64,000 bases of DNA from Gallionellaceae bacterium (GTDB taxonomy: Bacteria; Pseudomonadota; Gammaproteobacteria; Burkholderiales; Gallionellaceae), in contig JBCKTZ010000002.1 in assembly GCA_038925245.1 (NCBI GenBank), positions 11,568 through 75,567 on the forward strand, in the 5' to 3' direction. Below the pieces are notes generated by a model, which saw nothing but the letters and a program-made list of their open reading frames with translations, made no database searches and was not told the origin of the DNA. Positions 1 through 64,000 of the stretch are shown here, piece after piece. How positions within the stretch are numbered: position 1 is the stretch's first letter; the number at the start of each line of letters is the position of its first letter. The position numbers and the translations under genes were made by a program.

Positions 1-1
1 C

Positions 2-496
2 CCCGCAATTTTTGAGTACGCTGCATTCGGAAACCAAATACAAGTGTCGCCATTAAGGCTTGTCGTGGGAATCCTAATCTTGGCCTTTGTCACGCTTGAG
101 TTATCGCCACGGTTCTCGTCCATTGCACTAGACAGAAAATATCTTCCATATGGCGGCGTGGTCAGTGGATTCTTTGGCGGTTTATCTGGCCACCAAGGAG
201 CATTCAGAAGCATGTTCCTGCTCAAAGCCGGGTTAAACAAAGAGGAATTCGTGGCAACCGGCGTAATGCTGGCCGTCATGGTCGACTTGTCACGCATACT
301 GATCTATGGCTGGGAGATGTCCGGGCAACACCACGGCATTGAATGGCCGCTTGTTATCGCGGCATCCATATCAGCATTTATTGGCGCATATTTCGGCTCA
401 AAACTGCTCAAGAAAATCACAATTAGCTCCATACAGATAGTGGTTTCTGTACTGCTTGTGGTGGTTTCGCTGGGGTTGATTTCAGGTGTGCTGTGA
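2..496 (+). CDS. TSUP-family (TauE/SafE-like, DUF81) membrane transporter, C-terminal part; the 5' end lies outside the window
   Basis: The frame is open from the window edge. The sequence is multi-pass hydrophobic and has a glycine-rich GFFGGLSGHQGAF motif typical of TSUP permeases. A hairpin plus T-run lies downstream (~525-575). Confidence 0.6.
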   Translation, partial: PAIFEYAAFGNQIQVSPLRLVVGILILAFVTLELSPRFSSIALDRKYLPYGGVVSGFFGGLSGHQGAFRSMFLLKAGLNKEEFVATGVMLAVMVDLSRILIYGWEMSGQHHGIEWPLVIAASISAFIGAYFGSKLLKKITISSIQIVVSVLLVVVSLGLISGVL

Positions 497-811
497 TACG
501 TCCAACTCTGCATTCGAGAGGGACGTGCCAAAAAGCGGCAGCCCCTCAATTTGAACGTTGGGAGCTGCTGTGTACATTTTTATTCACTTGTTCGGCGCAG
601 GGTTAATTTTGTAAGTACTTGATTATATTTAATATTTTTATTTAAAAGGCGCTTGATAGCTGTGCATTTAATTCAAAGCACAAGAATAAAATCAAGCTTT
701 TTGTTTAAGGTCATCGGGTTTGTTGCATATTAAAGTATTTAAACTAATTCAATATGTTGCTGACATACAGCAGCGTGTGTGACATAGTTTTTAATGATGG
801 CAGAAACCTTA

Positions 812-1138
812 TCAGGGTCTGCACTTGTACATTTCAAACTGGCGTTTGCCCAATTCTTTTGATTCACCTTTCACCAGGGTATCTGCGCCGTTTTCAACCG
901 CACTGTTGCGCGCCATCTGGTAGAGATTGGCTTCAACATCCTCTTCGATGCGTGGGAGTATGCCAAACTTGGCAATCACGGAATGATTGATTTTTCCCTT
1001 GGATAGACAGTTCGCTATCTGATTGGCATTCGCGAGGGATACGTGGTCGGAGCCTGGTCTTTCGCCGATGATGACGCTGGCGCAGGCGCTCAAGGCGGCG
1101 ATAGACAGAAGAGTAAGAGCTGATGTTGTGTATTTCAT
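812..1138 (-). CDS. small lipoprotein, DUF4156-like
   Basis: The signal peptide has a lipobox (LSAC). Size and the C-terminal ARNSAVENGADTLV segment resemble the DUF4156 lipoprotein family. Confidence 0.55.
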   Translation of the reverse strand: MKYTTSALTLLSIAALSACASVIIGERPGSDHVSLANANQIANCLSKGKINHSVIAKFGILPRIEEDVEANLYQMARNSAVENGADTLVKGESKELGKRQFEMYKCRP

Positions 1139-1168
1139 GAGTATTCCTTTTCGTTTTAAATATGAGGG

Positions 1169-2587
<1,419 letters not shown>

Positions 2588-2620
2588 CTATAGTGCTGAA
2601 CCTAATAACCAGAAAAGTTA

Positions 2621-2805
2621 GCCACAGAGAATACAGAGGGCACAGAGAAGAAACAAGGGGTTGGGTAATATGGGTGAGTTAATCAATGGGTAAAATTGAA
2701 AGGCTTAGCGTTCGCACTTTCTCTGTACCCGCAAGGGGTAGGCTGTGGTTGTAAGGGGCTGAAGCCCCAACAACACACTCTCTGCGCTCTGTGATCTCTG
2801 TGGCC
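2621..2805. repeat. palindromic element with tandem CACAGAG-type short repeats in both arms
   Basis: The left arm GCCACAGAGAATACAGAGGGCACAGAGAAG (2621-2650) is the imperfect reverse complement of the right arm CTCTCTGCGCTCTGTGATCTCTGTGGC (2778-2805). Confidence 0.6.
2727..2778. repeat. ~50-nt conserved intergenic module, copy 1 (hairpin GGGGC-TGAA-GCCCC)
   Basis: ACCCGCAAGGGGTAGGCTGTGGTTGTAAGGGGCTGAAGCCCCAACAACAC recurs at 3947-3998. Confidence 0.65.
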
Positions 2806-2821
2806 AAAAGTTTTTAGCTGT

Positions 2822-3913
2822 TTATGTAATGACTCCGCCACCTAGACACACAGCGCCATCATAAGCCACCACCGACTGCCCCGGCGTGACCGCCCACTGC
2901 GCCTGCTGGAAAGCAAAGTGGGTATGACCATCAGATAGGGTTGTGATATGGCAGGGTGCATCTTCCTGCCGATAGCGTGTCTTGGCGGCATAGTCGCGGT
3001 TGGTATCAGGCGCATTGCCGCTGATCCAGTGCATTTCCATCGCGGTCAATTCCGGCTTGAGCAGCAGTGGATGGTTATGTCCTTGTACTACGATCAGCCG
3101 GTTGCTGCCCATATCCTTGCTGGCCACAAACCAAGGATCTCCAGAGGAATCTTTACCACCGCCGATACCGAGACCCTGACGCTGGCCGATGGTGTAGAAG
3201 GATAGTCCCACATGTTTGCCCACCACCTTGCCTTCAGGCGTGCACATCTCGCCGGGCTGGGTGGGTAAATATTTGCTGAGGAATTCGTGGAACGGGCGCT
3301 CGCCGATAAAGCAGATTCCGGTGCTGTCTTTCTTCGCATAGTTGGAGAGTTGGTGCTCTTCAGCAATTTTGCGCACTTGTGACTTGAGCATGCTACCCAG
3401 AGGGAACATGGCTTTGGAAAGTTGTGCCTGATTCAGTTTATGCAGGAAATAGCTTTGGTCTTTGCTGGCGTCATCGGCTTTTAGCAATTGAAATAGGCCA
3501 TCAACTTCTTGCACCTTCGCATAATGGCCAGTCGCAATTTTTTCCGCGCCTAGGGTGATGGCATGGTCGAGAAAGGCTTTGAATTTTATTTCCGAATTGC
3601 ACAGGATGTCGGGATTGGGCGTACGTCCGGCCTGGTATTCACGCAGGAAATAGCTGAATACGCGATCTTTATATTCTTTGGCAAAGTTCACCGCTTCCAA
3701 GGGAATGCCGATGGTGTCAGCCACCGAGGCGGCGTCTATCAGGTCTTGGCGGGTGGAGCAGTATTCGTCGGTGTTATCATCTTCCCAGTTGCGCATGAAC
3801 AGGCCTATGACATCGTAGCCTTGTTGTTTCAGCAGCAGGGCGGTGACGGCGGAATCTACTCCGCCTGACATACCGACAACGACGCAGCCACGGGATTTAA
3901 GAGTGTTTGTCAT
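2822..3913 (-). CDS. mnmA: tRNA 2-thiouridine(34) synthase MnmA
   Basis: PP-loop motif [10 protein letters not shown] and full-length MnmA-like sequence. The start is set at the internal ATG 3913 (MTNTLKS...) rather than the ORF-track start 3955, which runs into a repeat. Confidence 0.92.
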
Positions 3914-3946
3914 GTTTGCCCCTTGCCCGCTTGCGGGAGAGGGTTG

Positions 3947-3998
3947 CACCCGCAAGGGGTAGGCCGTGGCTGTAATGTCGCTGAAGCGACAACAGACA
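3947..3998. repeat. ~50-nt conserved intergenic module, copy 2 (hairpin GTCGC-TGAA-GCGAC)
   Basis: The flanks match copy 1, and the stem carries two compensatory base-pair changes. Confidence 0.65.
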
Positions 3999-4027
3999 CG
4001 CTCGGGAGAGGGAAACGAGCTTGCTCG

Positions 4028-4474
4028 TTAGTCATAATGTGTGATCAATTCAAGCGAATAGCGTTTGCCCGCCAAATAGTCCTCAATACAGCGCAAAATC
4101 AGCGGGCTGCGGTGGTGCTGCACTGACCCACGTATTTCATTCAGTGTCATCCACACTGTACGCACGATGCCTTCATCCAGTTCTTGCCCTGCATGGTGCG
4201 CGAGAATACGGCCGCTGTAAGCAAAGCGCAGATAGGTGGTGTCAGATTTTTCAGCATGCCAGCGATACACACCAACCAGATGTTGCGGCTCGAAATCGTA
4301 GGCGGACTCTTCGCGTGCCTCACGCACCACGGCATGCAGCAGGGATTCGTTTGCTTCCAGATGTCCGGCAGGTTGGTTGAGCTTCAGCCCTTGCGAGGTG
4401 TGTTCTTCAACCAGCAGAAATTTGCCGTCCTGTTCAATGATTGCGGCAACGGTGACATTGGGTTTCCAGATCAT
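4028..4474 (-). CDS. NUDIX hydrolase
   Basis: Nudix box GHLEANESLLHAVVREAREESAY (GX5EX7REUXEEXGU pattern). Confidence 0.8.
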   Translation of the reverse strand: MIWKPNVTVAAIIEQDGKFLLVEEHTSQGLKLNQPAGHLEANESLLHAVVREAREESAYDFEPQHLVGVYRWHAEKSDTTYLRFAYSGRILAHHAGQELDEGIVRTVWMTLNEIRGSVQHHRSPLILRCIEDYLAGKRYSLELITHYD

Positions 4475-4492
4475 ACTGTTTATACCAAGCGC

Positions 4493-4903
4493 TTAATTAC
4501 GAACCACCGGCAATCCTTCGCTGACCCAGCGGGTGATGCCGTTTTTAACGTTGTATACTTTTGTGTAGCCTAGTTGCTCGATCAGTGCGCGCGACAGCGT
4601 GTCAGTACGACTACCGGTTCGGCAGATCAAAATAACGGGATCATTTTTGCCCACAGCTTGTGTGAATTTGCTGACAAACTCCGGATTGACGCGACCTTTG
4701 TCATCTACAAAGGTCAGCTTGTTGCTGCCTTCAACCACACCGGTCTGCTTCCATTCCTCTTCGCGGCGAATGTCGTATACAGGAATACCTTGCGCTTGCA
4801 GGGACTTCAGTTGTTGATTGTCGATGTTGGTATAGGGTGTTGCTCCGCAAGCAGAAAGCGGTAGTAGTAGGAGCAGTATGAGCGCGAAATTCTGGAAGTT
4901 CAT
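4493..4903 (-). CDS. exported rhodanese-domain sulfurtransferase
   Basis: N-terminal signal peptide and the active-site loop CRTGSRT typical of single-domain rhodaneses. Confidence 0.8.
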   Translation of the reverse strand: MNFQNFALILLLLLPLSACGATPYTNIDNQQLKSLQAQGIPVYDIRREEEWKQTGVVEGSNKLTFVDDKGRVNPEFVSKFTQAVGKNDPVILICRTGSRTDTLSRALIEQLGYTKVYNVKNGITRWVSEGLPVVRN

Positions 4904-5034
4904 GGTATGGATTTTAACTTGGGTGAGTTGCGTATGGCGGGAAAACGCAATTTTAACATCAAGCCGTGCAAATGGTTATTTGCGACTGCGGCTGCAACTG
5001 AAGTTAATCTCCTAGACTTTCAGAAAATAAAAAA

Positions 5035-5056
5035 GGCAGGGAAGCCCCTGCTTTTT
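5035..5056 (-). terminator. rho-independent terminator (bidirectional hairpin GCAGGG-AAGC-CCCTGC flanked by A- and T-runs)
   Basis: Seen directly in the sequence. It lies ~110 nt beyond the tRNA-Leu 3' remnant at 5168-5189, as expected for the tRNA's original terminator. Confidence 0.55.
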
Positions 5057-5167
5057 TATAAACGTGCGGCGAATTACTTAGCTACTGCATCACCTTTCAC
5101 TATCCGTGTCAGGTTCAATAACGCTAATTTATTCTGTTGCGTTGACAATCAGCGTAACTTTATGTGT

Positions 5168-5189
5168 TGGTGCGGGAGGGGGAATCGAA
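5168..5189. repeat. distal att direct repeat (displaced 3' fragment of tRNA-Leu)
   Basis: TGGTGC-GGGAGGGGGAATCGAA matches 18433-18455 (TGGTGCCGGGAGGGGGAATCGAA) apart from a 1-nt deletion. Confidence 0.75.
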
Positions 5190-5355
5190 AAACAAGCTGT
5201 ACGCCTTATATATACTAGGTTTGCAGATTGTCATTTCTAATGTTACTGTAAAAGTTACTGCATTCCCGTCCCGCTACTACTTCAGTTTTAATCGTGATGA
5301 TGAAGTTTAACAGGTAAGCATGGCGGAAGTGCATTTTATGTTTTGTCTGCACTCA

Positions 5356-5432
5356 GGGTGGTGTATGGAAATAAAAAAATCCAGTGCAGGGGTTTTTGTC
5401 CTGTACGAATTTTTTATTTCCATACACCACCC
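5356..5432. repeat. perfect 23-bp inverted repeat (large hairpin) near the island end
   Basis: GGGTGGTGTATGGAAATAAAAAA (5356-5378) is the exact reverse complement of 5410-5432. The loop is 31 nt. Confidence 0.8.
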
Positions 5433-6278
5433 GCAAACGATAACGGTGGCGTGATGGTGTGGGCGCTTTTGTTTCATGCCTGCACCATGACGTTGCCTCG
5501 ATAAACAACATACACTCCCGCTATGAATAATGCGCGCAGCGACTACACCTCTCCTTATAAAACCAACCCGGCGAAGCCGCCATATTAAGCATTGCCTCGC
5601 CTTGCCCGCCCCTGCTCTTTCCAGCGAGCGATGCAGGACACAGTACTGTGAACTGTTTGCGTGGATGCGGGTTTACCAAGGGCAAGGGGTGGCAGTGCGG
5701 ACGGGTGCGGTCATGCCTTTGTTTCATTTGACCGCTAGGGGGCTGGGGGGCGTTAGAGGGAAAGCGCCCCCGAACAAACCGCGAAGCGACAACACCGCAG
5801 AACAAACACCGCGCAGCGACAAGAGGAAGAGAAGATATAGGTCGGCACGACCATGCAGCAAAAAGCGAAGGGGCGATGATTTACCAGCCCTGTTTTGCTG
5901 CCCTTCACTATGGTGATAGACGTTGACCTGGTGGCGGTATTTACCCGAAGGGCGCAAGACATAACGGTCTCTTGTACGAACCTAGAGGGCGGGCGGCTTT
6001 ATGCCCGGCGCTTGCGCTTTGTACAAGACGCCGTTATGTTAAAACACCGCCACACTAACAACCGGCGCAGCCGACCACACATTACCTCGAACCGTTGCAG
6101 GGGCGCTGAACTGTCAGGCTACCAGTGCACGAGCCGCCTACGAACCGCAAGCACCTGGCGAGGCTTTTTTCGCGAGGTGCGCAGTGGTGAAGCGGCGGCG
6201 GGAACGGAGCAACACACTGTCCACGGAGTAGAAGCCAGGGGCGGTAAGCGTGGCGGATAATCAAAAAATGCGATGGGG

Positions 6279-6533
6279 TTATTTGCGCTTTTTGAGGTCG
6301 CTTAATTGCTTGCCGATTTGCTTATTCACTGCGGATGCCTCTTTAATATTGTCGCGATCCTCTTCGCTGAGCGGTTCATGCAAACCATGCTTGGCCATTT
6401 TGAGTTGCAGGAGACAAGTCTTCAGCATAGTGACAAGAATTTTTCTTCGCGCAGTCCAGCTCACACTTCGAGGCCGTTCGACCAACTCACTTTGCATCTG
6501 AATCAAATTGGCTAGTAAAAATTTTGTACTCAT
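6279..6533 (-). CDS. hypothetical small helical protein (84 aa) with a basic C-terminus
   Basis: This is the only plausible ORF in the interval and I recognise no motif. The coding call is uncertain. Confidence 0.4.
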   Translation of the reverse strand: MSTKFLLANLIQMQSELVERPRSVSWTARRKILVTMLKTCLLQLKMAKHGLHEPLSEEDRDNIKEASAVNKQIGKQLSDLKKRK

Positions 6534-6776
6534 ACAACCCCCTTAATTATTGATGCGTGGGAAAACTCACCTATCCAATATCTTTATTTCATTACCAAGC
6601 CAGTCTATAGGAATAGAACATGCAATGCATCCATCGTGGTCGATCATCGGCTGCAAGTCTGCATACCCCCCCCCCCACAGGCGGACAGCGTATAGAGGGC
6701 CCGGCCTTCATTTATCTTAGCCCCGCATTCCTCAGGCAGTTTTTAAGTGCTGTAAACCCTTATATACCCCACCCTG

Positions 6777-7037
6777 TTACAGCCTTGCCTCAGCCATCAA
6801 GTCCATCAGGCTTACATCAAGGGCTTTCGCAATTTTCAGCAATGTGAGCACGGCCACGTTGTTATCACCACGTTCCACACGTCCTATGTAGCTGCGGTCA
6901 ATCTCTGCCATCAGCGCAAGTTTTTCTTGTGATATGCCTTTCTGTTTACGAATGCAGCGGATCGCTTCGCCCAAGGCGATGAGCGCGGGATGTTGACGAT
7001 GTTGGGAGAGGTTAGGCATCATTCCGTTATACTGCAT
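6777..7037 (-). CDS. XRE-family helix-turn-helix transcriptional regulator
   Basis: Classic HTH_3 core: LGEAIRCIRKQKGISQEKLALMAEIDRSYIGRVERG. Confidence 0.85.
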   Translation of the reverse strand: MQYNGMMPNLSQHRQHPALIALGEAIRCIRKQKGISQEKLALMAEIDRSYIGRVERGDNNVAVLTLLKIAKALDVSLMDLMAEARL

Positions 7038-7045
7038 AAGAATCC

Positions 7046-7061
7046 AAGGTACATGTACCTT
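7046..7061. promoter_or_regulatory. perfect 16-bp palindrome AAGGTACATGTACCTT, candidate operator in the XRE/nuclease divergent promoter
   Basis: Seen directly. It lies 9 nt upstream of the XRE start codon, between the divergent genes. Confidence 0.55.
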
Positions 7062-7122
7062 TTTTAATTGTTACTTGCTCGACCCTGAGTATTGACTGAG
7101 GCGGCTCTGATTTGAATGAACA

Positions 7123-7551
7123 ATGATTACCGCCCTGATGTGCCTAGTTATCGCTATAGCAGACGGTGACACTCTCACAGTACTATGCAATGACAATCAG
7201 CAAATAAAAATCCGACTGGCTGAAATTGACGCACCAGAAAAAACCCAGCCATTCGGCAATCGCTCCAAACAATCCCTTGCGGATTTGTGCTATCAAAAGC
7301 AGGCGGAAATTAAAGTTCAAACAAAAGACCGATACGGGCGAACTGTTGCGCGAGTAATATGTGACGGCACTGATGCTAATGTGGAACAGGTTAAGCGTGG
7401 CATGGCGTGGGTGTACGAAAAGTATGCGAAGGATAGAAGCCTGTATGCCTTACAGGATGAAGCGAGAGCATTAAGGGTGGGGTTATGGGCTGATAGTGAT
7501 CCTATTCAGCCTTGGGAGTATCGTAAGAGCAAGAGGGTGAATTCAGGATGA
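7123..7551 (+). CDS. thermonuclease-family (SNase / micrococcal nuclease-like) protein
   Basis: DGDTL...IRLAEIDAPE...GRTVA... motifs of the staphylococcal nuclease fold. An in-frame stop sits 6 nt upstream, so the N-terminus is short. Confidence 0.85.
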   Translation: MITALMCLVIAIADGDTLTVLCNDNQQIKIRLAEIDAPEKTQPFGNRSKQSLADLCYQKQAEIKVQTKDRYGRTVARVICDGTDANVEQVKRGMAWVYEKYAKDRSLYALQDEARALRVGLWADSDPIQPWEYRKSKRVNSG

Positions 7552-7751
7552 TTCGGACTGGATGGCACATAGGTAAATGGTAGCGCCCCCTTTATTCTGC
7601 CCTACCATGTTGCATTGACATGCGCTACGTTCAAGGCGAGTCTGCGGACAGACAGCAAGACAAACGAAAAAAATAGTGTATCCGGGGTTCTCTGTTGAAA
7701 ATACACCGCCCAACACATCTTAATACCACTCACCCTAGGGAGAATTCATTC

Positions 7752-10082
7752 ATGAAAAGTTTGATCTGTTCTTTGTTGCTGTCGCTGGCACTCACCGTCG
7801 GTGCGTCGGTGCAAGCGCAGACGTTTGAGCAGTCGGTGGCGGCCAATGATCGCAAGGATTTCCGCACGGCGTTTGCAGGGTTTAAAAAGCTGGCCGAGAA
7901 GGGGAGTGCCGGGGCGCAGAGGAGCCTAGGTGAGATGTATCACTACGGCGAAGGCGTTCCCAAGGACTACCAGCAGGCCTTGGCGTGGTACCGCAAGGCC
8001 GCCGACCAGGGGGATGCCATGGCGTGGTTCCGCCTGGGTGAGATGTATAACAACGGCCAAGGCGTGCCCAAGGACGATCAGCAAGCCGTGGTGTGGTTCC
8101 GCAAAGCAGCCAAGCAGGGGAATGCTCGTGCGCAGATCAGCCTGGGTGAGATGTATCGCTACGGCCAAGGCGTGCCCAAGGACGATCAGCAAGCTGCAGC
8201 GTGGTACAGGAAAGCCGCCGAGCAGGGGGATGAGGGCGCACAGTACAACCTTGGCAATATGTATGCCGACGGTCGAGGAGTGCCCAAGGACGAGCAGCAA
8301 GCAGTGGCGTGGTACCGCAAAGCCGCCGAGCAAGGGGATGGCATGGCGCAGGACAAACTGGGCAATATGTATGCCGACGGTCGAGGAGTGCCCAAGGACG
8401 AGCAGCAAGCAGTGGCGTGGTACCGCAAAGCCGCTGAAAATGAGAGCCACTTTATGTGGCAGTTTCGCTTTCGTCGAGGAGAACCCAAGAACGAGCAGCA
8501 GAAGATGGCGTGGTATCGCATAGACGCCGAGCAGGGAAATGCCAGTGCGCAGGCCATGCTGGGCATGATGTATGATCACGGACGAGGCGTGCCACAGGAC
8601 TACCAGCAGGCGGAGGTGTGGTACCGCAAAGCAGCCGAGCAAGGGAATGCCGTGGCGCAGTTCGGCCTAGGAAAGATGTATGAACACGGCCTAGGCGTAC
8701 CCAAGGACGAGCAGCAAGCCATGGTGTGGTACAGGAAAGCCGCAGAGCAGGGCTATGTCGTGGCACAGTACAACCTAGGCCAGATGTATTTCATGGTCAA
8801 AGGCGAGGCGCGCGATCTCAAGCAAGCCGCAGCGTGGTACCGCAAGGCCGCCGAGCAGGAGCTTGCTAACGCGCAGAGCATGCTAGGCTATATGTATGAA
8901 CACGGCCTAGGCGTACCCAAGGACGAGCAGCAAGCTGTGGTGTGGTATAGGAAAGCCGCCGAGCAGGGGTTTGCCAGTGCGCAGCGCAAGCTCGGCCTGA
9001 TGTATCGCATAGGCCAAGGCGTGACACTCGACCCCAGGCAAGCCTTTTACTGGTGGACCAAAGCTGCCGATCAGGGCTATGCCGATGCTCAGTTCGACCT
9101 GGGCTATATGTATGAATTCGGCCAAGGCGTGCCAAAGGACGTACAGCAGGCGGTGGCGTGGTACCGCAAAGCCGCCGAGCAGGGGCATGCCATGGCGCAG
9201 ACAACCATGGGCGTGATGTATCGCAAGGGCCAAGGCGTACCCAAGGATGAACAATCGGCTTATTTATGGTGGCTGCTGGCCAGTGCACAGGGGAATCAAC
9301 ATGCAGCAAATTTCCGTGATTCGGTGGAGTCCATCTTGTCTCCCGAGCAACGCGCCGCCGCGCAAGCCGCCGCGCGCAACTGGCAGCCCAAAACCGCCGC
9401 GCAATCCAGCAATGACCCCGGTGGAAGTTCCGCTGACTCCGGTGGCTCGAACTCCGCCCCTAGCCACGCGAAAGCCCAAGCCGACAGTACCGGCAGTGGC
9501 TTTCGCGTGGCGCGCGACGCCATCGTCACCAACCATCATGTGATTGACGGCTGCAGCCGCTTGCACGTCAACGGCACCGCCGCCCAGGTGCGCGGCAGCG
9601 ATGCGCGTAGTGACCTAGCCTTACTGGGTGTTAATCTGCCAGGCCCCAGCGTCAGCTTGCGGGCGCAGCGCGCGGCGGTGGGCGAACCGGTGGCAGTAGC
9701 GGGGTACCCGCTGCGTGGCCTACTCTCGGGTTTCAACATGACCACCGGCAACCTCAGTAGCCTGTCTGGCCTGGGGGGCGACACACGCTATCTACAGATC
9801 ACCGCGCCGGTGCAGCCCGGCAACAGCGGCGGCCCCATGCTGGACTCGGCGGGCAACCTGATGGGTGTGGTGGTGTCCAAGCTGGACGCGATCAAGCTGG
9901 CCAAGATCACCGGCGACATTCCGCAAAACGTCAACTTCGCGATTAACGCCAATGTGCTGCGCTCGTTCCTAGATGCCAACAGCGTGGACTACAACAGCGC
10001 CAGCTCCGACAAGCCACTACCGCCCACGGCGATTGCAGAAAAGGCCAAGGGCTTTACTGTGTTGGTGGAGTGCTGGAAGTGA
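7752..10082 (+). CDS. exported Sel1-repeat (SLR) protein fused to a C-terminal trypsin-like (S1C-type) serine protease domain
   Basis: Sec signal peptide (...ASVQA/QT). I count 13 units of 36 aa with a GxMYxxGxGVxxD...AxxWYRKAAEQG core. The C-terminal domain has TNHHV (His), SDLALL (Asp) and GNSGGP (Ser). The start is set at ATG 7752. Confidence 0.85.
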   Translation: MKSLICSLLLSLALTVGASVQAQTFEQSVAANDRKDFRTAFAGFKKLAEKGSAGAQRSLGEMYHYGEGVPKDYQQALAWYRKAADQGDAMAWFRLGEMYNNGQGVPKDDQQAVVWFRKAAKQGNARAQISLGEMYRYGQGVPKDDQQAAAWYRKAAEQGDEGAQYNLGNMYADGRGVPKDEQQAVAWYRKAAEQGDGMAQDKLGNMYADGRGVPKDEQQAVAWYRKAAENESHFMWQFRFRRGEPKNEQQKMAWYRIDAEQGNASAQAMLGMMYDHGRGVPQDYQQAEVWYRKAAEQGNAVAQFGLGKMYEHGLGVPKDEQQAMVWYRKAAEQGYVVAQYNLGQMYFMVKGEARDLKQAAAWYRKAAEQELANAQSMLGYMYEHGLGVPKDEQQAVVWYRKAAEQGFASAQRKLGLMYRIGQGVTLDPRQAFYWWTKAADQGYADAQFDLGYMYEFGQGVPKDVQQAVAWYRKAAEQGHAMAQTTMGVMYRKGQGVPKDEQSAYLWWLLASAQGNQHAANFRDSVESILSPEQRAAAQAAARNWQPKTAAQSSNDPGGSSADSGGSNSAPSHAKAQADSTGSGFRVARDAIVTNHHVIDGCSRLHVNGTAAQVRGSDARSDLALLGVNLPGPSVSLRAQRAAVGEPVAVAGYPLRGLLSGFNMTTGNLSSLSGLGGDTRYLQITAPVQPGNSGGPMLDSAGNLMGVVVSKLDAIKLAKITGDIPQNVNFAINANVLRSFLDANSVDYNSASSDKPLPPTAIAEKAKGFTVLVECWK

Positions 10083-10202
10083 GCTTGCCGACGCGACCAT
10101 ACACGTGATGGTGTCAAATGTTGAAGATAATGGAATCGTCCCCTTTGTCGCGAACTTACTAGCCAATCTGAAGCAGAACTAAGCACCCCGAAAGAGAAAA
10201 CT

Positions 10203-12248
10203 ATGACACGATCAATTCAAATCTTTTTGGCTGCCTTTGCCATATTGTTGGTGGGTTGCGATAACAGCACATCGACCACGAGCGCCGAAAAATCCCAAGC
10301 CACCAATGCAGCTAACACGAGCAACAAGATCGATCCCAAGAACTACGACGGGCCACTTTTCCCGGCCATAAAGGATGGAAAATATGGCTTTATTGATACC
10401 AAGGGAAACTTTTTAATTCCTCCAACCTTCACGTCAGCCGAAAACTTTAGCGAGGGAATGGCTGCGGTATATGTGGGAGGACGATCATTTATTTACGGAG
10501 AATCAGGTCAACACATAAGCCTAGAAGGCGGGAAATGGGGTTACATTGACCGTACTGGAGAAATTAAAATCCCCCCACAGTTTGGAGAGGCCGCACAATT
10601 CAATGAAGGCCTTGCGTTCGTAGCGGGCGACATAGGCCATAAAGAGGCTTGGGGGTTTATTGACGCACAGGGTTTGTACAAAATCAATCCGAAATATGGG
10701 CCTGAGCAATCTTCCTTTAAAAACGGAATCGCCTTTGTTAGGTTGGCTGATAGTGATAAAGTAACCCTTGAAAATGGTCACTGGTTTGACGTATCAGGTA
10801 AGGAAATTAGTATTGCTGAAGCAGCAGAAAAAATGGCCAAGCACTCAGCGCTTAACAAAAAGCACTGGATTGACGCTTCAGGCAAAGTAATTGACGGCAT
10901 CAAGGCGTTAAGCATAATCAAATTGAATCGCATAGCTTTTGAACAAAAAAATACTCTCGAGATAGATGGGGGAGCTTATTACAACGTTGGTCAAGAGGGC
11001 TTGAAAGACAGCAAGGGGCGCGTTGTTGTCAAAGCAAAGTTTTATTCTATTGGAGATTTTTATAACAAATTCGAAGGGAAGGTATATGAATTCACAGATG
11101 CTTGCATAGTATCTACTTGGATAACATACCCGAGGCGCAATTATGCGATGATGAAAACAGTAAAATGTGGATTAATCGACATGAATGGGGATTTTGTTCT
11201 TGCTCCCGATTTTGATCGAGTAAGACTAATATCTGAAGATTTAGCCGTGTTCACCATAGGGTGTGATCGCCAGTGGGAGTGTGATGCCGCGAAAGAAGGC
11301 ATTTTCAGTATCAAAGAACAAAAAATTATTGTAAATCCGCAATTTAAGTGGATTGGAAAATTACGTGATGGGCTGATTGCAGTTGATCTCGACGGCAAGT
11401 TGGGGTTCATCGATGTCAGCGGTAAGTATGTCATTCAACCTCAATTTACTTCTGCATTACTCTTTAAAGATGGATTGGCTCGAGTTGGCTTAGCTGACTA
11501 TATCAACAAGACCGGCGAGTATGTGTACAAGGGTTCAATAGGCAATCTGCAACCAAAGCCCAAGGAAACCACTGCTTCACCTGGCGCTGGCAACCCTGTA
11601 TCGGCGAGTGGATCACTGGCTAAAAAAGGTACCGGAACGGTTTTTATTATCAGCAAGGAAGGCCACGCGATAACCAACCACCACGTTGTCGGTGGCTGTA
11701 GCGAACTTCGTGTCGAAGGCCGTGAAGGGGTGGCTAAACTCGTTACCGCTGACGAGGTCAATGATCTGGCGCTGATTAAGGTTCCTGGAAATATATCAGC
11801 CACGGCAACCATCGCCGCTGATCCGGTAAAGCTGCGGCAGGGCGATGACATCATCGTATTCGGCTTTCCGCTCAACGCTGTGCTGTCGTCGGGTGGGAAC
11901 CTGACGCCAGGCGTGGTCAGCGCGCTCACCGGCCTCGGCAACAACACCAACCAGATTCAGATTACCGCGCCGATCCAGCCCGGTTCCAGCGGCAGCCCGG
12001 TGCTGAACAAGAAGGGTGAAGTCGTCGGCGTGGTGTCGATGAAACTCGATGATATAAAGATGGCGAAGGCGACAGGGCAGTTCGGTCAGAACGTCAACTT
12101 CGCCGTGAGCGGCCAGACCCTGAAATCCTTCGTCGATACGCACAAGGTCAGGTATCGCAGCGGCGGGATGCTGTCGTTCGAGAAGAGCACCGCCGACCTC
12201 GCAGACGAGGCGCGGAAATGGACTCTGGTGGTGGAGTGCTGGAAGTAA
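10203..12248 (+). CDS. lipoprotein with WG-containing beta-repeats fused to a C-terminal trypsin-like serine protease domain
   Basis: Lipobox LLVGC. GKYGFID / GKWGYID / EAWGFID / KLGFID repeats recur (WG/KWG repeat type). The C-terminal domain has TNHHV, NDLALI and GSSGSP, and the C-terminal tail matches the 7752-10082 protein. Confidence 0.8.
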   Translation: MTRSIQIFLAAFAILLVGCDNSTSTTSAEKSQATNAANTSNKIDPKNYDGPLFPAIKDGKYGFIDTKGNFLIPPTFTSAENFSEGMAAVYVGGRSFIYGESGQHISLEGGKWGYIDRTGEIKIPPQFGEAAQFNEGLAFVAGDIGHKEAWGFIDAQGLYKINPKYGPEQSSFKNGIAFVRLADSDKVTLENGHWFDVSGKEISIAEAAEKMAKHSALNKKHWIDASGKVIDGIKALSIIKLNRIAFEQKNTLEIDGGAYYNVGQEGLKDSKGRVVVKAKFYSIGDFYNKFEGKVYEFTDACIVSTWITYPRRNYAMMKTVKCGLIDMNGDFVLAPDFDRVRLISEDLAVFTIGCDRQWECDAAKEGIFSIKEQKIIVNPQFKWIGKLRDGLIAVDLDGKLGFIDVSGKYVIQPQFTSALLFKDGLARVGLADYINKTGEYVYKGSIGNLQPKPKETTASPGAGNPVSASGSLAKKGTGTVFIISKEGHAITNHHVVGGCSELRVEGREGVAKLVTADEVNDLALIKVPGNISATATIAADPVKLRQGDDIIVFGFPLNAVLSSGGNLTPGVVSALTGLGNNTNQIQITAPIQPGSSGSPVLNKKGEVVGVVSMKLDDIKMAKATGQFGQNVNFAVSGQTLKSFVDTHKVRYRSGGMLSFEKSTADLADEARKWTLVVECWK

Positions 12249-12264
12249 GGGCGAGTGAACAACT

Positions 12265-12576
12265 TCACTTCGGGGCATGCCAGGTCGCTTTAAAGCCCCC
12301 GTCCCGCCATCCCCTTAATCGGGTGTATCCCAGCTTGCGCAAAATATCTCCAAGCTCTCCTGCTTGAGCTTGGCGGCCTTGTCGACCTTTCAGTGACACA
12401 CGGAAGAACTCCAACGACTGGGGCTGAGTGCGCTGTTCGGGGGGCAGTCCCGCGATAAATTTCTGTAACCGCTGGATCAAGGGGGCGAGGGGCCTTTCAG
12501 TTTCGGGCGCAGGGGTGGGTTTGATATGGCTGGCAGCCTTTATTTTTTCCATCCACGTTATGATATGGGCATCCAC
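12265..12576 (-). CDS. hypothetical protein (103 aa)
   Basis: ORF only. It is convergent with the protease gene and I recognise no motif. Confidence 0.45.
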   Translation of the reverse strand: MDAHIITWMEKIKAASHIKPTPAPETERPLAPLIQRLQKFIAGLPPEQRTQPQSLEFFRVSLKGRQGRQAQAGELGDILRKLGYTRLRGWRDGGFKATWHAPK

Positions 12577-12796
12577 AAATAAAATCCTTTTTTGGTGGTG
12601 GTTGTGATTTGCTATGTCTGCATTAAGTGTTGCAGAGCAAGCATTAAAGTAATATTATTGTTATAAATCAATAAGTTGCATGTTATTGGTTAAGCCGAAT
12701 TCTATCGTTTATATTCAACGAGACGCAAGAACTGCAACAGCTAATTTAGACATAGCCTTGTGATTCGCCTCAGATTCTCACTTGGCGGCCATGAAT

Positions 12797-12900
12797 TGCG
12801 TGATATGCGTGATATACCCCCCCTAAAACATAAACTTTTCTATAACTCTCTCGCATGGAAAAGTTTTGAGAAATAGGTCAATAATCACGCATATCACGCA
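12797..12900. promoter_or_regulatory. inverted pair of double GCGTGATA boxes next to an AT-rich tract; candidate island replication origin
   Basis: TGCGTGATATGCGTGAT (from 12797) is the perfect reverse complement of ATCACGCATATCACGCA (12884-12900). The site is immediately downstream of the primase gene and next to very AT-rich DNA (12600-12780). Confidence 0.45.
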
Positions 12901-12907
12901 CCCCTCG

Positions 12908-15271
12908 CTAGGCCGCTGCCATACCGTGCATGTTCAAGGCAAGCCCGCCAATATTCCGCTTGTCAGGCAGTATGGGGTAGCCGCGTTCCCCAAGTCGCCT
13001 GGTCAATCTCCTTTGCGCCAAAGGGTGATGCCCGTTATCCAGCGCCCATTTACGGTATGCCCGGTAGAGTAGGTCTTTGCGGGCTTTTTTATCCTGCCCT
13101 CTATCGCAGTGCTCAGCTAACCATTCGCCGATAGTGTCTTGCTCATCACGGTAAGCCGCCGTTGCGGCTTCAATCTTTTTGGGTACGGATAGGCCACCTT
13201 GCTGCCACTTCCGCAGTCCAGCCAGCGACCAATTAAGAATACCAGCCCCTTCATTTTTCAGTTTTTCCAGCAGTTTCGGATCACGCATTTTTTCCTCGAT
13301 AGTCACGTCAAATTGAACCAAACAAACACGCCGCCACATGCCATGGCTGCTGTCTCCAATTTCAGGCTTGTGGTTGCCTACGATTGCAAGCTTGTGTGTT
13401 GGTTGAAATGTGATGTCGGCCTTGCCGTATGGCACCCGGCCAGCCAGTGTGTCGCCGCCGGTCATTTCCTTGACCTTGGCCTCGGCCAGCTTCCGGCCTT
13501 CTTCTGTTTCGTTAGCATAGACAAAGCGCCTGCCTTTAAGGGAAACAATGTCAGGGCTTGCAGCTTGCGGACTCCGCTGGTGTTGCATCAACATTTCCGT
13601 GGCGATTTTTTTGGCGTAGTCACCAAGTAGCCATGCGAGTAATTCAACGAACACGCTTTTACCGTTCGCGCCGCTACCGTGCAGGAATACAAATCTCTGT
13701 TCTTGCACGCTACCCGTTAAGCAATACCCCACCCATCGCTGGAGAAATTTCTGCATTTCAGGATCGGGTTGAACATCGGCGAGGAACTGTTCCCATTGCG
13801 GACAGGTTGCCCCTTGGTCATAAATAACATTGCAACGTTTGGTCACTAGCAGGCTGGGCGACACGGGCAATAGCTTCCCGCCACGAAGATCAAGAACCCC
13901 ATTTGCCACCCCAAGCTGCATGGAGTCAGCGTCAAAGTCATTCAGGCTTCTAGTCATTCCACTTTCTGATGCGGCCATGCTGATCATCGCATTAATTTTT
14001 GGCTCTGTGCTGGACTGATCCACGTGCTTCATAAAACGCTTAACTTTTTGATCATCAGGATTCAGCTTCCACTGTTCCGCAGCGTTGGCGCGCATTGCCG
14101 CCACAACTTCCTTGCCCGCACGATCAGCCTCTCCCGGTTGTGCATGTACCCATCCGGCTGCATCGCTGAATTGCAGCACGTCGCCCGTTTCGTGCACGAA
14201 CAGCAGCTTGTCCCGGAACATGTCCGCAAAGGCTTTTCCGTTCATAATATCTCCGGCAGTGTCACCGTGCGAGGCTTCAATCGAGACTGTATTTCCTGTA
14301 TCTACCCAGCCTGCCTCTTTCGCGTGGTGAACCAGCGTGCCGAAGCCGATTCCGCCATCTGGATTAAATGAGTTCCAGTCCTTAGTAAAGGCAACTGCGT
14401 CATATTTGTCCGGCGCGGTTGCTGACCACTCAAGGGCCAGTACCTGAGCACACCGCCAACCTGTACTCGCTATCGCCCATATTATATTGAGCCAGCGCGT
14501 CCGATCACAGTCAGCAGGAATAGTTGCCAACATTGATTTCACACGCTCGATTTCTTCCGGCGTTTCCGGTGGGGGCGGTGATTTCAAATCGGCGGTAAGG
14601 GCATGGTTTAGAGCTAGGCTGTCAGTAGAGTACTCTGCCTTTTGCACCTGATCGAGAAGCAAACCACTAGACATCTCATCCGGGGTATACACTATCGCAT
14701 TCTGATTTGCCAAAACGATGCGCACTAGAAACGCCCCGCACTCATTAACGTAGATACCCCCCTTTTTCTTCTGGTGATAGAACCCTGGCAGTCGTAGCAC
14801 GCGGGGGAGATCAATTACATTCTTATCGGTAGCAAATTTCTTGGCAAGCGCAACTTGAACCTGTCTGAATTCGTTTAAGTTACAGACTGCCTCCCAATAA
14901 ACATGGTAATTGCCTGGGCTGGATTCAATCAGCATTAGCGGAAGAACAGACCCGTCGCGAGCCGCCATAATTATTGGCTTGAGTGGGGCGCCGTCCGTGT
15001 CAGCAAAGTAACAGCGTACCTTGATAATGTTAGCCGCTTTGCGCCCATGTAAATCGGTCTGATTGATCGTTACGAATATTCCCGCGCCTTGCGCATTCAG
15101 GCCGGATAGCGCTTGACTGTGCTGCACCAGCGTGCCGTGAAAAATCCGCACTAACTGCGGGCGACCTTCATCGCTGTCGTCGAAGGTTTGAAAAGTGAAC
15201 TGATCGGTCTGTGGGTCGAGAAGATGCAGGAAACGCGCAGCCTCCGTGAGGTCGATTTGATTGGCTATCAT
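12908..15271 (-). CDS. P4-family primase/helicase (N-terminal primase-polymerase region plus C-terminal SF3 NTPase)
   Basis: Walker A FLHGSGANGKS. The C-terminal half resembles the phage/plasmid primase P4-family domain (VGYCLTG..., D5-type NTPase). Confidence 0.88.
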   Translation of the reverse strand: MIANQIDLTEAARFLHLLDPQTDQFTFQTFDDSDEGRPQLVRIFHGTLVQHSQALSGLNAQGAGIFVTINQTDLHGRKAANIIKVRCYFADTDGAPLKPIIMAARDGSVLPLMLIESSPGNYHVYWEAVCNLNEFRQVQVALAKKFATDKNVIDLPRVLRLPGFYHQKKKGGIYVNECGAFLVRIVLANQNAIVYTPDEMSSGLLLDQVQKAEYSTDSLALNHALTADLKSPPPPETPEEIERVKSMLATIPADCDRTRWLNIIWAIASTGWRCAQVLALEWSATAPDKYDAVAFTKDWNSFNPDGGIGFGTLVHHAKEAGWVDTGNTVSIEASHGDTAGDIMNGKAFADMFRDKLLFVHETGDVLQFSDAAGWVHAQPGEADRAGKEVVAAMRANAAEQWKLNPDDQKVKRFMKHVDQSSTEPKINAMISMAASESGMTRSLNDFDADSMQLGVANGVLDLRGGKLLPVSPSLLVTKRCNVIYDQGATCPQWEQFLADVQPDPEMQKFLQRWVGYCLTGSVQEQRFVFLHGSGANGKSVFVELLAWLLGDYAKKIATEMLMQHQRSPQAASPDIVSLKGRRFVYANETEEGRKLAEAKVKEMTGGDTLAGRVPYGKADITFQPTHKLAIVGNHKPEIGDSSHGMWRRVCLVQFDVTIEEKMRDPKLLEKLKNEGAGILNWSLAGLRKWQQGGLSVPKKIEAATAAYRDEQDTIGEWLAEHCDRGQDKKARKDLLYRAYRKWALDNGHHPLAQRRLTRRLGERGYPILPDKRNIGGLALNMHGMAAA

Positions 15272-15612
15272 GGCTTACCCCCTGCGCGTGCCAATCCATA
15301 GTTGTAAAACCCTGCGTGGCCTTTCGGGACAATTGTTTGTGGAAGAGCACCGCCATTCATCATGGCAACACTGCGTGCATAGGCTTCGAGAACATCCACC
15401 GGAAGGGCGGACATAAGCGAGACAAATAAAATGGATTCAGCCAAAACATCTATCGACTCCCCCCCGGCCATAACGCGACGGATGGCGGCGGTAACGACCA
15501 TCACACTTAGCTTTCCGGATGGTGTAGCCAGATAGTCCATGTAGGGAGCCATTTCAGGGCAGCTTTTTGGCATATCCCGGTGGTATGAAAAACAGCGTGT
15601 GTATTTTTTCAT
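15268..15612 (-). CDS. hypothetical protein (114 aa)
   Basis: The ORF overlaps the primase start by 4 nt, an operon-style junction. Confidence 0.5.
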   Translation of the reverse strand: MKKYTRCFSYHRDMPKSCPEMAPYMDYLATPSGKLSVMVVTAAIRRVMAGGESIDVLAESILFVSLMSALPVDVLEAYARSVAMMNGGALPQTIVPKGHAGFYNYGLARAGGKP

Positions 15613-15890
15613 TGCTGCCCCCGATCTATATTCTGACTATGGTCGTGAGGTAACTGTGTGGGTTGAATAGCTGGCTGCGAGCTGATAACTTGTGCGCCCT
15701 GGCCATTTCGATTTTTTTCCCAGGCCAAGATTTCATCTTGGGAAAATAAGCCATTTACTTGCAATGGAAAAATTGGATCATATTTCTTTGCGTCTTTAGC
15801 AAGAAGTTGGTTCATCTCGCTAAAGTTTATGCCAAGAGCGACAGCGACTTCGATGTGTTTGAGGTGACGTGTATTAGGGGCTGCGCTCAT
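15609..15890 (-). CDS. hypothetical protein (93 aa)
   Basis: 4-nt overlap with the downstream ORF. I recognise no motif. Confidence 0.5.
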   Translation of the reverse strand: MSAAPNTRHLKHIEVAVALGINFSEMNQLLAKDAKKYDPIFPLQVNGLFSQDEILAWEKNRNGQGAQVISSQPAIQPTQLPHDHSQNIDRGQQ

Positions 15891-15892
15891 AA

Positions 15893-16117
15893 TTATTTTC
15901 CCCCTTCATCATTAGCAACACGCTCAATTAGTGCACGTATATCATCCACTTTCCAAGCAGTTGTTCGATTTGATAAGTGCACGCTGGCTGGGTATTTACC
16001 CGATGCCACCCCTGCCCACCACGATGATCGACCAACTGGGAAGACTGCTAATATTTGAGGTAGTCGAACGAAGCCTGTTGCTGGTAAAGAATTTGATAGC
16101 ATATTGACGGTCTCCAT
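15893..16117 (-). CDS. AlpA-family (phage_AlpA / excisionase-like) DNA-binding protein
   Basis: FVRLPQILAVFPVGRSSWWAGVASGKYP...W...DI pattern typical of AlpA/Xis-type winged HTH proteins on P4-integrase islands. Confidence 0.8.
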   Translation of the reverse strand: METVNMLSNSLPATGFVRLPQILAVFPVGRSSWWAGVASGKYPASVHLSNRTTAWKVDDIRALIERVANDEGGK

Positions 16118-16300
16118 AATAGCTATTAAGACTTGATTGCCTTAATGCTGCGGAGGTTACACGCCGGATATTTTTTACGACTGGCATTGCTTGCCGCATA
16201 CGGCAAGCCTTCTAGCGCTTACACAGGGGGGAGGGGTGACTACAGAACTTTGACTTTAAAAATATACGGCAAGGTGATACGGCAAGCGCAGGGCTACGTA

Positions 16301-16972
16301 TTATTTACCCTCTAAATTATCGGCAGTAGTTTGGCATACGTCACAATCGTGGTATTTCTTCCGCAGGATGTTTGCGGCCTGCTTTTCGTTAATAAATTTC
16401 TTATCCAATAAGTACATTGCTATTTGGTCAGGATACCATCTAGATTCTTTCTTTCCTCGCCCTACTGATGCGCGACAATCGAGCAACCCTGGATAACGTT
16501 TAGCTTCTCTAAAGCGCTTCTTAAAAGAATCTTCGTCGAGTTTATTTTGCAGCATAAAATCAGAAATTATTTTTGTTGATGATACTGCCTCAGATTTTCT
16601 AACCGGTGTGCTCGGCTTGTTCAATTTACACAATTCAGCAAGTGCAATCCGAGGAATATATAACTTATCACAACCAATTTCTTTTATGTGCTTTAGCGCG
16701 TCAGTACCTTGGAATAGCATCGTAGCGTCAGCCCCACCATGAGTGTCAATTGTACATAAAGGCAACGTACCATCAGCACACCACGCCAATAACAGCAATA
16801 CAGAGTTTTCCTTTGTAGCAACATAAGGAAAGTATCTGCGAATATCTTCAACTGTTAGGTTCGCAGCTGCCAATACACCATCAAAAACTTCTGCACCCCA
16901 AGTGTGAGCGCCCTGATTTAGATATAAATAAGTTTCAGCTTCGTCGATTGACAACAGTGTAGACGTGCCCAT
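16301..16972 (-). CDS. hypothetical protein (223 aa), AT-rich, translationally coupled to the integrase
   Basis: Its ATG (16972-16970) overlaps the integrase TGA in an ATGA junction. I recognise no motif. Confidence 0.55.
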   Translation of the reverse strand: MGTSTLLSIDEAETYLYLNQGAHTWGAEVFDGVLAAANLTVEDIRRYFPYVATKENSVLLLLAWCADGTLPLCTIDTHGGADATMLFQGTDALKHIKEIGCDKLYIPRIALAELCKLNKPSTPVRKSEAVSSTKIISDFMLQNKLDEDSFKKRFREAKRYPGLLDCRASVGRGKKESRWYPDQIAMYLLDKKFINEKQAANILRKKYHDCDVCQTTADNLEGK

Positions 16973-18240
16973 CACGCAACTTTTCCAAGCAGCGGTATCA
17001 CGTCCGCCCCAGCCTTGAGCTTGTCCAGATAATCCGCCCATTGCTGCATCATCTTGCGACGTTCAACAAGGTGAGCAGTGCGATTGTATGCGCGCCCGTT
17101 GGGGTCTTTAACCGCGTGTGCTAGTTGGTGTTCGATAAAGTCAGTACGCACACCCAGCTCTTCATCCAGAATCGTGCGAGCCATTGCCCGGAAGCCGTGG
17201 CCGCTCATTTCATCTTTTGCAAAACCCATGCGCCGCAGTGCAGCCAGAATGGCGTTATCGCTCATCGGCCTGCCATTGGTGCGCGCCCCTGGAAACACAT
17301 AGCGCCCGTCGCCAGTGAGTGCGTGAAGTTCGCGCAGAATTTCCACCGCTTGCGAGGATAGAGGGACAAGGTGCGGTTCGCGCATTTTCATGCGTTCGGC
17401 GGGTATATTCCATTCAGCTTTATCGAGGTCTATTTCCGCCCATTCCGCCTTGCGTAGCTCACCAGGACGCACGAATACCATAGGGGCGATGCGCAGGGCG
17501 CACTTGGTCACGAACTGGCCTTGATAGCCGTCTATGGCGCGCAGGAGTGAGCCAACGGCCTTGGATTCGATAATGGCGGCATGGTGTTTCACTTTTTTGC
17601 TTGGCATGTATTCGCATAAACGCGCGGTAGGATCGCCTTGCGAATAACCCTTCTTGGCGGCGTATCCGAATATCCGGCCACAGTTCCACAGGACGCGCCG
17701 TGCAATATCTAATGCGCCCCTGTCCACAATGCGCTGGACGGTTGCGTCAATTTCTGGCGTGGTGATTTTATTTATAGGGTGTCTGCCCAGCCAAGGAAAA
17801 ACATCCTTTTCCATCCAGCCGATGATTTTTCCCGTTTGCTTTTCGGATCGCCTGTCCGTTGGGACAGTCGCCCATTCACGCGCGACATCTTCAAAAGAAC
17901 CGGCAGCAGGCAACCCTTCATCTGTTCGCCGCTCTGCTTCCAGCGCCTCAGCTTGTTGCGCCTTGCTTGCCTTGCGTACATCGCTAGGATCAGTGCCCGC
18001 TGCCACCAACTCCCGCGCTGTATCCGCCTTGTTGCGCGCCGCCTTTAGTCCGGTGTCTGGATATACGCCAATGGAAAGAGTTTTGCGCTTACCACCAGTG
18101 CTGTAATCCAAGCGCCACCAGCGCGCGCCGTTCGGCTTGACCAGCAGATAAAGCCCGTCCCCGTCATTCAGGCGTTGTGTCGCGTCCGTGGGCTTGGTGT
18201 TGCGGATAGTCACATCCGTCTTGATTAGGTGTCGCACCAT
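16972..18240 (-). CDS. int: tyrosine recombinase, P4-type integrase
   Basis: N-terminal DUF4102-like arm-binding region (LNDGDGLYLLVKPNGARWWRLDY). The C-terminal catalytic region has ...HGFRAMARTIL... and ...HLVERRKMMQQWADYLD. It is adjacent to the tRNA 3' end. Confidence 0.92.
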   Translation of the reverse strand: MVRHLIKTDVTIRNTKPTDATQRLNDGDGLYLLVKPNGARWWRLDYSTGGKRKTLSIGVYPDTGLKAARNKADTARELVAAGTDPSDVRKASKAQQAEALEAERRTDEGLPAAGSFEDVAREWATVPTDRRSEKQTGKIIGWMEKDVFPWLGRHPINKITTPEIDATVQRIVDRGALDIARRVLWNCGRIFGYAAKKGYSQGDPTARLCEYMPSKKVKHHAAIIESKAVGSLLRAIDGYQGQFVTKCALRIAPMVFVRPGELRKAEWAEIDLDKAEWNIPAERMKMREPHLVPLSSQAVEILRELHALTGDGRYVFPGARTNGRPMSDNAILAALRRMGFAKDEMSGHGFRAMARTILDEELGVRTDFIEHQLAHAVKDPNGRAYNRTAHLVERRKMMQQWADYLDKLKAGADVIPLLGKVA

Positions 18241-18351
18241 TGCAGTAACTCCAGTAGAAAATGCAGTAACTTTTCAGAGAAAAACAGTAACAGGGGGTGT
18301 TACTGCATAAGTTACTGCAAATTTAGCCGGATTGCAATAGATGTTACTGCA
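18241..18351. promoter_or_regulatory. cluster of six GTTACTGCA / TGCAGTAAC boxes; candidate integrase/Xis arm-type binding sites
   Basis: Boxes at 18241, 18262 and 18284 in one orientation, and at 18299, 18311 and 18343 in the other. Two more lie at the far end of the island (5242-5262). Confidence 0.55.
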
Positions 18352-18432
18352 TTTCGCTGGACAAGAAAAAACCCGCAATGCTATAAGACATGCGGGTTTA
18401 AGGACTTCTTTGGACTTCTTCAAACTATAAAA

Positions 18433-18519
18433 TGGTGCCGGGAGGGGGAATCGAACCCCCACATCCTTGCGAATACTGGATTTTGAGTCCAGCGCGTCTA
18501 CCAATTCCGCCATCCCGGC
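18433..18519 (-). tRNA. tRNA-Leu (anticodon CAA), type II with a long variable arm
   Basis: The reverse complement folds as a cloverleaf: acceptor GCCGGGA/TCCCGGC, anticodon loop CTCAAAA, T-arm GGGGGTTCGATTCCCCC, encoded CCA. Confidence 0.9.
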
Positions 18520-18765
18520 AAGGTCCGGGTGAGATGCCCGGATCAAGAAGGTGCGAATTATCCATGAAATGCCACGCTTCATCAAGCTACAATGCACGTT
18601 TACTGCGCAAAGCGGAAAATTTCGTGCAGGGGAGTGGGAGCAAGTATCTTTCATTACGCTGGGATACCGCTTCAACGTGGTGGATATACTGCTTAACAAC
18701 TTTCACTTACCCAAGTCTAGCGATGGCGATGCTGATAGCACGGGCTACTTAATCCGGAGGAAAAT

Positions 18766-19185
18766 ATGGCGATTTACATATATTGGTTTCTGTTAGCTTT
18801 AGTGCTGTTTGGCGTTGAGATGGCAACGGGTACGTTTTACCTGTTGGTCATTTCGCTCGCGCTGGCTGTTGGCGGCGTTGCGGCATTGCTCGGATTGGGA
18901 GTGCCTGCGCAATTTGTACTTGCCGCACTGATAGGTATTATTGGAATAGTCATGTTGCGCGGATGGAAGGGTAGCCGCGCCAGCGACGCATCCAACCTAA
19001 GCCTAGATGTGGGGCAGCATGTCAAGGTATTAACCTGGCGGGATGATGGTACTGCGCGTGTGCTTTACCGAGGTGCTGCATGGGATGCGGAGCTAGATAT
19101 TTCTGATGCTGCGCATGAAGGGGTGTTTTATATCAAAGAAATGCGCGGTTCGATTCTTGTGCTGACGCATAATAAACCGGTCTGA
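18766..19185 (+). CDS. NfeD-family membrane protein
   Basis: N-terminal TM helices plus a C-terminal soluble OB-like domain, sitting upstream of an SPFH gene (the classic nfeD-SPFH pair). Confidence 0.85.
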   Translation: MAIYIYWFLLALVLFGVEMATGTFYLLVISLALAVGGVAALLGLGVPAQFVLAALIGIIGIVMLRGWKGSRASDASNLSLDVGQHVKVLTWRDDGTARVLYRGAAWDAELDISDAAHEGVFYIKEMRGSILVLTHNKPV

Positions 19186-19190
19186 ATTTT

Positions 19191-19332
19191 AGGGCACCTC
19201 TAAATATCCAAACTTCGTCGCGATACTGTGTTGCTCAGAAATTTTTATCGCTTACATATCAAATATATGCTGCGCTCAAAAATTTACTCGCGCCTTGCCC
19301 CACTTAGAATTTTGAATTTTTAGAGGCACCCT
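19191..19332. mobile_element. MITE-like element, family A, copy 1
   Basis: Terminal inverted repeats AGGGCACCTCTAAA... / ...TTTAGAGGCACCCT. About 85% identical to the copy at 63395-63533. It splits the nfeD-SPFH pair. Confidence 0.65.
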
Positions 19333-19369
19333 TTAGTTAAACCAACTTCAACATTACACGGGAGGCAAT

Positions 19370-20275
19370 ATGGAAATCGCACTGTTTATTCTGGCTGTAG
19401 CCGTTATTTTTATTATCAATTCACTTAAAATAGTCCCCCAGCAAAATTCCTGGGTAGTCGAGCGCCTTGGACGTTTTCATGCAGCACTGCAACCAGGCCT
19501 AAATATTGTCATCCCCTTTGTCGACAAGGTTGCCTACAAGCACATGCTGAAAGAGGTGCCGCTGGATGTGCCCAGCCAGATTTGTATTACCAAGGACAAC
19601 ACACAGTTGCAGGTGGACGGTGTCCTGTATTTCCAGGTAACCGACCCCAAGCTGGCTTCCTATGGCAGCAGCAATTACCTCATGGCGATTACCCAGCTGG
19701 CGCAAACCACTTTACGTTCCGCCATTGGCAAAATGGAGTTGGATAAAACTTTTGAGGAGCGTGATCACATCAATAGTGCGGTGGTTGCGGCGCTGGATGA
19801 GGCTGCAACCAGCTGGGGCGTTAAAGTGTTGCGTTACGAGATCAAAGACTTAACCCCGCCTAAGGAAATTCTGCATGCGATGCAGGCGCAGATCACCGCC
19901 GAGCGTGAAAAGCGTGCGCTGATCGCTGCCTCAGAAGGCCGCAAACAGGAGCAGATCAACATCGCCACCGGCGAGCGCGAAGCATTCATTCAGCGTTCCG
20001 AAGGTGAGAAGCAGTCCGCTATCAATCTCGCACAGGGTGAAGCCGCGGCTATTATCGCCGTGGCGGAAGCTAATGCCGAGGCTATCATGAAAGTTGCCAA
20101 GGCGATTCAGTCACCAGGTGGCATGGATGCAGTCAACTTGAAAGTCGCAGAAAAATATGTAGATGCTTTTGCTAATGTTGCCAAGGCAGGCAACACCCTG
20201 ATTCTCCCGGGAAACTTGGCTGATATGGGTGGATTGGTGGCTGCTGCGATGAGTATTATGAAGTCGCAAAAATAG
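19370..20275 (+). CDS. SPFH/band-7 (stomatin-like) protein
   Basis: N-terminal TM helix, an SPFH core (IVPQQNSWVVERLGRF...), and a coiled Ala/Glu-rich C-terminus. Confidence 0.9.
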   Translation: MEIALFILAVAVIFIINSLKIVPQQNSWVVERLGRFHAALQPGLNIVIPFVDKVAYKHMLKEVPLDVPSQICITKDNTQLQVDGVLYFQVTDPKLASYGSSNYLMAITQLAQTTLRSAIGKMELDKTFEERDHINSAVVAALDEAATSWGVKVLRYEIKDLTPPKEILHAMQAQITAEREKRALIAASEGRKQEQINIATGEREAFIQRSEGEKQSAINLAQGEAAAIIAVAEANAEAIMKVAKAIQSPGGMDAVNLKVAEKYVDAFANVAKAGNTLILPGNLADMGGLVAAAMSIMKSQK

Positions 20276-20375
20276 TGAGTAGTGAGTAGTGAGTGGTGAG
20301 TGGTGAGTAGAGAATGTGTTTTTACTTACCACTTACAACTGACAACTCACTAGAATTTAAGTGAGTTGTGAGTGG
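20274..20375. repeat. palindromic element built of tandem heptamers (AGTGAGT x5) and their inverse
   Basis: 20274-20309 is AGTGAGT AGTGAGT AGTGAGT GGTGAGT GGTGAGT. The inverse arm ACTTACCACTTACAACTGACAACTCACT is at 20324-20351. Confidence 0.65.
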
Positions 20376-20402
20376 GTGCGGTCGTGGTTGGAGCGCAGGT
20401 AG

Positions 20403-21551
<1,149 letters not shown>

Positions 21552-21624
21552 GTGGCGCCATAATAATTTATACATGTGCTTCGTGTTAGAATCACCCTTT
21601 TGAATTTTTATCTGGAGAAATTAA

Positions 21625-21969
21625 ATGATGTCCATCAGCAATTTATTGATTAGTAACGCATATGCAGAAGGTGCAGCTCCTGCGAATACAGCCGGATTTA
21701 TGGATTTTATTCCGCTGATAGGCTTGGCAGCGGTATTTTATTTCTTGATACTGCGTCCGCAAATGAAACGCTCGAAAGAGATGAAAGTCCTCATCGCTGC
21801 GCTGCAAAAAGGCGATGAGGTGGTAACTTCCGGAGGAATAATGGGCCGTGTAGTCAAGGTTGGCGACAGCTATGTCAGTATTGAAGTTGCTGAAGGTATT
21901 AATCTCACTGTCCAGAAGGGCGCGATTCAAACTTCGCTGCCCAAGGGAACAATCAAGGCTGCAAACTAA
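21625..21969 (+). CDS. yajC: preprotein translocase subunit YajC
   Basis: Single TM helix followed by the motif ...LQKGDEVVTSGGIMGRVVKV..., and a position between tgt and secD. Confidence 0.9.
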   Translation: MMSISNLLISNAYAEGAAPANTAGFMDFIPLIGLAAVFYFLILRPQMKRSKEMKVLIAALQKGDEVVTSGGIMGRVVKVGDSYVSIEVAEGINLTVQKGAIQTSLPKGTIKAAN

Positions 21970-21980
21970 AAGGTACTGCA

Positions 21981-23834
21981 ATGAACCATTACCCGCTGTG
22001 GAAATACCTGTTGATTTTTGGCGCACTCGTTTTGGGCTTTGTGTATGCCTTGCCCAATCTTTACGGAGAATCTCCTGCCGTTCAGATCATGCCTGTGCGC
22101 GCTCATCTCAAGGTTGATGCTGCGTTGTTGAAGCGAGTAGAGCTTGCACTCAATGCAGCGCAAATCAATCCTGAAGTGCTGGCGCAGGATGCAACGGGCA
22201 TCAAGGCGCGCTTTGCCGATATTGACACCCAAGCCAAGGCAAAAGATATTCTGCAGGCGCAGCTGGGTGAGGATTATGTGGTGGCATTGAATTTACAGCC
22301 GCGTTCTCCGCAATGGCTTATCAGTATCAACGCGCTGCCGATGTATCTGGGTCTGGATTTGCGCGGCGGTGTGCACTTCTTGTTGCAAGTTGATATGAAA
22401 AGCGTACTGGACAAAACGCTGGATGCCTCTGTCGGTGAATTTCGTAGCACTTTGCGCGAACAGAATATCCCGTATTCCGGCGTGACCCGCGAGGGTAACA
22501 ATTTGAGCGTCAAGTTCCGCGATGCAGCAACACGCAGCAAGGGATTAGCCGAGTTGAAGCAGCGTTTTGGCGGCATGGAATATAACGACAACGATAGCAG
22601 CAGCGATTTCCGTTTGATCGCAACCATCAAGCCGCAAGAAGAGCAAAGCATACAGAAAGCCGCAGTACAGCAGAACCTGACAACGTTGCGCAACCGGGTA
22701 AATGAACTCGGCGTGGCCGAGCCTGTGATCCAGCAGCAGGGTGCTGATCGTATCGTGGTGCAGTTACCCGGTATGCAGGATCCGGTCCGTGCAAGAGGCA
22801 TACTGGGTCGCACTGCCACGTTGCAAGTGCGCATGGTAGAGGCGCACCTGAGCCCCGATTCGCGTGATTACAATCCAGAGAAAATTGCAGCGGCCGAAAA
22901 GGGCATGATTCCCGCTGGCACGGAGCTGCTGTATTCGCGCCGCGATGGGCGTGAAGAAGCTTTGCTGCTGTCTAAGCAAGTGGTATTTACGGGTGAAAAT
23001 CTGACCGGCGCAGATGCTTCTATCGATACGCAGAATGCCGGCTCTGTGGTGAGCGTGAAGCTGGATGCCAAAGGCGGCCTGGCAATGAAAAATGCGTCGC
23101 GTGAAGGGATCAAACGGCGCATGGCGGTGGTGCTGATCGAGAAGGGCAAGGCTGAAGTGCTGACCGCGCCGACGATACAATCCGAGCTGAGCAACAGGTT
23201 CCAGATCACCGGCATGCGGAATACTCAGGAAGCCAATGATCTTGCGTTGCTGATGCGTGCGGGTGCGCTGGCTGCGCCGATGGAAATTATTGAAGAGCGT
23301 ACCGTGGGCCCCAGCCTAGGTGCCGACAATATTGCACGCGGTTTCCAATCCACCCAGATAGGTTTTATTGCCATCGCGATTTTCATGATCGCGTATTACA
23401 TGATGTTTGGCGGCATTTCTGTTCTTGCACTGGGTGCTAATCTATTACTATTGGTAGCATTGTTATCCATGTTGCAAGCCACGTTGACATTGCCGGGCAT
23501 GGCAGCTATCGCGCTGACACTGGGTATGGCGATCGACTCCAACGTGCTGATTAACGAACGTATCCGCGAAGAGTTGCGCAACGGCGTGCCGCCGCAGACC
23601 GCAATCCATATTGGATATGACAATGCCTTCTCAACGATACTCGACTCGAATATCACGACGCTGATTGCCGGCATTGCGCTGTTCATGTTTGGCTCGGGTC
23701 CGATACGTGGTTTTGCTGTCGTGTTATGTCTGGGTATCATGACTTCAATGTTCAGCTCGGTGCTGGTATCTCGATCACTGGTTAATCTGATTTACGGGCG
23801 TAAGGCGCGACTGACCAAAGTGTCTATAGGTTAG
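21981..23834 (+). CDS. secD: protein translocase subunit SecD
   Basis: 617 aa, with a large periplasmic domain plus a C-terminal six-TM bundle and conserved SecD motifs. Confidence 0.95.
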   Translation: MNHYPLWKYLLIFGALVLGFVYALPNLYGESPAVQIMPVRAHLKVDAALLKRVELALNAAQINPEVLAQDATGIKARFADIDTQAKAKDILQAQLGEDYVVALNLQPRSPQWLISINALPMYLGLDLRGGVHFLLQVDMKSVLDKTLDASVGEFRSTLREQNIPYSGVTREGNNLSVKFRDAATRSKGLAELKQRFGGMEYNDNDSSSDFRLIATIKPQEEQSIQKAAVQQNLTTLRNRVNELGVAEPVIQQQGADRIVVQLPGMQDPVRARGILGRTATLQVRMVEAHLSPDSRDYNPEKIAAAEKGMIPAGTELLYSRRDGREEALLLSKQVVFTGENLTGADASIDTQNAGSVVSVKLDAKGGLAMKNASREGIKRRMAVVLIEKGKAEVLTAPTIQSELSNRFQITGMRNTQEANDLALLMRAGALAAPMEIIEERTVGPSLGADNIARGFQSTQIGFIAIAIFMIAYYMMFGGISVLALGANLLLLVALLSMLQATLTLPGMAAIALTLGMAIDSNVLINERIREELRNGVPPQTAIHIGYDNAFSTILDSNITTLIAGIALFMFGSGPIRGFAVVLCLGIMTSMFSSVLVSRSLVNLIYGRKARLTKVSIG

Positions 23835-23899
23835 GCACGCACCAAGGTGACTATGTGGTTAAGGTGATTAACCCAGATTGTCCATTAGACCAAAGAGCC

Positions 23900-24023
23900 G
23901 TCATTCCCGCGTAGGCGGGAATCCAGCTGATTGAAATATGCCCCGCGAAGCGGGACAATGCTGCTGTTCTGCCCACTTCGCGGAATGTTTTATTGCTGGA
24001 TTCCCGCCTACGCGGGAATGACG
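23900..24023. repeat. dRS3-like palindromic element (family B), copy 1, between secD and secF
   Basis: The ends GTCATTCCCGCGTAGGCGGGAATCCAGC and GCTGGATTCCCGCCTACGCGGGAATGAC are inverted copies. Each contains ATTCCC-N8-GGGAAT. Confidence 0.7.
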
Positions 24024-24079
24024 AGGCGTGGGATTATTTGGGATTAAGTCTCAATACAATATTTCTAAGGAACTGTAAC

Positions 24080-25012
24080 ATGGAATTTTTCAGATTTAAA
24101 AAAGACATCCCGTTCATGAGTTATGGGCGATTGACCACCAGTATTTCTTTGGTGACTTTTATCCTGGCGGTGTTTTTTCTGGCCACCAAGGGACTAAATT
24201 TTGGGGTGGATTTTACCGGTGGCACGGTGATGGAAATGCATTACACGCAACCCGCTGACCTCAACAAAGTGCGGGCTCAACTTGCCGAGATTGGCTTCCA
24301 CGATGCGCTGGCGCAAAATTTTGGCTCCAGCCATGATGTGCTGATTCAAGTGCCGGTCAGGCAAAATGCCACGAGTTCCAGCGTGAGCGAAAATGTGTTG
24401 GCAAAGTTGAAAACAGGGGATGCCAGTGTTGAGATGCGCCGGGTTGAATTTGTCGGTCCGCAAGTGGGTAAAGAGCTATTCGAGAATGGTGCGATGGCCT
24501 TGTTGCTGGTTTCACTAGGTATCGTCATTTATTTGTGGATACGCTTCGATTGGAAATTTGGCCTCGCCGCGATCATCGCCAACTTGCATGACGTGGTCAT
24601 TATTCTTGGTTTCTTTGCATTTTTCCAGTGGGATTTCTCCCTCCCGGTACTGGCTGCGGTGCTGGCGGTGTTGGGCTATTCGGTGAACGAATCGGTGGTG
24701 GTGTTTGACCGTATCCGCGAAAATTTCCGCAAGATGCGCAAGGCCGAAGTGAAGGAAATCATCGACAATGCCATTACCCGCACCATGTCGCGCACCATTA
24801 TTACGCACGGTAGCACGCAGATGATGGTGACGTCGATGCTGTTTCTTGGCGGAGAAACGCTGCACTACTTTGCAGTGGCACTGACCATCGGCATCATGTT
24901 CAGTATTTACTCCTCGGTGCTGGTAGCCAGCCCCTTATTGCTGATATTCGGCGTCTCGCGTGAGGATTTCTTCAAGCCGGAAAAAACAGAATCTGAAGAA
25001 GTGTTGCCATAA
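24080..25012 (+). CDS. secF: protein translocase subunit SecF
   Basis: SecF-like sequence starting MEFFRFKKDIPFMS. The ORF-track extension to 23993 only translates the repeat (LDSRLRGNDE). Confidence 0.93.
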   Translation: MEFFRFKKDIPFMSYGRLTTSISLVTFILAVFFLATKGLNFGVDFTGGTVMEMHYTQPADLNKVRAQLAEIGFHDALAQNFGSSHDVLIQVPVRQNATSSSVSENVLAKLKTGDASVEMRRVEFVGPQVGKELFENGAMALLLVSLGIVIYLWIRFDWKFGLAAIIANLHDVVIILGFFAFFQWDFSLPVLAAVLAVLGYSVNESVVVFDRIRENFRKMRKAEVKEIIDNAITRTMSRTIITHGSTQMMVTSMLFLGGETLHYFAVALTIGIMFSIYSSVLVASPLLLIFGVSREDFFKPEKTESEEVLP

Positions 25013-25014
25013 TC

Positions 25015-25127
25015 ATGAAGTTCATAAGCGGTTAATCGACATTGTCTTGTATCTCGATACACATTGGCTTGCATTGACGCAGCAGTATGGCATGTGGATC
25101 TATGCGATACTTTTCCTAATCATATTC
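25015..25127 (+). pseudogene. dedA: DedA-family membrane protein, 5' remnant (frameshifted and truncated by a MITE)
   Basis: KRLIDIVLYLDTHWLALTQQYGMWIYAILFLIIF closely matches the DedA N-terminus ([36 protein letters not shown]). The ATG at 25015 is one A out of frame, and the ORF runs straight into the repeat at 25128. Confidence 0.65.
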
Positions 25128-25320
25128 AGGGCACCTCTAAAAATCCAAACTTCGTCGTGATACTGCGTTGCTCGGAAATTTTTATGCGAGCAGCCTTTGA
25201 CAAGGCTTGCCTGCTTACCCCACTTCATCGCGCCTTGTCTCACTTCCCCCTCTACGCTGTCGCTGCGTAGAGGACAAGAACCTGCAAGCAGGTAGAATTT
25301 TGAATTTTTAGAGGTGCCCT
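25128..25320. mobile_element. MITE-like element, family A, copy 2 (with a nested family-E repeat)
   Basis: Same termini as the other copies. The centre is replaced or expanded by a GGTTCTTGTCCT-type repeat (25252-25292). The last base overlaps the clpA stop codon. Confidence 0.6.
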
Positions 25321-27575
25321 TAAGCAGCTACGACTTCTTCTTTTTCAAATTCCAGTACCACTTTGCCATCCTTTACATCAACAGTGACTTTGCCGCCACT
25401 GGCTAGGCGTCCAAACAGCAGTTCGTCTGCCAGTGCACTGCGAATAGTATCCTGAATCAATCTAGCCATCGGACGTGCGCCCATTAGCGGATCGAAGCCT
25501 TTTTCGGACAGATAATCTTTCAGTGCATCGGTGAAGACAGCATCCACTTTCTTCTCGTGCAATTGCTCTTCCAGCTGCATCAGGAATTTGTCCACCACGC
25601 GCAGGATCACTTCTTTACCTAGCGGTGCAAAGGAGATGGTCGCATCCAGACGGTTGCGGAATTCCGGGGTGAACATGCGCTTGATGTCAGCCATTTCATC
25701 ACCGCCGGAAGCTGTCTTGGTAAAGCCGATCTGTACTTTGTTCAGTGCTTCTGAACCGGCATTGGTGGTCATGATGATGACCACGTTACGGAAGTCCGCT
25801 TTGCGCCCGTTGTTGTCGGTGAGGGTGCCGTGATCCATCACTTGCAGCAGGATGTTAAAGATGTCGGGGTGGGCTTTTTCAATTTCATCCAGCAACAGCA
25901 CGCAATGCGGCTGCTTGGTGATGGCTTCGGTAAGCAGGCCGCCCTGTTCAAAGCCGACATAGCCGGGAGGTGCGCCGATCAAACGTGACACGGCATGGCG
26001 CTCCATGTATTCCGACATATCGAAGCGATGGATAGGCATCCCCATGACGAAAGCGAGCTGGCGCGCCACTTCGGTCTTGCCTACGCCGGTAGGGCCTGAG
26101 AACAGGAAGCTGCCGATGGGCTTTTGCGGGTTGCCCAATCCGCTGCGCGACATCTTGATGGCGCGTGTCAGCACTTCGATTGCGGCATGCTGGCCAAACA
26201 CCACGGCTTTGAGATCGCGTTCCAGCGTCTTCAAGGTGTTGCGATCGTCATGCGACACGGTGCGTGCTGGGATGCGTGCAATCTTGGCGATGATCTCTTC
26301 AATCTCATGCTTGCCGATGATTTTTTTCTGTTTGGACTTGGGCAGGATGCGCTGCGCGGCACCGGCTTCGTCCAGCACGTCGATCGCCTTGTCGGGCAGA
26401 TGCCTGTCATTGATGAAGCGTGCGGCTAGTTCCGCTGCGCTGGAGATCGCTGCAGCGCTGTATTTGACGCTGTGGTGACTTTCGTACCGCGATTTCAGTC
26501 CTTTCAGAATTTCTATTGTCTCCTCTACTGAAGGTTCCGGAACGTCCACTTTCTGGAAGCGTCGCGACAGTGCATGATCTTTCTCGAAAATGCCGCGATA
26601 TTCCTGATAAGTGGTTGCGCCTATGCATTTAAGTGCGCCGCTGGAGAGAGAGGGCTTGAGTAGGTTGGACGCATCCATGGTGCCGCCGGACGCAGCGCCC
26701 GCACCGATGATGGTGTGAATTTCATCAATGAATAGAATAGCATTGGGAGCAGCAGCCAGTTCCTTAAGCACCGCTTTCAAGCGCTGTTCGAAGTCGCCGC
26801 GATATTTGGTACCCGCCAGCAAGGCGCCGATATCGAGTGAGTAGACGTGAGCATCTTTCAGGATGTCCGGCACATTGCCTTCGGTAATACGTCGTGCCAG
26901 TCCTTCTGCAATCGCAGTCTTACCCACGCCGGCCTCGCCAACCAGTAGCGGATTATTTTTGCGGCGACGGCAAAGAGTTTGAATGACGCGCTCCAGTTCA
27001 ATGTCGCGGCCAATCAAGGGGTCGATTTTGCCTGCGAATGCCTGCGCATTGAGATCAAGGGTGTAGCTCTTTAATGCGCTGTCGTCATTTTGTTCTTGCG
27101 CCACTTCTGGTTCGGCAACCGGCTTGGCATTGCTGACTTCGGCCGTTTTGTTGATGCCATGGGCTATGTAATTAACCACGTCCAAGCGTGTGATGCCACG
27201 CTGGTGCAGGAAATACACTGCATGAGATTCCTTTTCACCAAACAGGGCGACCAGAATATTGGCACCGGTCACTTCCTTCTTGCTGGAAGATTGCACGTGT
27301 AGGATTGCACGTTGAATAACGCGCTGAAAACCAACAGTAGGCTGGGTTTCGACATCGGTATTGCCGGCCGACCTGGGTGTGTGCGTATCAATATGATTAG
27401 CCAGCACTGTGCGTAACTCTTCTATATCTGCACCACAGGCACGTAGAACATGTGCGGCCGAAGGATTGTCCAGCATGGCAAGCAGTAAATGCTCCACAGT
27501 AATAAATTCGTGCCGCTTCTGGCGCGCCTCAACAAAAGCCAAATGCAGGCTTACTTCCAATTCTTGCGCGATCAT
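25320..27575 (-). CDS. clpA: ATP-dependent Clp protease ATP-binding subunit ClpA
   Basis: 751 aa with two AAA+ modules ([16 protein letters not shown]) and a ClpA N-domain. It lies downstream of clpS. Confidence 0.95.
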
Positions 27576-27576
27576 A

Positions 27577-27885
27577 TTAATTTTCCTCCAAAATACATCT
27601 AAGCGGGTGTCCGTTTTCTATTGCAAATGCTGTGACCTGTGCTACTTTCGATTCGGCTGTATCTTTGGGATAAACCCCGCAGACTGCAGAGCCCTCAGCG
27701 TGAACTTTAAGCATGACTTGCATGGCGCGTTCCCTGCCCATTGCGAAAAATGTTTGCAAAACCGTCACCACAAAAACCATGGTTGAGTAATCATCATTCA
27801 GCAGCATAACCTTGTATAGCTTTGGGGGCTTGGGTTTGATGCGCTCAACCTCAAGCAAGGTCGTACTTTCGTGTTTCGTCGTCAT
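27577..27885 (-). CDS. clpS: ATP-dependent Clp protease adaptor ClpS
   Basis: 102 aa with the core KVMLLNDDYSTMVFVV...A...VH..G, immediately upstream of clpA. Confidence 0.93.
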   Translation of the reverse strand: MTTKHESTTLLEVERIKPKPPKLYKVMLLNDDYSTMVFVVTVLQTFFAMGRERAMQVMLKVHAEGSAVCGVYPKDTAESKVAQVTAFAIENGHPLRCILEEN

Positions 27886-28020
27886 GGCTATATTGTCACA
27901 TTATTAAGTGACATTATCTGAGGATTAAGACATTTTTTTCAAGCTTATTCTGAAGAAATATAAAAATTTTCATTTAAGGCTTGACTGTTTTGCTAGAACT
28001 AGCGTAAAAAGCGTGTGGGT

Positions 28021-28107
28021 GTTTGAATCAAAGTATCTGCAGTACTGGTTTTGCCATGCGCGGGATGGAAAATTCAAACGGTTTGACGGGAATCCACCCG
28101 TTTTTTT
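28021..28107 (+). promoter_or_regulatory. structured cspA-family 5' leader with a terminator-like hairpin plus T7 run just before the RBS
   Basis: GTTTGAAT (28021-28028) pairs with ATTCAAAC (28072-28079). ACGGG/CCCGT (28086-28101) is followed by TTTTTTT (28101-28107), and the ATG is at 28125. Confidence 0.45.
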
Positions 28108-28124
28108 AGTAAGGAAGTTTTAAC

Positions 28125-28328
28125 ATGGCAAACGGTACAGTTAAGTGGTTCAATGATGCAAAAGGCTTTGGCTTTATCACTCCGGATGATGGTAGCGAAG
28201 ATCTTTTCGCGCACTTTTCCGCAATCAATATGAGCGGTTTCAAGTCGCTGAAAGAAGGCCAGAAGGTTACCTTTGATATCGTTCAAGGTCCTAAAGGCAA
28301 GCAAGCTTCAAACATCCAGGCTCCTTAA
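28125..28328 (+). CDS. cspA: cold-shock protein, CspA family
   Basis: 67 aa. [15 protein letters not shown] (RNP1) and DLFAHFS (RNP2-like). Confidence 0.93.
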
Positions 28329-28353
28329 TCAGGTTCTTGGCTGGATAAGCTGA

Positions 28354-28377
28354 AGCCCGCAACCGCGGGCTTTTTTT
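28354..28377 (+). terminator. rho-independent terminator of the csp gene
   Basis: GCCCGC-AACC-GCGGGC followed by TTTTTTT. Confidence 0.75.
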
Positions 28378-28513
28378 CGTCTATATTTTGGTGCTCATTA
28401 GTCTCGCTAAACATGAAGCATTTCACCTTGGTGTGCCATCATCAGTCGTGCAAAGCCATGGGTGACTGCGGTTTCGGACAGAATTACTTTAAAGCCGGAT
28501 TGCCCATCAGCTT

Positions 28514-28690
28514 CGTCATTCCCGCGCAGGCGGGAATCCAGCAATAAAACGCGCTGCGAAGCAGGCAGAGGCAGGGTCGCACGCAGTGCGGGTACCCAAC
28601 AGCGTACCCCTTGCGGGTGCAAAACCGCCATGCCGTCCCGCTTCGCGGGGGTGTCAATCAACTGGATTCCCGCCTGCGCGGGAATGACGA
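28514..28690. repeat. dRS3-like palindromic element (family B), copy 2, opposite orientation and longer
   Basis: CGTCATTCCCGCGCAGGCGGGAATCCAGC ... CTGGATTCCCGCCTGCGCGGGAATGACGA. The internal GTCCCGCTTCGCGGGG is the inverse of copy 1. Confidence 0.7.
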
Positions 28691-28728
28691 GCTTTTCGTC
28701 TAATGAGCAGTCTAGGTTAAAGATGAGC

Positions 28729-30966
<2,238 letters not shown>

Positions 30967-30991
30967 TTAATGATTTGTAACAATTTCTTCG

Positions 30992-31145
30992 TATAATCCT
31001 AAAAACGGCAGTTGTCCGCAGATTACACATCAAGTTGTTCGTACAGTCTGACTCACCAAATGGGTGAGCTGGATTTTTCGGTTTTTTGCTTTTTAATCAA
31101 TCTAATCTGCGTAATCTGCGGATCGAACTGCTTTTTCTAGGATAA
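30992..31145. repeat. ~150-bp inverted-repeat element in the icd / rluE divergent intergenic region
   Basis: TATAATCCTAAAAACGGCAGTTGTCCGCAGATTAC (30992-31026) against GTAATCTGCGGATCGAACTGCTTTTTCTAGGATAA (31111-31145). An internal hairpin CTCACC/GGTGAG is followed by T-runs. Confidence 0.55.
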
Positions 31146-31200
31146 TTCATGCCAGCTTGCTGGCTAAGCATGATAAAAAATTTTGGAAAAAGAAAATGAA

Positions 31201-31752
31201 ATGAGCCGCGTCCTGCTATTTAATAAACCGTTTGGAGTTGTTTGCCAGTTCAGTCGAGATGGCTTGCACCCGACTTTGGCCGATTATATCGCGCTTCCTG
31301 ATTTTTATCCTGCCGGCCGACTGGACACAGATAGTGAAGGTCTGTTGCTGCTTACCGACGATGGAAAATTGCAACACTTGATTACTGACCCGCGTCATAA
31401 ACTGGCGAAAACCTATTGGGTGCAAGTAGAAGGTGTACCGGATGAAGAGGCGCTTGTAAAGTTGCGTAAAGGCATAGACCTCAAGGATTTTATCACCTTG
31501 CCGGCAGAGGTAAGGTGCATAGTAGAGCCCGCAGGGATATGGCCGCGTAACCCGCCTGTCCGGGAACGCAAGGCCATACCGACCAGCTGGCTGCAACTCA
31601 TTATTCGTGAAGGTAAAAACCGTCAAGTGCGCCGTATGACGGCCGCAGTAGGCTTGCCTACACTGCGTTTGATTCGCTATAGCATAGGCGAGTGGACCTT
31701 GGATGGAATTGCGCCTGGTATGTGGCGTGAGCAAGCTGCGCATTCTGTCTGA
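31201..31752 (+). CDS. rluE: rRNA pseudouridine synthase, RluE-like (RsuA family)
   Basis: LLFNKPFGVVCQF...GRLDTDSEGLLLLTDDG (catalytic Asp motif), with no S4 domain. The start is set at ATG 31201. Confidence 0.8.
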   Translation: MSRVLLFNKPFGVVCQFSRDGLHPTLADYIALPDFYPAGRLDTDSEGLLLLTDDGKLQHLITDPRHKLAKTYWVQVEGVPDEEALVKLRKGIDLKDFITLPAEVRCIVEPAGIWPRNPPVRERKAIPTSWLQLIIREGKNRQVRRMTAAVGLPTLRLIRYSIGEWTLDGIAPGMWREQAAHSV

Positions 31753-31810
31753 AGGTTGTAGTTCCTGCCACGATCCCCATTTTGAACGTCTTCCACATGT
31801 GTTTGCATTA

Positions 31811-31903
31811 ACAGGTGTGGGGAATTGCATTATGCGTTTGTACAGTTGAGTGTGGGGACTTGCCCTATGCGACCCGGCAGTTAAGTGTGGGGTATAATAT
31901 GCG
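31811..31903. repeat. three tandem ~33-nt repeats (CAGTTrAGTGTGGGGa...TATGCG); the third overlaps a TATAAT box
   Basis: Copies at 31811-31836, 31842-31871 and 31878-31903, upstream of the FmdB-like gene. Confidence 0.6.
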
Positions 31904-31944
31904 CCCTTTAGGTTTTAGCTTTTTTTGTATCAGGAGATATCCCC

Positions 31945-32172
31945 TTGGCAATTTATTTATATCGCTGCAGTAGTTGCGGCTCGGAAAATGATGAAATCCA
32001 GAAAATGAGCGATGCGCCGCTTACCACTTGCCCTGCCTGTGGTAAGGAGACCTACGCCAAACAAATTTCGTCAGCTGGTTTTCAGCTCAAAGGTGACGGA
32101 TATTACGTGACCGATTTCAAGAACTCTGGCAATAAAACTGAAGCCAAACCAGTTGCGGCGGCAAGTAAGTGA
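31945..32172 (+). CDS. FmdB-family zinc-ribbon protein
   Basis: YRCSSCG...CPACG double CxxC motif in the typical N-terminal arrangement. TTG start. Confidence 0.8.
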   Translation: MAIYLYRCSSCGSENDEIQKMSDAPLTTCPACGKETYAKQISSAGFQLKGDGYYVTDFKNSGNKTEAKPVAAASK

Positions 32173-32786
32173 AAAAGTATCTGCTGACCGGCCTGCTGGT
32201 CTGGGTTCCACTTGGCATTACAGCCTGGGTTCTGAGTATTGTCATTGGCATGTTGGACCAGAGCCTGTTGCTGTTGCCAGAGCATTGGCGTCCGGAATAT
32301 TGGCTGGGATTTTATATTCCCGGACTTGGCGTAATACTGACCGTGTTGGTACTGCTAGTCACGGGCTTGATTGTGCGCAATGTGTTAGGCAAGCAATTGC
32401 TGCATTATTGGGAAGGCATCCTGCACCGCATTCCCTTCGTCAACGCCATTTACAAAAGCGTAAAGCAAGTTAGTGACACCTTATTGAAAGGCGACAATAA
32501 AGCCTTTGGCAAGGTATTGCTGGTGCGCTATCCGCATGCCGAGGCTTGGTCGCTGGCGTTTCAAACGACCGTACCGGGCGGGGTGGCACAGAAAATAGGT
32601 GATGAATATGTGGGCGTCTTTATCCCTACAACGCCCAGTCCGCTTAATGGTTTTTATTTCTTTGTGCGTAAAGCCGACACCATCGAAGTGGATATCAGCG
32701 TGGACGTGGCTTTTAAATCCATTATCTCCATGGGAGCGGTTGCTTCTGCTGAAACAGCAGCGGCCAATGTAATCCCCAAGCCCTAA
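32169..32786 (+). CDS. DUF502-family membrane protein
   Basis: Two N-terminal TM helices plus conserved ...PFVNAIYKSVKQV... and ...TTPSPLNGFYFFV... motifs. Confidence 0.8.
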   Translation: MKKYLLTGLLVWVPLGITAWVLSIVIGMLDQSLLLLPEHWRPEYWLGFYIPGLGVILTVLVLLVTGLIVRNVLGKQLLHYWEGILHRIPFVNAIYKSVKQVSDTLLKGDNKAFGKVLLVRYPHAEAWSLAFQTTVPGGVAQKIGDEYVGVFIPTTPSPLNGFYFFVRKADTIEVDISVDVAFKSIISMGAVASAETAAANVIPKP

Positions 32787-32819
32787 TTTTTTTTATTTAT
32801 TTTTTAGCAAAGAACTTTC

Positions 32820-34613
32820 ATGCGTACACATTATTGCGGGCAATTAAACGCCACTCACCTTGGTAAAACCGTCTCATTATGCGGCTGGGCACATCGCCGC
32901 CGTGATCATGGCGGGGTGATTTTTATTGATCTGCGCGACCGTGAAGGATTGGCTCAGATCGTGTGTAATCCAGAGCCTGCAGAGATGTTTAAAATTGCCG
33001 AGTCAGTGCGCAATGAATTCGTTTTGCGTGTTACCGGCAAGGTACGTCGCCGTCCTGAAGGTTCCGAGAATGCGAATCTGGCCAGTGGCGAAATTGAATT
33101 GGTATGTCAGGAAATTGAAGTGCTCAATGCTTCCGTCACGCCACCGTTCCAGCTGGATGATGAAAATCTGTCTGAAAACGTGCGTCTGACCCACCGCGTT
33201 ATTGACCTGCGCCGTCCTTACATGCAAAAGAACATGATGCTGCGATACAAAACCGCACGCGCTTTCCGCCGCTTCCTGGATGATGCCGGTTTTATAGATA
33301 TCGAAACCCCGATGTTGACTAAATCAACACCTGAAGGTGCTCGCGATTACCTAGTGCCCTCCCGGGTTCATGCAGGCGAATTTTTCGCCTTGCCGCAATC
33401 GCCACAACTGTTCAAGCAACTGTTGATGGTGGCGGGTTTTGACCGCTATTACCAGATCACCAAATGTTTCCGCGATGAAGACCTGCGCGCCGATCGCCAG
33501 CCTGAATTCACCCAGGTGGATATTGAAACTTCATTTATGTCTGAAGAGCAAATCATGGTTCTTGCCGAAGAAATGATCCGCACAGTCTTTGATGAAGTGA
33601 TGAACGTAAAACTGCCCAATCCTTTCCCGCGTATCACTTACCAGGAAGCGATGGCACGCTTTGGTTCCGACAAGCCGGATATGCGTGTGACGCTGGAAAT
33701 CACTGACGTCACCGACGCGGTGAAAGATGTGTCGTTCAAAGTATTTGCTACCGTGGCGAATCAGCCTAATGGCCGTGTGGCTGCTATGCGCATCCCTAAT
33801 GGTGCGGCGTTTACTCGTGGCGAGATCGACGAGTACACCAAATTCGTCAGCATTTATGGCGCCAAAGGACTGGCTTACATCAAGGTCAATGATGTGACGC
33901 AGTTGAATGAAACCGGCTTGCAGTCACCCATCGTCAAAAATCTCAGTGAAGCTGCGCTGCTTACCATTATGGAACGCACAGGCGCACAAAATGGCGACCT
34001 GATTTTCTTCGGCGCCGACAAGGAAAAAGTTGTGTACGACGCCTTGGGCGCATTGCGCAACAAAATCGGCCACGAAAAGGGCTACGTCAACGGCAAAGCG
34101 TGGGAGCCAATCTGGGTAGTCGATTTCCCCATGTTCGAATATGACGACGAAGCGAAACGCTGGAATGCCTGTCACCATCCTTTCACCGCGCCCAAAGATG
34201 AAGATCTGCAATACCTGGAAACTGCCCCCGGTAGATGCCTGGCCAAAGCCTATGACCTGGCCCTCAATGGCTGGGAAATGGGCGGTGGCTCAGTGCGTAT
34301 CCACAAGGTAGAAGTGCAGAGCCAGGTATTTCGTGCGCTCAATATTGATGCAGAAGAAGCGCAACTTAAATTCGGCTTCCTGCTGGATGCCCTGCAATAC
34401 GGTGCGCCACCGCACGGTGGCTTGGCCTTCGGTCTGGATCGTATTGTCACCATGATGACCGGTGCCGAATCAATCCGCGATGTAATTGCTTTCCCAAAAA
34501 CCCAACGTGCGCAATGTCTATTGACTCAGGCACCGAGTGCGGTGGATGAAAAGCAGTTGCGTGAACTGCATATTCGTCTGCGTCAGCCTGCAGCAGAAAC
34601 GCCTAAAAACTAA
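32820..34613 (+). CDS. aspS: aspartate--tRNA ligase
   Basis: 597 aa. Class II motifs ([31 protein letters not shown]-type) and an OB N-domain. Confidence 0.96.
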
Positions 34614-34666
34614 GGTTGTTGCATTGGGCGTATGTCTCCCAGCAATCTTTGAGTAGGGGAAATGCA

Positions 34667-35077
34667 ATGAAGACGAAGTGGCTGAGCACAGGCTGTGTGA
34701 CAAAGTCTCCGTATTGGCTAGCGGTACTGCTGGCTGCCATACTGGCATTAGCAACACCACCAGCATCTGCTTACAACAATAATTCCTACAGCAATCCTGT
34801 ATTGCAGGAAGTTGCATTGCCTGCCTTGCCGGTGGAAGCCAAAGAGACCTTGCGCCTGATCAAACAGGGAGGGCCGTTTCCTTACTCGCGTGACGGACTT
34901 GTGTTTGGAAACCGCGAAAAGCTGCTACCCAAAAAACAGCGCGGCTATTATCATGAGTACACCGTAAAAACTCCGGGGGCACGCAATCGCGGCGCACGAC
35001 GTATTGTGTGCGGACAACCCCCCGATTGTTATTACAGCGACGACCATTACCAAACATTCAAATTGATTCGAGAGTAA
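34667..35077 (+). CDS. secreted guanyl-specific ribonuclease (barnase / RNase Sa, N1/T1 family)
   Basis: Signal-like N-terminus and the core PVEAKETLRLIKQGGPFPYSRDGLVFGNREKLLP...YYHEYTV...RGARRIV...YYSDDHYQTF. Confidence 0.8.
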   Translation: MKTKWLSTGCVTKSPYWLAVLLAAILALATPPASAYNNNSYSNPVLQEVALPALPVEAKETLRLIKQGGPFPYSRDGLVFGNREKLLPKKQRGYYHEYTVKTPGARNRGARRIVCGQPPDCYYSDDHYQTFKLIRE

Positions 35078-35090
35078 GGGGTGCTTGATC

Positions 35091-35486
35091 ATGGATCATC
35101 TTGCATTGCGTTTAAAGGATGTCAAAGAGGCGGGTGTCTACATGGTCACCTGCGAACTGGATGATGTGCGGGCTGCAGCCAATGAAGCGGGGTTTGTCTT
35201 ATTTGATGTCGATTTGACGGGTGTGCACAGCAAGAGCGAATTTCTCGCAGCAATTGCACAAAAGATTGAAGCACCGGAATGGTTCGGAAAAAATTGGGAC
35301 GCACTGGCAGATGCGCTTGCTGATCTGTCATGGAAAAATGCGCCGGGTTATGTGTTGCTATTGGCCAACTGTACTGCCAACTTCAACCTGCTGGCAAACG
35401 ATCACGAGGTCGCCAAGGATATTATGGCTTCCACGGTGGACTACTGGAAATCTCAGGGCAAGCCTTTCTGGATATTTTCATGCTGA
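35091..35486 (+). CDS. barstar-family ribonuclease inhibitor
   Basis: Immediately downstream of the RNase. The SEFLAAIAQKIEAPEWFGKNWDALADAL motif is typical of barstar-like proteins. Confidence 0.75.
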   Translation: MDHLALRLKDVKEAGVYMVTCELDDVRAAANEAGFVLFDVDLTGVHSKSEFLAAIAQKIEAPEWFGKNWDALADALADLSWKNAPGYVLLLANCTANFNLLANDHEVAKDIMASTVDYWKSQGKPFWIFSC

Positions 35487-35492
35487 ATAGCA

Positions 35493-35948
35493 ATGGCCTA
35501 TAAGCAGCCTGTTTCAGTCCTGGTGGTGATTTATACTTCAGCGCTCGAGGTTTTGTTGCTGGATAGAGCGGACCATCCCGGCTACTGGCAATCGATTACC
35601 GGCAGCCGCGACGATGATGAGCTGCTGAGCCACACTGCCGCACGAGAGGCCTTTGAAGAAACTGGGCTGATCGCAAAAAATTTCAAACTGAGCGACTGGC
35701 ATTACCAGAATGTATATGAAATATATCCTGTATGGCGCCATCGCTATGCGCCGGGAGTGACACAAAATACCGAACATGTATTCGGACTGGAATTGCCGGA
35801 GATTCAGCCGGTCATACTTTCACCGCGCGAACATTTGAATTACATCTGGTTGCCGTGGCAGGAAGCTGCTGCTAAGTGCTTCTCTCCCACCAATGGAGCG
35901 GCGATATTGCAGTTGCCAGAGCGGGTGAAAAATACAGGCCTCCCCTAG
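35493..35948 (+). CDS. nudB: dihydroneopterin triphosphate diphosphatase (NUDIX)
   Basis: YKQPVSVLVVIY...YWQSITGS...AAREAFEETG resembles NudB. Confidence 0.75.
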   Translation: MAYKQPVSVLVVIYTSALEVLLLDRADHPGYWQSITGSRDDDELLSHTAAREAFEETGLIAKNFKLSDWHYQNVYEIYPVWRHRYAPGVTQNTEHVFGLELPEIQPVILSPREHLNYIWLPWQEAAAKCFSPTNGAAILQLPERVKNTGLP

Positions 35949-36066
35949 CAGCCCGTCGGAATTAACTCTCAACTATTTGATTGATAAAGAAATTAAAATT
36001 ACTGCCGAAATATAAAATATTCAATATAATTAACATGTTATGTTTAGATGGCGTCTAAGTCCGACA

Positions 36067-36105
36067 CCCCGCTGGGGTTCTTGTCCTATGCGAAGCAGAG
36101 CGTAG
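36067..36105. repeat. family-E short repeat (CCCCGCTGGGGTTCTTGTCCTATGCGAAGCAGAGCGTAG)
   Basis: Recurs at 42753-42791 in the same orientation and at 25252-25292 inverted. Confidence 0.6.
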
Positions 36106-36222
36106 AGTAGGAGGCTGCTCGGGGTATTCTGATTGAAAAATTCTCACCCTGTTTGCAATGACCATGCGAATTTGTCGCGCCTACGAACCCATCAACTGAG
36201 GAATTTAGGATAAAGCGATAAC

Positions 36223-36705
36223 ATGAAAAAAATTTCTGTATTATTTTGTTGCATGGGCAATATCTGCCGCTCTCCCACAGCCGAGGCGGTGTTTCGAACA
36301 AGGGTAGAGGAGGCGGGGCTAGCACAACATATAGCGATCGATTCAGTGGGTACCCATGATTATCACATCGGCAATCCTCCGGACCTTCGCACACAGCGTG
36401 CAGCAAAACAGCGCGGCTACGATTTGAGCAACTTGCGGGGGCGGCAGGTTGAGGTGGTTGATTTTTCCCGGTTTGATTATGTGCTGGCGATGGACAATGC
36501 GAATATGGCGATCTTGCAAGGGCTATGTCCAGCAGTGCAACGTGATCGTCTGGAATTATTTCTGCAATATGCGCAGAGCCATCAGGAGACTGAAGTGCCT
36601 GATCCGTACTATGGAGGGGAAGATGGCTTTGAGAATGTGCTGGATATGGTAGAAGATGCCGCAGCGGGCTTACTGTTGCATATACAGAAACAACATCTCA
36701 GTTAG
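36223..36705 (+). CDS. low-molecular-weight protein-tyrosine phosphatase
   Basis: P-loop CMGNICRS (CX5R-S) near the N-terminus and a DPYYG motif. Confidence 0.88.
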   Translation: MKKISVLFCCMGNICRSPTAEAVFRTRVEEAGLAQHIAIDSVGTHDYHIGNPPDLRTQRAAKQRGYDLSNLRGRQVEVVDFSRFDYVLAMDNANMAILQGLCPAVQRDRLELFLQYAQSHQETEVPDPYYGGEDGFENVLDMVEDAAAGLLLHIQKQHLS

Positions 36706-36750
36706 TGCCTTGGAATACATCAAATGCCGGATAGAGTTGTTTGAGCATTG

Positions 36751-36816
36751 GTAGGGTGGATAAGCGCAGCGCATTCACCGAACGCATGGTGGATGCGCTG
36801 CGCTTATCCACCCTAC
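36751..36816. repeat. REP-like long hairpin (GTAGGGTGGATAAGCGCAGCGCAT ... ATGCGCTGCGCTTATCCACCCTAC)
   Basis: 24-bp perfect arms seen directly. Confidence 0.7.
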
Positions 36817-36893
36817 AAAAATTTATCCGCAGTTATAAATGTTACATGGTACTGGCAAGAGCCGAATCAGCAGAAATCGCGGCAATAAAAAAA

Positions 36894-36924
36894 CCCCGCA
36901 CAGCGTCAGCTGTGCGGGGTTTTT
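36894..36924. terminator. bidirectional rho-independent terminator between the PTP gene and rne
   Basis: CCCCGCACAGC-GTCA-GCTGTGCGGGG flanked by an A-run and a T-run. Confidence 0.75.
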
Positions 36925-36939
36925 AATGGATACTTAAGG

Positions 36940-39585
36940 CTACTTTTCCGTAGGTTTTTCTACTGGCACTTGCTGTGTTTCGGCAGTTAGATGATAAACG
37001 GGCACAGGGACTTTAGTGGATTCGTCCTGTTGCGGGCTTGGTTCAACGGCTGCCTCATATGCCACTACTGGTGCTGGTGCTATCTGCTCTAGAGGTGTTT
37101 CGACTGGTGGCTGGTACGTTGCCATAGGTGTAGTGCTTGCCTCAACCTGATTCTGCTGTATTTCAACGGGAGCCTGATACGTTGCTACAGGTACTGTGTT
37201 TGTCTCAAGCTGTTCATGTCTCGTTTCGACAGGTGCCTGATGTGCAATAACTGGCTGCGTAACAACTGGCTCATTATGTGGCTGTGCAGGAGTTATTACA
37301 ACAGCTTCCTTGTGTGTTTCGATCAGTACCAATGGCTCTTTGTTCTCCATGGTATAAATCTCACGCGGACGTGCACGGCGACGTGACTGGTAAGGTGCGC
37401 TGCTGGCTGGTGGTGTGGTGGAGCTTGCCGCAGAAGGCTTGGTCTCGATTTGTACCAATCCTGCGCTCACTTCAGTCGCAACCTGGTCGGCTGCAGCAAC
37501 CACAGCCATATTTTCACCAGTAATCACTACTTGCTCAGTAGGCTGCTGTTCACGACGTTCACGTTCACGCTTGCCACCACGACGGCCGCGCTTGCGTCCC
37601 TCATTGCTACCAGCTGTTTCTACGCCTTCGGCAGCTGCAACTGGCAATACGCTTTCCAGTGCGGGCTTTTCAGTTGCCGGGCGAGGAGGGCGTTGCTGCT
37701 GTTGCTGCTTTTCCTTGCGCGGCTCTTGTGGTTTTGCTTCCTGACGAGCTGGTTTCTCGTTACGCGGTGTTTCTTCCTTGTCGCGGCGCGGCTTATTGCG
37801 CTGGCGATTACCTTGTTGACCAGCTTCAGTACGATTGCCATCGGCGCGATCACGACGTTGCTGGTTGTTGCGTGAGGCAGTGCTTGTCTGTTTTTTCGGC
37901 TCTTCTGCGCCCAGAGATTTAACCCAGGCAAAAAACTTGCTCAGCACTGATGGTGCTTTGATCACAACATGCTTAGGCGCAGGTTGTGTCGGTGTAATTC
38001 CCTGCACCACAGCTTGTGGTCGTTGGGCCTTGACGTTTTGAGCGGTAGACGCGGCGCTTTTTTCTACTGGCTTTTCTACCAGTTTGTAGCTCGATTGCAG
38101 ATGGTCTGCGGTGATATCGTCATGGCGCAAACGGGTAACGCTGTAGTGCGGCGTTTCCATATGCGGATTAGGGATGATGGTGACGTTTACTTTTAAACGA
38201 GACTCGATCAGGTGTATGTCCGAACGCTTTTCATTCAGCAGGAAAGTGGCGACATTCACCGGAACCTGTACATGAATTGAAGCGCTATGGTCTTTCATCG
38301 CCTCTTCCTGGATGATGCGCAGGATGTGCAAGGCGGAGGAATCAGTGCCACGGATATGACCGATGCCATTGCAACGTGGGCAAGGCGAGTAGCTGGTTTC
38401 TTCCAGGCTGGGCTGCAAGCGTTGGCGTGAAAGCTCAAGCAAGCCAAAGCGTGAAATTTTTGCAGTCTGTACGCGAGCACGGTCATAGCGCAGTGAATCG
38501 CGTAAACGGTTTTCCACGTCACGCTGGTTGCGGCTGCTTTCCATGTCGATAAAGTCGATCACGATCAAACCGCCCAGGTCGCGCAAACGAATCTGGCGGG
38601 CGATTTCTTCAGCGGCTTCTAGGTTGGTATTGAACGCCGTGGTTTCGATATCCGAGCCGCGAGTGGAACGCGCAGAGTTAATATCGATTGCGGTAAGCGC
38701 TTCGGTATGGTCAATCACGATCACGCCGCCGGATGGCAGGGTGACTTCGCGGGCATGGGCCGATTCAATTTGATGCTCGATCTGGAAACGCGAGAACAAC
38801 GGCACATCATCCACATAGCGTTTGATGCGGTCGACGTTGTCCGGCATCACCGTGCTCATGAAAGCCAAAGCCTGTTGGTAGATTTCGTCGGTGTCGATCA
38901 GAATTTCGCCGATTTCCGGATGGAAGTAATCGCGAATCGCGCGTACCACCAAGCTGCTTTCCAGATAGATCAGGGAGGGGGCTTTTTCGGTTTTGGAGGC
39001 AGCGTCAATCGCATCCCACAACTGGGTGAGGTAGTTCAAGTCCCATTGCAATTCTTCTAGTGAACGGCCAATACCGGCAGTGCGTGCAATGATACTGGCA
39101 CCTTTGGGTACTTCAAGCTGGGCCAGCACATCGCGCAATTCACTGCGGTCTTCACCCTCAATGCGGCGAGATACGCCACCGCCGCTGGGGTTGTTGGGCA
39201 TCAGTACGATATAACGGCCAGCCAGGCTGATGTAGGTGGTCAGCGCTGCGCCCTTGTTGCCGCGCTCGTCTTTTTCGATCTGTACCAGCAGCTCCTGGCC
39301 TTCGCGCAATGCTTCCTTGATGCTGGGGCGACCGCCGCCACCAGAATTTTGGTAGTAATTCGGGGAAACTTCTTTGAAGGGAAGAAAGCCGTGACGGTTA
39401 CCGCCGTAATCGATGAAAGCGGCCTCAAGGCTGGGTTCGATGCGGGTGATAACGGCTTTGTAGATATTGCTCTTGGTTTGCTGCTTGTGGGCGGACTCAA
39501 TGTCGAGGTCTACTAACTTTTGACCATCGACAATGGCGACACGGAGTTCTTCCGCTTGTGTCGCATTGAATAACATGCGTTTCAT
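36940..39585 (-). CDS. rne: ribonuclease E
   Basis: N-terminal catalytic half ([24 protein letters not shown]..., S1 domain, CPRCNG zinc link) and a long Arg/Pro/Gln-rich scaffold C-terminus. The start is set at 39585. Confidence 0.93.
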
Positions 39586-39973
39586 TTTTTGTTCTCTCCC
39601 GCGCTCTGACACGGGGAAAGACAAGGCTACACGCGGCTAACCACGTGTGAGAGTGCTTGTCGTGCTAACAGTGTTGAATTTTAAATACCAACTAATGCGC
39701 AAGGTTTTGTTCTCGATTCTAGCTTGTCTTAAATATTTTCAATGTGCCGCAAATTTTACTTTAACGGCGGCACAGGCAAATCCATTGGTGCTTTGAGCGC
39801 GTAAATCATTTATTATCACTGCTTGTCCCGGTGAGTGACATTAACCGGATGGCGGTTGGAACGGTGCGGCGGCAAATCTGCCTGCTCTAGCTCACTTCCA
39901 TTTTAGGATCACGGGGAATTTTACATCCCGGATCCCTTAATTTCTAACACGCGCGCTACGAAGTATATTCAAA
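39586..39973 (-). promoter_or_regulatory. long rne 5' leader / rne-rluC divergent control region
   Basis: A ~390-nt non-coding gap lies upstream of rne. In E. coli a long structured rne leader mediates autoregulation. That structure was not verified here. Confidence 0.4.
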
Positions 39974-40930
39974 ATGAATGGTTTAAGCAAAGAATCCGTA
40001 ACTTGGACTGAAATCGACGAGGGTAGCTGTGACCAGCGTATCGACAATTTTCTGTGTAAACACCTTAAAGGGGTGCCAAAAAGCCATATTTACCGTATTT
40101 TGCGCAGTGGCGAGATTCGGGTTAATAAAAAACGGGTAGACCAGACTTATCGCCTCAAAATGGGCGATCAGGTGCGTATCCCCCCCGTTCGCGTCGCTGA
40201 AAAGCAGGAGCAGGAATATGTTCCGCCACTGGAATTCCCCATTATTTATGAAGATGATGCGCTAATCGCCATCAATAAACCGTCTGGTGTGGCCGTGCAT
40301 GGCGGCAGCGGGGTAAGCTTCGGGGTAATAGAGCAAATGCGCAGCGCCCGCCCGCAAGCCAAGTTTCTGGAGCTGGTACACCGGCTGGATCGCGAAACAT
40401 CAGGTGTGCTACTGCTGGCAAAAAAACGCTCCGCCCTTGTTGCCATGCATGAAATCATGCGCGAAGGTAATAGCGACAAGCGTTATTACACGCTGGTGCT
40501 GGGACAATGGCGCAATGTGAAGCAACACGTCAAGCTGCCGCTGCACAAATTTGACACCCCGCAAGGCGAAAAGCGCGTGATGGTGCGCGAAGACGGCATG
40601 GCCTCGCACACCATCTTTACCCTGCTGAAAAACTGGTCAGAATCCAGCTTGCCAGCATTCAGTTTATTGGAAGCCCAACTTAAAACCGGGCGCACCCACC
40701 AGATACGCGTACACCTTTCCCATCTTGGCTTCCCCATAGCGGGCGACGACAAATATGGCGACTTCGCACACAACAAGGAGTTGATGAAAAAAGGCCTGAA
40801 GCGCATGTTTCTGCACGCGCATTCAATTTCGTTTGCGCATCCGCTGACAGGCGAGCCGCTAAGCCTGAGTGCGCCATTGCCCAAGGAGCTGCAGTTTTTT
40901 ATTGACAAGCTGGATAGCGTCAATAACTGA
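39974..40930 (+). CDS. rluC: 23S rRNA pseudouridine synthase RluC (RluA family with S4 domain)
   Basis: S4 domain at the N-terminus, the HRLDRETSGVLLLAK catalytic motif, and a position divergent from rne as in E. coli. Confidence 0.88.
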   Translation: MNGLSKESVTWTEIDEGSCDQRIDNFLCKHLKGVPKSHIYRILRSGEIRVNKKRVDQTYRLKMGDQVRIPPVRVAEKQEQEYVPPLEFPIIYEDDALIAINKPSGVAVHGGSGVSFGVIEQMRSARPQAKFLELVHRLDRETSGVLLLAKKRSALVAMHEIMREGNSDKRYYTLVLGQWRNVKQHVKLPLHKFDTPQGEKRVMVREDGMASHTIFTLLKNWSESSLPAFSLLEAQLKTGRTHQIRVHLSHLGFPIAGDDKYGDFAHNKELMKKGLKRMFLHAHSISFAHPLTGEPLSLSAPLPKELQFFIDKLDSVNN

Positions 40931-41196
40931 TTAGCAAAGCGCGGGACAGGCTAGACGAAGTGCTTTATGCCAGTGGCCGGTACTTGGCTTCAGATCACCA
41001 TTTGAGGTATTCTTCGGCAAGGATAGGTGCCACACCGCGTCAGGATGGGCGCTTGCACTTCGAACTTGAATTCGCCAAACAATATTAAGGTTGTATAAAT
41101 GCTCTACTACACAAGCAAAACCTTGCTGTCGACCTTGGTCAGTGCAGCCTGTTGTGTCCTGATGTTGTTCCGGTTCAGGCAATTTACGGTGCGCTC

Positions 41197-42021
41197 ATGA
41201 GCGACGCAGCGACACAACACGCCATCCCGGAAGTAAAGCCGGCCTTGGCGCATATCCATGGCGAACCTATGCTGGAGATGCCCAAGGATTTGTATATTCC
41301 ACCAGATGCGCTTGAGTTGGTATTGGAAACCTTTCAGGGGCCGTTAGATTTGTTGTTGTATCTGATACGCAAGCATAACCTGGATGTGCTGGATATTCCG
41401 ATGGCTCAGCTTACTCGGCAGTATATGGACTACATTGAGCTGATGAGCCAGGGGCGTTTGGAGCTGGCGGCAGAGTATCTGCTGATGGCTGCAGTGTTGA
41501 TCGAGATCAAATCGCGCATGCTGTTGCCGCGCCTGTCCAAAGCCAGAGAAGAAGACGGGGAGGATCCACGCGTTGAGTTGATGCGCCGGCTGCTGGAATA
41601 TGAACAGATGAAGCTTGCTGCACAAAAACTGAACGAACTGCCGCAAGCAGGGCGCGATTTTGAACTGGTTCAGGTGTTGATTGAAAACACGGTGGTCGAG
41701 AGATTGCCCAATATCTGCGTGGATGATTTACGTCTGGCCTGGCTCGGCCTTCTGACCCGCGCCAAGCTGTATACCCATCATAAAGTGCGCCGCGATGGAG
41801 TGTCGGTGCGTGAACAGATGACGCGATTGATCAGACAATTGCGTCATGGCGAGTTTGAAGCATTTGAAAACCTGTTTGACGTAAGCGGCGGCATTCCACA
41901 ACTGGTGGTAACATTTATAGCAATTTTGGAATTGGCCAAGGAAACTTTGGTCGAAATTACCCAAACCGAAACGCTGGGGAAAATCTATGTCAGAACAAGT
42001 AACCGTGTCAACGCAGAGTGA
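41197..42021 (+). CDS. scpA: segregation and condensation protein A
   Basis: FQGPLDLLLYLIRKHNLDVLDIPMAQLTRQY motif. The start is set at ATG 41197. Confidence 0.85.
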   Translation: MSDAATQHAIPEVKPALAHIHGEPMLEMPKDLYIPPDALELVLETFQGPLDLLLYLIRKHNLDVLDIPMAQLTRQYMDYIELMSQGRLELAAEYLLMAAVLIEIKSRMLLPRLSKAREEDGEDPRVELMRRLLEYEQMKLAAQKLNELPQAGRDFELVQVLIENTVVERLPNICVDDLRLAWLGLLTRAKLYTHHKVRRDGVSVREQMTRLIRQLRHGEFEAFENLFDVSGGIPQLVVTFIAILELAKETLVEITQTETLGKIYVRTSNRVNAE

Positions 42022-42631
42022 CATTGTGCAGGGCTATGAATCTGTGACAACTACTGAGCTGGAACCGATGCCAGCTCTTGCGCCGGCATTGCTGAAAAAC
42101 ATTATCGAAGCAGCACTGTTGACTTCGCAAGAGCCGATATCACTGGCTGAATTGAAAAAACTGGCCGAAGTCACGCAGGGCAGCAAGCTGATTGAAGAGC
42201 TGCTTGAACAGTTAGCACAACAATACAGCACTAGCGGTGTTGAGTTGACCCAGGTTGCCAGCGGTTGGCGCTTCCGTGCGCGTCCCGAGATGCAGCAGTA
42301 TCTTAATCGCCTGAATCCGCAAAAACAGCCGCGTTATTCGCGTGCAGTGATGGAAACTCTGGCGATTATCGCCTACCGTCAACCGGTTACTCGCGGCGAT
42401 ATTGAAGAAATACGCGGTGTGACGGTTGCCTCGCCTATTCTTAAAATACTGGAAGCGCGCAACTGGATAGAGGTGATTGGCACTCGCGACGTGCCGGGTA
42501 AACCCGAACTTTTTGCCACTACACAACAGTTGCTTGACGATCTCAATTTGAGGTCTTTACACGAACTGCCTGAACTGGAAGAAATGGGAAGCTTGTTGGA
42601 ACAGGGTACGGCAGAGGGTGCTAACGTTTGA
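41987..42631 (+). CDS. scpB: segregation and condensation protein B
   Basis: IEAALLTSQEPISLAEL...SGWRFR...LSRAVMETLAIIAYRQPVTRGDIEEIRGV. Overlaps the scpA 3' end. Confidence 0.85.
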   Translation: MSEQVTVSTQSDIVQGYESVTTTELEPMPALAPALLKNIIEAALLTSQEPISLAELKKLAEVTQGSKLIEELLEQLAQQYSTSGVELTQVASGWRFRARPEMQQYLNRLNPQKQPRYSRAVMETLAIIAYRQPVTRGDIEEIRGVTVASPILKILEARNWIEVIGTRDVPGKPELFATTQQLLDDLNLRSLHELPELEEMGSLLEQGTAEGANV

Positions 42632-42680
42632 CTCACTTCAGATATGATGGGCCCAGACTGCGCATTAGAACAGAGGCCCC

Positions 42681-42731
42681 TTGTAGGAGCACGCCATGCG
42701 TGCGATTCGCACGCATGGCGTGCTCCTACAA
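42681..42731. repeat. REP-like perfect hairpin (TTGTAGGAGCACGCCATGCGTGCGA / TCGCACGCATGGCGTGCTCCTACAA)
   Basis: Seen directly; essentially a 51-nt perfect palindrome. Confidence 0.7.
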
Positions 42732-42752
42732 ATGCCGCACGGCGGCGTGGGA

Positions 42753-42791
42753 CCCCGCAGGGGTTCTTGTCCTATACGGAGCAGAACGTAG
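42753..42791. repeat. family-E short repeat, copy 2
   Basis: CCCCGCAGGGGTTCTTGTCCTATACGGAGCAGAACGTAG. Confidence 0.6.
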
Positions 42792-42807
42792 TGCAGGATA
42801 ATCACGG

Positions 42808-43581
42808 ATGAAGCATATTACTTCTAAAGATAATCCGTTTTACAAGGAGCTGAGCAAACTCGCCAGCTCAGCACGACAACGAGACAAAGAAGGAAAAACT
42901 CTGCTCGATGGCGCGCATTTGCTGGCAGCCTATCTCGACAGCGGCCATCAACCACTGCACATTATTGTCACCCATGCTGCACAACATGACCCCGAAATAA
43001 AATCCCTGTTACAAACGTTACCGGATGTGCCGTTGACTCTACTCGACGATGGCTTGTTTTCCGGTCTTTCCGAGCTTAAATCAGTGAGCGGGTTGATTGC
43101 GCAGATTGCAGTGCCGCAACCAGATGTACTTGCGCAGGATAGTCATTTTTGTTTGTTACTGGAAAATATCCAGGATCCAGGCAATCTCGGTTCCATGTTG
43201 CGCTCAGCAGCAGCGGCAGGGTGTGATGCGGTATTTATGTCCAAGGGGTGTGCAGATGTCTGGTCTCCAAAAGTGCTGCGTGCGGCGATGGGAGGACATT
43301 TTGTATTGAATTTGCATGAGGATGCAGATTTGCTCAGTGTAGCCAGCAACTTTCCGGGAAAAATATTTGCAGCGGCATTGTCAGGCGGTTCCAGTTTGTA
43401 CGACAGTATGCTGACGGGAAAAATTGCATTTGCTATCGGCAATGAAGGGGCCGGTCTTACTCAACCCTTGCTTGCCAAGGCCGTATCCGTCACTATCCCG
43501 ATGCTGGGAAAAGTCGAGTCTTTAAATGCGGCAGCCGCCGCTGCAATTTGTTTGTTTGAAGCAGTCAGACAGCGTAGTTAA
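42808..43581 (+). CDS. TrmH/SpoU-family RNA 2'-O-methyltransferase
   Basis: SpoU motifs LLLENIQDPGNLGSMLRSAAAAG, AFAIGNEGAGL and IPMLGKVESLNAAAAAAI. Confidence 0.85.
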   Translation: MKHITSKDNPFYKELSKLASSARQRDKEGKTLLDGAHLLAAYLDSGHQPLHIIVTHAAQHDPEIKSLLQTLPDVPLTLLDDGLFSGLSELKSVSGLIAQIAVPQPDVLAQDSHFCLLLENIQDPGNLGSMLRSAAAAGCDAVFMSKGCADVWSPKVLRAAMGGHFVLNLHEDADLLSVASNFPGKIFAAALSGGSSLYDSMLTGKIAFAIGNEGAGLTQPLLAKAVSVTIPMLGKVESLNAAAAAAICLFEAVRQRS

Positions 43582-43618
43582 ATCGCTACTGGTTCCCCCG
43601 ACCCTTGTGGCGCATTTG

Positions 43619-43662
43619 GTAGGGTGCGTCACACGCACCATGGTGCGCACGGCGCACCCTAC
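43619..43662. repeat. REP family GTAGGGTGCG...CGCACCCTAC, copy 1
   Basis: Hairpin seen directly. It is the inverse of the copy at 59718-59761. Confidence 0.7.
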
Positions 43663-43749
43663 ACAATACTTCGCTGCTTGCGTCGGGGTGCTTGATCAAT
43701 AAAAATACAGGGTGATGTAAACACCCGGATGGATTAATCAGGAGGCAAT

Positions 43750-44187
43750 TTGAGCAACCCATACACAGTACATCTTATTACCTGGCACGATGGCGAACCA
43801 TTGCTGCGTGCCATACGCGAAAAAGTATTCATGCAGGAGCAGGGCGTTTCAGCCGAATTGGAGTGGGATGGCAAGGATGACACGTGTCATCATGCACTGG
43901 CGCTCACCGCCAATGGAGAGGCAATAGGCTGTGGACGTATTACTCCAGACGGCCATATTGGAAGGGTCGCGGTGCTTCCTGAATGGCGCATGAAACACAT
44001 AGGTACTGCGATACTGGAATTGCTGGTCGATTATGCCCGCACACAAAGCTACCCACAGGTCGAACTAAATGCCCAGGTACAGGCCATCCAGATTTACAAA
44101 AAATTCGGATTTGAAGCAGAAGGAGATGAGTTTCTGGATGCCAATATTCTGCACCGCAAGATGACCTTGCAACTTAAGAGTAGGTAA
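43750..44187 (+). CDS. GNAT-family N-acetyltransferase
   Basis: The acetyl-CoA binding motif region RVAVLPEWRMKHIGTAIL is typical of GNAT proteins. Confidence 0.8.
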   Translation: MSNPYTVHLITWHDGEPLLRAIREKVFMQEQGVSAELEWDGKDDTCHHALALTANGEAIGCGRITPDGHIGRVAVLPEWRMKHIGTAILELLVDYARTQSYPQVELNAQVQAIQIYKKFGFEAEGDEFLDANILHRKMTLQLKSR

Positions 44188-44189
44188 AA

Positions 44190-45248
44190 TTATTCAGCCG
44201 TTGGAAGAGTATAGGGTAAGGGCAAAAAATTCAACTTTGCGCCCTGGAGAGAACCCAGGTTTACCTTGTTTGATTCCCGGCTGCTGATTTGCATTACCGC
44301 CAATAGATCAAAACCGCCGCCGGGTGAGGCACAGGCATTGATCACCATGCCGCAAGATTGCCCCGCCATTTCCTCGTTGAACACTTCATTTCCTGCAGCA
44401 GGTGCGCTTTCTGCATCCACATGCGCCAAAAACATCCTGCGTTTCTGTTTGCCCAAATAGTGCGTGCGGGCAACAATTTCCTGCCCCGGATAACAACCCT
44501 TTTTAAAGCTGACGCCACCCAACAGATCCAGATTGGTCATTTGCAATACGAACTGCTCCTGCGTTGCAGGGGTAACGATGGGTATCCCTGCACGGATATT
44601 CAGCCAGTCCCAGCAGCCTGACCCTACCACTTTTGCGGAACTTGCCTGAATGTTCCAGATCGAAATTGCCTGTTGCGGGCTTGTATTGATCTGATAGCGA
44701 TGCGCGTCGATGCGTATCACGCTCGTATCGTTGTGCTGCGCTACGGCGCCATCCTGATCTAGCGTAATGTTGAAATACTGCTGGATCAGCTCTGAAGCTT
44801 TGCTTCCTGATATACCCAGACTTATAATTTCATCACTCGCGTCGCTGATTTTGACTTTTGCACGCAACACATACATAGCCAGTTTTTTTTGCATGGCTGC
44901 AGTTAAGCTGCGCGGCAGTAGTAGCATATAATCGGACGCTTGCTGCCAGATTAAAAACGTGGCGAGCATGCGCCCTTTAGGGTTGTTGAAGCTGCTCAAC
45001 TGCGAGGTTTTACTGTTGACCAAGCTGATATCGTTGCTCAACAAGCTTTGCAGAAGTTTCTGTGCTTCTTCGCCTGCGACTCTAATCACTCCAAACTGGC
45101 TAAGATCGCAAAAAATCGTGCCATCACGGGCGGCAAGCAACTCTGCCTGTAAATTGCCAAAGTCTTGAACTATGTGATCTTGTATTTGGGCGCCATCTTG
45201 AAACTGTGCGCCTTGCTGGATTAAAAAATTCTGCCATTCCTGATTCAT
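44190..45248 (-). CDS. ygfZ: folate-binding Fe-S cluster repair / tRNA-modification protein YgfZ
   Basis: Signature KGCYPGQEIVAR and GcvT-like fold length. Confidence 0.85.
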   Translation of the reverse strand: MNQEWQNFLIQQGAQFQDGAQIQDHIVQDFGNLQAELLAARDGTIFCDLSQFGVIRVAGEEAQKLLQSLLSNDISLVNSKTSQLSSFNNPKGRMLATFLIWQQASDYMLLLPRSLTAAMQKKLAMYVLRAKVKISDASDEIISLGISGSKASELIQQYFNITLDQDGAVAQHNDTSVIRIDAHRYQINTSPQQAISIWNIQASSAKVVGSGCWDWLNIRAGIPIVTPATQEQFVLQMTNLDLLGGVSFKKGCYPGQEIVARTHYLGKQKRRMFLAHVDAESAPAAGNEVFNEEMAGQSCGMVINACASPGGGFDLLAVMQISSRESNKVNLGSLQGAKLNFLPLPYTLPTAE

Positions 45249-45342
45249 GATGTCATAACCTTGTGATGTGTCCTGCTATCTTACCGCGAAGAGTCACTTT
45301 ATTATTGTATTTTTATGACGGGTTTCAGATAAAATCACAGTC

Positions 45343-47478
45343 ATGAAATGGTTGCCAAGTATTTTCTTATTGCTTTTAACTGCCTGCGATGGCGCCTTGT
45401 GGAATAACCCCTATTCCTCCACTGAAAAGGGGGAGTCGGTTTTTTACACGGTATTCACCGAGCGTCCCAAGCACCTTGATCCGGCGCAGGCCTATAGCGA
45501 AAATGAATATAAATTTCTGGCGCAAATTTATCAGCCGCCGCTGCAATATCATTATCTTAAACGCCCTTATACCCTGGTGACTCAGGCGGCCAGTGAAATG
45601 CCAAAAGTTCGCTATCTGGACAAGAATAACCGTCCGCTGCCTGACGCAGCAAGCGATGAGCAGGTTGCATATAGCGTCTACGAAATACATCTCAGGCCCG
45701 ATCTAAAATACCAGCCGCATCCTGCTTTTGCCAGAGATGCTCAGGGCAAGCTCGAATATCACGGCTTGAGCCGCCATGATTTGAGTAAACGTTATTCTCT
45801 GGCTGATTTTCCACATGGTGGCACACGCGAGGTGACAGCGGCCGATTATGTTTATCAGATCAAGCGGCTGGTACACCCGTCTATTCATACGCCGATAAGC
45901 GGATTGATGAGTGAATATATCGTGGGCTTGAAAGACTATGCAGCTACATTAAAAAAGGCGCAGCAAGCACAATCCGGACGATTTCTAGATTTGAACGATT
46001 TCCCACTGGAAGGTGTGCAGATAGTGGATGCGCATACCTACCGCATCAAGGTGTATGGAAAATACCCGCAGTTTGCCTATTGGCTGGCCATGCCTTTCTT
46101 TTCGCCGATGCCAGTGGAGGCCGAGCAATTCTATGCCCAGGATGGCATGCAGCAGAATAACCTGACACTGGACTGGTGGCCGGTCGGCAGCGGTCCTTAT
46201 TACCTGTCTGAAAATAATCCCAATCAGCGCATGGTGTTGACGCGCAATCCTAATTTCAGCGGGGAAGTTTATCCGCGTGAAGGAGCACCGGGTGACCAGG
46301 AAACTGGATTGCTTGCGGATGCCGGTAAGCCGCTACCTCTGATTGATAAAGTAGTCTTCACCCTGGAGAAGGAAACCATTCCTTACTGGAATAAATTCTT
46401 GCAAGGCTATTACGATATGGCCGGAATCAGTTCAGATAGTTTTGATCAGGCAGTACAAATGAGTGTGGGCGGCGAAGCCAATGTCACCGAAGAAATGCGC
46501 GCTCAGGGTATCAATCTGTCGACCTCGGTAGCCACCTCCACGCATTACATGGGCTTTAATTTCATGGATGCGACAGTCGGTGGCGATACGGAAGGTGCGC
46601 GCAAACTGCGCCGTGCTATAGCCATTGCCATAGACTATGAGGAGTTTGTTTCTATCTTTGCCAATGGTCGCGGGGTCAGTGCGCAGTCGCCTATTCCTCC
46701 CGGAATTTTCGGCTATCGTGAGGGCGAGGCTGGGTTGAATCGTTACGTGTATGACTGGGTAAACGGTGCGCCCAAGCGCAAATCCATAGAGGTGGCAAAA
46801 CAACTCATGCTTGAGGCCGGTTATCCTAGCGGACTGGATGAAAAAACCGGCCAGCCTTTGGTGATCTATTTGGATACCACCGCAACAGGCATCGGTAGCA
46901 AGTCGCGCCTCGATTGGCTGCGCAAACAACTCGACAAAATCAACATCCAACTGGTACCGCGCACCACCGATTACAACCGCTTTCAAGACAAAATACGCCG
47001 GGGTGATACACAGATGTTTTACTTAGGCTGGAACGCGGATTACCCAGATCCGGAAAACTTCCTGTTTCTGTTGCATGGCCCGCAAGGCAAGGTAGCCAAG
47101 GGCGGCGAGAATGCGGCCAACTATAGCAATCCCGAATACGACCGGCTGTTCGAGCAGATGAAAAATATGACGAACAGCCCACAACGGCAGGAAATTTTGG
47201 ATCGCATGCTGGAAATTCTGCGGCGTGATTCACCCTGGCTATGGGGTTTTCATCCCAAGGACTTTGTATTGCGTCACAGCTGGCTCTACAACAGCAAGCC
47301 CAATAAGATGGCGAATAACAATTTGAAATATTTGCGCATCGATGCAGTGCAGCGCGATGAATTGCGCAAGCAGTGGAACCAGCCGGTGTGGTGGCCGCTG
47401 TGGCTGGGCGGCTTTGCGCTGGTGGGGTTTGGGTGGTGGTTGTGGCGTGCGTTGAGGCAGCGAGAGGAAGCAAGATGA
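45343..47478 (+). CDS. yejA: ABC transporter substrate-binding protein, family 5 (YejA-like), with lipobox and a C-terminal hydrophobic helix
   Basis: LLLLTAC lipobox and an SBP_bac_5-like body. The gene order SBP-permease-permease-fused ATPase matches yejABEF. The C-terminal WWPLWLGGFALVGFGWWLW segment is hydrophobic. Confidence 0.75.
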   Translation: MKWLPSIFLLLLTACDGALWNNPYSSTEKGESVFYTVFTERPKHLDPAQAYSENEYKFLAQIYQPPLQYHYLKRPYTLVTQAASEMPKVRYLDKNNRPLPDAASDEQVAYSVYEIHLRPDLKYQPHPAFARDAQGKLEYHGLSRHDLSKRYSLADFPHGGTREVTAADYVYQIKRLVHPSIHTPISGLMSEYIVGLKDYAATLKKAQQAQSGRFLDLNDFPLEGVQIVDAHTYRIKVYGKYPQFAYWLAMPFFSPMPVEAEQFYAQDGMQQNNLTLDWWPVGSGPYYLSENNPNQRMVLTRNPNFSGEVYPREGAPGDQETGLLADAGKPLPLIDKVVFTLEKETIPYWNKFLQGYYDMAGISSDSFDQAVQMSVGGEANVTEEMRAQGINLSTSVATSTHYMGFNFMDATVGGDTEGARKLRRAIAIAIDYEEFVSIFANGRGVSAQSPIPPGIFGYREGEAGLNRYVYDWVNGAPKRKSIEVAKQLMLEAGYPSGLDEKTGQPLVIYLDTTATGIGSKSRLDWLRKQLDKINIQLVPRTTDYNRFQDKIRRGDTQMFYLGWNADYPDPENFLFLLHGPQGKVAKGGENAANYSNPEYDRLFEQMKNMTNSPQRQEILDRMLEILRRDSPWLWGFHPKDFVLRHSWLYNSKPNKMANNNLKYLRIDAVQRDELRKQWNQPVWWPLWLGGFALVGFGWWLWRALRQREEAR

Positions 47479-48452
47479 TCGCATATTTAATCCGCCGAAT
47501 TCTCTACGCCATCCCGATTTTAATCGGCGTCAATCTACTCACTTTCGCCCTGTTTTTTGTGATCAATACACCGGACGATATGGCACGCATGCAACTCGGG
47601 ATGAAGCGGGTAACACCCGAAGCCATCGACAAATGGAAACAGCAGCGCGGATACGACAAGCCGCTGCTGTATAACTCTGTGGCATCGGGAGCAGAAAAAC
47701 TGACAGACACAATTTTCTTCCAGAAATCCGCCAGCATGTTTGTGTTCGACTTTGGCTACTCCGATGACGGGCGCAGCATCAGCCGCGAGATTGTTACGCG
47801 CATGCTGCCCAGCCTGGTGATTGCATTGCCGACCTTTGTGGTGGGGCTATTGCTCTATATTACTTTTGCTTTATTCATGACGCTATTTCGCGGCACCCTG
47901 CTGGATGTGGCAGGTGTTACTTTGTGCGTGTTGCTGATGTCGATTTCCTCGCTGTTTTATATTATTGGCGGGCAGTTCATGGTGAGCAAGTTGTGGCACT
48001 GGGTGCCAATTTCCGGTTATGCGGGCGGTGTGGATAGTTTACGTTTTATCCTGTTGCCGGTGTTGATTGGCATCGTGGCGGGCATAGGAGCAAGCAGCCG
48101 CTGGTATCGCACGATTTTTCTGGAAGAGGTAGGGCGTGATTATGTGCGCACCGCGCGCGCCAAGGGCTTGTCCGAGTTGTGCGTGTTGTTTAAGCATGTG
48201 CTGAAGAATGCGATGATCCCCATTCTGACTGGGGTGGTGGCGGTGATCCCGCTGTTGTTCATGGGCAGCCTGCTGACTGAGTCATTTTTCGGTATTCCTG
48301 GGCTGGGCAGCTATACCATAGACGCGATACAGGCACAGGATTTTGGCGTGGTGCGCGCGATGGTATTCCTCGGTTCGGCACTCTATATCGTGGGGCTGAT
48401 CCTCACCGACATTTCCTATACCGTGGTTGATCCCAGAGTGAGGTTGCAATGA
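47475..48452 (+). CDS. yejB: ABC transporter permease (YejB-like)
   Basis: BPD_transp_1-type permease starting MIAYLIRRILYAIPILIGV, with an ATGA overlap onto the upstream gene. Confidence 0.85.
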   Translation: MIAYLIRRILYAIPILIGVNLLTFALFFVINTPDDMARMQLGMKRVTPEAIDKWKQQRGYDKPLLYNSVASGAEKLTDTIFFQKSASMFVFDFGYSDDGRSISREIVTRMLPSLVIALPTFVVGLLLYITFALFMTLFRGTLLDVAGVTLCVLLMSISSLFYIIGGQFMVSKLWHWVPISGYAGGVDSLRFILLPVLIGIVAGIGASSRWYRTIFLEEVGRDYVRTARAKGLSELCVLFKHVLKNAMIPILTGVVAVIPLLFMGSLLTESFFGIPGLGSYTIDAIQAQDFGVVRAMVFLGSALYIVGLILTDISYTVVDPRVRLQ

Positions 48453-49855
48453 GTTTCAAGCTGGTGATGTTGTGGACGGATACCATGATCTTCCTGTTGC
48501 TGGCGGTGGCGCTTACCGCTGCCTGGCTGATCAGGCAGCGTCCGCATCTGCTGTTGCCGTGGCAGCGTTTGTTCAAAAGCCGTGTCGGCATGGTATCGCT
48601 GCTGGTCTTGTCATTGTTTGTCGTGATCGGTTTACTTGATTCAATTCATTACCGGGTTGCCTTGCCTAATGACGGCAATGGCAAAACCGTGTATGCAGCA
48701 GAAGTGCTGAGCGTATTTGATACTGTGGTCAGCGATCTGCGCAGCCAAACCGAAAAAACCTATTCTGCACCGCTGGCTGTGTATCTCTTTGCAAAAGAGA
48801 GCATGGAGACAGCCGATGGACAAATTCTGCGTGATTACCCGAGACTGAAATATGGCGGTGCGCATCTGGCTGATCCGCAAAACGGGCATGTAAACGATGT
48901 GATCAAGCGTAGCCTGTATGGTGTATTTGCTGGCTGGCTGGGCGGTGTGTTGCTGGCCTTGCTGATCGTGAGCGTTGCTGCAGCGCGCAGTCGAACTACT
49001 GTACGTGCGTGGGTCGAAGCACGCCAGGACACACCACTTAATATAGTGCTTGCAACAATAGTGCTGCTCGCCATGCTGATCGGCTTAATTGCAAATCTTG
49101 CCGGTGCTTATCACGTGCTAGGCACGGATAAAGTCGGCCAGGATGTATTGTATCTGTCGCTGAAAAGCATACGCACCGGTCTGGTGATCGGCACTGTGAC
49201 CACGCTGGTGATGTTGCCGTTCGCGTTATTCCTGGGTTTGGCAGCGGGATATTTCCGTGGCTGGGTGGACGATGTGATTCAGTATATTTACACGGTGCTG
49301 AGTTCCATCCCCGGCGTGCTACTGATTGCCGCAGCAGTGCTGATGATGCAGGTGACGATAGAAAAACATGCTGAGTGGTTTTCTTCCTCGATCGAACGCG
49401 CCGACCTGCGCTTGCTACTCCTGTGTCTGATACTGGGCGTGACCAGCTGGACCGGCTTGTGCCGCTTGCTGCGCGGTGAAGCTCTGAAATTGCGCGAGCT
49501 GGAATATATACAGGCAGCGCAGTCTTTTGGCGTGTCTTCTACGCGTATCCTGTCGCGGCATATCCTGCCCAACGTCATGCATCTTGTATTGATCGCGGTG
49601 GTGATGGATTTCAGCGCGCTGGTGCTGGCTGAAGCGGTGTTGTCTTATGTCGGGGTGGGGGTTGATCCTTCGACCAATAGTTTCGGCACGCTGATCAACA
49701 ATGCGCGGCTTGAGATGGGACGCGAGCCCATGGTGTGGTGGACATTGGCAGCAGCTTTTAGCTTCATGTTGGTGCTGGTGCTGGCCGCCAACCTGTTTGC
49801 CGATGCCGTGCGCGATGCTTTTGATCCGCGCCTGAACCGTACGGGGGGCCTCTGA
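48449..49855 (+). CDS. yejE: ABC transporter permease (YejE-like, long N-terminal extension)
   Basis: The C-terminal half is a DppC/OppC-type permease, and the junctions overlap at both ends. Confidence 0.82.
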   Translation: MSFKLVMLWTDTMIFLLLAVALTAAWLIRQRPHLLLPWQRLFKSRVGMVSLLVLSLFVVIGLLDSIHYRVALPNDGNGKTVYAAEVLSVFDTVVSDLRSQTEKTYSAPLAVYLFAKESMETADGQILRDYPRLKYGGAHLADPQNGHVNDVIKRSLYGVFAGWLGGVLLALLIVSVAAARSRTTVRAWVEARQDTPLNIVLATIVLLAMLIGLIANLAGAYHVLGTDKVGQDVLYLSLKSIRTGLVIGTVTTLVMLPFALFLGLAAGYFRGWVDDVIQYIYTVLSSIPGVLLIAAAVLMMQVTIEKHAEWFSSSIERADLRLLLLCLILGVTSWTGLCRLLRGEALKLRELEYIQAAQSFGVSSTRILSRHILPNVMHLVLIAVVMDFSALVLAEAVLSYVGVGVDPSTNSFGTLINNARLEMGREPMVWWTLAAAFSFMLVLVLAANLFADAVRDAFDPRLNRTGGL

Positions 49856-51900
49856 TGTCGCTGCTCAAGGTCAATCACCTCGTTACTAGATTGCACAACG
49901 GTGCACATATCGTGGACGATATTTCCTTCGATATTCAAGCGGGAGAAACCTTCGCGCTGCTGGGCGAATCCGGCTGCGGCAAGTCGATGACGGCGCTGTC
50001 GTTGATGCGTTTGCTACCGGATGGCATCGGTATTGCCGGAGGTGAGGTAACGCTGGCGGGCGAGAATGTGTTGGCCCTGGCAGAACGTGATATGTGCAAA
50101 GTACGCGGCGGCCAGATCGCGATGATTTTTCAGGAACCCGGCTTGAGTCTGAATCCGGTAATGACCATAGGCGAGCAGATCGTCGAGGTGTTGGAACTGC
50201 ATCAGGGGATTAAAAATTCACAGGCTGAAGCACGTGCAATTGAACTGCTGCAACAGGTAGGCATTCCCGATGCACCGCAACGACTACACGAATATCCCTT
50301 CCAGCTTTCCGGCGGCATGAAACAGCGCGTGATGATCGCAATGGCACTGGCTGGCGAACCAAAATTGCTGATTGCAGATGAACCGACCACCGCATTGGAT
50401 GTGACGATACAGGCGCAGGTGCTGCAACTGCTACGCGACATACAGGCTAAAGATGGCATGGCCATGTTGCTGATCACGCACGACCTCGGCGTGGTGGCGC
50501 AGATGGCACACCATGTCGCGGTGATGTATGCGGGTCAAATTATCGAACAGGCGCCGCGTGCACAATTATTTGAAAAGCCACTGCACCCCTACACGCAAAA
50601 ACTGTTTGCTGCGCTGCCAGACACTCGGCACAAAGGCCAGATGTTGGCAGCAATACCGGGCAACGTGCCAGCCTTGGGAAAGGTCGTGCAAGGCTGCCGC
50701 TTTGCGCCGCGCTGTGACCGGGCATGGGCACTTTGCCATGAGCAGGCGCCGGAATTAACAGTATTGGAGAGTGGAGCAGGGATCAGGTGCCATCTTTATA
50801 ACGAGGAACAAGGGGCAAGGGACAAGGGGAAAAGTGATAGGAACAAGGTGCAAGGTACAAGGGACAAGGAGAAAGTGCAAATCCACGGGTTGGAATCTAG
50901 CCTTGAACCTTGCCCCTTGAGCCTTGAGCCTTCCTTGTTGAAGGTTGAAAACCTGGCAGTGCATTTCCCGATACGCAAAGGCATACTGCAACGTACCGTA
51001 GGCCATGTAAAAGCAGTGGATGGTGTCTCACTGCAAATCGGTGCGGGCCGCACTTTGGCATTGGTGGGCGAATCGGGTTGCGGAAAAACCACAGTAGGAA
51101 AGTCGTTGTTGCAGTTGATTAAGCCTACTGCAGGTAGCGTGCAATTTAATCAGAATGAAATGACCGGTTTAAATTCCCGGCAGTTGCGCGCATTGCGTGG
51201 CGGTATGCAAATGGTGTTTCAGGATCCTTATGCCTCGTTGAATCCGAAGATGCGTGTGGCGGAAATTTTGCAAGAGGGCATGGATGCCCTCGCCATCGGG
51301 CGCAACAGTGAAGAACGTCAACAGCGCATTGATGTGTTGCTCGATCAGGTCGGGCTGGCGCAGTCTGCCAAGTGGCGCTACCCGCATGAGTTTTCCGGCG
51401 GTCAGCGGCAACGCATTGCGATTGCGCGTGCACTGGCAGTCAATCCGAAGCTGCTGATTTGTGACGAGCCCACCAGTGCGCTTGATGTATCGGTCCAAGC
51501 ACAGATTTTGAACCTACTTAAATCATTGCAGCATGAGCTGGGCTTGAGCTATCTATTTATCACGCACAACTTGGCAGTGGTTGAATATATTGCAGACGAG
51601 GTGTGCGTGATGTATCTGGGGCGCATCGTTGAGCGCGGCACGGTAGATGAGGTGCTGCACAATGCACAGCATCCGTATACGCAAGCGTTGCTATCAGCAG
51701 TGCCGCGTATTGATGGAAATAGGGGGGAGGTAATACGTCTAACAGGTGAAATGCCATCCCCGGCCAAGCCGCCACAGGGTTGTTATTTCCATCCACGCTG
51801 CACCCATGTGATGGAAGTTTGCCGTGCCGAATATCCCGGGGCGAAGCAGCTGAGTGCAGCCCACGTTGTGCATTGTCATCTTTTTAATGGGCATGGCTGA
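49855..51900 (+). CDS. yejF: fused double ABC ATPase (YejF-like)
   Basis: Two complete ABC modules (GESGCGKS with LSGGMKQR, and GESGCGKT with FSGGQRQR), each followed by an oligopeptide C-terminal domain. Confidence 0.9.
50805..50939. repeat. palindromic short-repeat element (GGAACAA/GGGGCAA/GGGACAA ... CCTTGCCCCTTGAGCCTTG) inside the yejF-like inter-domain linker
   Basis: The left arm is at 50805-50829, with further copies to 50870, and the inverse arm is at 50901-50939. It reads through in frame. Confidence 0.65.
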
Positions 51901-51942
51901 TAGAAAATAGTATTCATGCACTAAGCATGAATATGAGTGACA

Positions 51943-53556
51943 TTATATTTTTTTACGCGGAGTTGCTTTTTTCGTGTTGCTGGTCACCCGCTTGATATTC
52001 CGATTCGGCTTCGATGCGACTTGCGCAAGGGCTGGTTGCGCCACCAGAATATGTTGGCCTGCTCTGAGTATTTTTACCCCTTTGTTCCAGCTTTTCAGGC
52101 TGGCCAGCGTTACATGGTAGCGGCGGGCAATTCCATTCAGGGTGTCGCCTTTGCGTACAGTGTGTTTAATTGCAGTGTGTTTAATTGCAGTGTGTTTAAT
52201 TGCATCGAACAGTCTATTGTCTGTAGGCGGCAGATTGGTATTGAACGCGGTAAATTCATTTTCTGCTTGTTGGCCATTCAGCGGCACCAGCAGCGTTTGA
52301 CCGTTACTGGCTTTGACACTGCGGTGGATGCTGTTGACCGATCTCAGCTTCTCGGTAGTAATGCCATAACGGGAGGCGATGTTGTCCAGACCTGCACCTT
52401 TTTTGCTTGAGAAGGCCTGCCAGGAAACCAGTGGTTGATTTGCACTTTCCAGTTTGGCGAGGAAGATATTGACGCTTTCGACCGGTAATAATAATACGTC
52501 ACTGTGTTTTTTCAACATCACCGGGCGATTATGTGCAGGATTAAGTGCGGCAAACTCCTCCAATGAGATACCTGCCATCTCTGCGGCCAACTTCACGTCG
52601 ATATGGCGTGTGGTGGTGACTTCGGAAAAATAGGGTTTGTTTGGAATATTGGTCAGCACCAGACCAAAGCTTTCGGGACGGGCGATGATATTTTTGACCG
52701 CCATCAATTTTGGCACATATTGACGCGTCTCTTTGGGCAGTGTCAGGCTTGCATAATCTGTAGGTAGATTAAGTTTGCGGTTGCGGGCTTGCGCGCGCAT
52801 CACCCCATTTTCGCCGGCATTGTAGGCAGCCAGTGCAAGGTCCCACGAGCCAAACATCTTGTGCAATTTTTCTAGGTAATCGAGTGCGCCTTTGGTCGCG
52901 GTGACAACATCGCGCCGACCGTCATACCACCAGTTTTGCTCCATGCCGAAATTTTTTCCAGTAGACGGAATAAATTGCCAGATGCCGGATGCGCTGGCAG
53001 TAGAGAGGGCGCCGGGGTGAAAGGCGCTTTCTATCATCGGCAACAGGGCGATTTCCATAGGCATGCCGCGCTTATCAACCTCTTCAACGATGTGGTACAG
53101 GTAGCGGCGGGCTCGATCAGTCATGCGTTCCATATATGCCGGCCTTGCGGCGTACCATTTCTCGAAACTTGCAACGTGCTGGCTATCCTGTTCTGGCATC
53201 GCAAAGCCGTTACGGATGCGTTGCCACACATCAAGCTGATTAGCATTAGCTATGATGAACGGAGTAGTAGTTTGTGTTGATGCAGTGCTTGCGGTAGGTG
53301 GGGTTTTAATCCGTGGAGATACGGACTGTGCTGCAGGCAATGCTGATTGGGATGCTGTTTGAGTTGCAGTTGCGATCTGTTGTGTGACGGGTAGTGTCGG
53401 AGTAATTGTTGTTGCAGCGTGTAAAATATCTGCCTGTTTGGGGTGCTCTGCCGATTTATCAGCGGTTTGTTTGGAGGTTATTGATGCACAGCCAGTGAAT
53501 GCAACAATGCTGATTAAAACAGTAAGGGAGTGCAGAGAAAGTCGATTACTTAGCAT
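51943..53556 (-). CDS. mltD: membrane-bound lytic murein transglycosylase D-like (SLT domain plus LysM repeats)
   Basis: Lipobox FTGC, the SLT catalytic motif ...IESAFHP...SASGIWQF..., and C-terminal LysM modules. Confidence 0.85.
   Translation of the reverse strand: MLSNRLSLHSLTVLISIVAFTGCASITSKQTADKSAEHPKQADILHAATTITPTLPVTQQIATATQTASQSALPAAQSVSPRIKTPPTASTASTQTTTPFIIANANQLDVWQRIRNGFAMPEQDSQHVASFEKWYAARPAYMERMTDRARRYLYHIVEEVDKRGMPMEIALLPMIESAFHPGALSTASASGIWQFIPSTGKNFGMEQNWWYDGRRDVVTATKGALDYLEKLHKMFGSWDLALAAYNAGENGVMRAQARNRKLNLPTDYASLTLPKETRQYVPKLMAVKNIIARPESFGLVLTNIPNKPYFSEVTTTRHIDVKLAAEMAGISLEEFAALNPAHNRPVMLKKHSDVLLLPVESVNIFLAKLESANQPLVSWQAFSSKKGAGLDNIASRYGITTEKLRSVNSIHRSVKASNGQTLLVPLNGQQAENEFTAFNTNLPPTDNRLFDAIKHTAIKHTAIKHTVRKGDTLNGIARRYHVTLASLKSWNKGVKILRAGQHILVAQPALAQVASKPNRNIKRVTSNTKKATPRKKI
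52158..52202. repeat. perfect 15-bp tandem repeat x3 (CAGTGTGTTTAATTG) in frame within mltD
   Basis: It encodes AIKHT-AIKHT-AIKHT just before the last LysM domain. Confidence 0.85.
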
Positions 53557-53736
53557 AGTGAGTGCCCGGTAAATTATAAGTGCGTGGATAATAGTCGAGA
53601 GAGCAGGGAAGCGTCAAGGTTAAAATTGCCTGCAACCCCCGTCATTATTGAACAATTGTGCAGTAGTAGCATTGTATGAGGTATTTATTTTTTTGTGATT
53701 TAGCCTCAGAATGTCCAACTTTGTAAGCAAATAACA

Positions 53737-54930
53737 ATGAATCAACAAAATATCATCCGCTGCGATATTTTTTGCTCCGTAGTCGACAACTATGGCGATA
53801 TCGGCGTGTGTTGGCGCCTTGCCAAGCAATTCGCAAACGAATATGGCATGACAGTGCGCTTGTGGGTGGATGACCTGGCCAGTTTTCGCAAATTGTGCCC
53901 TGATATCGATCCTGCACAGCTTGTCCAGCAGAGTCGTGGCGTGGAGATTAGGCAATGGGGTATTCCCTTTGCCGAGGTTGCACCGGCGCAACTTGTAATA
54001 GAAGCGTTTGCTTGCGAGCTGCCTGAAAGTTATGTGCTGGCGATGGCAGCGCAAGCAGCTAAACCAGTGTGGCTGAATCTGGAATACCTCAGCGCCGAAG
54101 AGTGGGTAGCTGGTTGCCACGGGCTGCCTTCACCGCATCCGAACTTACCGTTGATCAAATACTTTTTCTTCCCCGGCTTCACCAGGGATGCCGGCGGTTT
54201 GCTGCTGGAACGAGATCTGCTGGCGCGGCGCGATGCCTTTCTGGCTGATGCAGCAGCGCAGGATAAATACTGGCAAGGGTTGGGTGTACCGGCACGACAA
54301 ACGGGCGAAATGCGGGTGTCGCTATTCAGTTATGAAAATCAGGAGACGCAAGGTTTGCTAGCTGCTTGGGCAGCGGGTGAGCAGCCATTGACCTGTCTTG
54401 TTCCGGAAGGGCGGATATTGCCGCAAGTTGCCAGTTTTTTCGGGCGACAGCAACTGGTGGCGGGGGATGTGGTTCAGCAGGGCAGTTTGCGCGCGCATGT
54501 GCTGCCGTTTGTCGAGCAGGAGGAGTACGACAAGCTGCTATGGGCATCTGACATCAACTTTGTGCGCGGTGAGGATTCTTGTGTGCGTGCGCAGTGGGCA
54601 GGCAAGCCATTTGTGTGGCACATCTATCCGCAGCATGATGGCGTGCATATAAAAAAACTGCACGCTCTGCAGGATCTGTATTCTATGGAATTGAAGCCGG
54701 ATAGCGCACGCGCTTTGCGTGCATTGTGGAATGCATGGAACGAAGGGGATTCAGCCAGCCAGCTTGGTATTATCGGCTGGACGCAAGTGTGGAATGATTT
54801 TCTGTTGCACCAGTCTACGCTCCAGCACCAAGCGAAAGCTTGGGAACAAAAGTTGTCTGCTAATAATCTTGCATTGAATTTACTGGATTTTTCGCGCAAA
54901 GTTGGTAGAATCGCCCCTTTCGAAAATTAG
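53737..54930 (+). CDS. earP: EF-P arginine rhamnosyltransferase EarP
   Basis: N-terminus CDIFCSVVDNYGDIGVCWRLAKQ is typical of EarP (DUF2331), and the gene sits directly upstream of efp. Confidence 0.85.
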   Translation: MNQQNIIRCDIFCSVVDNYGDIGVCWRLAKQFANEYGMTVRLWVDDLASFRKLCPDIDPAQLVQQSRGVEIRQWGIPFAEVAPAQLVIEAFACELPESYVLAMAAQAAKPVWLNLEYLSAEEWVAGCHGLPSPHPNLPLIKYFFFPGFTRDAGGLLLERDLLARRDAFLADAAAQDKYWQGLGVPARQTGEMRVSLFSYENQETQGLLAAWAAGEQPLTCLVPEGRILPQVASFFGRQQLVAGDVVQQGSLRAHVLPFVEQEEYDKLLWASDINFVRGEDSCVRAQWAGKPFVWHIYPQHDGVHIKKLHALQDLYSMELKPDSARALRALWNAWNEGDSASQLGIIGWTQVWNDFLLHQSTLQHQAKAWEQKLSANNLALNLLDFSRKVGRIAPFEN

Positions 54931-54948
54931 CATTAAGGCAGAATACAA

Positions 54949-55509
54949 ATGAAAATAGCTCAAGATCTCCGTGCAGGTAATGTTGTGATGGTTAGTGGCG
55001 CACCCATGGTTATTCAAAAGGCGGAATATAGCCGTTCTGGCCGTAGCGGCTCAGTGGTTAAAATGAAATTCAAGAATTTATTGACGGATGCCCCCAGTGA
55101 AAATATTTTCAGGGCTGACGACAAGTTTGAACAGGTTATGCTGGAGCGCAAGGAGTGCAACTATTCCTATTTCGCTGATCCGATGTATGTGTTCATGGAC
55201 ACTGAATTTAATCAATACGAAATTGAAAAAGACAATCTGGGTGACACTATTAATTACCTCGAAGATAACATGCCTTGTGAAGTGGTGTTTTATAACGACA
55301 AAGCGATTTCAGTTGAATTGGAAAATACCATCGTACGTGAAGTCATTTATACTGAACCGGCAGTACGTGGCGATACTTCAGGCAAGGTAATGAAGCCGGC
55401 CAAGATAAGTACCGGTTTTGAATTGCCTGTTGCCGCCTTTATTGAAATCGGCGACAAAATTGAAATCGACACACGTACCAATGAATTTAAGAAGCGCGTT
55501 TTATCGTAA
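54949..55509 (+). CDS. efp: elongation factor P (Arg-type loop, EarP-modified class)
   Basis: 186 aa EF-P. The loop sequence [17 protein letters not shown] carries Arg at the modification position. Confidence 0.93.
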
Positions 55510-55534
55510 ATCAGTAATTGCTAAGCAAGTAATA

Positions 55535-55561
55535 AAAAAGCCGCTCATAGCGGCTTTTTTA
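55535..55561 (+). terminator. rho-independent terminator of efp
   Basis: AAAAAAGCCGC-TCAT-AGCGGCTTTTTT. Confidence 0.8.
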
Positions 55562-55595
55562 TTGCATTGCTTTGCTCTATTGTCTAGAGCTACCC

Positions 55596-56501
55596 TTATG
55601 TCAAAGTTTCAACGCTGTACTCCACCACCAGACGATGTGTCTCGCCAGGTGCAACATTCACCACGTTGCCAAATGCATTTCCGCTTTCAACGCAGACCAT
55701 GCCACGATGACCTTCATGACCAAAGTCGCCCATCTTGTCGGCTTTTTCTGTCCATGGATTCCACACCACAGTTGAATGGCTGTCTTGTTTGGTGATGCGG
55801 ATAGCGCGATTGAAGCCACGGTCTTCAATCACGCAATCGGCCGTGGTGTCGACGTAGACGCGATCCACTTCGCTTTCAATTACGATGCCGTCTTCCTGTG
55901 TTCGGGTTGCAGGCTCGCCCACTTTGTCCAGATAGGTGCAGCCTTCGAGACCGCGAATAGTCATTTGCGCAACGTCGCTGATATGGAAGTAAGTGTGCAG
56001 TGCTTCGCCCAGCGCGAAAGCTTGCTCGCCGCTGTTATGTGTCACCAGCTCTACACGCAGAGTTTTGCCCACGGTCATTTCAATTTGTACGCTGGATGGG
56101 TGCGGCCATTGTGCACGGGTTACTTCGGTATCGATCAGGCCAAAACTGATGAAAGTGGAGCCATCCGGCAGGGCTTTCGCTTCCAGTACTTCCCACATTA
56201 CTGTACGCGCATAGCCATGGCCGGGCAGCTTGGCATCGGTCGCGTGCGGACCAAACCACGGCCAGCAAATAGGTACACCGCCGCGTATGGATTTGCCTAC
56301 TGCGAATTTTGCGTATTTGGAGAGCCAGATAACCGGCTCATGACCATGAGGTTGGTACGTCATCAAATGTGCACCTTGCAGAGCAATGCTGGCGCTGGCG
56401 TGAGTGTTGTTGATCTCCGCTGCGATCAAGCCTCCGGCGATTTCATTGAACTTTAAATGGTTGTTGATGCCGAATTGCTGGTTGAGTTCTGCAAGTGTCA
56501 T
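55596..56501 (-). CDS. D-hexose-6-phosphate mutarotase (aldose 1-epimerase family, YeaD-like)
   Basis: IRGGVPICWPWFG and ...ALHTYF... motifs of the glucose-6-phosphate 1-epimerase family. Confidence 0.83.
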   Translation of the reverse strand: MTLAELNQQFGINNHLKFNEIAGGLIAAEINNTHASASIALQGAHLMTYQPHGHEPVIWLSKYAKFAVGKSIRGGVPICWPWFGPHATDAKLPGHGYARTVMWEVLEAKALPDGSTFISFGLIDTEVTRAQWPHPSSVQIEMTVGKTLRVELVTHNSGEQAFALGEALHTYFHISDVAQMTIRGLEGCTYLDKVGEPATRTQEDGIVIESEVDRVYVDTTADCVIEDRGFNRAIRITKQDSHSTVVWNPWTEKADKMGDFGHEGHRGMVCVESGNAFGNVVNVAPGETHRLVVEYSVETLT

Positions 56502-56596
56502 GGTTTGATCCTGTAGGTTAAGACGCGTATTTTCGCCGCAATCAGGATTAGGTGTCCAGATGAATTAATTGTAGAGGGTAATTTGTGCGGAACCAT

Positions 56597-56625
56597 CTTG
56601 AAATTTTCGCAGATGCCCCCATTTT
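56597..56625 (+). promoter_or_regulatory. sigma-32 (RpoH)-type heat-shock promoter upstream of htpX
   Basis: CTTGAAA (56597-56603), a ~13-nt spacer, then CCCCCATTTT (56616-56625). This fits the CTTGAA-N13-17-CCCCATNT consensus. Confidence 0.55.
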
Positions 56626-56688
56626 GATTCGGGAAGTTATACAAGATGGCGCGAGCTAGGTAAAGATCAGATTAATGGAGATAAGAAT

Positions 56689-57570
56689 ATGAAAAGAATA
56701 GGATTGTTTATAATAACTAACCTAGCGGTTCTAGTGGTGATCAGCATCACCTTGCGCTTGCTGGGCGTAGATAAGGTGCTGGATGAGAGCGGAGCGATCA
56801 AGTTTGATTCCTTGCTGATTCTGTCGACGGTGATCGGTTTTTCAGGCTCGATTATTTCGCTATTGATATCCAAGTGGTCGGCCAAGCGCATGATGGGCTT
56901 GCAGATGATTACCAATCCGATAGACCCAACCGAGCGTTGGGTGTTGGACACGGTAGCCCGTCAGGCCCATGCTGCCGGAATCGGCATGCCTGAAGTCGCC
57001 ATTTATGATTCGCCGGACGTAAATGCCTTTGCCACTGGCTGGAACCGCAACAATGCGCTGGTTGCGCTAAGCACAGGCCTGTTGCAGACCATGAGCCGTG
57101 ATGAAGCGGAGGCGGTGCTGGCACATGAGATCAGCCATGTGGCGAATGGCGATATGGTGACGCTGGCGCTGATACAGGGCGTGGTGAATACTTTTGTGAT
57201 CTTCTTTGCCAAATTGTTCGGTATCTTGGTCGATCGTGTGCTGCTTAAAAATGACGGGCGCAACGGCCCCGGCATTGGCGCTTTTGTTGCAGAAATGATT
57301 GCGCAAGTGGTATTGGGCGTATTAGCCAGCATCATCGTCAAGTGGTTTTCACGGCAGCGTGAATTCCGCGCTGATGCAGGTGGAGCCAGCCTAGCCGGGC
57401 GCAATAAAATGATCGCGGCGCTGGAAAAGTTGAAAGGTAACCATGAGCAGACACCACTACCCGAAAAAATAGCGGCTTTTGGCATCGCAGGTGCAAGCAG
57501 CTTTTCGCGTCTGTTCATGACGCACCCGCCGTTGGATGAGCGGATTGCAGCGTTGCGCGAGGGTCGTTAA
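56689..57570 (+). CDS. htpX: zinc metalloprotease HtpX
   Basis: HEISH zinc motif, four TM segments and full-length HtpX similarity. Confidence 0.93.
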   Translation: MKRIGLFIITNLAVLVVISITLRLLGVDKVLDESGAIKFDSLLILSTVIGFSGSIISLLISKWSAKRMMGLQMITNPIDPTERWVLDTVARQAHAAGIGMPEVAIYDSPDVNAFATGWNRNNALVALSTGLLQTMSRDEAEAVLAHEISHVANGDMVTLALIQGVVNTFVIFFAKLFGILVDRVLLKNDGRNGPGIGAFVAEMIAQVVLGVLASIIVKWFSRQREFRADAGGASLAGRNKMIAALEKLKGNHEQTPLPEKIAAFGIAGASSFSRLFMTHPPLDERIAALREGR

Positions 57571-57727
57571 ACTATCGCCGTTGTCAACCAAGGGATAGGT
57601 CGCGATTTATGTAATGAGCAATAATTAGTGAGCCGTAATACTTTTATGGTCTGCCGGAGCGCGGGCGTCCCGCCCGCATGCGGACAGGATGTCCGCGATC
57701 CCATTGTTGAATTCAGGCTCAACTGAA

Positions 57728-58420
57728 TTACTCATCGTCATCATATTTGATCTTAGGCGGATCACCGTCATGCACCAGGCTTTGGCGGCGCATCATATAG
57801 GCATCACGGATAAAGCTGTAACGATCCACTACCGTATCCTCAATAATTGTTTCCACATCGAGTAGCTGTACGCGCTGATCAACTTTACTGGTTACATATA
57901 AAGTATTGCGTACGGGAATATCTTCAATATTTTCAATGACACCGTAATAACTCTGCACCGCCGTGCCTGCGCCGTCACGCACCGAGCTTGGTCCCACGAA
58001 GGGCAAGACCAGATAAGGTCCACTGCCTACTCCCCAATGCCCCAAAGTCTGTCCAAAATCTTCATTTTGTTTTTCCAGGCTATGTGCGACATCAAACAGC
58101 CCAAAAACACCAAAGATGGTATTTACCCAAACACGGGTAAAGCTAGATCCGGCCTGCTTGAATTTGAATTGCAAAAGATTATTTCCGGTGACGAATATGT
58201 CGTCAATATTAGAAAAGAAATTGTGCGTCATTTTCTGGACACGGTCTGGCAAGACTGCTTTATAGCCTTTTGCAACCGGTTTGAGTACAGCCTTGTCCAG
58301 CGTGTCGTTAAAGCTGTACATGCTGCGGTTGAAGCCTTCAAATGGATCTTTGGGGTTATTGGAAGCACAGCCGCCAAGTGTCAGGCTGATAAGTAACAAA
58401 ACAGGTCGAATGATGGACAT
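57728..58420 (-). CDS. mlaA: phospholipid-transport lipoprotein MlaA (VacJ family)
   Basis: Lipobox LGGC, with DPFEGFNRSMYSFND and PVAKGY motifs. Confidence 0.88.
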   Translation of the reverse strand: MSIIRPVLLLISLTLGGCASNNPKDPFEGFNRSMYSFNDTLDKAVLKPVAKGYKAVLPDRVQKMTHNFFSNIDDIFVTGNNLLQFKFKQAGSSFTRVWVNTIFGVFGLFDVAHSLEKQNEDFGQTLGHWGVGSGPYLVLPFVGPSSVRDGAGTAVQSYYGVIENIEDIPVRNTLYVTSKVDQRVQLLDVETIIEDTVVDRYSFIRDAYMMRRQSLVHDGDPPKIKYDDDE

Positions 58421-58443
58421 GGTATATAGTTTTTCAGCTAAAA

Positions 58444-58782
58444 TTAACCGAGAAATTCCACTTCAAATATCAGCGTAGCATTGCCTGGAATCACCCCGCC
58501 AGCACCCCGTGCACCATAGCCCAATGCCGCCGGTATTGTCAGTTTGCGCACGCCGCCAACTTGCATACCCTGCACCCCTTCATCCCAGCCTTTAATCACT
58601 TGGCCTGCACCGAGATTGAAATCAAAAGGCTCATTCCTGTCCTTGCTTGAATCAAACTTTGTGCCGTCTGTCAGCCAGCCGGTGTAATGAACCGAAACTA
58701 GATTGCCCGCAGTGGCTGTAGCGCCGTTACCGATGGTGATTTCTTCGTATTGCAGACCAGATGGGGTAGTAATTGTGCTCAT
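58444..58782 (-). CDS. FKBP-type peptidyl-prolyl cis-trans isomerase
   Basis: 112 aa with canonical FKBP12-like sequence ([16 protein letters not shown]..., GWDEGVQGM). Confidence 0.9.
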
Positions 58783-58805
58783 GATTTTTCCTTGTTGATT
58801 ATAAA

Positions 58806-59657
58806 TTAATTTGCGCTGCGTTCAGCGGCCTGTACGGTGCTTGCCACCAGCATGGTGATGGTCATGGGGCCGACACCGCCAGGCACCGGGGTGATCCATC
58901 CGGCCACTTCCTTGGCGCTGTCGAAATCAACATCGCCGCACAGCTTGCCATCGGCCGGGCGATTCATTCCCACGTCGATCACTGCGGCACCGGGTTTGAT
59001 CATGTCGCCAGTAATCATACGTGCACGACCAATGGCAACGACCAGAATGTCGGCATCGCGGGTAAATTTGGCGAGGTCTACGGTCTTGGAGGTACAGATA
59101 GTGACTGTTGCGTTATGTTGTAGCAACATCAGCGCCATCGGCTTGCCCACGATGTTGCTGCGCCCGACCACCACGGCATGTTTGCCTTCGATGCTGACGC
59201 CGCTTTTCTCCAGTAGTTTTATTACGCCATAAGGTGTGCAGGGCTGGAACAAGGTGTTACCGGTAACCAGCGCACCGACGTTCATCGGATGAAAACCATC
59301 CACGTCTTTGTCCGGGCTAATGGCCAGCAGCACCTTGTTGCTGTCGATGTGTTTGGGTACCGGCAGTTGCACCAGAATGCCGTGTATTTTCGGGTTGTTA
59401 TTCAGCTCGGCAATTTTAGCCAGTAGCGTGGCTTCGGGAGTGTCGGCAGCCATCACGATGTGTTCGGAATGCAGGCCTAGTTCGGCACAGGCTTTTACCT
59501 TGTTGGCGACATACACCTTGGAAGCTGCATCTTCGCCCACGATGATGACGGCCAGCCCCGGCGTGATGCCGCGCGCCTTTAGTGCGTCGGCACGCAGTTT
59601 CCATTCGGCACGTACTTCTTGTGCGATGGCTTTACCGTCAATAATCCGGGCTGTCAT
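58806..59657 (-). CDS. folD: bifunctional methylenetetrahydrofolate dehydrogenase/cyclohydrolase
   Basis: Full-length FolD (IIDGKAIA..., [17 protein letters not shown]). Confidence 0.95.
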
Positions 59658-59717
59658 TTGTGTTCCTTTAAATTAAACATAGCAAAGCATATATTGCTGC
59701 ATAAGCAAGTATGGTAT

Positions 59718-59761
59718 GTAGGGTGCGCCGTGCGCACCATGGTGCATATGACGCACCCTAC
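59718..59761. repeat. REP family GTAGGGTGCG...CGCACCCTAC, copy 2 (inverted relative to 43619-43662)
   Basis: Seen directly. Confidence 0.7.
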
Positions 59762-59853
59762 GGTAATGATTGAGCCGATTTGTGATGTGGCATCATTGTG
59801 GTGACTGTCAAAAATGGATTATATCATTCTCGCTATTGCCGAGATAAGGACGT

Positions 59854-59880
59854 AAAAAAGGAGGGCTTACGGCCCCCCCT
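59854..59880 (-). terminator. probable rho-independent terminator of hppA
   Basis: On the minus strand, a GC-rich hairpin (GGGGGGGCC-GTAA-GCCCTCC, one bulge) is followed by TTTTTT. Confidence 0.5.
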
Positions 59881-59902
59881 TAGGTTTAGCTAAAAACGAA
59901 AT

Positions 59903-61936
59903 TTACAGCAACGGCACGATCATTAATGCAACGATGTTCATAATCTTGATCATCGGGTTGATAGCTGGACCTGCAGTGTCCTTGTAAGGATCGCCTACGG
60001 TGTCGCCGGTGACAGCAGCCTTGTGTGCATCAGAGCCCTTGCCGCCGAAGTTGCCTTGTTCGATGTATTTCTTCGCGTTATCCCATGCGCCACCGCCGGT
60101 GGTCATGGAAATCGCGACGAACAAGCCGGTAACGATGGAGCCTATCAGTACGCCACCGAGTGCCTGTGCGCCCAAAGTCAAACCAACAATCACCGGAATG
60201 GCTACAGGCAGCAATGAGGGAACGATCATTTCCTTGATTGCTGCCTTGGTCAACATATCGACGCAGGTGTCATATTCCGGCTTGGCTGTACCTTCCATAA
60301 TGCCCGGAATTTCCTTGAACTGGCGGCGAACTTCAACGACCACCGAACCAGCAGCACGACCAACCGCTTCCATGCTCATTGCTGCGAACAGGTAGGGCAC
60401 CATACCGCCGATGAGCAGGCCGATGATAACCATGTGATTGGACAAGTCGAAGGTCAACCCCGGGTGGGTGGCAGATAATGCGTGCGTGTAGTCGGCAAAC
60501 AATACCAGCGCAGCCAAACCGGCAGAACCGATGGCGTAGCCTTTAGTGACCGCCTTGGTGGTGTTGCCGACCGCATCCAGAGGATCAGTGATATTGCGGA
60601 TTTTTTCATCCAAGCCGGCCATTTCAGCAATACCGCCCGCGTTGTCGGTGATAGGGCCGTAAGCATCGATCGCCACAATGATACCGGTCATCGACAACAT
60701 CGATGTTGCCGCAATGGCGATACCATACAGGCCAGCAAATTCATAAGCGCCCCAAATCGACAAGCACACGGTCAGTACTGGTGCTGCTGTCGAGCGCATG
60801 GAAACGCCCAAACCTGCAATCACGTTAGTACCTGAACCCGTGGTGGAAGCTTGGGCAATATGTTTCACTGGGGGATACTCGGTTGCAGTGTAGTACTCGG
60901 TGATCACCACCATGGCCGCGGTCAGACCAAGACCAATCAGTGCGGCAAAGAAGAGATCCATCGAGGTATATTGCACGCCCGCTATCAACACGCCATTTCC
61001 CATCATTTTGGTGGTGATGAAATAGAATCCAATAGCTGCCAGTACTGCTGAAACGATCAGTCCGCGATACAGCGCGTTCATAATCTTGCCGCCCTCGTAG
61101 GCCTTGACGAAATAGCTGCCAACGATGGAGGCGAGTATCGAGAAGCCACCCAGTACCAGAGGATAGATCACAGCGTTGGAGTCGCCGGAAATAAGCAGGA
61201 AACCCAGCAACATGGTAGCGATGATGGTGACCGCATAGGTTTCGAAAAGATCGGCTGCCATACCTGCGCAATCGCCGACGTTGTCGCCGACGTTATCGGC
61301 AATAACGGCAGGATTACGCGGGTCATCTTCAGGAATGTTAAGTTCGATTTTACCCACCAGGTCAGCACCCACATCGGCACCCTTGGTGAATATACCGCCG
61401 CCCAGACGAGCAAAGATAGAAATCAACGAGCCACCAAAGGCGAGACTGACGAGCGCATGAATGGCGTCTTTGTCATTGGCACCCATGCCGACTGTCAGGA
61501 AGGCGTAGTAGCCGGCTACACCCAGCAAAGCCAGGCCGACAACCAACATACCGGTGATGGCGCCACCCTTGAAGGCAACGTTAAGCGCGTTGTTGAGGCC
61601 GCCGTTGGCTGCTTCACAGGTGCGAATGTTGGCACGTACCGAAACGTTCATGCCGATATAACCCGCCATGCCGGACAGAATAGCACCAATCGCAAATCCA
61701 AGCGCTGATTGCCAGCCCAAAAAGATAAATATTGGCACCAGTAAAATAACACCGACTACTGTGATCGTGGCGTATTGACGATTCAGGTAAGCGTTAGCGC
61801 CTTCCTGTATTGCTGCGGCAATTTCGCGCATGCGATCATTGCCGGTGGATAGGCTTACCAGCCATTTGGTAGTAATTGCTCCATACAGAAGCGCCGCAAC
61901 TGCGCAAGCTAGGGTGAACCATAATTCTGCTGACAT
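59903..61936 (-). CDS. hppA: membrane-bound proton/sodium-translocating pyrophosphatase
   Basis: 677 aa, multi-TM, with conserved GGG(I/A)[14 protein letters not shown] and DNVGDNVGD motifs. Confidence 0.95.
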
Positions 61937-62037
61937 TATTATTTCTCCTCTTTGGTTTTATTTATATGATTAGTACTAGATTAACTCCCTGATGATTTAT
62001 TACTGTAAAACAATGCTACAAAATAAAGGCCACTTCC

Positions 62038-62084
62038 AAAAATCCTGCAACATCACTTGACTTTATGATGTTGCAGGATTTTTA
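62038..62084 (-). terminator. 15-bp-stem hairpin with flanking A/T runs between pfp and hppA
   Basis: AATCCTGCAACATCA (62041-62055) pairs with TGATGTTGCAGGATT (62066-62080), and T-runs are present on both strands. Confidence 0.65.
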
Positions 62085-62104
62085 AATGTGACCCTGGCTT
62101 AAAC

Positions 62105-63364
62105 TTAGATTTTGAAATTGCCCAACTTCTTTGCTACTGCCACGTTTTTCAGACGCACATACTGGGGCAGGCCATCCTTGTAGGGTGGATAGTCTTCGCC
62201 CTTGATCAGTGGCGTAAGATAAGTGCGGCACTTCTCGGTGATGCCATAACCATCTTTGGTGATGAAATTACGCGGCATCATTTTTTCGACGTTGGCGACA
62301 TCCTTGAGTTTGGCGACGCCAATTTTCCATTTGTATGGTTTGTCAGATATGCGATCAATAGTTGGCATGACCGAATTTTCACCTTTAAGCGCGAGTTCTA
62401 CAGCCGCCTTGCCAAGCGCATAAGCCTGATCTACGTCTGTCTTGGAGGCGATATGGCGTGCTGCACGTTGCAAATAGTCGGCAACAGCCCAATGGAATTT
62501 ATAGCCCAATGCAGCCTTGATCATATTGGCTACAACAGGTGCTGCACCACCCAATTGTGAGTGACCAAAAGCATCTTTCAAACCTTGATCGGCTAGGAAC
62601 TTGCCATCTTCACCCTGCACACCTTCGGAAACAACGACGGTGCAATAACCGTGCTTTTTTACATTGCTGTCAACTCGGGCGAGGAAGGTTTTTTGATTGA
62701 AAGGAATTTCAGGGAACAGGATGACGATGGGGATTTCACATTTCTCGTCAGAAGCCAAGCCACCCGCAGCGGCAATCCAACCGGCATGGCGACCCATGAC
62801 TTCAAGCACAAATACTTTCGTGGATGTTTTGCACATGGACGCCACGTCAAAACTGGCTTCACGTGTAGATACCGCAATATATTTTGCGACAGAACCGAAG
62901 CCGGGGCAGCAGTCGGTGATAGGCAAATCGTTGTCAACTGTTTTAGGAACATGGATGGCCTGGATGGGGTAGCCCATCTTGTCTGCGAGTTGCGATACCT
63001 TCAGGCAGGTATCGGCAGAATCGCCACCACCGTTGTAAAAGAAGTAGCCAATATTGTGCGCCTTGAAAACTGCGATCAGGCGCTCGTACTGTGCCAGATT
63101 TTCAGTCAGGCTTTTGAGTTTGAAACGGCAGGAACCAAAGGCGCCGGAAGGTGTGTGGCGCAAAGCTGCGATTGCTGTTGCGGATTCTTTGCCAGTGTCG
63201 ATCAGTTCTTCGGTGAGTGCACCGATAATGCCGTTGCGTCCTGCGTAGATCTTGCCAATTTTGTCTTTATGCTTGCGTGCGGTTTCAATCAAGCCACAGG
63301 CCGATGCGTTGATGACGGCAGTTACGCCACCGGACTGTGCATAAAACGCGTTCTTCTTTGCCAT
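62105..63364 (-). CDS. pfp: pyrophosphate-dependent 6-phosphofructokinase (PPi-PFK)
   Basis: PFK family (YAQSGGVTAVINAS..., GGDGS-equivalent GGGDSA, PKTVDNDL) at ~420 aa length, the class found beside H+-PPase genes. The start is set at ATG 63364. Confidence 0.85.
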   Translation of the reverse strand: MAKKNAFYAQSGGVTAVINASACGLIETARKHKDKIGKIYAGRNGIIGALTEELIDTGKESATAIAALRHTPSGAFGSCRFKLKSLTENLAQYERLIAVFKAHNIGYFFYNGGGDSADTCLKVSQLADKMGYPIQAIHVPKTVDNDLPITDCCPGFGSVAKYIAVSTREASFDVASMCKTSTKVFVLEVMGRHAGWIAAAGGLASDEKCEIPIVILFPEIPFNQKTFLARVDSNVKKHGYCTVVVSEGVQGEDGKFLADQGLKDAFGHSQLGGAAPVVANMIKAALGYKFHWAVADYLQRAARHIASKTDVDQAYALGKAAVELALKGENSVMPTIDRISDKPYKWKIGVAKLKDVANVEKMMPRNFITKDGYGITEKCRTYLTPLIKGEDYPPYKDGLPQYVRLKNVAVAKKLGNFKI

Positions 63365-63394
63365 ACTCTTACACTCCCTGAAAGATTTAATTAT

Positions 63395-63533
63395 AGGCAC
63401 CTCTAAAAATCCAACAACGTCGTGATATTGCGTTGCTCAGAATTTTTATCGCTTACATATTATACATATGTCGCGCTCAAAAATTTCATCGCGCCCTGTC
63501 TCACTTAGAATTTTGAATTTTTAGAGGCGCCCT
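63395..63533. mobile_element. MITE-like element, family A, copy 3, ~30 nt upstream of the pfp start codon
   Basis: AGGCACCTCTAAAAATCC ... GAATTTTTAGAGGCGCCCT. About 85% identical to copy 1. Confidence 0.65.
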
Positions 63534-63790
63534 TATCGCCACGATATCGTGGTAGTTCGGTGAAGCAAAACGTTTCCAAAAAACCGTCATTGGCACCTGA
63601 CTCGATATTTTTGAGTGCTCTTTAAAGGCGGTGATCAGGAAAAGCATAATTGTTGCAGTGGATATATTACGCCATTTTTGAATTTACCTCGAGGAGGTTT
63701 TTGTGACAGGAGGTTCTTGTGCCCTTTAGGGTATGAAACCGAAAGATAGTTCCAGGAAAGTATTTGTAGCTATTCGGTTACACTATTGGG

Positions 63791-64000
63791 ATGAAACTGA
63801 CCCATGCTTGGAACCCGGCAGCCTTGCTGCAATCGCCTTTTTTTACCCCGCTTCAACCCGTAATTGTTGGTTTTGGCGATACACAATTCCCATGCTTGGC
63901 TGACTGGAATGCATTGCTTGCCAAGCATAATCCCTGCCTTTCCGTGCAGTGCGGTCAGCCATTGCGCTTTGTGGCACAGGAGCAAGGCAAGTTGGGATTT
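63791..64000 (+). CDS. hypothetical protein, 5' part only (open to the window end)
   Basis: ATG at 63791 with an uninterrupted frame to the edge (MKLTHAWNPAALLQSPFFTPLQPVIVGF...). It is not in the ORF track because no stop is reached, and the product is unrecognised. Confidence 0.3.
   Translation, partial: MKLTHAWNPAALLQSPFFTPLQPVIVGFGDTQFPCLADWNALLAKHNPCLSVQCGQPLRFVAQEQGKLGF

Follow-up and report, generated by a model that had tools for sequence, protein, structure and literature searches.

Organisation of the island and its insertion site

The window, that is the whole 64-kb stretch of DNA that was analysed, contains a single tRNA gene found by ARAGORN and Rfam, coding for tRNA-Leu(CAA). 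Inserted at its 3' end is an island that codes for a P4-type integrase, for AlpA, for a primase-helicase of the D5/P4 family and for four small proteins without assigned function (Table 1). The domain matches agree with the initial annotation, in which the tRNA-proximal module had been read as a P4-type integrase, AlpA and a P4-family primase-helicase, and no capsid, packaging/terminase, tail or lysis family was found among the ORFs of at least 50 aa in Pfam and PHROGs, in keeping with its observation that virion and lysis genes are missing.

Table 1. Positions of the island features and their borders in the window
Feature	Position	Strand	Evidence and remarks
Old tRNA-Leu intrinsic terminator	5036..5051	-	Terminator scan; hairpin then T-run; 115 nt past the att remnant
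attL, displaced copy of the tRNA-Leu 3' end	5168..5189	-	22/23 match; flank 5100-5167 aligns with the sequence immediately downstream of the tRNA in L001 and L002
Two GTTACTGYA repeats, candidate left-arm arm-type integrase sites	5242..5262	+	9-mer count; integrase arm domain
Conserved non-coding structured element	5352..6235	+ weakly favoured	Modular, strongly folded, 0.9 kb
Module A	5352-5547		Opens with a 26-bp hairpin (5356-5432), bidirectional-terminator-like
Module M1	5548-5847
Module B1	5848-6083
Module B2	6084-6235
84-aa ORF	6279..6533	-	ORF list
XRE/Cro-type HTH regulator	6777..7037	-	HTH_3, E 2e-15
SNase-type nuclease	7123..7551	+	PF00565, E 6e-26; hydrophobic N-terminus
Sel1-repeat secreted protease, predicted	7695..10082	+	Signal peptide, 12 Sel1 repeats (E 1e-140; 108-nt repeat array), C-terminal S1-C trypsin-like domain (Trypsin_2, E 6e-21); probable ATG 7752
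WG-repeat lipoprotein protease, predicted	10203..12248	+	LVGC lipobox, WG beta-repeats (WG_beta_rep, E 3e-48), paralogous S1-C trypsin-like domain (Trypsin_2, E 7e-25)
103-aa ORF	12265..12576	-	Downstream of the primase gene
Four TGCGTGATA repeats, 2 direct and 2 inverted	12797..12900	.	Adjoin AT-rich 12620-12720; candidate origin/operator
P4/D5-family primase-helicase	12908..15271	-	RepB_primase, PriCT_2, D5_N, DUF5906, Pox_D5; PHROG DNA primase, E 3e-114
ORFs of 114 aa and 93 aa	15268..15890	-	ORF list; between alpA and the primase gene
AlpA-type excisionase/regulator	15893..16117	-	PF05930, 24.9 bits (cut-off 21); PHROG excisionase
Protein without family match	16301..17041	-	Probable start 16972 (223 aa), overlapping the integrase stop codon
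P4-type tyrosine integrase	16972..18240	-	Arm-DNA-bind_3, Phage_int_M, Phage_integrase; PRK09692, E 3e-67
Five GTTACTGCA repeats, candidate right-arm arm-type sites	18241..18351	.	9-mer count
Island-supplied hairpin and T-run, now 3' of the tRNA	18366..18398, approximate	-	Read directly from the sequence
tRNA-Leu(CAA)	18433-18519	-	ARAGORN, Rfam; last 23 nt (18433-18455) are the attR core

Read on the plus strand, the 3' end of the tRNA-Leu gene is TGGTGCCGGGAGGGGGAATCGAA (18433-18455), and a second copy, TGGTGC-GGGAGGGGGAATCGAA, is located at 5168-5189; the two match at 22 of 23 bases, with one G deleted, and share an exact core of 17 nt. The uninterrupted site occurs in three related Gallionellaceae genomes (L001, NCJL01000006; L002, DATKTO010000007; L003, JBCKTV010000009), where tRNA-Leu(CAA) is directly followed by a homologue of window positions 5100-5167 and then by the rhodanese gene. 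BLAST alignments obtained with the reconstructed junction as query cross it, extending in L002 over query positions 700-938 with the junction at 868. The 5168-5189 repeat is the true island boundary, and the exact insertion that had been deduced initially is borne out both by this direct repeat and by the uninterrupted tRNA-flank junction in all three relatives. A hairpin homologous to that at 5036-5051 follows the tRNA at a distance of ~45 nt in the empty site of L003, which supports the earlier view that the stranded hairpin is the original tRNA terminator, cut off from its gene by the insertion. The hairpin and T-run at 18366-18398, which spells AACCCGCA...TGCGGGTT TTTTCTTG, may be its replacement; this putative terminator was not flagged by the terminator scan, as its loop is above the limit of the scan.

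The 9-mer GTTACTGYA is present in seven copies in the 64 kb (chance expectation 0.73), none of them farther than 200 bp from an island end, and both attP arms thus look intact. The closest integrases (81-92% amino acid identity) adjoin tRNA-Leu(TAA) and occur without the primase of this island; the integrase module has therefore been exchanged between islands, which makes the present one a mosaic and not a stable lineage. The primase-helicase has relatives with 45-70% identity in the loci L081-L087. No family match was obtained for the 16301-17041 protein or for the 114-aa and 93-aa ORFs in Pfam, PHROGs and PADLOC. The 114-aa ORF shares 37% identity with its positional counterpart in L081. The 103-aa ORF has a 36% identical counterpart in L087, and in L081, L087 and L099 a cluster of 100-aa ORFs is found at the corresponding place. 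By their arrangement, the TGCGTGATA repeats are a candidate replication origin or operator.

Accessory genes

The integrase-distal half of the island comprises accessory genes for predicted exported hydrolases (two S1-C proteases and an SNase) and an XRE regulator. In the translated Sel1-repeat protease the His, Asp and Ser motifs can be made out; more than 6500 homologues of it exist, with the N-terminal repeat domains swapped among them. Both proteases end in VECWK, and the 3' ends of their genes are 73% identical. Close homologues are also found outside islands, adjoining toxin-antitoxin genes, and the S1-C proteases are common accessory genes. The XRE regulator resembles the control proteins of restriction-modification systems (PADLOC), and an 80% identical copy adjoins the non-coding element in L103; the SNase gene is the commonest neighbour of that element (6 of 35 loci). 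Only partial domain matches were obtained when the island ORFs were searched with PADLOC, and the 84-aa ORF has no family match in the sets searched, PADLOC and PHROGs among them.

The segment from 5190 to 12600 had initially been taken as a whole for cargo of unknown function, which holds only in part. It does not apply to 5190-5270, with the arm-type sites, to the conserved non-coding element at 5352-6235 or to the two large ORFs, in which secreted serine proteases are recognisable, and the XRE, SNase and Sel1 genes recur beside the non-coding element elsewhere. The accompanying suggestion of a cargo hot spot at the att-distal end is consistent with related islands, in which different genes fill the stretch from the replication module to the far end: restriction-like genes are found there in L081 and L138, and a Sel1 protein in L172. 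In L081 the int, alpA and primase genes are accompanied by restriction-like cargo and the non-coding element. In L172, a Gallionella metagenome-assembled genome, the order is tRNA-Val, int, primase, Sel1 and XRE; the element follows in the opposite orientation, and then comes an att remnant that likewise lacks 1 nt, with a terminator stranded beyond it. Exact 45-nt att repeats in L138 surround int, HTH_17, a DUF3631 protein that by its position is a candidate replication protein, the element, a methyltransferase and an SNase.

A conserved, structured non-coding element

The 0.9-kb element at the extreme end of the island is common to this island family. Relatives of it (74-82% nucleotide identity) are present at more than 50 loci in Gallionellaceae, Sulfuricella, Nitrotoga and groundwater metagenomes, usually inside tRNA-integrated islands and at their ends. 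The three codon positions have taken up substitutions evenly, with no periodicity, and the indels (lengths 1, 1, 29, 1, 7, 3, 1, 2, 2, 6 and 6) do not keep to multiples of three; the element is therefore non-coding. In the alignment of module B1 (36 sequences, 57 pairs) 98.4% of cells are paired, compared with 41-47% in slid controls, and double changes occur in 11 pairs versus 3.4 +/- 1.1 in shuffles, with none of 500 shuffles reaching 11. Compensatory changes are likewise seen in 9 of the 21 pairs of B2, and at four loci a hairpin apex has been swapped for an unrelated, still self-complementary sequence. This covariation supports the predicted helices. The minimum free energy z-score is -8.2 for the plus strand and -4.8 for the minus strand, the helices common to both strands contain 28 G:T versus 18 A:C pairs, and the fold energies favour the plus strand only modestly. 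No clear promoter-terminator pair brackets the element in its flanks.

On balance the element is somewhat more readily explained as specifying a large structured RNA, the alternative being a single-strand DNA signal. The large structured bacterial RNAs ROOL, GOLLD and HEARO are tied to mobile elements and tRNA genes, and their function is not known. The element resembles them in its size of several hundred nucleotides, its many covarying helices, its presence on mobile elements and its frequent proximity to tRNA genes. It differs in that it has no sequence or structure match among all 4227 models of Rfam 15 (E up to 1) and in its taxa, Gallionellaceae, Nitrosomonadales and other Burkholderiales-type betaproteobacteria.

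Relatedness to satellites and mode of mobility

P4 itself integrates at the tRNA-Leu gene leuX. As in P4-like satellites and CP4-57-type islands of the Enterobacterales, a P4-type integrase carrying an arm-binding domain adjoins a tRNA gene, AlpA and an alpha-like primase-helicase are encoded, and there is a hot spot for cargo, but the island has only three of the seven P4-like core components (PMC10085698, PMC8628076). No nucleotide match was found in 5,426 E. coli genomes with the island and its flanks as query. The order of int, alpA and primase-replicase and the size of 10-15 kb recall the Gram-negative PICIs of the EcCICFT073 type (PMC6092414), of whose five components three are present. 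The initial description of the island as satellite- or PICI-like is thus upheld for its layout but not for membership, the combination of only integrase, AlpA and primase being scored by SatelliteFinder as 'Type C', a class not trusted by its authors, since mobile elements of other kinds or genes assembled by chance may be among its members (PMC10085698). The PICMIs of Vibrionaceae similarly have an integrase, AlpA and primase core and no genes for capsid remodelling or packaging; their accessory genes vary in the region that separates the primase gene from the distal att site, and short direct repeats mark their ends, but they are ~6 kb in size, restricted to Vibrionaceae and integrated next to fis, their hallmark (PMC10803314). 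The 13.3-kb island does not show this hallmark, lying in a betaproteobacterial tRNA-Leu gene, and its D5-type primase carries PriCT_2 and RepB-like domains.

A true phage satellite of the P4-like, PICI or PICMI type, in which AlpA switches on excision upon helper induction and the element is amplified by the primase and packaged, possibly as PICMI-style concatemers, in the capsids of the helper, is nevertheless conceivable, if doubtful. Integrase, AlpA and primase are the exact mandatory core of PICMIs (PMC10803314) and the core common to P4 and PICIs (PMC10085698), DUF5906 is among the primase families of the PICMI model, restriction-like cargo occupies the same slot in related islands, and the island is small, with intact ends and no virion genes. 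Set against this are the absence of psu, sid, delta, epsilon, terS, ppi and capsid-morphogenesis genes in domain and PHROG searches, a size twice that of PICMIs, the presence in IMG/VR of just two distant, partial relatives of the primase, none close, and none of the non-coding element, and a cargo of exported hydrolases with no defence system recognisable by PADLOC.

Conjugative mobilisation, with the hairpin-rich element acting as a DNA signal (an oriT or single-strand initiation sites on the transferred strand) instead of an RNA gene, is unlikely. With few exceptions the helices keep Watson-Crick pairing whichever strand is read, so that either DNA strand could fold; the element sits at island ends, and the N-terminus of the primase-helicase resembles RepB' of RSF1010 (PF16793, E 6e-12), which primes at hairpin ssi sites. 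SNase homologues, so often its neighbours, are common on conjugative plasmids. However, genes for a relaxase, a coupling protein or an oriT-binding protein are absent from the island, the plus-strand-only invariant wobble pairs and better plus-strand fold energies lean towards RNA, and the element, at 75-95% identity, adjoins unrelated genes (the D5 primase here, the DUF3631 protein in L138), which speaks against an origin that an initiator of the island itself would recognise. Less probable still is a fixed, decaying and immobile remnant whose non-coding conservation reflects the shared ancestry of recently spread islands. The 1-nt deletion in the att copy, which could lower excision efficiency, and the lack of transfer genes would fit such a remnant, and the other full-length copies of the element are ~96% identical to one another, so that part of the conservation is due to recent spread. 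All ORFs of the int/alpA/primase module are, however, full length, the arm repeats are intact on both sides, the 24% diverged copy in the window retains its helices through compensatory changes, and nucleotide conservation in the element (75-76%) exceeds that in the adjacent primase gene (69-71%).

The preferred reading, held with a probability of about 0.8, is that an integrative element of the integrase/AlpA/primase-helicase class, 13,266 bp long and intact, occupies the tRNA-Leu(CAA) 3' end of a Gallionellaceae-like betaproteobacterium. It entered by site-specific recombination, rebuilding the tRNA 3' end and displacing the original copy and the old terminator to the far end. Int and AlpA would excise a circle, which the primase-helicase may replicate; the TGCGTGATA repeats, which lie immediately downstream of the primase-helicase gene, are a possible starting point. 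Neither a helper phage nor a cos site, pac site, relaxase or oriT was found for the island, and spread would probably depend on the transfer machinery of another element, with phage particles the likeliest vehicle by analogy with minimal satellites. While the island itself is of an ordinary integrase/AlpA/primase type, its novel part is the 0.9-kb non-coding element.

Structure and boundaries of the tRNA-Leu(CAA) island

The 13.3-kb island (5168-18455) is a site-specific integrative element in a tRNA gene, on the evidence of both a direct repeat accompanied by an integrase and an empty site in related genomes. The only tRNA gene in the window is tRNA-Leu(CAA) (18433-18519, minus strand), the last 23 nt of which (plus-strand reading TGGTGCCGGGAGGGGGAATCGAA) are repeated at 5168-5189 with 22/23 positions retained, one G missing and an exact core of 17 nt. 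The integrase lies at one island end, its gene starting 192 nt from tRNA-Leu. Relatives gathered via the flanking rhodanese gene identify the host as a Gallionellaceae-like betaproteobacterium. In the three closest (L001, L002 and L003; 77-82% amino acid identity in the rhodanese protein), which are different species rather than sister strains, tRNA-Leu(CAA) and the rhodanese gene are 185-630 bp apart. When the island flanks were joined (4400-5167 to 18433-19300) and searched against these genomes, the alignments in L002 and L001 crossed the reconstructed junction uninterrupted, and a multiple alignment shows homology between 5100-5167 and the stretch immediately 3' of the tRNA in the relatives. 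The repeat thus marks the true insertion boundary, and the insertion with exact ends proposed in the initial annotation, which had called for this comparison of joined flanks, is borne out by the empty site in L001, L002 and L003. The terminator it had described as stranded beyond the tRNA remnant is likewise recovered, with a counterpart ~45 nt after the tRNA of L003. The island-borne hairpin that now follows tRNA-Leu (Table) was not flagged by the terminator scan because its loop is too long.

The island is bordered by rhodanese, nudix and mnmA genes at one end and by NfeD, SPFH and tgt genes at the other. In the more distant relatives L004 and L006, 7.6 kb and 3.3 kb, respectively, separate tRNA-Leu from the rhodanese gene. 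These stretches code for OmpA-like, sucrose-phosphate synthase and phosphatase, and amylase proteins, which are ordinary chromosomal genes and not mobile elements, so that there is no sign of an insertion hot spot at tRNA-Leu(CAA). An origin in E. coli or its leuX island was also rejected, as a megablast search of 3500-20500 against 5,426 E. coli genomes gave zero matches.

Table. Features of the tRNA-Leu(CAA) island and its borders
Feature	Position	Strand	Basis or description
Old tRNA-Leu terminator	5036-5051	-	Terminator scan and homologous hairpin in L003
Element, module A	5352-5547		26-bp hairpin at its start; inner stem between A-run and T-run
Element, module M1	5548-5847		
Element, module B1	5848-6083		
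Element, module B2	6084-6235		
XRE regulator	6777-7037		
SNase-type nuclease	7123-7551		
Protease	7695-10082		Signal peptide, 12 Sel1 repeats (108-nt array), C-terminal S1-C trypsin-like domain
Lipobox (LVGC) protein	10203-12248		WG beta-repeats and paralogous protease domain
Four TGCGTGATA repeats (2 direct, 2 inverted)	12797-12900		Beside AT-rich 12620-12720, just downstream of primase gene
103-aa ORF	After primase gene	-	
787-aa primase-helicase	After two small ORFs	-	RepB_primase, PriCT_2, D5_N, DUF5906, Pox_D5
Two small uncharacterised ORFs	Between alpA and primase gene	-	
AlpA	After 223-246 aa protein	-	PF05930
Uncharacterised 223-246 aa protein	After integrase	-	Likely start overlaps integrase stop codon
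Integrase	tRNA-proximal	-	Domain matches: Arm-DNA-bind_3, Phage_int_M, Phage_integrase
Island-borne hairpin and T-run, now 3' of tRNA-Leu	~18366-18398	-	Sequence reading; just inside attR

Integration and replication module and satellite status

Domain matches confirmed the integrase, AlpA and P4-family primase-helicase at the tRNA-proximal end. Seven copies of the 9-mer GTTACTGYA are present in the 64 kb, where 0.73 would be expected by chance, two of them at 5242-5262 and the other five at 18241-18351. Given the arm-binding domain of the integrase, they are best read as arm-type integrase sites; with copies near both island ends, both attP arms look intact. We infer only that the TGCGTGATA repeats and the adjoining AT-rich stretch may be an origin of replication or an operator. 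No exact copy of the integrase is on record in public assemblies. Its nearest relatives in GTDB (81-92% amino acid identity; L155, L156, L157, L158 and L161, with the integrase at ~10001-11260 in each) are all encoded directly after tRNA-Leu(TAA), not CAA, and none is accompanied by the primase of the window. The integrase module thus seems to be passed among islands that are otherwise unrelated and to switch from one tRNA-Leu isoacceptor to another. Relatives of the primase comprise two distant and partial matches in IMG/VR and remote ones only among 50,697 phage records. No match to capsid, terminase, portal, tail, holin, lysin, psu, sid or delta proteins was obtained with Pfam, PHROGs or PADLOC for any ORF of at least 50 aa, in agreement with the earlier observation that capsid, tail and lysis genes are missing.

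In SatelliteFinder, P4-like elements have seven core components and PICIs five; PICI Types A and B require at least four of the five, and P4-like Type C requires five (PMC10085698). The combination of integrase, AlpA and primase alone constitutes a "Type C", a class that may include PICIs that are defective, mobile elements of other kinds or chance aggregates; the authors of that tool left it out (PMC10085698). The island encodes three of the seven P4-like components by Pfam and PHROGs (integrase, AlpA and alpha primase), below the five of Type C, and its ORFs of at least 50 aa gave no Pfam or PHROGs match to the psu/delta/sid capsid-hijack operon or to epsilon. Among PICI components only int, alpA and primase are present, corresponding to 'Type C', and there are no packaging or capsid-redirection genes. 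PICMIs require only int, alpA and primase, and their hallmark is integration next to fis; they are ~6 kb in size and found in Vibrionaceae (PMC10803314). The island shares this core, with co-located int, alpA and a primase matching DUF5906 (30.7 bits; cut-off 27.6), one of the two accepted primase families alongside DUF3987, whereas it is 13.3 kb long and lies in tRNA-Leu(CAA) rather than beside fis in a member of the Vibrionaceae. The relaxase expected of an integrative mobilisable element (IME) is absent from the Pfam matches of the island ORFs, and the conjugation-centred scheme would place the island as an "integrative element" with a replication module (PMC10484663). With only the core shared, a tRNA site and a length of 13.3 kb, the island may work like a minimal satellite and is not assignable to any satellite family. 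The satellite- or PICI-like character suggested in the initial annotation therefore holds for the integrase/AlpA/primase core but not for the P4-like complement, the PICI packaging genes or a fis location, and the satellite label is a reasonable analogy rather than demonstrated membership.

Accessory genes

The accessory genes include two proteases that retain the His, Asp and Ser motifs and share the C-terminus VECWK. The two apparently arose by duplication of the protease domain, followed by fusion of the copies to different repeat domains. At the 3' ends of the two genes (10035-10083 and 12201-12249) the last 49 nt are 73% identical and encode a final peptide …V/LVVECWK. The Sel1 array (7864-9336) repeats strictly every 108 nt apart from a single step of 201 nt near 8188-8389, where the translated repeat is degenerate (…ENESHFMWQFRFRRGEPKNEQQK…); the step suggests a local deletion or repaired frameshift within the array. 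More than 6500 homologues of the protease domain were found, with interchangeable N-termini (Sel1, MORN, peptidoglycan-binding, ankyrin or adhesin E). The proteases are not island-specific, with close homologues (88-92%) occurring outside islands as single genes adjoining toxin-antitoxin genes, and are common flexible-genome genes for predicted exported proteases.

A known defence system in the cargo was likewise rejected, as PADLOC returned partial domain matches only, of the trypsin domain to an RT-protease, the HTH to a control protein and the SNase to candidate entries. The same slot holds different genes in related islands: L081 has a DUF2357 protein and a PD-(D/E)XK nuclease there, L138 a methyltransferase and L172 a Sel1 protein. 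This agrees with the cargo hot spot envisaged in the initial annotation. The description of 5190 to ~12600 as cargo of unknown function stands in so far as this is an accessory-gene slot, but recognisable proteases, SNase and XRE genes and a conserved structured element lie within it.

A conserved modular element at the island end

The stretch at 5352-6235 shares 75-76% nucleotide identity with its counterparts in L081 and L087, two islands with a related primase, in which the primase gene itself is less conserved (69-71%). Two arginine-rich ORFs at 5530-6260 (128 and 121 aa) were ruled out as genes by periodicity and indels. Substitutions between the window and its relatives are spread evenly over the three codon positions, with no 3-nt periodicity; the indels (1, 1, 29, 1, 7, 3, 1, 2, 2, 6 and 6 nt) break the frame, and the best ORF has 51% amino acid identity against 76% nucleotide identity. 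The element is not protein-coding.

Its occurrence was surveyed with one exact 21-mer, GCAGCAAAAAGCGAAGGGGCG, so that its diversity is under-sampled. Among GTDB representative genomes 19 stretches were recovered, from Gallionellaceae, Gallionella, Sulfuricella, Nitrotoga, Hydrogenophilales, Comamonadaceae and other Nitrosomonadales/Burkholderiales MAGs, a count that includes one chance 22-nt match in a Rhodothermales MAG, one Kiritimatiellales MAG that may be misbinned and two repeat fetches of the L081 and L087 contigs. Metagenomes yielded 41 contigs, one duplicating the Kiritimatiellales MAG contig, and IMG/VR gave no match to the 21-mer. Overall, betaproteobacterial MAGs and groundwater/freshwater metagenomes contain more than 50 copies (loci L081, L087, L089, L092-L099, L102-L106, L109-L149 and L172), mostly inside tRNA-integrated islands. 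The full 880 nt could be aligned for seven genome loci and a dozen more metagenome contigs, the others being partial. Full-length copies other than that of the window are ~96% identical to one another, and modules A and M1 are thus represented by few independent lineages.

Variants of the element lack M1, consist of B1 and B2 alone, carry B2 twice in tandem or have an extra inverted B2 nearby. The motif CGCG[CA]AGCGAC recurs at module borders, both in the window (5534-5543, 5781-5790 and 5811-5820) and in relatives, and variants without M1 are joined precisely at this motif. Separate 150-nt inverted copies of B2 were seen 0.5-4 kb from the main element in L115, L116, L122, L125, L126, L141, L143 and L148 (e.g. 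L148, 4593-4721 versus 5973-6098), bracketing genes such as SNase, XRE or HU. Paired inverted B2 copies could be a substrate for recombination or inversion. In the window no second copy of the element or of B2 was found by BLAST, nhmmer or covariance model.

The secondary structure of the element is conserved and supported by covariation. The B1 consensus, derived from 36 sequences of <97% mutual identity, has 57 pairs with 98.4% of cells paired, compared with 41-47% in slid controls. Both partners have changed in 11 of these pairs, whereas shuffles give 3.4 +/- 1.1 and none of 500 shuffles reached 11. In B2, 9/21 pairs show compensatory changes. The long hairpin has had its apex swapped at four loci for an unrelated sequence that still pairs. 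A search of the window and six relatives against Rfam 15 returned tRNA and chance miRNA-hairpin matches only, and no family for the element.

Three element-bearing islands could be fully delimited, those of the window, L172 and L138. The window has the order tRNA-Leu, int to primase, cargo, XRE and element; the element is on the opposite strand from the int-primase genes, and 163 nt separate its 5' end from the tRNA remnant. The same architecture is found in L172 (9752-19660; Gallionella MAG CAYHEM010000021), where tRNA-Val(GAC) is followed by int, primase, Sel1, XRE, the element (placed as in the window), the remnant and a stranded terminator; the remnant, CAATCGTGC-TACCA, has a 1-nt deletion relative to the tRNA end, like that of the window. 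The L138 island (2284-12552; 10.2 kb) is bounded by exact 45-nt att repeats of tRNA-Arg(ACG) and comprises int, HTH_17, a DUF3631 protein that its position alone marks as a candidate for replication, a pair of small ORFs, the element, a DNA methyltransferase with an uncharacterised 421-aa partner, and SNase. No att repeats were found for the L081 island. Elsewhere the element lies at most ~250 nt from the 3' end of tRNA-Arg(ACG), near tRNA-Met or tRNA-Arg(CCT), or immediately adjoins an integrase gene at the 3' end of that gene. Neighbours in the 35 loci of at least 5 kb include SNase (6), XerC/D-like recombinases (5), XRE (5), HU-like proteins (4), type III restriction-modification (4), P4-type integrases (3) and D5 primases (3).

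Possible roles of the element and mobility of the island

The insertion rebuilds the tRNA 3' end, the arms look intact and the int/AlpA/primase module is complete. Int and AlpA would excise the island as a circle, which the primase-helicase would replicate, and spread would use borrowed machinery, while the accessory genes would export two proteases and a nuclease. Phage particles are tentatively suggested as the vehicle, at odds short of even; conjugation is an improbable one, and otherwise the island would spread by some other route or not at all.

For the 0.9-kb element a large structured RNA is the most probable reading, given a probability of about 55%. Folding energies of the window copy are -378.5 kcal/mol (z = -8.2) for the plus strand and -359.6 kcal/mol (z = -4.8) for the minus strand, and the B1 covariance model matches it with 240 bits on the plus strand. 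A strand call from 37 G:U versus 8 A:C pairs was discarded, as the count relied on a plus-strand structure prediction and was biased by it; a strand-neutral count over helices common to both strands gives 28 G:T versus 18 A:C. Consensus energies (-59 vs -57, -31 vs -24 and -199 vs -171 kcal/mol, plus versus minus) modestly favour the plus strand. In several contexts CGCG[CA]AGCGAC is preceded, often at a distance of 5-20 nt, by a -10-like box (GATAAT, TAAAAT or TACAAT). The sole clear terminator-like hairpin, that of module A at the left edge, has an A-run and a T-run beside its inner stem and is predicted to work on both strands, like a bidirectional terminator; no promoter-terminator pair clearly bracketing the element was found.

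A single-strand DNA signal is the less probable alternative. An origin read by the island's own primase is made unlikely by the unrelated DUF3631 protein in L138 and by the primase-related islands L082 and L083, in which the element is absent or represented by a single weak 12-bit match. Since it occurs beside unrelated integrases and unrelated neighbour genes, the element is unlikely to be an origin for the island's own initiator, but might still be a DNA signal recognised by the host or a helper. Conservation without function, set beside the compensatory changes in B1 and B2, is given little weight. Within the structured RNA reading, a more specific proposal, held at slightly under even odds, is that 5352-6235 is one copy of an undescribed RNA family that is large (0.4-1.0 kb), modular and structured, located at the ends of tRNA-integrated islands of iron-/sulfur-oxidising and nitrifying betaproteobacteria, with units A, M1, B1 and B2 parted by CGCGCAGCGACC and gained, lost or duplicated, and with a role in the island life cycle, e.g. 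immunity, copy control or anti-phage activity.

The island itself is moderately ordinary and adds little, and the conserved structured element is the part worth follow-up. To our knowledge, no satellite or helper phage has been described in the Gallionellaceae and their relatives; the island extends the "minimal satellite" layout of int, AlpA and primase to this group and supplies exact att sites for work on excision. Bacterial structured RNAs above ~400 nt are rare, and several known large ones are carried on mobile elements next to tRNA genes and have no known function. The element is directly testable: it exists in more than 50 copies, its covariation is clear, its modules can be swapped and three of its islands are fully delimited. 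If it is instead a DNA signal, it would be a cis-acting site common to islands with unrelated integrases and replicases, and would point to the machinery that moves such islands.

Follow-up and report, generated by a model that had tools for sequence, protein, structure and literature searches.

Islands that combine an integrase with a primase gene are phage-satellite-like and widespread, and they carry defence and accessory genes. To our knowledge, the cis features that they have in common are poorly known. P4 is such an element integrated in a tRNA gene, and its map has the att-adjacent, int-distal position occupied by crr, which is non-coding, acts in cis, carries direct repeats of ~100 nt and functions as duplex DNA with iterons for the alpha protein. 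IncQ plasmids such as RSF1010 have one single-strand initiation site per strand, ssiA and ssiB, which lie inside oriV by the iterons and are used by an AEP-type primase. This primase, RepB', primes on the hairpins of ssiA and ssiB; each site comprises 40 nt, with CCTTTC as its 5' tail, a hairpin of 21 nt and, 4-6 nt beyond it on the 3' side, a GTG start (PMC8567376). Non-coding hairpin arrays that are orientation-dependent and active only as single-stranded DNA (ssDNA) are found in the ori-c of G4, St-1 and alpha3, the Ff intergenic region, ssoA/ssoU and the Frpo of the F plasmid. These origins are 140-500 nt long, are recognised by host enzymes and belong to replicons with a known ssDNA stage. 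Mini-hairpins of the C(GNA)G type are exceptionally stable as DNA and are reported at ssDNA priming sites in the G4, St-1 and alpha3 origins and in RSF1010 ssiA (CCGAAGG), and also in the N4 hairpin promoters (PMC13037366). Among RNAs, ROOL, GOLLD and OLE are several hundred nucleotides long with many covariation-backed helices, and they occur in mobile elements and near tRNA genes. Abundant ncRNAs can also be expressed by phage satellites (PMC7567579).

Location and coding status of the element

We analysed a 64,000-nt stretch of a Gallionellaceae genome (the window) that contains an island of ~13.3 kb. An ORF-less kilobase of this island is a real, so far uncatalogued non-coding element. It is locally GC-rich and dense in helices and extends from 5349 to 6262, with a core at 5585-6262 (Table 1). 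The initial annotation had placed it at the att-distal end of the island, but the region adjoins an att copy and is the integrase- and tRNA-distal end. The GC content is 0.54 at 5263-6278 and 0.58 at 5530-6278, compared with 0.41 (4900-5262) and 0.47 (6279-7100) in the flanks and a mean of 0.51 for the window. The GC enrichment is real, with a contrast to the surroundings that is moderate rather than marked.

Table 1. Features of the element and its island (window coordinates)
Feature	Position	Strand	Remarks
att core repeat CGGGAGGGGGAATCGAA	5173-5189		matches 3' end of tRNA-Leu(CAA) at 18439-18455; marks integrase-distal island end
Arm-type box TGTTACTGTAAAAGTTACTGCA	5241-5262		repeats 18298-18319 and 18338-18353; outside conserved element
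Module X	5349-5520	+	~77-nt long hairpin (5356-5432), then conserved tail and small hairpin CATGCCTGCACCATG (5475-5489)
Mini-hairpin CGC-GCA-GCG	5533-5541	+	punctuation motif CGCGMAGCGAC
Mini-hairpin GGC-GAA-GCC	5570-5578	+	
Module P0	5598-5690	+	helix CCTTGCCC (5600-5607) / GGGCAAGG (5680-5687); alignments read by eye
Module P1	5745-5771	+	hairpin GGGGGCG/CGCCCCC with conserved 12-nt loop TTAGAGGGAAAG
A/C-rich linker	5772-5826	+	two punctuation units with mini-hairpins CGC-GAA-GCG (5780-5788) and CGC-GCA-GCG (5810-5818)
P3	5855-5863 / 5893-5901	+	GCAGCAAAA / TTTTGCTGC; inner GGGGC/GCCCT
P4	5905-5908 / 5913-5916	+	TCAC / GTGA
P5/P5a/P6 domain	5931-6053	+	outer helix GTGGCGG/CCGCCAC; mini-hairpin CCC-GAA-GGG (5944-5952); apical hairpin
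P6 helix	5958-5980 / 6018-6040	+	22 pairs, 6 covarying
P7 mini-hairpin CGGC-GCA-GCCG	6063-6073	+	CGCC-GCA-GGCG in L037; CGCC-AAC-GGCG in L038
Module M2	6105-6203	+	single-stranded motif CTGTCAGGCTACCAGTGCACGAGCC, then long irregular hairpin (GCCG 6133-6136 ... CGGC 6196-6199)
3' tail of element	6204-6262	+	
Iteron-type origin candidate	12797-12900		TGCGTGAT twice, ~70 nt AT-rich, ATCACGCA twice; just downstream of primase gene
Primase-helicase	12908-15271	-	RepB_primase, PriCT_2, D5_N, DUF5906 and Pox_D5 domains

Each frame contains 9-13 stops across the ORF-less segment, and a Pfam search of its ORFs gave no match at E<=1 except two at chance level (E 0.08 and 0.14), far under the cut-off. 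This agrees with the earlier view that the segment holds no believable protein. A badly decayed gene from a high-GC donor had been considered as an alternative, and stretches of 121-129 open codons as well as ORFs called here by gene callers in many metagenomes would fit it. However, the translations are rich in Arg, Pro and Cys, neither the Pfam search nor the frame comparison recovered a degraded gene, and frame-consistent similarity to a protein family was not found. The homologues translate the same DNA blocks in differing frames and tolerate indels of 1 and 2 nt, and their substitutions track base pairing rather than codons (alignments A7 and A8). Since the ORFs over identical DNA sit in different frames in different copies, we reject the pseudogene and assign it almost no probability.

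Homologues of the element

Homologues were obtained productively when the translations of the spurious ORFs were searched in a protein collection and the corresponding contigs were retrieved. The family comprises 12 distinct homologues at the DNA level (labels L010, L011, L019 and L020-L047) and 76 clusters of spurious ORFs, from Nitrosomonadales and Sulfuricella-type genomes and from metagenomes. Exact 20-21-mer queries drawn from the conserved blocks detected one real homologue in a metagenome scan (L011) and one in a genome scan (L019); chance matches were L012-L014, which lie in high-GC coding DNA of metagenomes, and L016 and L017 from genomes, and L018 was a doubtful match. Three conserved 20-mers had no real match in IMG/VR, where L015 was a chance match within a gene, and a blastn search ('distant') with 5200-6600 as query returned nothing from the phage or plasmid collections. 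The neighbouring 84-aa ORF was too rare as a search anchor (3 clusters, most with only a decayed M3 fragment). Within the 64 kb of the source genome the element is present once, and literature searches found no described equivalent.

The initial annotation had also called for an Rfam scan. With the Rfam 15 covariance models, which covered ROOL, GOLLD, OLE, HEARO, STAXI, C4/CI RNA, the group II intron and the retron msr, no RNA family matched the element, and tRNA-Leu alone passed the gathering threshold in the window. At E<=10 the segment 4900-6700 gave only chance miRNA-type matches on the X hairpin, and L020, L038, L011 and L019 gave nothing at E<=1.

Helices and covariation

The long helix of ACATAACGGTCTCTTGTAC (5959-5977) with 6021-6039 was confirmed with 17 of 19 Watson-Crick pairs (18 of 19 with G.T), and GCACCT...AGGTGC at 6151-6180 is exact. 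The hairpin GGTCG-GCA-CGACC (GGTCGGCACGACC) is likewise exactly at 5840-5852, but it is not conserved in the homologues. Three further structures are present with a shift of one base: the partner of GTGGCGG (5931-5937) is located at 6047-6053 and not at 6048-6054, GGGGGCG and CGCCCCC are at 5746-5752 and 5765-5771, and the two ~25-nt units span 5772-5826.

The minimum free energy (MFE) of the core has a z of -4.9 (5585-6262). The helices exceed chance, and their conservation and covariation in the homologues are more decisive than the MFE. When the two domain alignments were combined, ~95% of the cells of 116 pairs were paired, compared with 25-56% when the partners were slid, and 24 of the 116 pairs had double compensatory changes. 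In alignment A7 (58 pairs) 95.2% of the cells were paired (37-53% slid) and 14 pairs showed double changes (1-6 slid); the values for alignment A8 (58 pairs) were 95.9% (25-56% slid) and 10 pairs (0-3 slid). None of 500 shuffles reached these values in either alignment. The segment is conserved in related islands and its helices covary. The proposal of a large structured RNA, or of an ssi or other cis-acting site, was partly upheld in that conservation and covariation were found and no degraded gene.

Because the G.T(U) cells outnumber the A.C cells 112 (47+65) to 10 (5+5) in the two alignments, the + strand is the structured strand. Secondary structure that is conserved on one strand through compensatory changes, as found here, is a general mark of structured ncRNAs and does not discriminate RNA from ssDNA. 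Near-perfect helices extend over 22-35 bp. About 10% of the pairs are G.T, several of them invariant, paths from G-C over G-T to A-T are frequent, and invariant unpaired blocks extend over 25-31 nt.

A large (0.6-1.1 kb) multi-domain structured ncRNA of a new class, similar to ROOL and GOLLD, is a possible reading that we hold tentatively. Transcription would run from the att-proximal end into the island, and the RNA would act in trans; it might, for instance, scaffold or sequester a factor of the host or of a helper. This reading is consistent with the covariation and the G.U excess on the + strand, whose fold as RNA is 19 kcal/mol more stable than that of the - strand, and with the long conserved unpaired blocks. 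The size and complexity are near those of ornate RNAs, themselves found in phages and near tRNAs, and the ncRNA expression of phage satellites also counts for an RNA. A weak sigma-70-like site lies upstream of the core (5502-5531, +) but is not conserved in L040; the terminator-like hairpin of module X could insulate an RNA from outside transcription, whereas the sharp 3' boundary is without a terminator. Also against an RNA are the missing Rfam match even at E<=10 and the near-perfect 22-35-pair helices, which would be substrates of RNase III. ROOL, GOLLD and OLE differ from the element, which matches no Rfam model, has permuted and dispensable modules, carries GNA triloop caps and no conserved GNRA, and shows no evident promoter or terminator.

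Modular architecture

C(GNA)G mini-hairpins stand between the modules. From copy to copy, modules have changed places, been duplicated or been lost; a single globular RNA fold would not tolerate such variable order and number. The stem sequence of module X is wholly different in L035 and L040 with conserved flanks, and the tip of its hairpin resembles a bidirectional terminator (5384-5406 and a T run). The order with X upstream of the element was also inferred from the P0054/P0065 translations, and in L035 the module has moved between two AACCnGCGTAGCTG copies. The P0 helix changes to CCCCGGCC/GGCCGGGG in L037/L038 (by eye), and the linker has 1 or 2 punctuation units depending on the homologue. 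A 22-nt block of M2, CGCGAGGTGCGCAGTGGTGAAG, is invariant in all homologues that retain the M2 apex; L040 has no apex and L038 no M2. M3, a paralogue of M2 of ~85 nt, is found in 8 homologues and absent from the window copy, where the junction of its loss is at ~6244/6245 between short GGGCGGT repeats. A candidate pseudoknot of M3 with M2 (ACCACTGC/GCAGTGGT) was discarded, as it is not kept in L011/L019.

It is quite improbable that the element is a selfish or neutral modular repeat that spreads by recombination at the mini-hairpin junctions and is functionless for the island, or a mere terminator insulator. Copies B and C are mosaic, identical in places and diverged elsewhere, which together with the relocated module X of L035 and two inverted copies on one contig would suit a repeat, and the - strand of L040 has 13 terminator-like matches with 2.7 expected. 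However, the 64 kb of the source genome contain a single copy, position and orientation are constant in the complete islands, pairing is under purifying selection in every module, and the 25-31-nt unpaired blocks are invariant.

Mini-hairpins on one strand

Within 540 nt, the + strand of the element has five GCGNAGC and CCCGAAGGG, and the - strand has none; over the whole window the rate is 0.47 per kb per strand. The extended motif CGCGMAGCGAC occurs 3 times, always within the element, versus 0.09 expected. The homologues have 2-7 C(GNA)G triloop hairpins each on the + strand and just 2 on the - strand when all are summed. The conserved short-stem hairpins are capped by GNA triloops, and GNRA or UNCG tetraloops were not found in the conserved hairpins, which argues against an RNA. 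The two 25-nt units, examined as iterons or a crr, are copies of the punctuation motif found throughout the element, and this reading was rejected.

We verified the ssiA/ssiB sequences in IncQ plasmids. The element carries CCCGAAGGG, CGCGCAGCG and CGCGAAGCG on the + strand only, and the same 9-mers are in the verified sites, with CCC-GAA-GGG in ssiA and CGC-GCA-GCG in ssiB. The C(GNA)G-capped, strand-specific hairpins are thus shared with RSF1010. In contrast to the IncQ unit, the stems of the element have 3-4 bp and A/C-rich flanks (AAC-CGCGMAGCG-ACMAMM) and no GTG, and the only sequence that resembles the tail, CTTTCCCTCTAAC (11/13), belongs to the P1 loop of the other strand. Whereas IncQ plasmids have one site per strand beside the iterons, the motifs of the element are on one strand, ~6-6.5 kb from the iterons, and 5-7 mini-hairpins and large hairpins are spread over 0.6-1.1 kb.

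Island setting

In the two complete islands the element has the same position and orientation, att-adjacent at the integrase-distal end and reading inward. One island targets tRNA-Leu and the other tRNA-Phe; their proteins are nearly unrelated, and the element is ~75% identical between them. The box TGTTACTGTAAAAGTTACTGCA is probably an integrase arm site, judged from its repeats. The primase of the window has a RepB_primase domain (E 6e-12), as would suit an IncQ-like system, whereas the other (L040-type) island, unlike IncQ, encodes a Prim-Pol type with PriCT_1/DUF3987. Since islands that encode different primases share this element, specificity for the island primase is unlikely. The iterons are island-specific, TGCGTGAT in the window and TTTTGTCAGT in L040, and neither is in the shared element. 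Copies without a visible primase island, all on short contigs, are L036 beside gmk and L020/L026, which flank NAT-DUF4910 as two inverted copies reading outward and recall the divergent ssiA/ssiB.

In L038 an integrase gene lies 17 nt downstream of the element, and the 3' boundary of the element is sharp. This suggested that the element could be an integration target, an RNA gene with its 3' end as att site, to which we give low weight; no repeat of the 3' end was found on the opposite side of the cargo. RNA-guided integration, with the element complementary to its own att/tRNA, was dismissed by inspection, as the P1 region is the same in the tRNA-Leu and tRNA-Phe islands.

The initial annotation had cos and cargo at the corresponding position of P4, which is unsupported, as crr is located there. 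A duplex-DNA cis site that exploits helper or own proteins, be it cos/pac, an oriT mimic or a crr-like enhancer of replication, is an unlikely reading. It would be favoured by the fixed place beside attP and away from int, by the paralogous ~100-nt direct modules M2/M3, and by the conservation across islands with unrelated proteins, which fits recognition by a shared helper. Compensatory changes and the 112:10 asymmetry of G.T and A.C are not required by a duplex, however, and phage and plasmid records and, for three conserved 20-mers, IMG/VR gave no match. Unlike in crr, the iterons of the island are outside the element, where TGCGTGAT is not repeated. A P4 CI-like antisense pairing with the leaders of island genes was found at chance level only (a 13-nt match at 15991 inside an AlpA-like gene), and, unlike P4 CI, the element has no C4/CI match in Rfam.

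Discussion

A ssDNA form of action is most likely, with a large RNA close behind. We propose, with a probability of about 40%, that the element is a single-stranded DNA initiation (ssi/sso-like) array, a region for second-strand priming. It is favoured because of the mini-hairpins, the long near-perfect helices, the lack of an evident promoter and terminator and the RepB'-like primase. Once excised, the island would use its own iteron origin, next to the primase-helicase gene, for replication, and a fork passing through int and attP would expose the + strand of the element. This strand may then adopt C(GNA)G mini-hairpins that resist SSB, together with long hairpins, and both could act as single-strand initiation signals from which the complementary strand is synthesised. 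We infer that the element is active as DNA and not as RNA. As analogues we propose IncQ ssiA/ssiB, the origins of the complementary strand in G4 and Ff, the plasmid sso and the mitochondrial OL. Recognition by host enzymes, as in the ssDNA replicons, would explain the conservation across unrelated islands.

The separate candidate iteron origin elsewhere in each of the two islands supports the initiation array, as do the shared position and orientation in these islands with nearly unrelated proteins, the variable order and number of the modules and the lack of a conserved sigma-70 promoter and a 3' terminator. On the other side, ~10% G.T pairs and the paths from G-C over G-T to A-T are at least equally typical of RNA, and the mini-hairpins, with stems of 3-4 bp, have no ssiA 5' tail, 21-nt hairpin or GTG start. 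We know of no ssi or sso that needs near 0.6-1.1 kb, which also counts against the array, as do the copies without a visible primase island (L036, L020/L026). As a further difference from the known ssDNA replicons, genes for a rolling-circle Rep, a relaxase or phage morphogenesis are absent from these islands.

A related but unlikely reading is an intergenic region of the inovirus style, which would unite a hairpin as packaging signal, an origin for the complementary strand and hairpins for recognition by a helper. Unrelated islands would then be copied to ssDNA, could pass to a new host with a filamentous helper phage or along some other ssDNA route, and would be primed again there. Such a region would account for a non-coding kilobase whose conservation far exceeds that of any protein of the islands.

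Taken together, what two almost unrelated islands conserve best is a hairpin array and not a gene. If the element serves as an origin for the second strand, the replication or movement of these islands includes an overlooked single-stranded stage; if it is an RNA, it represents a new class of large structured RNAs linked to mobile elements. Either way, the element provides a marker to find such islands and a defined hotspot boundary for their variable cargo.

Island context and coding status of the element

The hairpin array studied here (the element, window 5349-6262, core 5585-6262) belongs to an island of ~13.3 kb that is delimited by a 17-nt direct repeat. The element is the ORF-less stretch reaching from the 84-aa ORF to the repeat copy at 5173-5189. 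Since it lies between these two, it occupies the island's integrase-distal end, adjoining one att copy. The 84-aa ORF family is very rare, with three clusters among 5.8 billion proteins. In the window and in the compared loci L001-L010, this ORF always converges on the element's 3' end or on what is left of a decayed module M3.

Features of the window island and of a second island in tRNA-Phe
Feature	Position	Strand	Remark
att direct repeat CGGGAGGGGGAATCGAA	5173-5189 and 18439-18455		18439-18455 copy is the tRNA-Leu(CAA) 3' end
Mini-hairpin CGC-GCA-GCG	5533 and 5810	+	
Mini-hairpin GGC-GAA-GCC	5570	+	
Mini-hairpin CGC-GAA-GCG	5780	+	
Mini-hairpin CCC-GAA-GGG	5944	+	
Mini-hairpin CGGC-GCA-GCCG	6063	+	
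84-aa ORF	6279-6533	-	last island ORF before the element
XRE regulator			between SNase-like nuclease and 84-aa ORF
SNase-like nuclease			cargo, inward of the trypsin-like proteases
Two trypsin-like proteases with Sel1 or WG repeats			cargo, inward of primase-helicase
Iteron/AT-rich origin candidate, window	12797-12900		TGCGTGAT; directly downstream of primase-helicase gene
Primase-helicase	12908-15271	-	RepB_primase, PriCT_2, D5_N, Pox_D5 domains
Small ORFs			between integrase and primase-helicase, in order inward from tRNA end
P4-type integrase	16972-18240	-	first gene inward from tRNA end
att repeat, tRNA-Phe island (L040-L047)	1884-1933 and 12281-12330		arm boxes at both ends
Iteron/AT-rich origin candidate, L040	6387-6565		TTTTGTCAGT; beside primase genes; analogous but unrelated to the window set

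The two large cargo proteins (7695-12248) have a common C-terminal trypsin-like protease domain, the last ~49 nt being near-identical. One carries 12 Sel1 repeats, with a coding array of 108-nt period at 7864-9336, and the other WG beta-repeats. Their protease domains are similar to that of PADLOC 'RT-Protease_XI'; a reverse transcriptase is absent. A homopolymer of 11 C (6667-6677) occurs in the intergenic space that separates the XRE regulator gene from the 84-aa ORF and could be a slipped-strand (phase-variable) tract acting on divergent or adjacent promoters of both genes. An uncalled AlpA/excisionase-like frame (…GKYPASVHLSNRTTAWKVDDIRALIE…) was seen at 15940-16110 on the - strand, between the 93-aa and 246-aa ORFs, and this frame accounts for a chance match of 13 nt with the element (15991-16003).

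The initial annotation had described a GC-rich, ORF-less, helix-rich region. The GC content of 5530-6278 was indeed 0.58, compared with 0.41 and 0.47 in the flanks and a window mean of 0.51. Each of the six frames contained 9-13 stops, the longest ORFs were without Pfam match, and all named helices were present with coordinates shifted by one base at most. When the core was folded as RNA, the z-score was -4.9 for the + strand and -5.05 for the - strand, yet the latter was 19 kcal/mol weaker; the + strand as DNA gave -3.2.

Block TTTACCCGAAGGGCGCAAGACATAA is identical in the window and the homologue L011, yet their ORFs read it in different frames, and the conserved blocks of the two are separated by 1- and 2-nt indels. 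Judged from its sequence, the element is not coding, and its reading as a pseudogene is very improbable.

Homologues and genomic settings

Blocks conserved in both the window and L010, a small JGI contig, were used for exact-word scans, which yielded two real homologues, L011 and L019, the latter from a Nitrosomonadales MAG. In L011 the element adjoins a tRNA-Lys 3' fragment and is therefore again at an island end. Because gene callers often assign ORFs to such GC-rich DNA, a protein collection was searched with a spurious 121-aa ORF and then with a profile built from such ORFs. This gave 7 and 76 clusters, respectively, of Arg/Pro/Cys-rich 'proteins', one labelled Sulfuricella sp., whose translations used at least three frames. 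The corresponding contigs were fetched as L020-L047. Loci L001-L008 held only decayed 3' fragments adjoining 84-aa ORF homologues. In the window the profile search found a single copy (core profile 5712-6245), and it is quite unlikely that the element is a selfish or insulator repeat. In a Thiothrix MAG (L018, 3288-3311), 21-24 nt of AT-rich intergenic DNA beside an XRE-type gene are identical to GCGAGGTGCGCAGTGGTGAAG, the block of M2 that is most conserved. Nothing else there resembles the element, and the match may be fortuitous or represent an isolated motif.

The island of L040-L047, complete at 10.4 kb and inserted in tRNA-Phe, has the same layout as the window: element (+), cargo, HTH, primase-helicase, small ORFs and the integrase at the far end. 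Its element matched the profile strongly (nhmmer E 1e-102; identity judged ~75%). The proteins of the two islands are almost unrelated: the HTH aligns at 41% identity, one small protein at 27% and the integrases weakly and in part (28% identity over ~100 residues), with no further alignable pair; the tRNA-Phe island primase is a Prim-Pol plus PriCT_1/DUF3987. Since each island has its own iteron candidate beside the primase genes, the common element is not the iteron origin. In the window candidate, 70 nt of AT-rich DNA separate TGCGTGATATGCGTGAT from a perfect inverted copy of it, and the element lies roughly opposite this origin in the excised circle. Elsewhere, its neighbours are defence-island-type genes (NYN, GmrSD-like, UvrD/GajB-like, HD, ImmA-like).

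Modular architecture and base pairing

Modules strung along one strand make up the element; in the window their order is X (5349-5520), P0, P1, an A/C-rich linker, P3, P4, P5/P5a/P6, P7 and M2. M3, which is paralogous to M2, occurs in other copies and was lost from the window copy between short GGGCGGT repeats; module W is found in L040, with a full non-coding stretch of ~1.07 kb, and in L019. X, P0 or the M2 apex is missing from some copies, and in the contig L035 X sits between linker and P3. All copies have a sharp 3' end; where they begin on the 5' side varies. Copies are mosaic. Two inverted, outward-reading copies on one contig surround aminoglycoside-N-acetyltransferase-like (NAT) and DUF4910 genes (L020 495-4617, L026 4283-8403), and the NAT-proximal copy occurs in two versions (B and C) with identical 5' halves and different 3' halves and genes beyond.

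In L035 (1624-1862), X is flanked on both sides by ~17 nt with a GCGTAGC mini-hairpin (AACCTGTGTAGCTGACC / AACCAGCGTAGCTGAACC), which suggests shuffling by recombination at punctuation motifs. The L038 copy (293-895) is without M2 and keeps an M3-like module; 17 nt past it, a convergent gene (912-2021) encodes a 369-aa XerC/D-like tyrosine recombinase, a position hinting that the 3' end itself is perhaps used as an integration site.

Pairing was analysed in domain A (P3-P6, 10 sequences) and domain B (M2, Ha, M3), each with 58 pairs. In domain A, 95.2% of cells were paired, versus 37-53% when partners were slid by 1-3 columns, and 14 pairs showed double-sided changes versus 1-6. For domain B, the values were 95.9% versus 25-56% and 10 versus 0-3. 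None of 500 shuffles reached the observed values in either domain. The P5/P6 position of L019 is taken by a long hairpin whose sequence is entirely different, and the X stem sequence differs wholly among the window, L035 and L040. G.T(U) cells numbered 112 and A.C cells 10; therefore, the window + strand is the structured strand. These results show that the element is single-stranded and base-paired, RNA and DNA fitting alike; action as a duplex cis site (cos, oriT or crr) is unlikely.

Mini-hairpins and mode of action

Between the modules are short C(GNA)G hairpins, each set between A/C-rich runs. Within 540 nt, the + strand has five copies of GCGNAGC and the - strand none (window-wide rate 0.47 per kb per strand), and all 3 occurrences of CGCGMAGCGAC in the 64 kb fall in the element (0.09 expected). 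Homologues have 2-7 C(GNA)G hairpins each on the + strand and two in total on the - strand. Their stems covary, and GNRA and UNCG tetraloops are absent from all conserved hairpins. A 2026 review describes GCGNAGC/GCGNNAGC mini-hairpins as having extraordinary stability in DNA form and as being poorly bound by SSB; as sites of ssDNA initiation it lists their occurrence at the G4, St-1 and alpha3 complementary-strand origins, in RSF1010 ssiA (CCGAAGG) and in phage N4 hairpin promoters (PMC13037366).

We tentatively favour an ssi/sso-like array for second-strand initiation (probability about 0.4). The + strand of the element is the one that would stay single-stranded when a fork passes through int and attP. 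Favouring single-stranded DNA are the mini-hairpin signature, the near-perfect helices of 22-35 bp, the freely permuted and dispensable modules, the constant association with AEP-type primases and the absence of a conserved promoter and terminator at the element. A new large ncRNA is the second-ranked reading and nearly as likely. Its arguments are a share of ~10% G.U pairs, of which some are invariant, the element's size and complexity, and the parallel with ROOL/GOLLD and with the abundant ncRNAs of satellites (PMC7567579). The Rfam search of the region gave no family match even at E<=10.

Such an initiation array would have a known counterpart in IncQ plasmids, where the RepB' primase begins DNA primers at the ssiA/ssiB hairpins (PMC8567376); checking this region showed CCCGAAGGG in ssiA and CGCGCAGCG in ssiB. 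The window primase has a RepB'-type catalytic domain and the mini-hairpin principle is common to both, but the element does not match in tail, hairpin length, GTG start, two-strand layout and origin proximity. Strictly, it is not an IncQ ssi family member. The complement of the conserved P1 loop (5753-5765, - strand), CTTTCCCTCTAAC, was identical at 11/13 positions to the RepB'-bound start of RSF1010 ssiA/ssiB (CTTTCCCCCTACC), on the strand opposite to every other structural signal and with a rough post-hoc chance estimate of 0.02.

Sensitive blastn against phage and plasmid collections gave no match to the element. It is absent from current RNA and plasmid/phage references and is new as a family. 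Taken together, the element is genuine, conserved, structurally constrained and non-coding, and its likeliest modes of action belong to known kinds.

Follow-up and report, generated by a model that had tools for sequence, protein, structure and literature searches.

Exported HtrA-like proteases without a PDZ domain in the cargo of a tRNA-Leu island of a Gallionellaceae bacterium

The window, i.e. the whole stretch of 64,000 nucleotides of Gallionellaceae DNA analysed here, contains an island of 13.3 kb (about 5173-18455) integrated at tRNA-Leu(CAA). Its cargo end (6777-12248) consists of four genes, encoding an XRE regulator, a nuclease of the SNase family, and two large exported proteases, one with Sel1 repeats and one with WG repeats. 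Both proteases belong to one very large family of exported HtrA-like (S1C) enzymes that lack a PDZ domain. The best explanation for the locus as a whole, which we regard as probable, is that it represents mosaic island cargo composed of independent passengers, and that the two proteases are PDZ-less HtrA-like enzymes with a swappable N-terminal domain and a structural C-terminal tail.

The tRNA-Leu island and its genes

An earlier note, made from the nucleotide sequence alone, had assigned these genes to a satellite-like island. They do lie on a bounded integrative element, which is delimited by 17-bp repeats at the tRNA-Leu gene and has a backbone of integrase, AlpA and P4-family primase genes. 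The four cargo ORFs and their strands are as that note described them, and all of its domain assignments (HTH_3, SNase, Sel1, WG_beta_rep, Trypsin_2) were matched in Pfam. The island comprises the following features:

5173-5189, distal att repeat at the left island end, 17 bp identical, in direct orientation, to 18439-18455
5190-6278, ORF-poor stretch within the island, with no convincing ORF
6279-6533, minus strand, small ORF of 84 aa with no match in Pfam, NCBIfam, PADLOC or PHROGs
6777-7037, minus strand, XRE (C-protein-like) HTH regulator, 86 aa (Pfam HTH_3, E 2e-15)
7046-7061, perfect palindrome of 16 bp, AAGGTACATGTACCTT, between the XRE and SNase genes, candidate operator
7123-7551, plus strand, protein of the staphylococcal nuclease fold (thermonuclease family), 142 aa (Pfam SNase, E 6e-26)
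7752-10082 (ORF from 7695), plus strand, Sel1-type exported protease, 776 aa (Pfam Sel1, E 1e-140; Trypsin_2, E 7e-21); the signal peptide spans 7752-7817 and the Sel1 solenoid about 7864-9336, followed by a disordered linker (about 9396-9473) and the protease cassette plus tail (9486-10079)
10203-12248, plus strand, WG-type lipoprotein protease, 681 aa (Pfam WG_beta_rep, E 4e-48; Trypsin_2, E 7e-25); lipobox Cys 10257-10259, WG-repeat domain about 10260-11620, cassette with tail 11625-12245
12265-12576, minus strand, backbone ORF downstream of the primase (orf103), 103 aa, whose homologue in the sibling island L093 (41% identity) occupies the corresponding position
12908-15271, minus strand, P4-family primase/helicase (Pfam RepB_primase, PriCT_2, D5_N, DUF5906, Pox_D5)
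15893-16117, minus strand, AlpA-type excisionase/regulator (Phage_AlpA, E 2e-5; PHROG excisionase family)
16972-18240, minus strand, tyrosine integrase of the P4 type (Arm-DNA-bind_3, Phage_int_M, Phage_integrase)
18433-18519, minus strand, tRNA-Leu(CAA), the integration target (ARAGORN and Rfam), with the proximal att repeat 18439-18455 inside

The primase scored 283 bits with TIGR01613 (NCBIfam cut-off 108.7), and orf103 matched no known family in Pfam or PHROGs. Sibling islands keep the integrase-AlpA-primase-orf103 backbone and carry different cargo, including an Eco57I-like restriction-modification gene and a ResIII/endonuclease gene. In the ORF-poor stretch, an 80-nt hairpin (5356-5432) is predicted with a dG of -53 kcal/mol (z -7.9); neither the hairpin nor the stretch 5190-6780 matched an Rfam family (a relaxed threshold returned only sub-threshold hairpin noise), and BLAST of this stretch against plasmids gave no match. 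The island had no near match among E. coli genomes, while the protein clusters of ClpA and the integrase suggest a betaproteobacterial host similar to Gallionellales/Nitrosomonadales; the primase found only two distant fragments among IMG/VR viral contigs, and exact-sequence look-ups of the WG-type protease, the integrase and P0429 returned no match.

One protease family with a conserved tail

Both large genes encode an export signal, a repeat domain, a cassette with the motif H-x4-C and a C-terminal E-C-W-K/R before the stop codon, in line with the architecture of the family, in which a repeat scaffold at the N-terminus is followed by a disordered linker and then by the protease cassette with its helix-strand tail. 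The best sequence matches of the proteases are HtrA, DegP, DegQ and DegS (E about 1e-14), and the same proteins are the best Foldseek matches (probability 1.0, TM about 0.65). Against the Do family profile TIGR02037 the proteins scored 67 and 84 bits, far below its NCBIfam cut-off of 416, and Pfam gave no PDZ domain in either protein. The family is very large: it comprises 6,474 clusters at 50% identity (E<=1e-30), the two cassettes retrieved 270 and 2,263 database matches, and members occupy at least 534 places in species-representative genomes. The cassette clusters, in their thousands, extend across Proteobacteria, Nitrospira and other phyla; among IMG/VR viral contigs the cassette was not found. 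Of 80 representatives, 71 have Sel1 repeats as the N-terminal domain, four WG repeats and four RDD, and most possess lipoprotein or Sec-type leaders. The His-Asp-Ser triad is intact in 303 of 346 aligned domains, the remainder being mostly fragments. A literature search on Sel1 or WG plus protease revealed no characterised member; the only hit was a domain survey of 2008 that lists the trypsin + Sel1 architecture (PMC2605481).

The start of the Sel1-type gene is likely ATG 7752, which has a GGGAGA Shine-Dalgarno sequence. From this codon the protein begins with MKSLICSLLLSLALTVGASVQA followed by QTF, judged by eye to be a Sec-type signal peptide. The solenoid has 12 Pfam-matched stretches (PF08238) with a DNA period of 108 nt; this period and a motif count gave 12 intact repeats and a degenerate one, so that the 13 repeats counted in the earlier note are a fair figure. 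The catalytic codons are His 9537-9539, Asp 9612-9614 and Ser 9825-9827. Cysteines are found only at positions 6 (within the signal peptide), 601 (His+5) and 774, hence the mature protein has just two, and the C-terminus reads VECWK. The AlphaFold model of residues 500-776 has a pLDDT of 90.4 (linker <55), with the tail as a helix plus a strand.

The WG-type protein starts with MTRSIQIFLAAFAILLVGC followed by D, which by eye is a lipobox. WG_beta_rep (PF14903) was matched over four stretches with 161.7 bits (cut-off 25.6), and Trypsin_2 (cut-off 27.6) with 76 and 89 bits in the two proteases. Here the catalytic codons are His 11682-11684, Asp 11763-11765 and Ser 11988-11990, the cassette cysteines (499 and 679) occupy the same two positions as in the Sel1-type protein, and the C-terminus is again VECWK; the modelled cassette has a pLDDT of 90.6. 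Thus, the export signals, the complete catalytic triads and the conserved cysteine pair claimed for both proteins were found again. This architecture is common to about 20 full-length homologues, and both cassette cysteines are retained in 20 of 20 WG-type proteins. A full-length WG-type profile detected only generic WG-repeat proteins without a protease among IMG/VR viral contigs.

The cassette probably recombines among different N-terminal domains: WG domains are ~50% identical to one another, and the cassettes attached to them are 74-95% or 42-45% identical to that of the window. The WG-type gene has a mosaic GC content of 0.44 in its N-terminal part and 0.58 in the cassette, and over 11650-12248 it shares 91.8% nucleotide identity with a solo Sel1-type gene (L081). 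The Sel1-type gene (GC 0.61) has 87% nucleotide identity to solo genes at the loci L085-L090. Cassette identity reaches 90-92% to family members (60-92% to members with NCBI/JGI names). Identity within the family is high even across phyla, e.g. 75% for a MAG of Verrucomicrobia and 69-72% for Nitrospira. As the family also has no fixed genomic position, it appears to have spread horizontally. The repeat domain, in most cases a Sel1 solenoid and more rarely WG repeats, would select the substrate or the location in the envelope.

The identical VECWK ends of the two proteins, pointed out in the earlier note, are not due to chance. The tail E-C-W-[K/R]-stop is present in most of 120 database homologues and is a family signature in 292 of 346 aligned domains (exceptions are mostly truncated fragments), standing at the protein end in 260 of the 346. 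Both cysteines, at His+5 and in the tail, are likewise present in 292 of the 346 domains, i.e. they are near-invariant. In the AlphaFold models of both proteins, a disordered linker precedes the cassette, and the tail forms a helix (190-200) and a strand (201-207) with pLDDT >90. Mean-field DCA gave the best ladder for the tail antiparallel to residues 27-33, with a score of 0.48 (0.41-0.57 for known hairpins); the partner strand begins two residues after the first cysteine. The couplings V204-I52 (2.06), K208-V22 (1.39), W207-E28 (1.22) and E205-R30 (1.14) all exceed the 99.5th percentile of 1.04. The tail strand therefore seems to pack antiparallel on the strand that follows the catalytic-His helix.

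The earlier note had proposed that a disulfide tethers the tail to the active-site loop. Such a bond between the His+5 and the tail cysteine is plausible, since the cysteines are near-invariant in an exported family and since the tail strand comes to lie next to the segment following the catalytic His both in the AlphaFold models and by coevolution. As both columns hardly vary, the coupling between C26 and C206 (0.62) gives no information on this point. Less favourable is the register of the strands, which puts the tail cysteine opposite residue 29 rather than 26, so that a disulfide would require the Gly-Gly-Cys turn to fold back. If formed, it would pin the tail strand, and the tail would be an integral part of the structure, adapted to the oxidising periplasm, rather than a removable plug. 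Alternatively, the tail could act as a latch, autoinhibitory or sensitive to redox state, which is fastened next to the catalytic His through the disulfide, leaves the protease latent until freed by reduction, cleavage or substrate binding, and takes over the control exerted by PDZ domains in HtrA. The lack of a regulatory PDZ domain and the near-invariant C-terminus (Glu-Cys-aromatic-basic) speak for this possibility, and so do the couplings of the terminal residue K208 with V22, next to the catalytic His, and of W200 with S125, two residues past the catalytic Ser, which place the tail near the catalytic residues and allow for some regulatory role. However, a tail modelled in both proteins as a regular helix and edge strand with high confidence, and a best ladder that is ordinary antiparallel pairing with strand 27-33, fit a structural strand, and we consider the latch unlikely.

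One system or independent passengers

The XRE protein matches the PADLOC profile 'Control_protein' over its full length (E 7e-19). Its homologues occur in varied mobile-element contexts, in one case upstream of a Qat defence operon. The palindrome AAGGTACATGTACCTT lies 9 nt upstream of its start codon and occurs once in the window (0.01 expected by chance); it is a candidate XRE operator. The regulator is C-protein-like and probably acts at this adjoining site. The nuclease scored 91.5 bits with PF00565 (cut-off 21). In an alignment with S. aureus nuclease, it keeps the equivalents of D21, R35, D40, E43 and R87 and has Ala in place of T41. Homologues are present on more than 5,000 plasmids, the closest (67% identity) on small MOBQ plasmids; identities are 52-67% to plasmid genes and 57% to a gene of a Mu-like Curvibacter phage. 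The N-terminus is shorter than that of the plasmid homologue, which has a clear signal peptide. The protein is probably an ordinary thermonuclease of the plasmid/phage type.

The earlier note regarded the regulator, the nuclease and the two proteases as a module. Our survey of neighbours covered 80 species-representative loci (about 90 homologous loci overall), and the proposal of a conserved four-gene system fails: no recurrent neighbour of any kind was found in the 80 loci, no conserved partner gene emerged when 349 neighbours were clustered by BLAST or when 150 neighbours were surveyed for Pfam domains, and no nuclease, XRE gene or second protease recurred across the about 90 loci. An SNase gene adjoins a family protease in a single locus (L066, where the order SNase-protease is found beside a tRNA gene), and a second protease does so in another one (L044). 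In L001, a divergent XRE gene is located next to a Sel1-type protease gene, beside alpA and a DnaB-type helicase gene. The arrangements in L066 and L001 indicate that loose links may exist. The closest relatives of each cassette stand alone in chromosomal contexts outside islands. The two window cassettes are only 44% identical, and their genes differ in GC content, which contradicts the view that they are recent paralogues; on the same grounds, their origin by recent duplication of a single gene in tandem was rejected. A known defence system was also rejected as a candidate, as PADLOC gave only partial, single-domain matches, i.e. RT-Protease_XI (the protease part), SNc+LTD and Control_protein.

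It could nevertheless be imagined that the genes form an XRE-controlled operon whose nuclease and proteases act jointly in the envelope, e.g. in periplasmic defence against the DNA and proteins of phages or plasmids. Behind a divergent regulator with its palindrome, the genes run in one direction with no convincing terminator between them, so co-transcription is conceivable; furthermore, sibling islands hold defence-type cargo in the same slot, SNase directly precedes a family protease in L066, and the PADLOC matches are to domains of defence systems. Against this, these are matches to single domains only, the nuclease, XRE and second protease recur neither in the 80 loci nor beside other island-borne WG-type genes, the genes differ in GC content, and each protease has a close solo relative elsewhere. 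Moreover, a signal peptide as clear as that of the plasmid homologue is missing from the nuclease, which may therefore not share a compartment with the proteases. Joint action thus appears very unlikely. The four genes look like independently acquired passengers, and their arrangement in the window does not seem to constitute a new system.

The earlier note had made its reading depend on homologues being linked to one another, to a nuclease or to mobile elements. On this point the outcome contradicts it for the Sel1-type gene and for any link to the nuclease, whereas the WG-type gene is indeed associated with mobile elements elsewhere. In a small sample of five contigs selected by length, this gene was found as cargo on four or more unrelated mobile-element backbones besides the present island: a tRNA-Met island bounded by direct repeats (L123), a tRNA-Pro island with 49-bp perfect repeats at its ends (L127), a Prim-Pol element (L125), and a locus where it adjoins a gene for a 2,331-aa polyvalent protein (L129). 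In L123 and L127, islands of 9-10 kb, it is the sole large accessory gene. One could still regard the proteases as housekeeping enzymes of envelope quality control, present on the island by chance and without specific benefit. Such a role would suit the HtrA-like fold and the location of Sel1-type relatives among housekeeping genes (pntB, comEC, dnaJK, the fixNOQP cluster, secDF), but it accounts poorly for a WG-type gene carried by several unrelated elements, twice as their only large accessory gene, and for a family without a fixed genomic position and with high identity across phyla; we find it improbable. As recurrent cargo of small tRNA-integrated primase islands, the WG-type gene probably confers an advantage at the level of the envelope on the element or on its host, and its repeated carriage points to a cell-surface function open to selection. 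Speculatively, this might be surface remodelling or the exclusion of incoming phages or elements. A more far-reaching proposal holds that the WG-type lipoprotein protease is a dedicated periplasmic weapon of satellite-like islands, which cuts envelope proteins or those of incoming phages and plasmids and is gated by a DsbA-made tail disulfide beside the catalytic His. We give it little credence; if true, mobile islands would possess an envelope-located, protease-based exclusion with a swappable targeting domain.

Comparison with known systems

The island shares with P4-like and PICI-like islands the integration at a tRNA gene with direct repeats, the P4-type integrase, AlpA and the P4-family primase, as well as cargo downstream of the primase that differs among sibling islands. 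To this extent it is satellite-like. Unlike in P4-like satellites, no capsid-size/redirecting, packaging or cos function for exploiting a helper was identified among its ORFs with Pfam, NCBIfam or PHROGs, although small unassigned ORFs remain. Its cargo consists of exported proteases, that of the siblings of cytoplasmic defence systems.

The regulator resembles the C proteins of restriction-modification systems in being a small HTH protein of the XRE type that matches the Control_protein profile over its full length and in its divergent orientation to a nuclease gene, with a palindrome just upstream. It differs from them in that no restriction enzyme or methyltransferase gene adjoins it, that there is one 16-mer palindrome and no recognisable pair of C boxes, and that its homologues occupy many unrelated contexts. 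The nuclease has the SNase fold and the catalytic residues of plasmid/phage thermonucleases, such as those of the RP4 ParB type. Its N-terminus is truncated compared to the plasmid homologue and lacks the clear signal peptide of the latter, and among the plasmid and phage thermonucleases examined, only the window copy has a divergent XRE partner.

The Sel1-type protein has the standard architecture of what NCBI names 'tetratricopeptide repeat-containing serine protease family protein' and JGI 'S1-C subfamily serine protease', names that are annotation only; its solenoid of 13 repeats is unusually long for the family. With HtrA, DegP, DegQ and DegS (MEROPS S1C) the family shares the chymotrypsin-like fold, the order His-Asp-Ser and export to the envelope. 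The cassette thus defines a very large group of HtrA-related envelope proteases that do without the PDZ control domain of HtrA. In its place they possess an N-terminal Sel1 or WG repeat scaffold, i.e. a swappable binding-repeat domain, and after the cassette only about 35 residues, modelled as a helix and a strand, which form the conserved tail ending in E-C-W-K/R and bearing one cysteine of the conserved pair. Should the tail disulfide and targeting by the repeats be confirmed, these proteins would represent a second design for building and controlling periplasmic proteases of the HtrA type.

The island and its four cargo genes

Seventeen bases of the 3' part of a tRNA-Leu(CAA) gene (18439-18455) are repeated exactly at 5173-5189. 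Between the repeats lie a P4-type tyrosine integrase, an AlpA-type regulator, a P4-family primase/helicase (TIGR01613, 283 bits versus a cut-off of 108.7) and several small ORFs of no known family. The repeats and the gene content between them therefore place the four genes described here at the distal, cargo-bearing end of an integrative island of 13.3 kb, and the island setting proposed in the earlier note is confirmed. Its "satellite" character is only a resemblance, because no packaging or capsid-redirecting function was detected among the island ORFs. Judging from a Gallionellales member in the ClpA cluster and a Nitrosospira member in the integrase cluster, the host is probably a betaproteobacterium of Gallionellales/Nitrosomonadales-like affinity.

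Features of the island (window coordinates)
6777-7037, minus strand: XRE regulator (HTH_3, Pfam)
7123-7551, plus strand: nuclease of SNase fold (Pfam)
7695/7752-10082, plus strand: Sel1-type protease, 12 Sel1 matches and Trypsin_2 (Pfam)
10203-12248, plus strand: WG-type protease, WG_beta_rep and Trypsin_2 (Pfam)
12265-12576: backbone ORF without family match
15268-15890: backbone ORFs without family match
16301-17041: backbone ORF without family match
18433-18519: tRNA-Leu(CAA) gene, tRNA at the island end

The four ORFs and their strands are as the earlier note had them, and so are the His, Asp and Ser motifs, the cysteine counts and the VECWK-stop ends of both proteases; the domains were recovered by Pfam. 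The Sel1-type gene most likely starts at ATG 7752, judging from the preceding GGGAGA ribosome-binding site. The export signals claimed for both proteins were also recognized, by eye: a predicted Sec-type leader (from ATG 7752, ending VQA before Q) in the Sel1 protein and a predicted lipobox (LLVGC before D) in the WG protein. The residue directly after the lipobox Cys is Asp (VGC followed by D, 10257-10262). In E. coli, Asp at this position causes inner-membrane retention of lipoproteins; by this rule the WG protein would be an inner-membrane lipoprotein. Homologues differ here, some having GCD or GCG and some lacking the Cys.

The 13 Sel1 repeats counted earlier comprise 12 intact repeats and a degenerate one (108-nt DNA period and motif count). 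The degenerate unit 7 (8389-8496) is shortened, with a repeat spacing of 201 nt instead of 216, and reads ENESHFMWQFRFRRGEPKNEQQKMAWYRIDAEQG in the protein; the unit resembles a scar left by deletion or recombination within the array. Cys601 and Cys774 are the only cysteines of the mature Sel1 protein. The final 49 nt of the two protease genes (10035-10083 and 12201-12249) are 73% identical because the tail is strongly conserved, whereas the cassettes (protease domain plus C-terminal tail) are 44% identical at the protein level.

Metagenomic sibling islands, with primases 54-63% identical to that of the window, retain the backbone of integrase, AlpA, primase and orf103 (a 103-aa ORF), and the genes downstream differ, including an Eco57I-like restriction-modification enzyme, a ResIII/endonuclease protein and a Sel1 + DUF2628 protein. 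The slot downstream of the primase is a variable cargo site. In sibling L094 (primase 63% identical) the same slot (11826-18510) holds a 682-aa Sel1 + DUF2628 protein without protease, a DUF4124 protein and an Eco57I/MmeI-like type IIG restriction-modification enzyme. Searches of Pfam, NCBIfam, PADLOC and PHROGs matched none of four backbone ORFs (246, 114, 93 and 103 aa); sibling L093 keeps the one of 103 aa downstream of the primase.

Next to the distal att repeat, a stretch of ~1.1 kb (5190-6278) has no convincing ORF and matched neither an Rfam family nor a plasmid. It contains an 80-nt hairpin (5356-5432; 26-nt arms 96% complementary, dG -53 kcal/mol, z -7.9) and an imperfect 35-nt inverted repeat (5959-6039), and could be an origin, a packaging/recognition site or decayed genes.

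The protease family and its C-terminal tail

Searches with either cassette retrieved hundreds to thousands of proteins, named in the NCBI database 'tetratricopeptide repeat-containing serine protease family protein'. When one genome per species was scanned, the cassette occurred at at least 534 places, and among 1.84 billion cluster representatives a profile search matched 6,474 clusters at E<=1e-30, a threshold that we regard as conservative for the clade because classical HtrA proteins reach only ~1e-14 in a single-sequence search. The H/D/S triad is present in 303 of 346 aligned domains (the remainder are mostly fragments), both cysteines in 292, and the tail is the exact protein end in 260. 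Among 80 full-length representatives the N-terminal domains are Sel1 (71), WG (4) or RDD (4), with TPR or peptidoglycan-binding domains in a few, and most proteins start with lipoprotein- or Sec-like leaders. We found no experimental study of a family member in the literature; a 2008 survey gives the trypsin + Sel1 architecture without function (PMC2605481).

In several close relatives (L087-L090 and L081; e.g., L087 9348-10576, L081 1968-3470) the gene is called as two ORFs, one for the Sel1 part and one for the protease, which overlap by 37 nt in L087-L090; 21 member sequences represent the 191-aa product. A programmed shift, a frameshifted pseudogene or an artefact of sequencing could each account for the split.

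Both window proteases consist of an export leader (by sequence inspection), a repeat domain, a disordered linker and the cassette with its intact triad. AlphaFold models of the WG cassette (208 aa, pLDDT 90.6) and of residues 500-776 of the Sel1 protein (pLDDT 90.4, with ~25 low-confidence linker residues before the cassette) show a two-barrel protease, then a helix and, at the C-terminus, a beta-strand with E-C-W-K. Mean-field direct-coupling analysis of 389 family sequences (effective number 265) recovered the expected hairpins of the fold. In WG cassette numbering (add 473 for the residue number in the full protein), the tail strand pairs best in an antiparallel ladder with residues 27-33 (score 0.48, in the range of known hairpins), with couplings V204-I52 (2.06), K208-V22 (1.39), W207-E28 (1.22) and E205-R30 (1.14) against a 99.5th percentile of 1.04; W200 couples with S125, two residues past the catalytic Ser. 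The ladder and couplings therefore place the conserved tail next to the post-His strand, against the segment that starts right after Cys26.

The earlier note had proposed a disulfide between tail and active-site loop. The position of the tail beside the post-His segment and the conserved Cys pair make this plausible, but in the inferred register Cys206 lies opposite residue 29; with the Gly-Gly-Cys turn folded over the end of the chain, a Cys26-Cys206 bond would be sterically plausible. An inhibitory plug fits the data no better than a built-in structural strand does.

Evidence for independent histories of the four genes

The earlier note had treated the four genes as one system, which the comparison of 80 species-representative loci did not bear out: neither nuclease, XRE nor a second protease recurs. 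Homologues of XRE, integrase and primase were absent from these loci by tblastn, and a more sensitive profile search found only one XRE-like ORF (L001) and a marginal integrase-like match (L076). An SNase gene adjoins a family protease once (L066), with a weak fragment in another locus (L003), and a second family protease is adjacent once (L044). No recurrent partner emerged from 349 clustered neighbours and a Pfam census of 150 neighbours, mostly housekeeping genes. In L066 (53-2116, a Rhodospirillaceae MAG), the only repeat of the nuclease-then-protease order, the SNase-fold gene immediately precedes a family lipoprotein protease in the same orientation, and a tRNA-Lys lies 230 nt downstream of the latter.

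Composition differs as well: GC is 0.61 in the Sel1-type gene, 0.47 in the nuclease and 0.50 in XRE, and the WG-type gene is a mosaic (about 0.42-0.44 in the WG part, 0.58 in the cassette). The switch at ~11520-11650 marks a recombination junction between targeting domain and cassette. From 11650 on, the DNA of the WG cassette matches a Sel1-type gene located between pntB and comEC in another genome (L081), with 91.8% identity over 599 nt; for the Sel1 cassette, solo genes in L085-L090 reach 87% identity. Because of the 44% identity of the cassettes, the GC differences, the close relatives elsewhere and the lack of a recurrent partner, we regard the four genes as independent mobile genes that have accumulated side by side; they may be co-transcribed from the XRE-controlled region. 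The nuclease and regulator are ordinary mobile-element genes in the cargo slot of a P4-like island. The nuclease family is present on >5,000 plasmids and some phages; the window copy has intact catalytic residues and an N-terminus much shorter than the clear signal peptide of a 65%-identical plasmid homologue. XRE is akin to restriction-modification controller proteins, has homologues in many unrelated contexts and is preceded, 9 nt upstream of its start codon, by a 16-bp palindrome unique in the window.

The WG-type architecture is a real subfamily (~20 full-length homologues, all keeping the triad, both cysteines and the Glu), and on every longer contig examined it lies on a mobile element. 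In L123, a tRNA-Met island of 9.2 kb with direct repeats at its ends (integrase 53% and AlpA 64% identical to those of the window), no gene separates the protease from the distal repeat. The tRNA-Pro island L127 (9.8 kb, between 49-bp perfect repeats) has integrase, protease, a weak small-terminase match and a different primase-polymerase. The Prim-Pol/PriCT_1/DUF3987 element L125 has a protease 84% identical to that of L127, whereas the primases share just 24%. In L129 and L082 the protease adjoins a 2,331-aa polyvalent LPD1/ART protein and VapBC-type modules, respectively. Nuclease, XRE and Sel1-type protease are absent from these five elements.

WG domains ~50% identical to each other carry cassettes of two classes, 74-95% and 42-45% identical to that of the window. 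These two classes, the break in GC and the 92% identity of the cassette DNA to a Sel1-type gene together show that the cassette is modular and recombines between different N-terminal domains. A Sel1-type protease with a cassette 81% identical to the window's WG cassette is found in L001 (4797-10627, a Sulfuritalea MAG), where an AlpA-like gene, two ORFs of no known family, a DnaB-type helicase and one small such ORF are followed by a divergent XRE next to the protease; L001 may represent a second kind of island carrying the family.

Function and relation to known proteases

The repeat domains may bring substrates or location to the protease, the Cys pair could form a periplasmic disulfide stapling the tail, and the island-borne WG-type gene may provide an envelope-level benefit, e.g., exclusion or surface remodelling. 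The protease family itself and its island-borne WG subtype are worth experiment. In Foldseek, the model clusters with the protease domains of HtrA, DegP, DegQ and DegS, whose fold the window cassette shares; the PDZ domain, however, is absent from the window proteases (Pfam). The window proteins are thus HtrA-like envelope proteases that lack PDZ and instead combine the protease domain with a repeat scaffold and a tail bearing a Cys.
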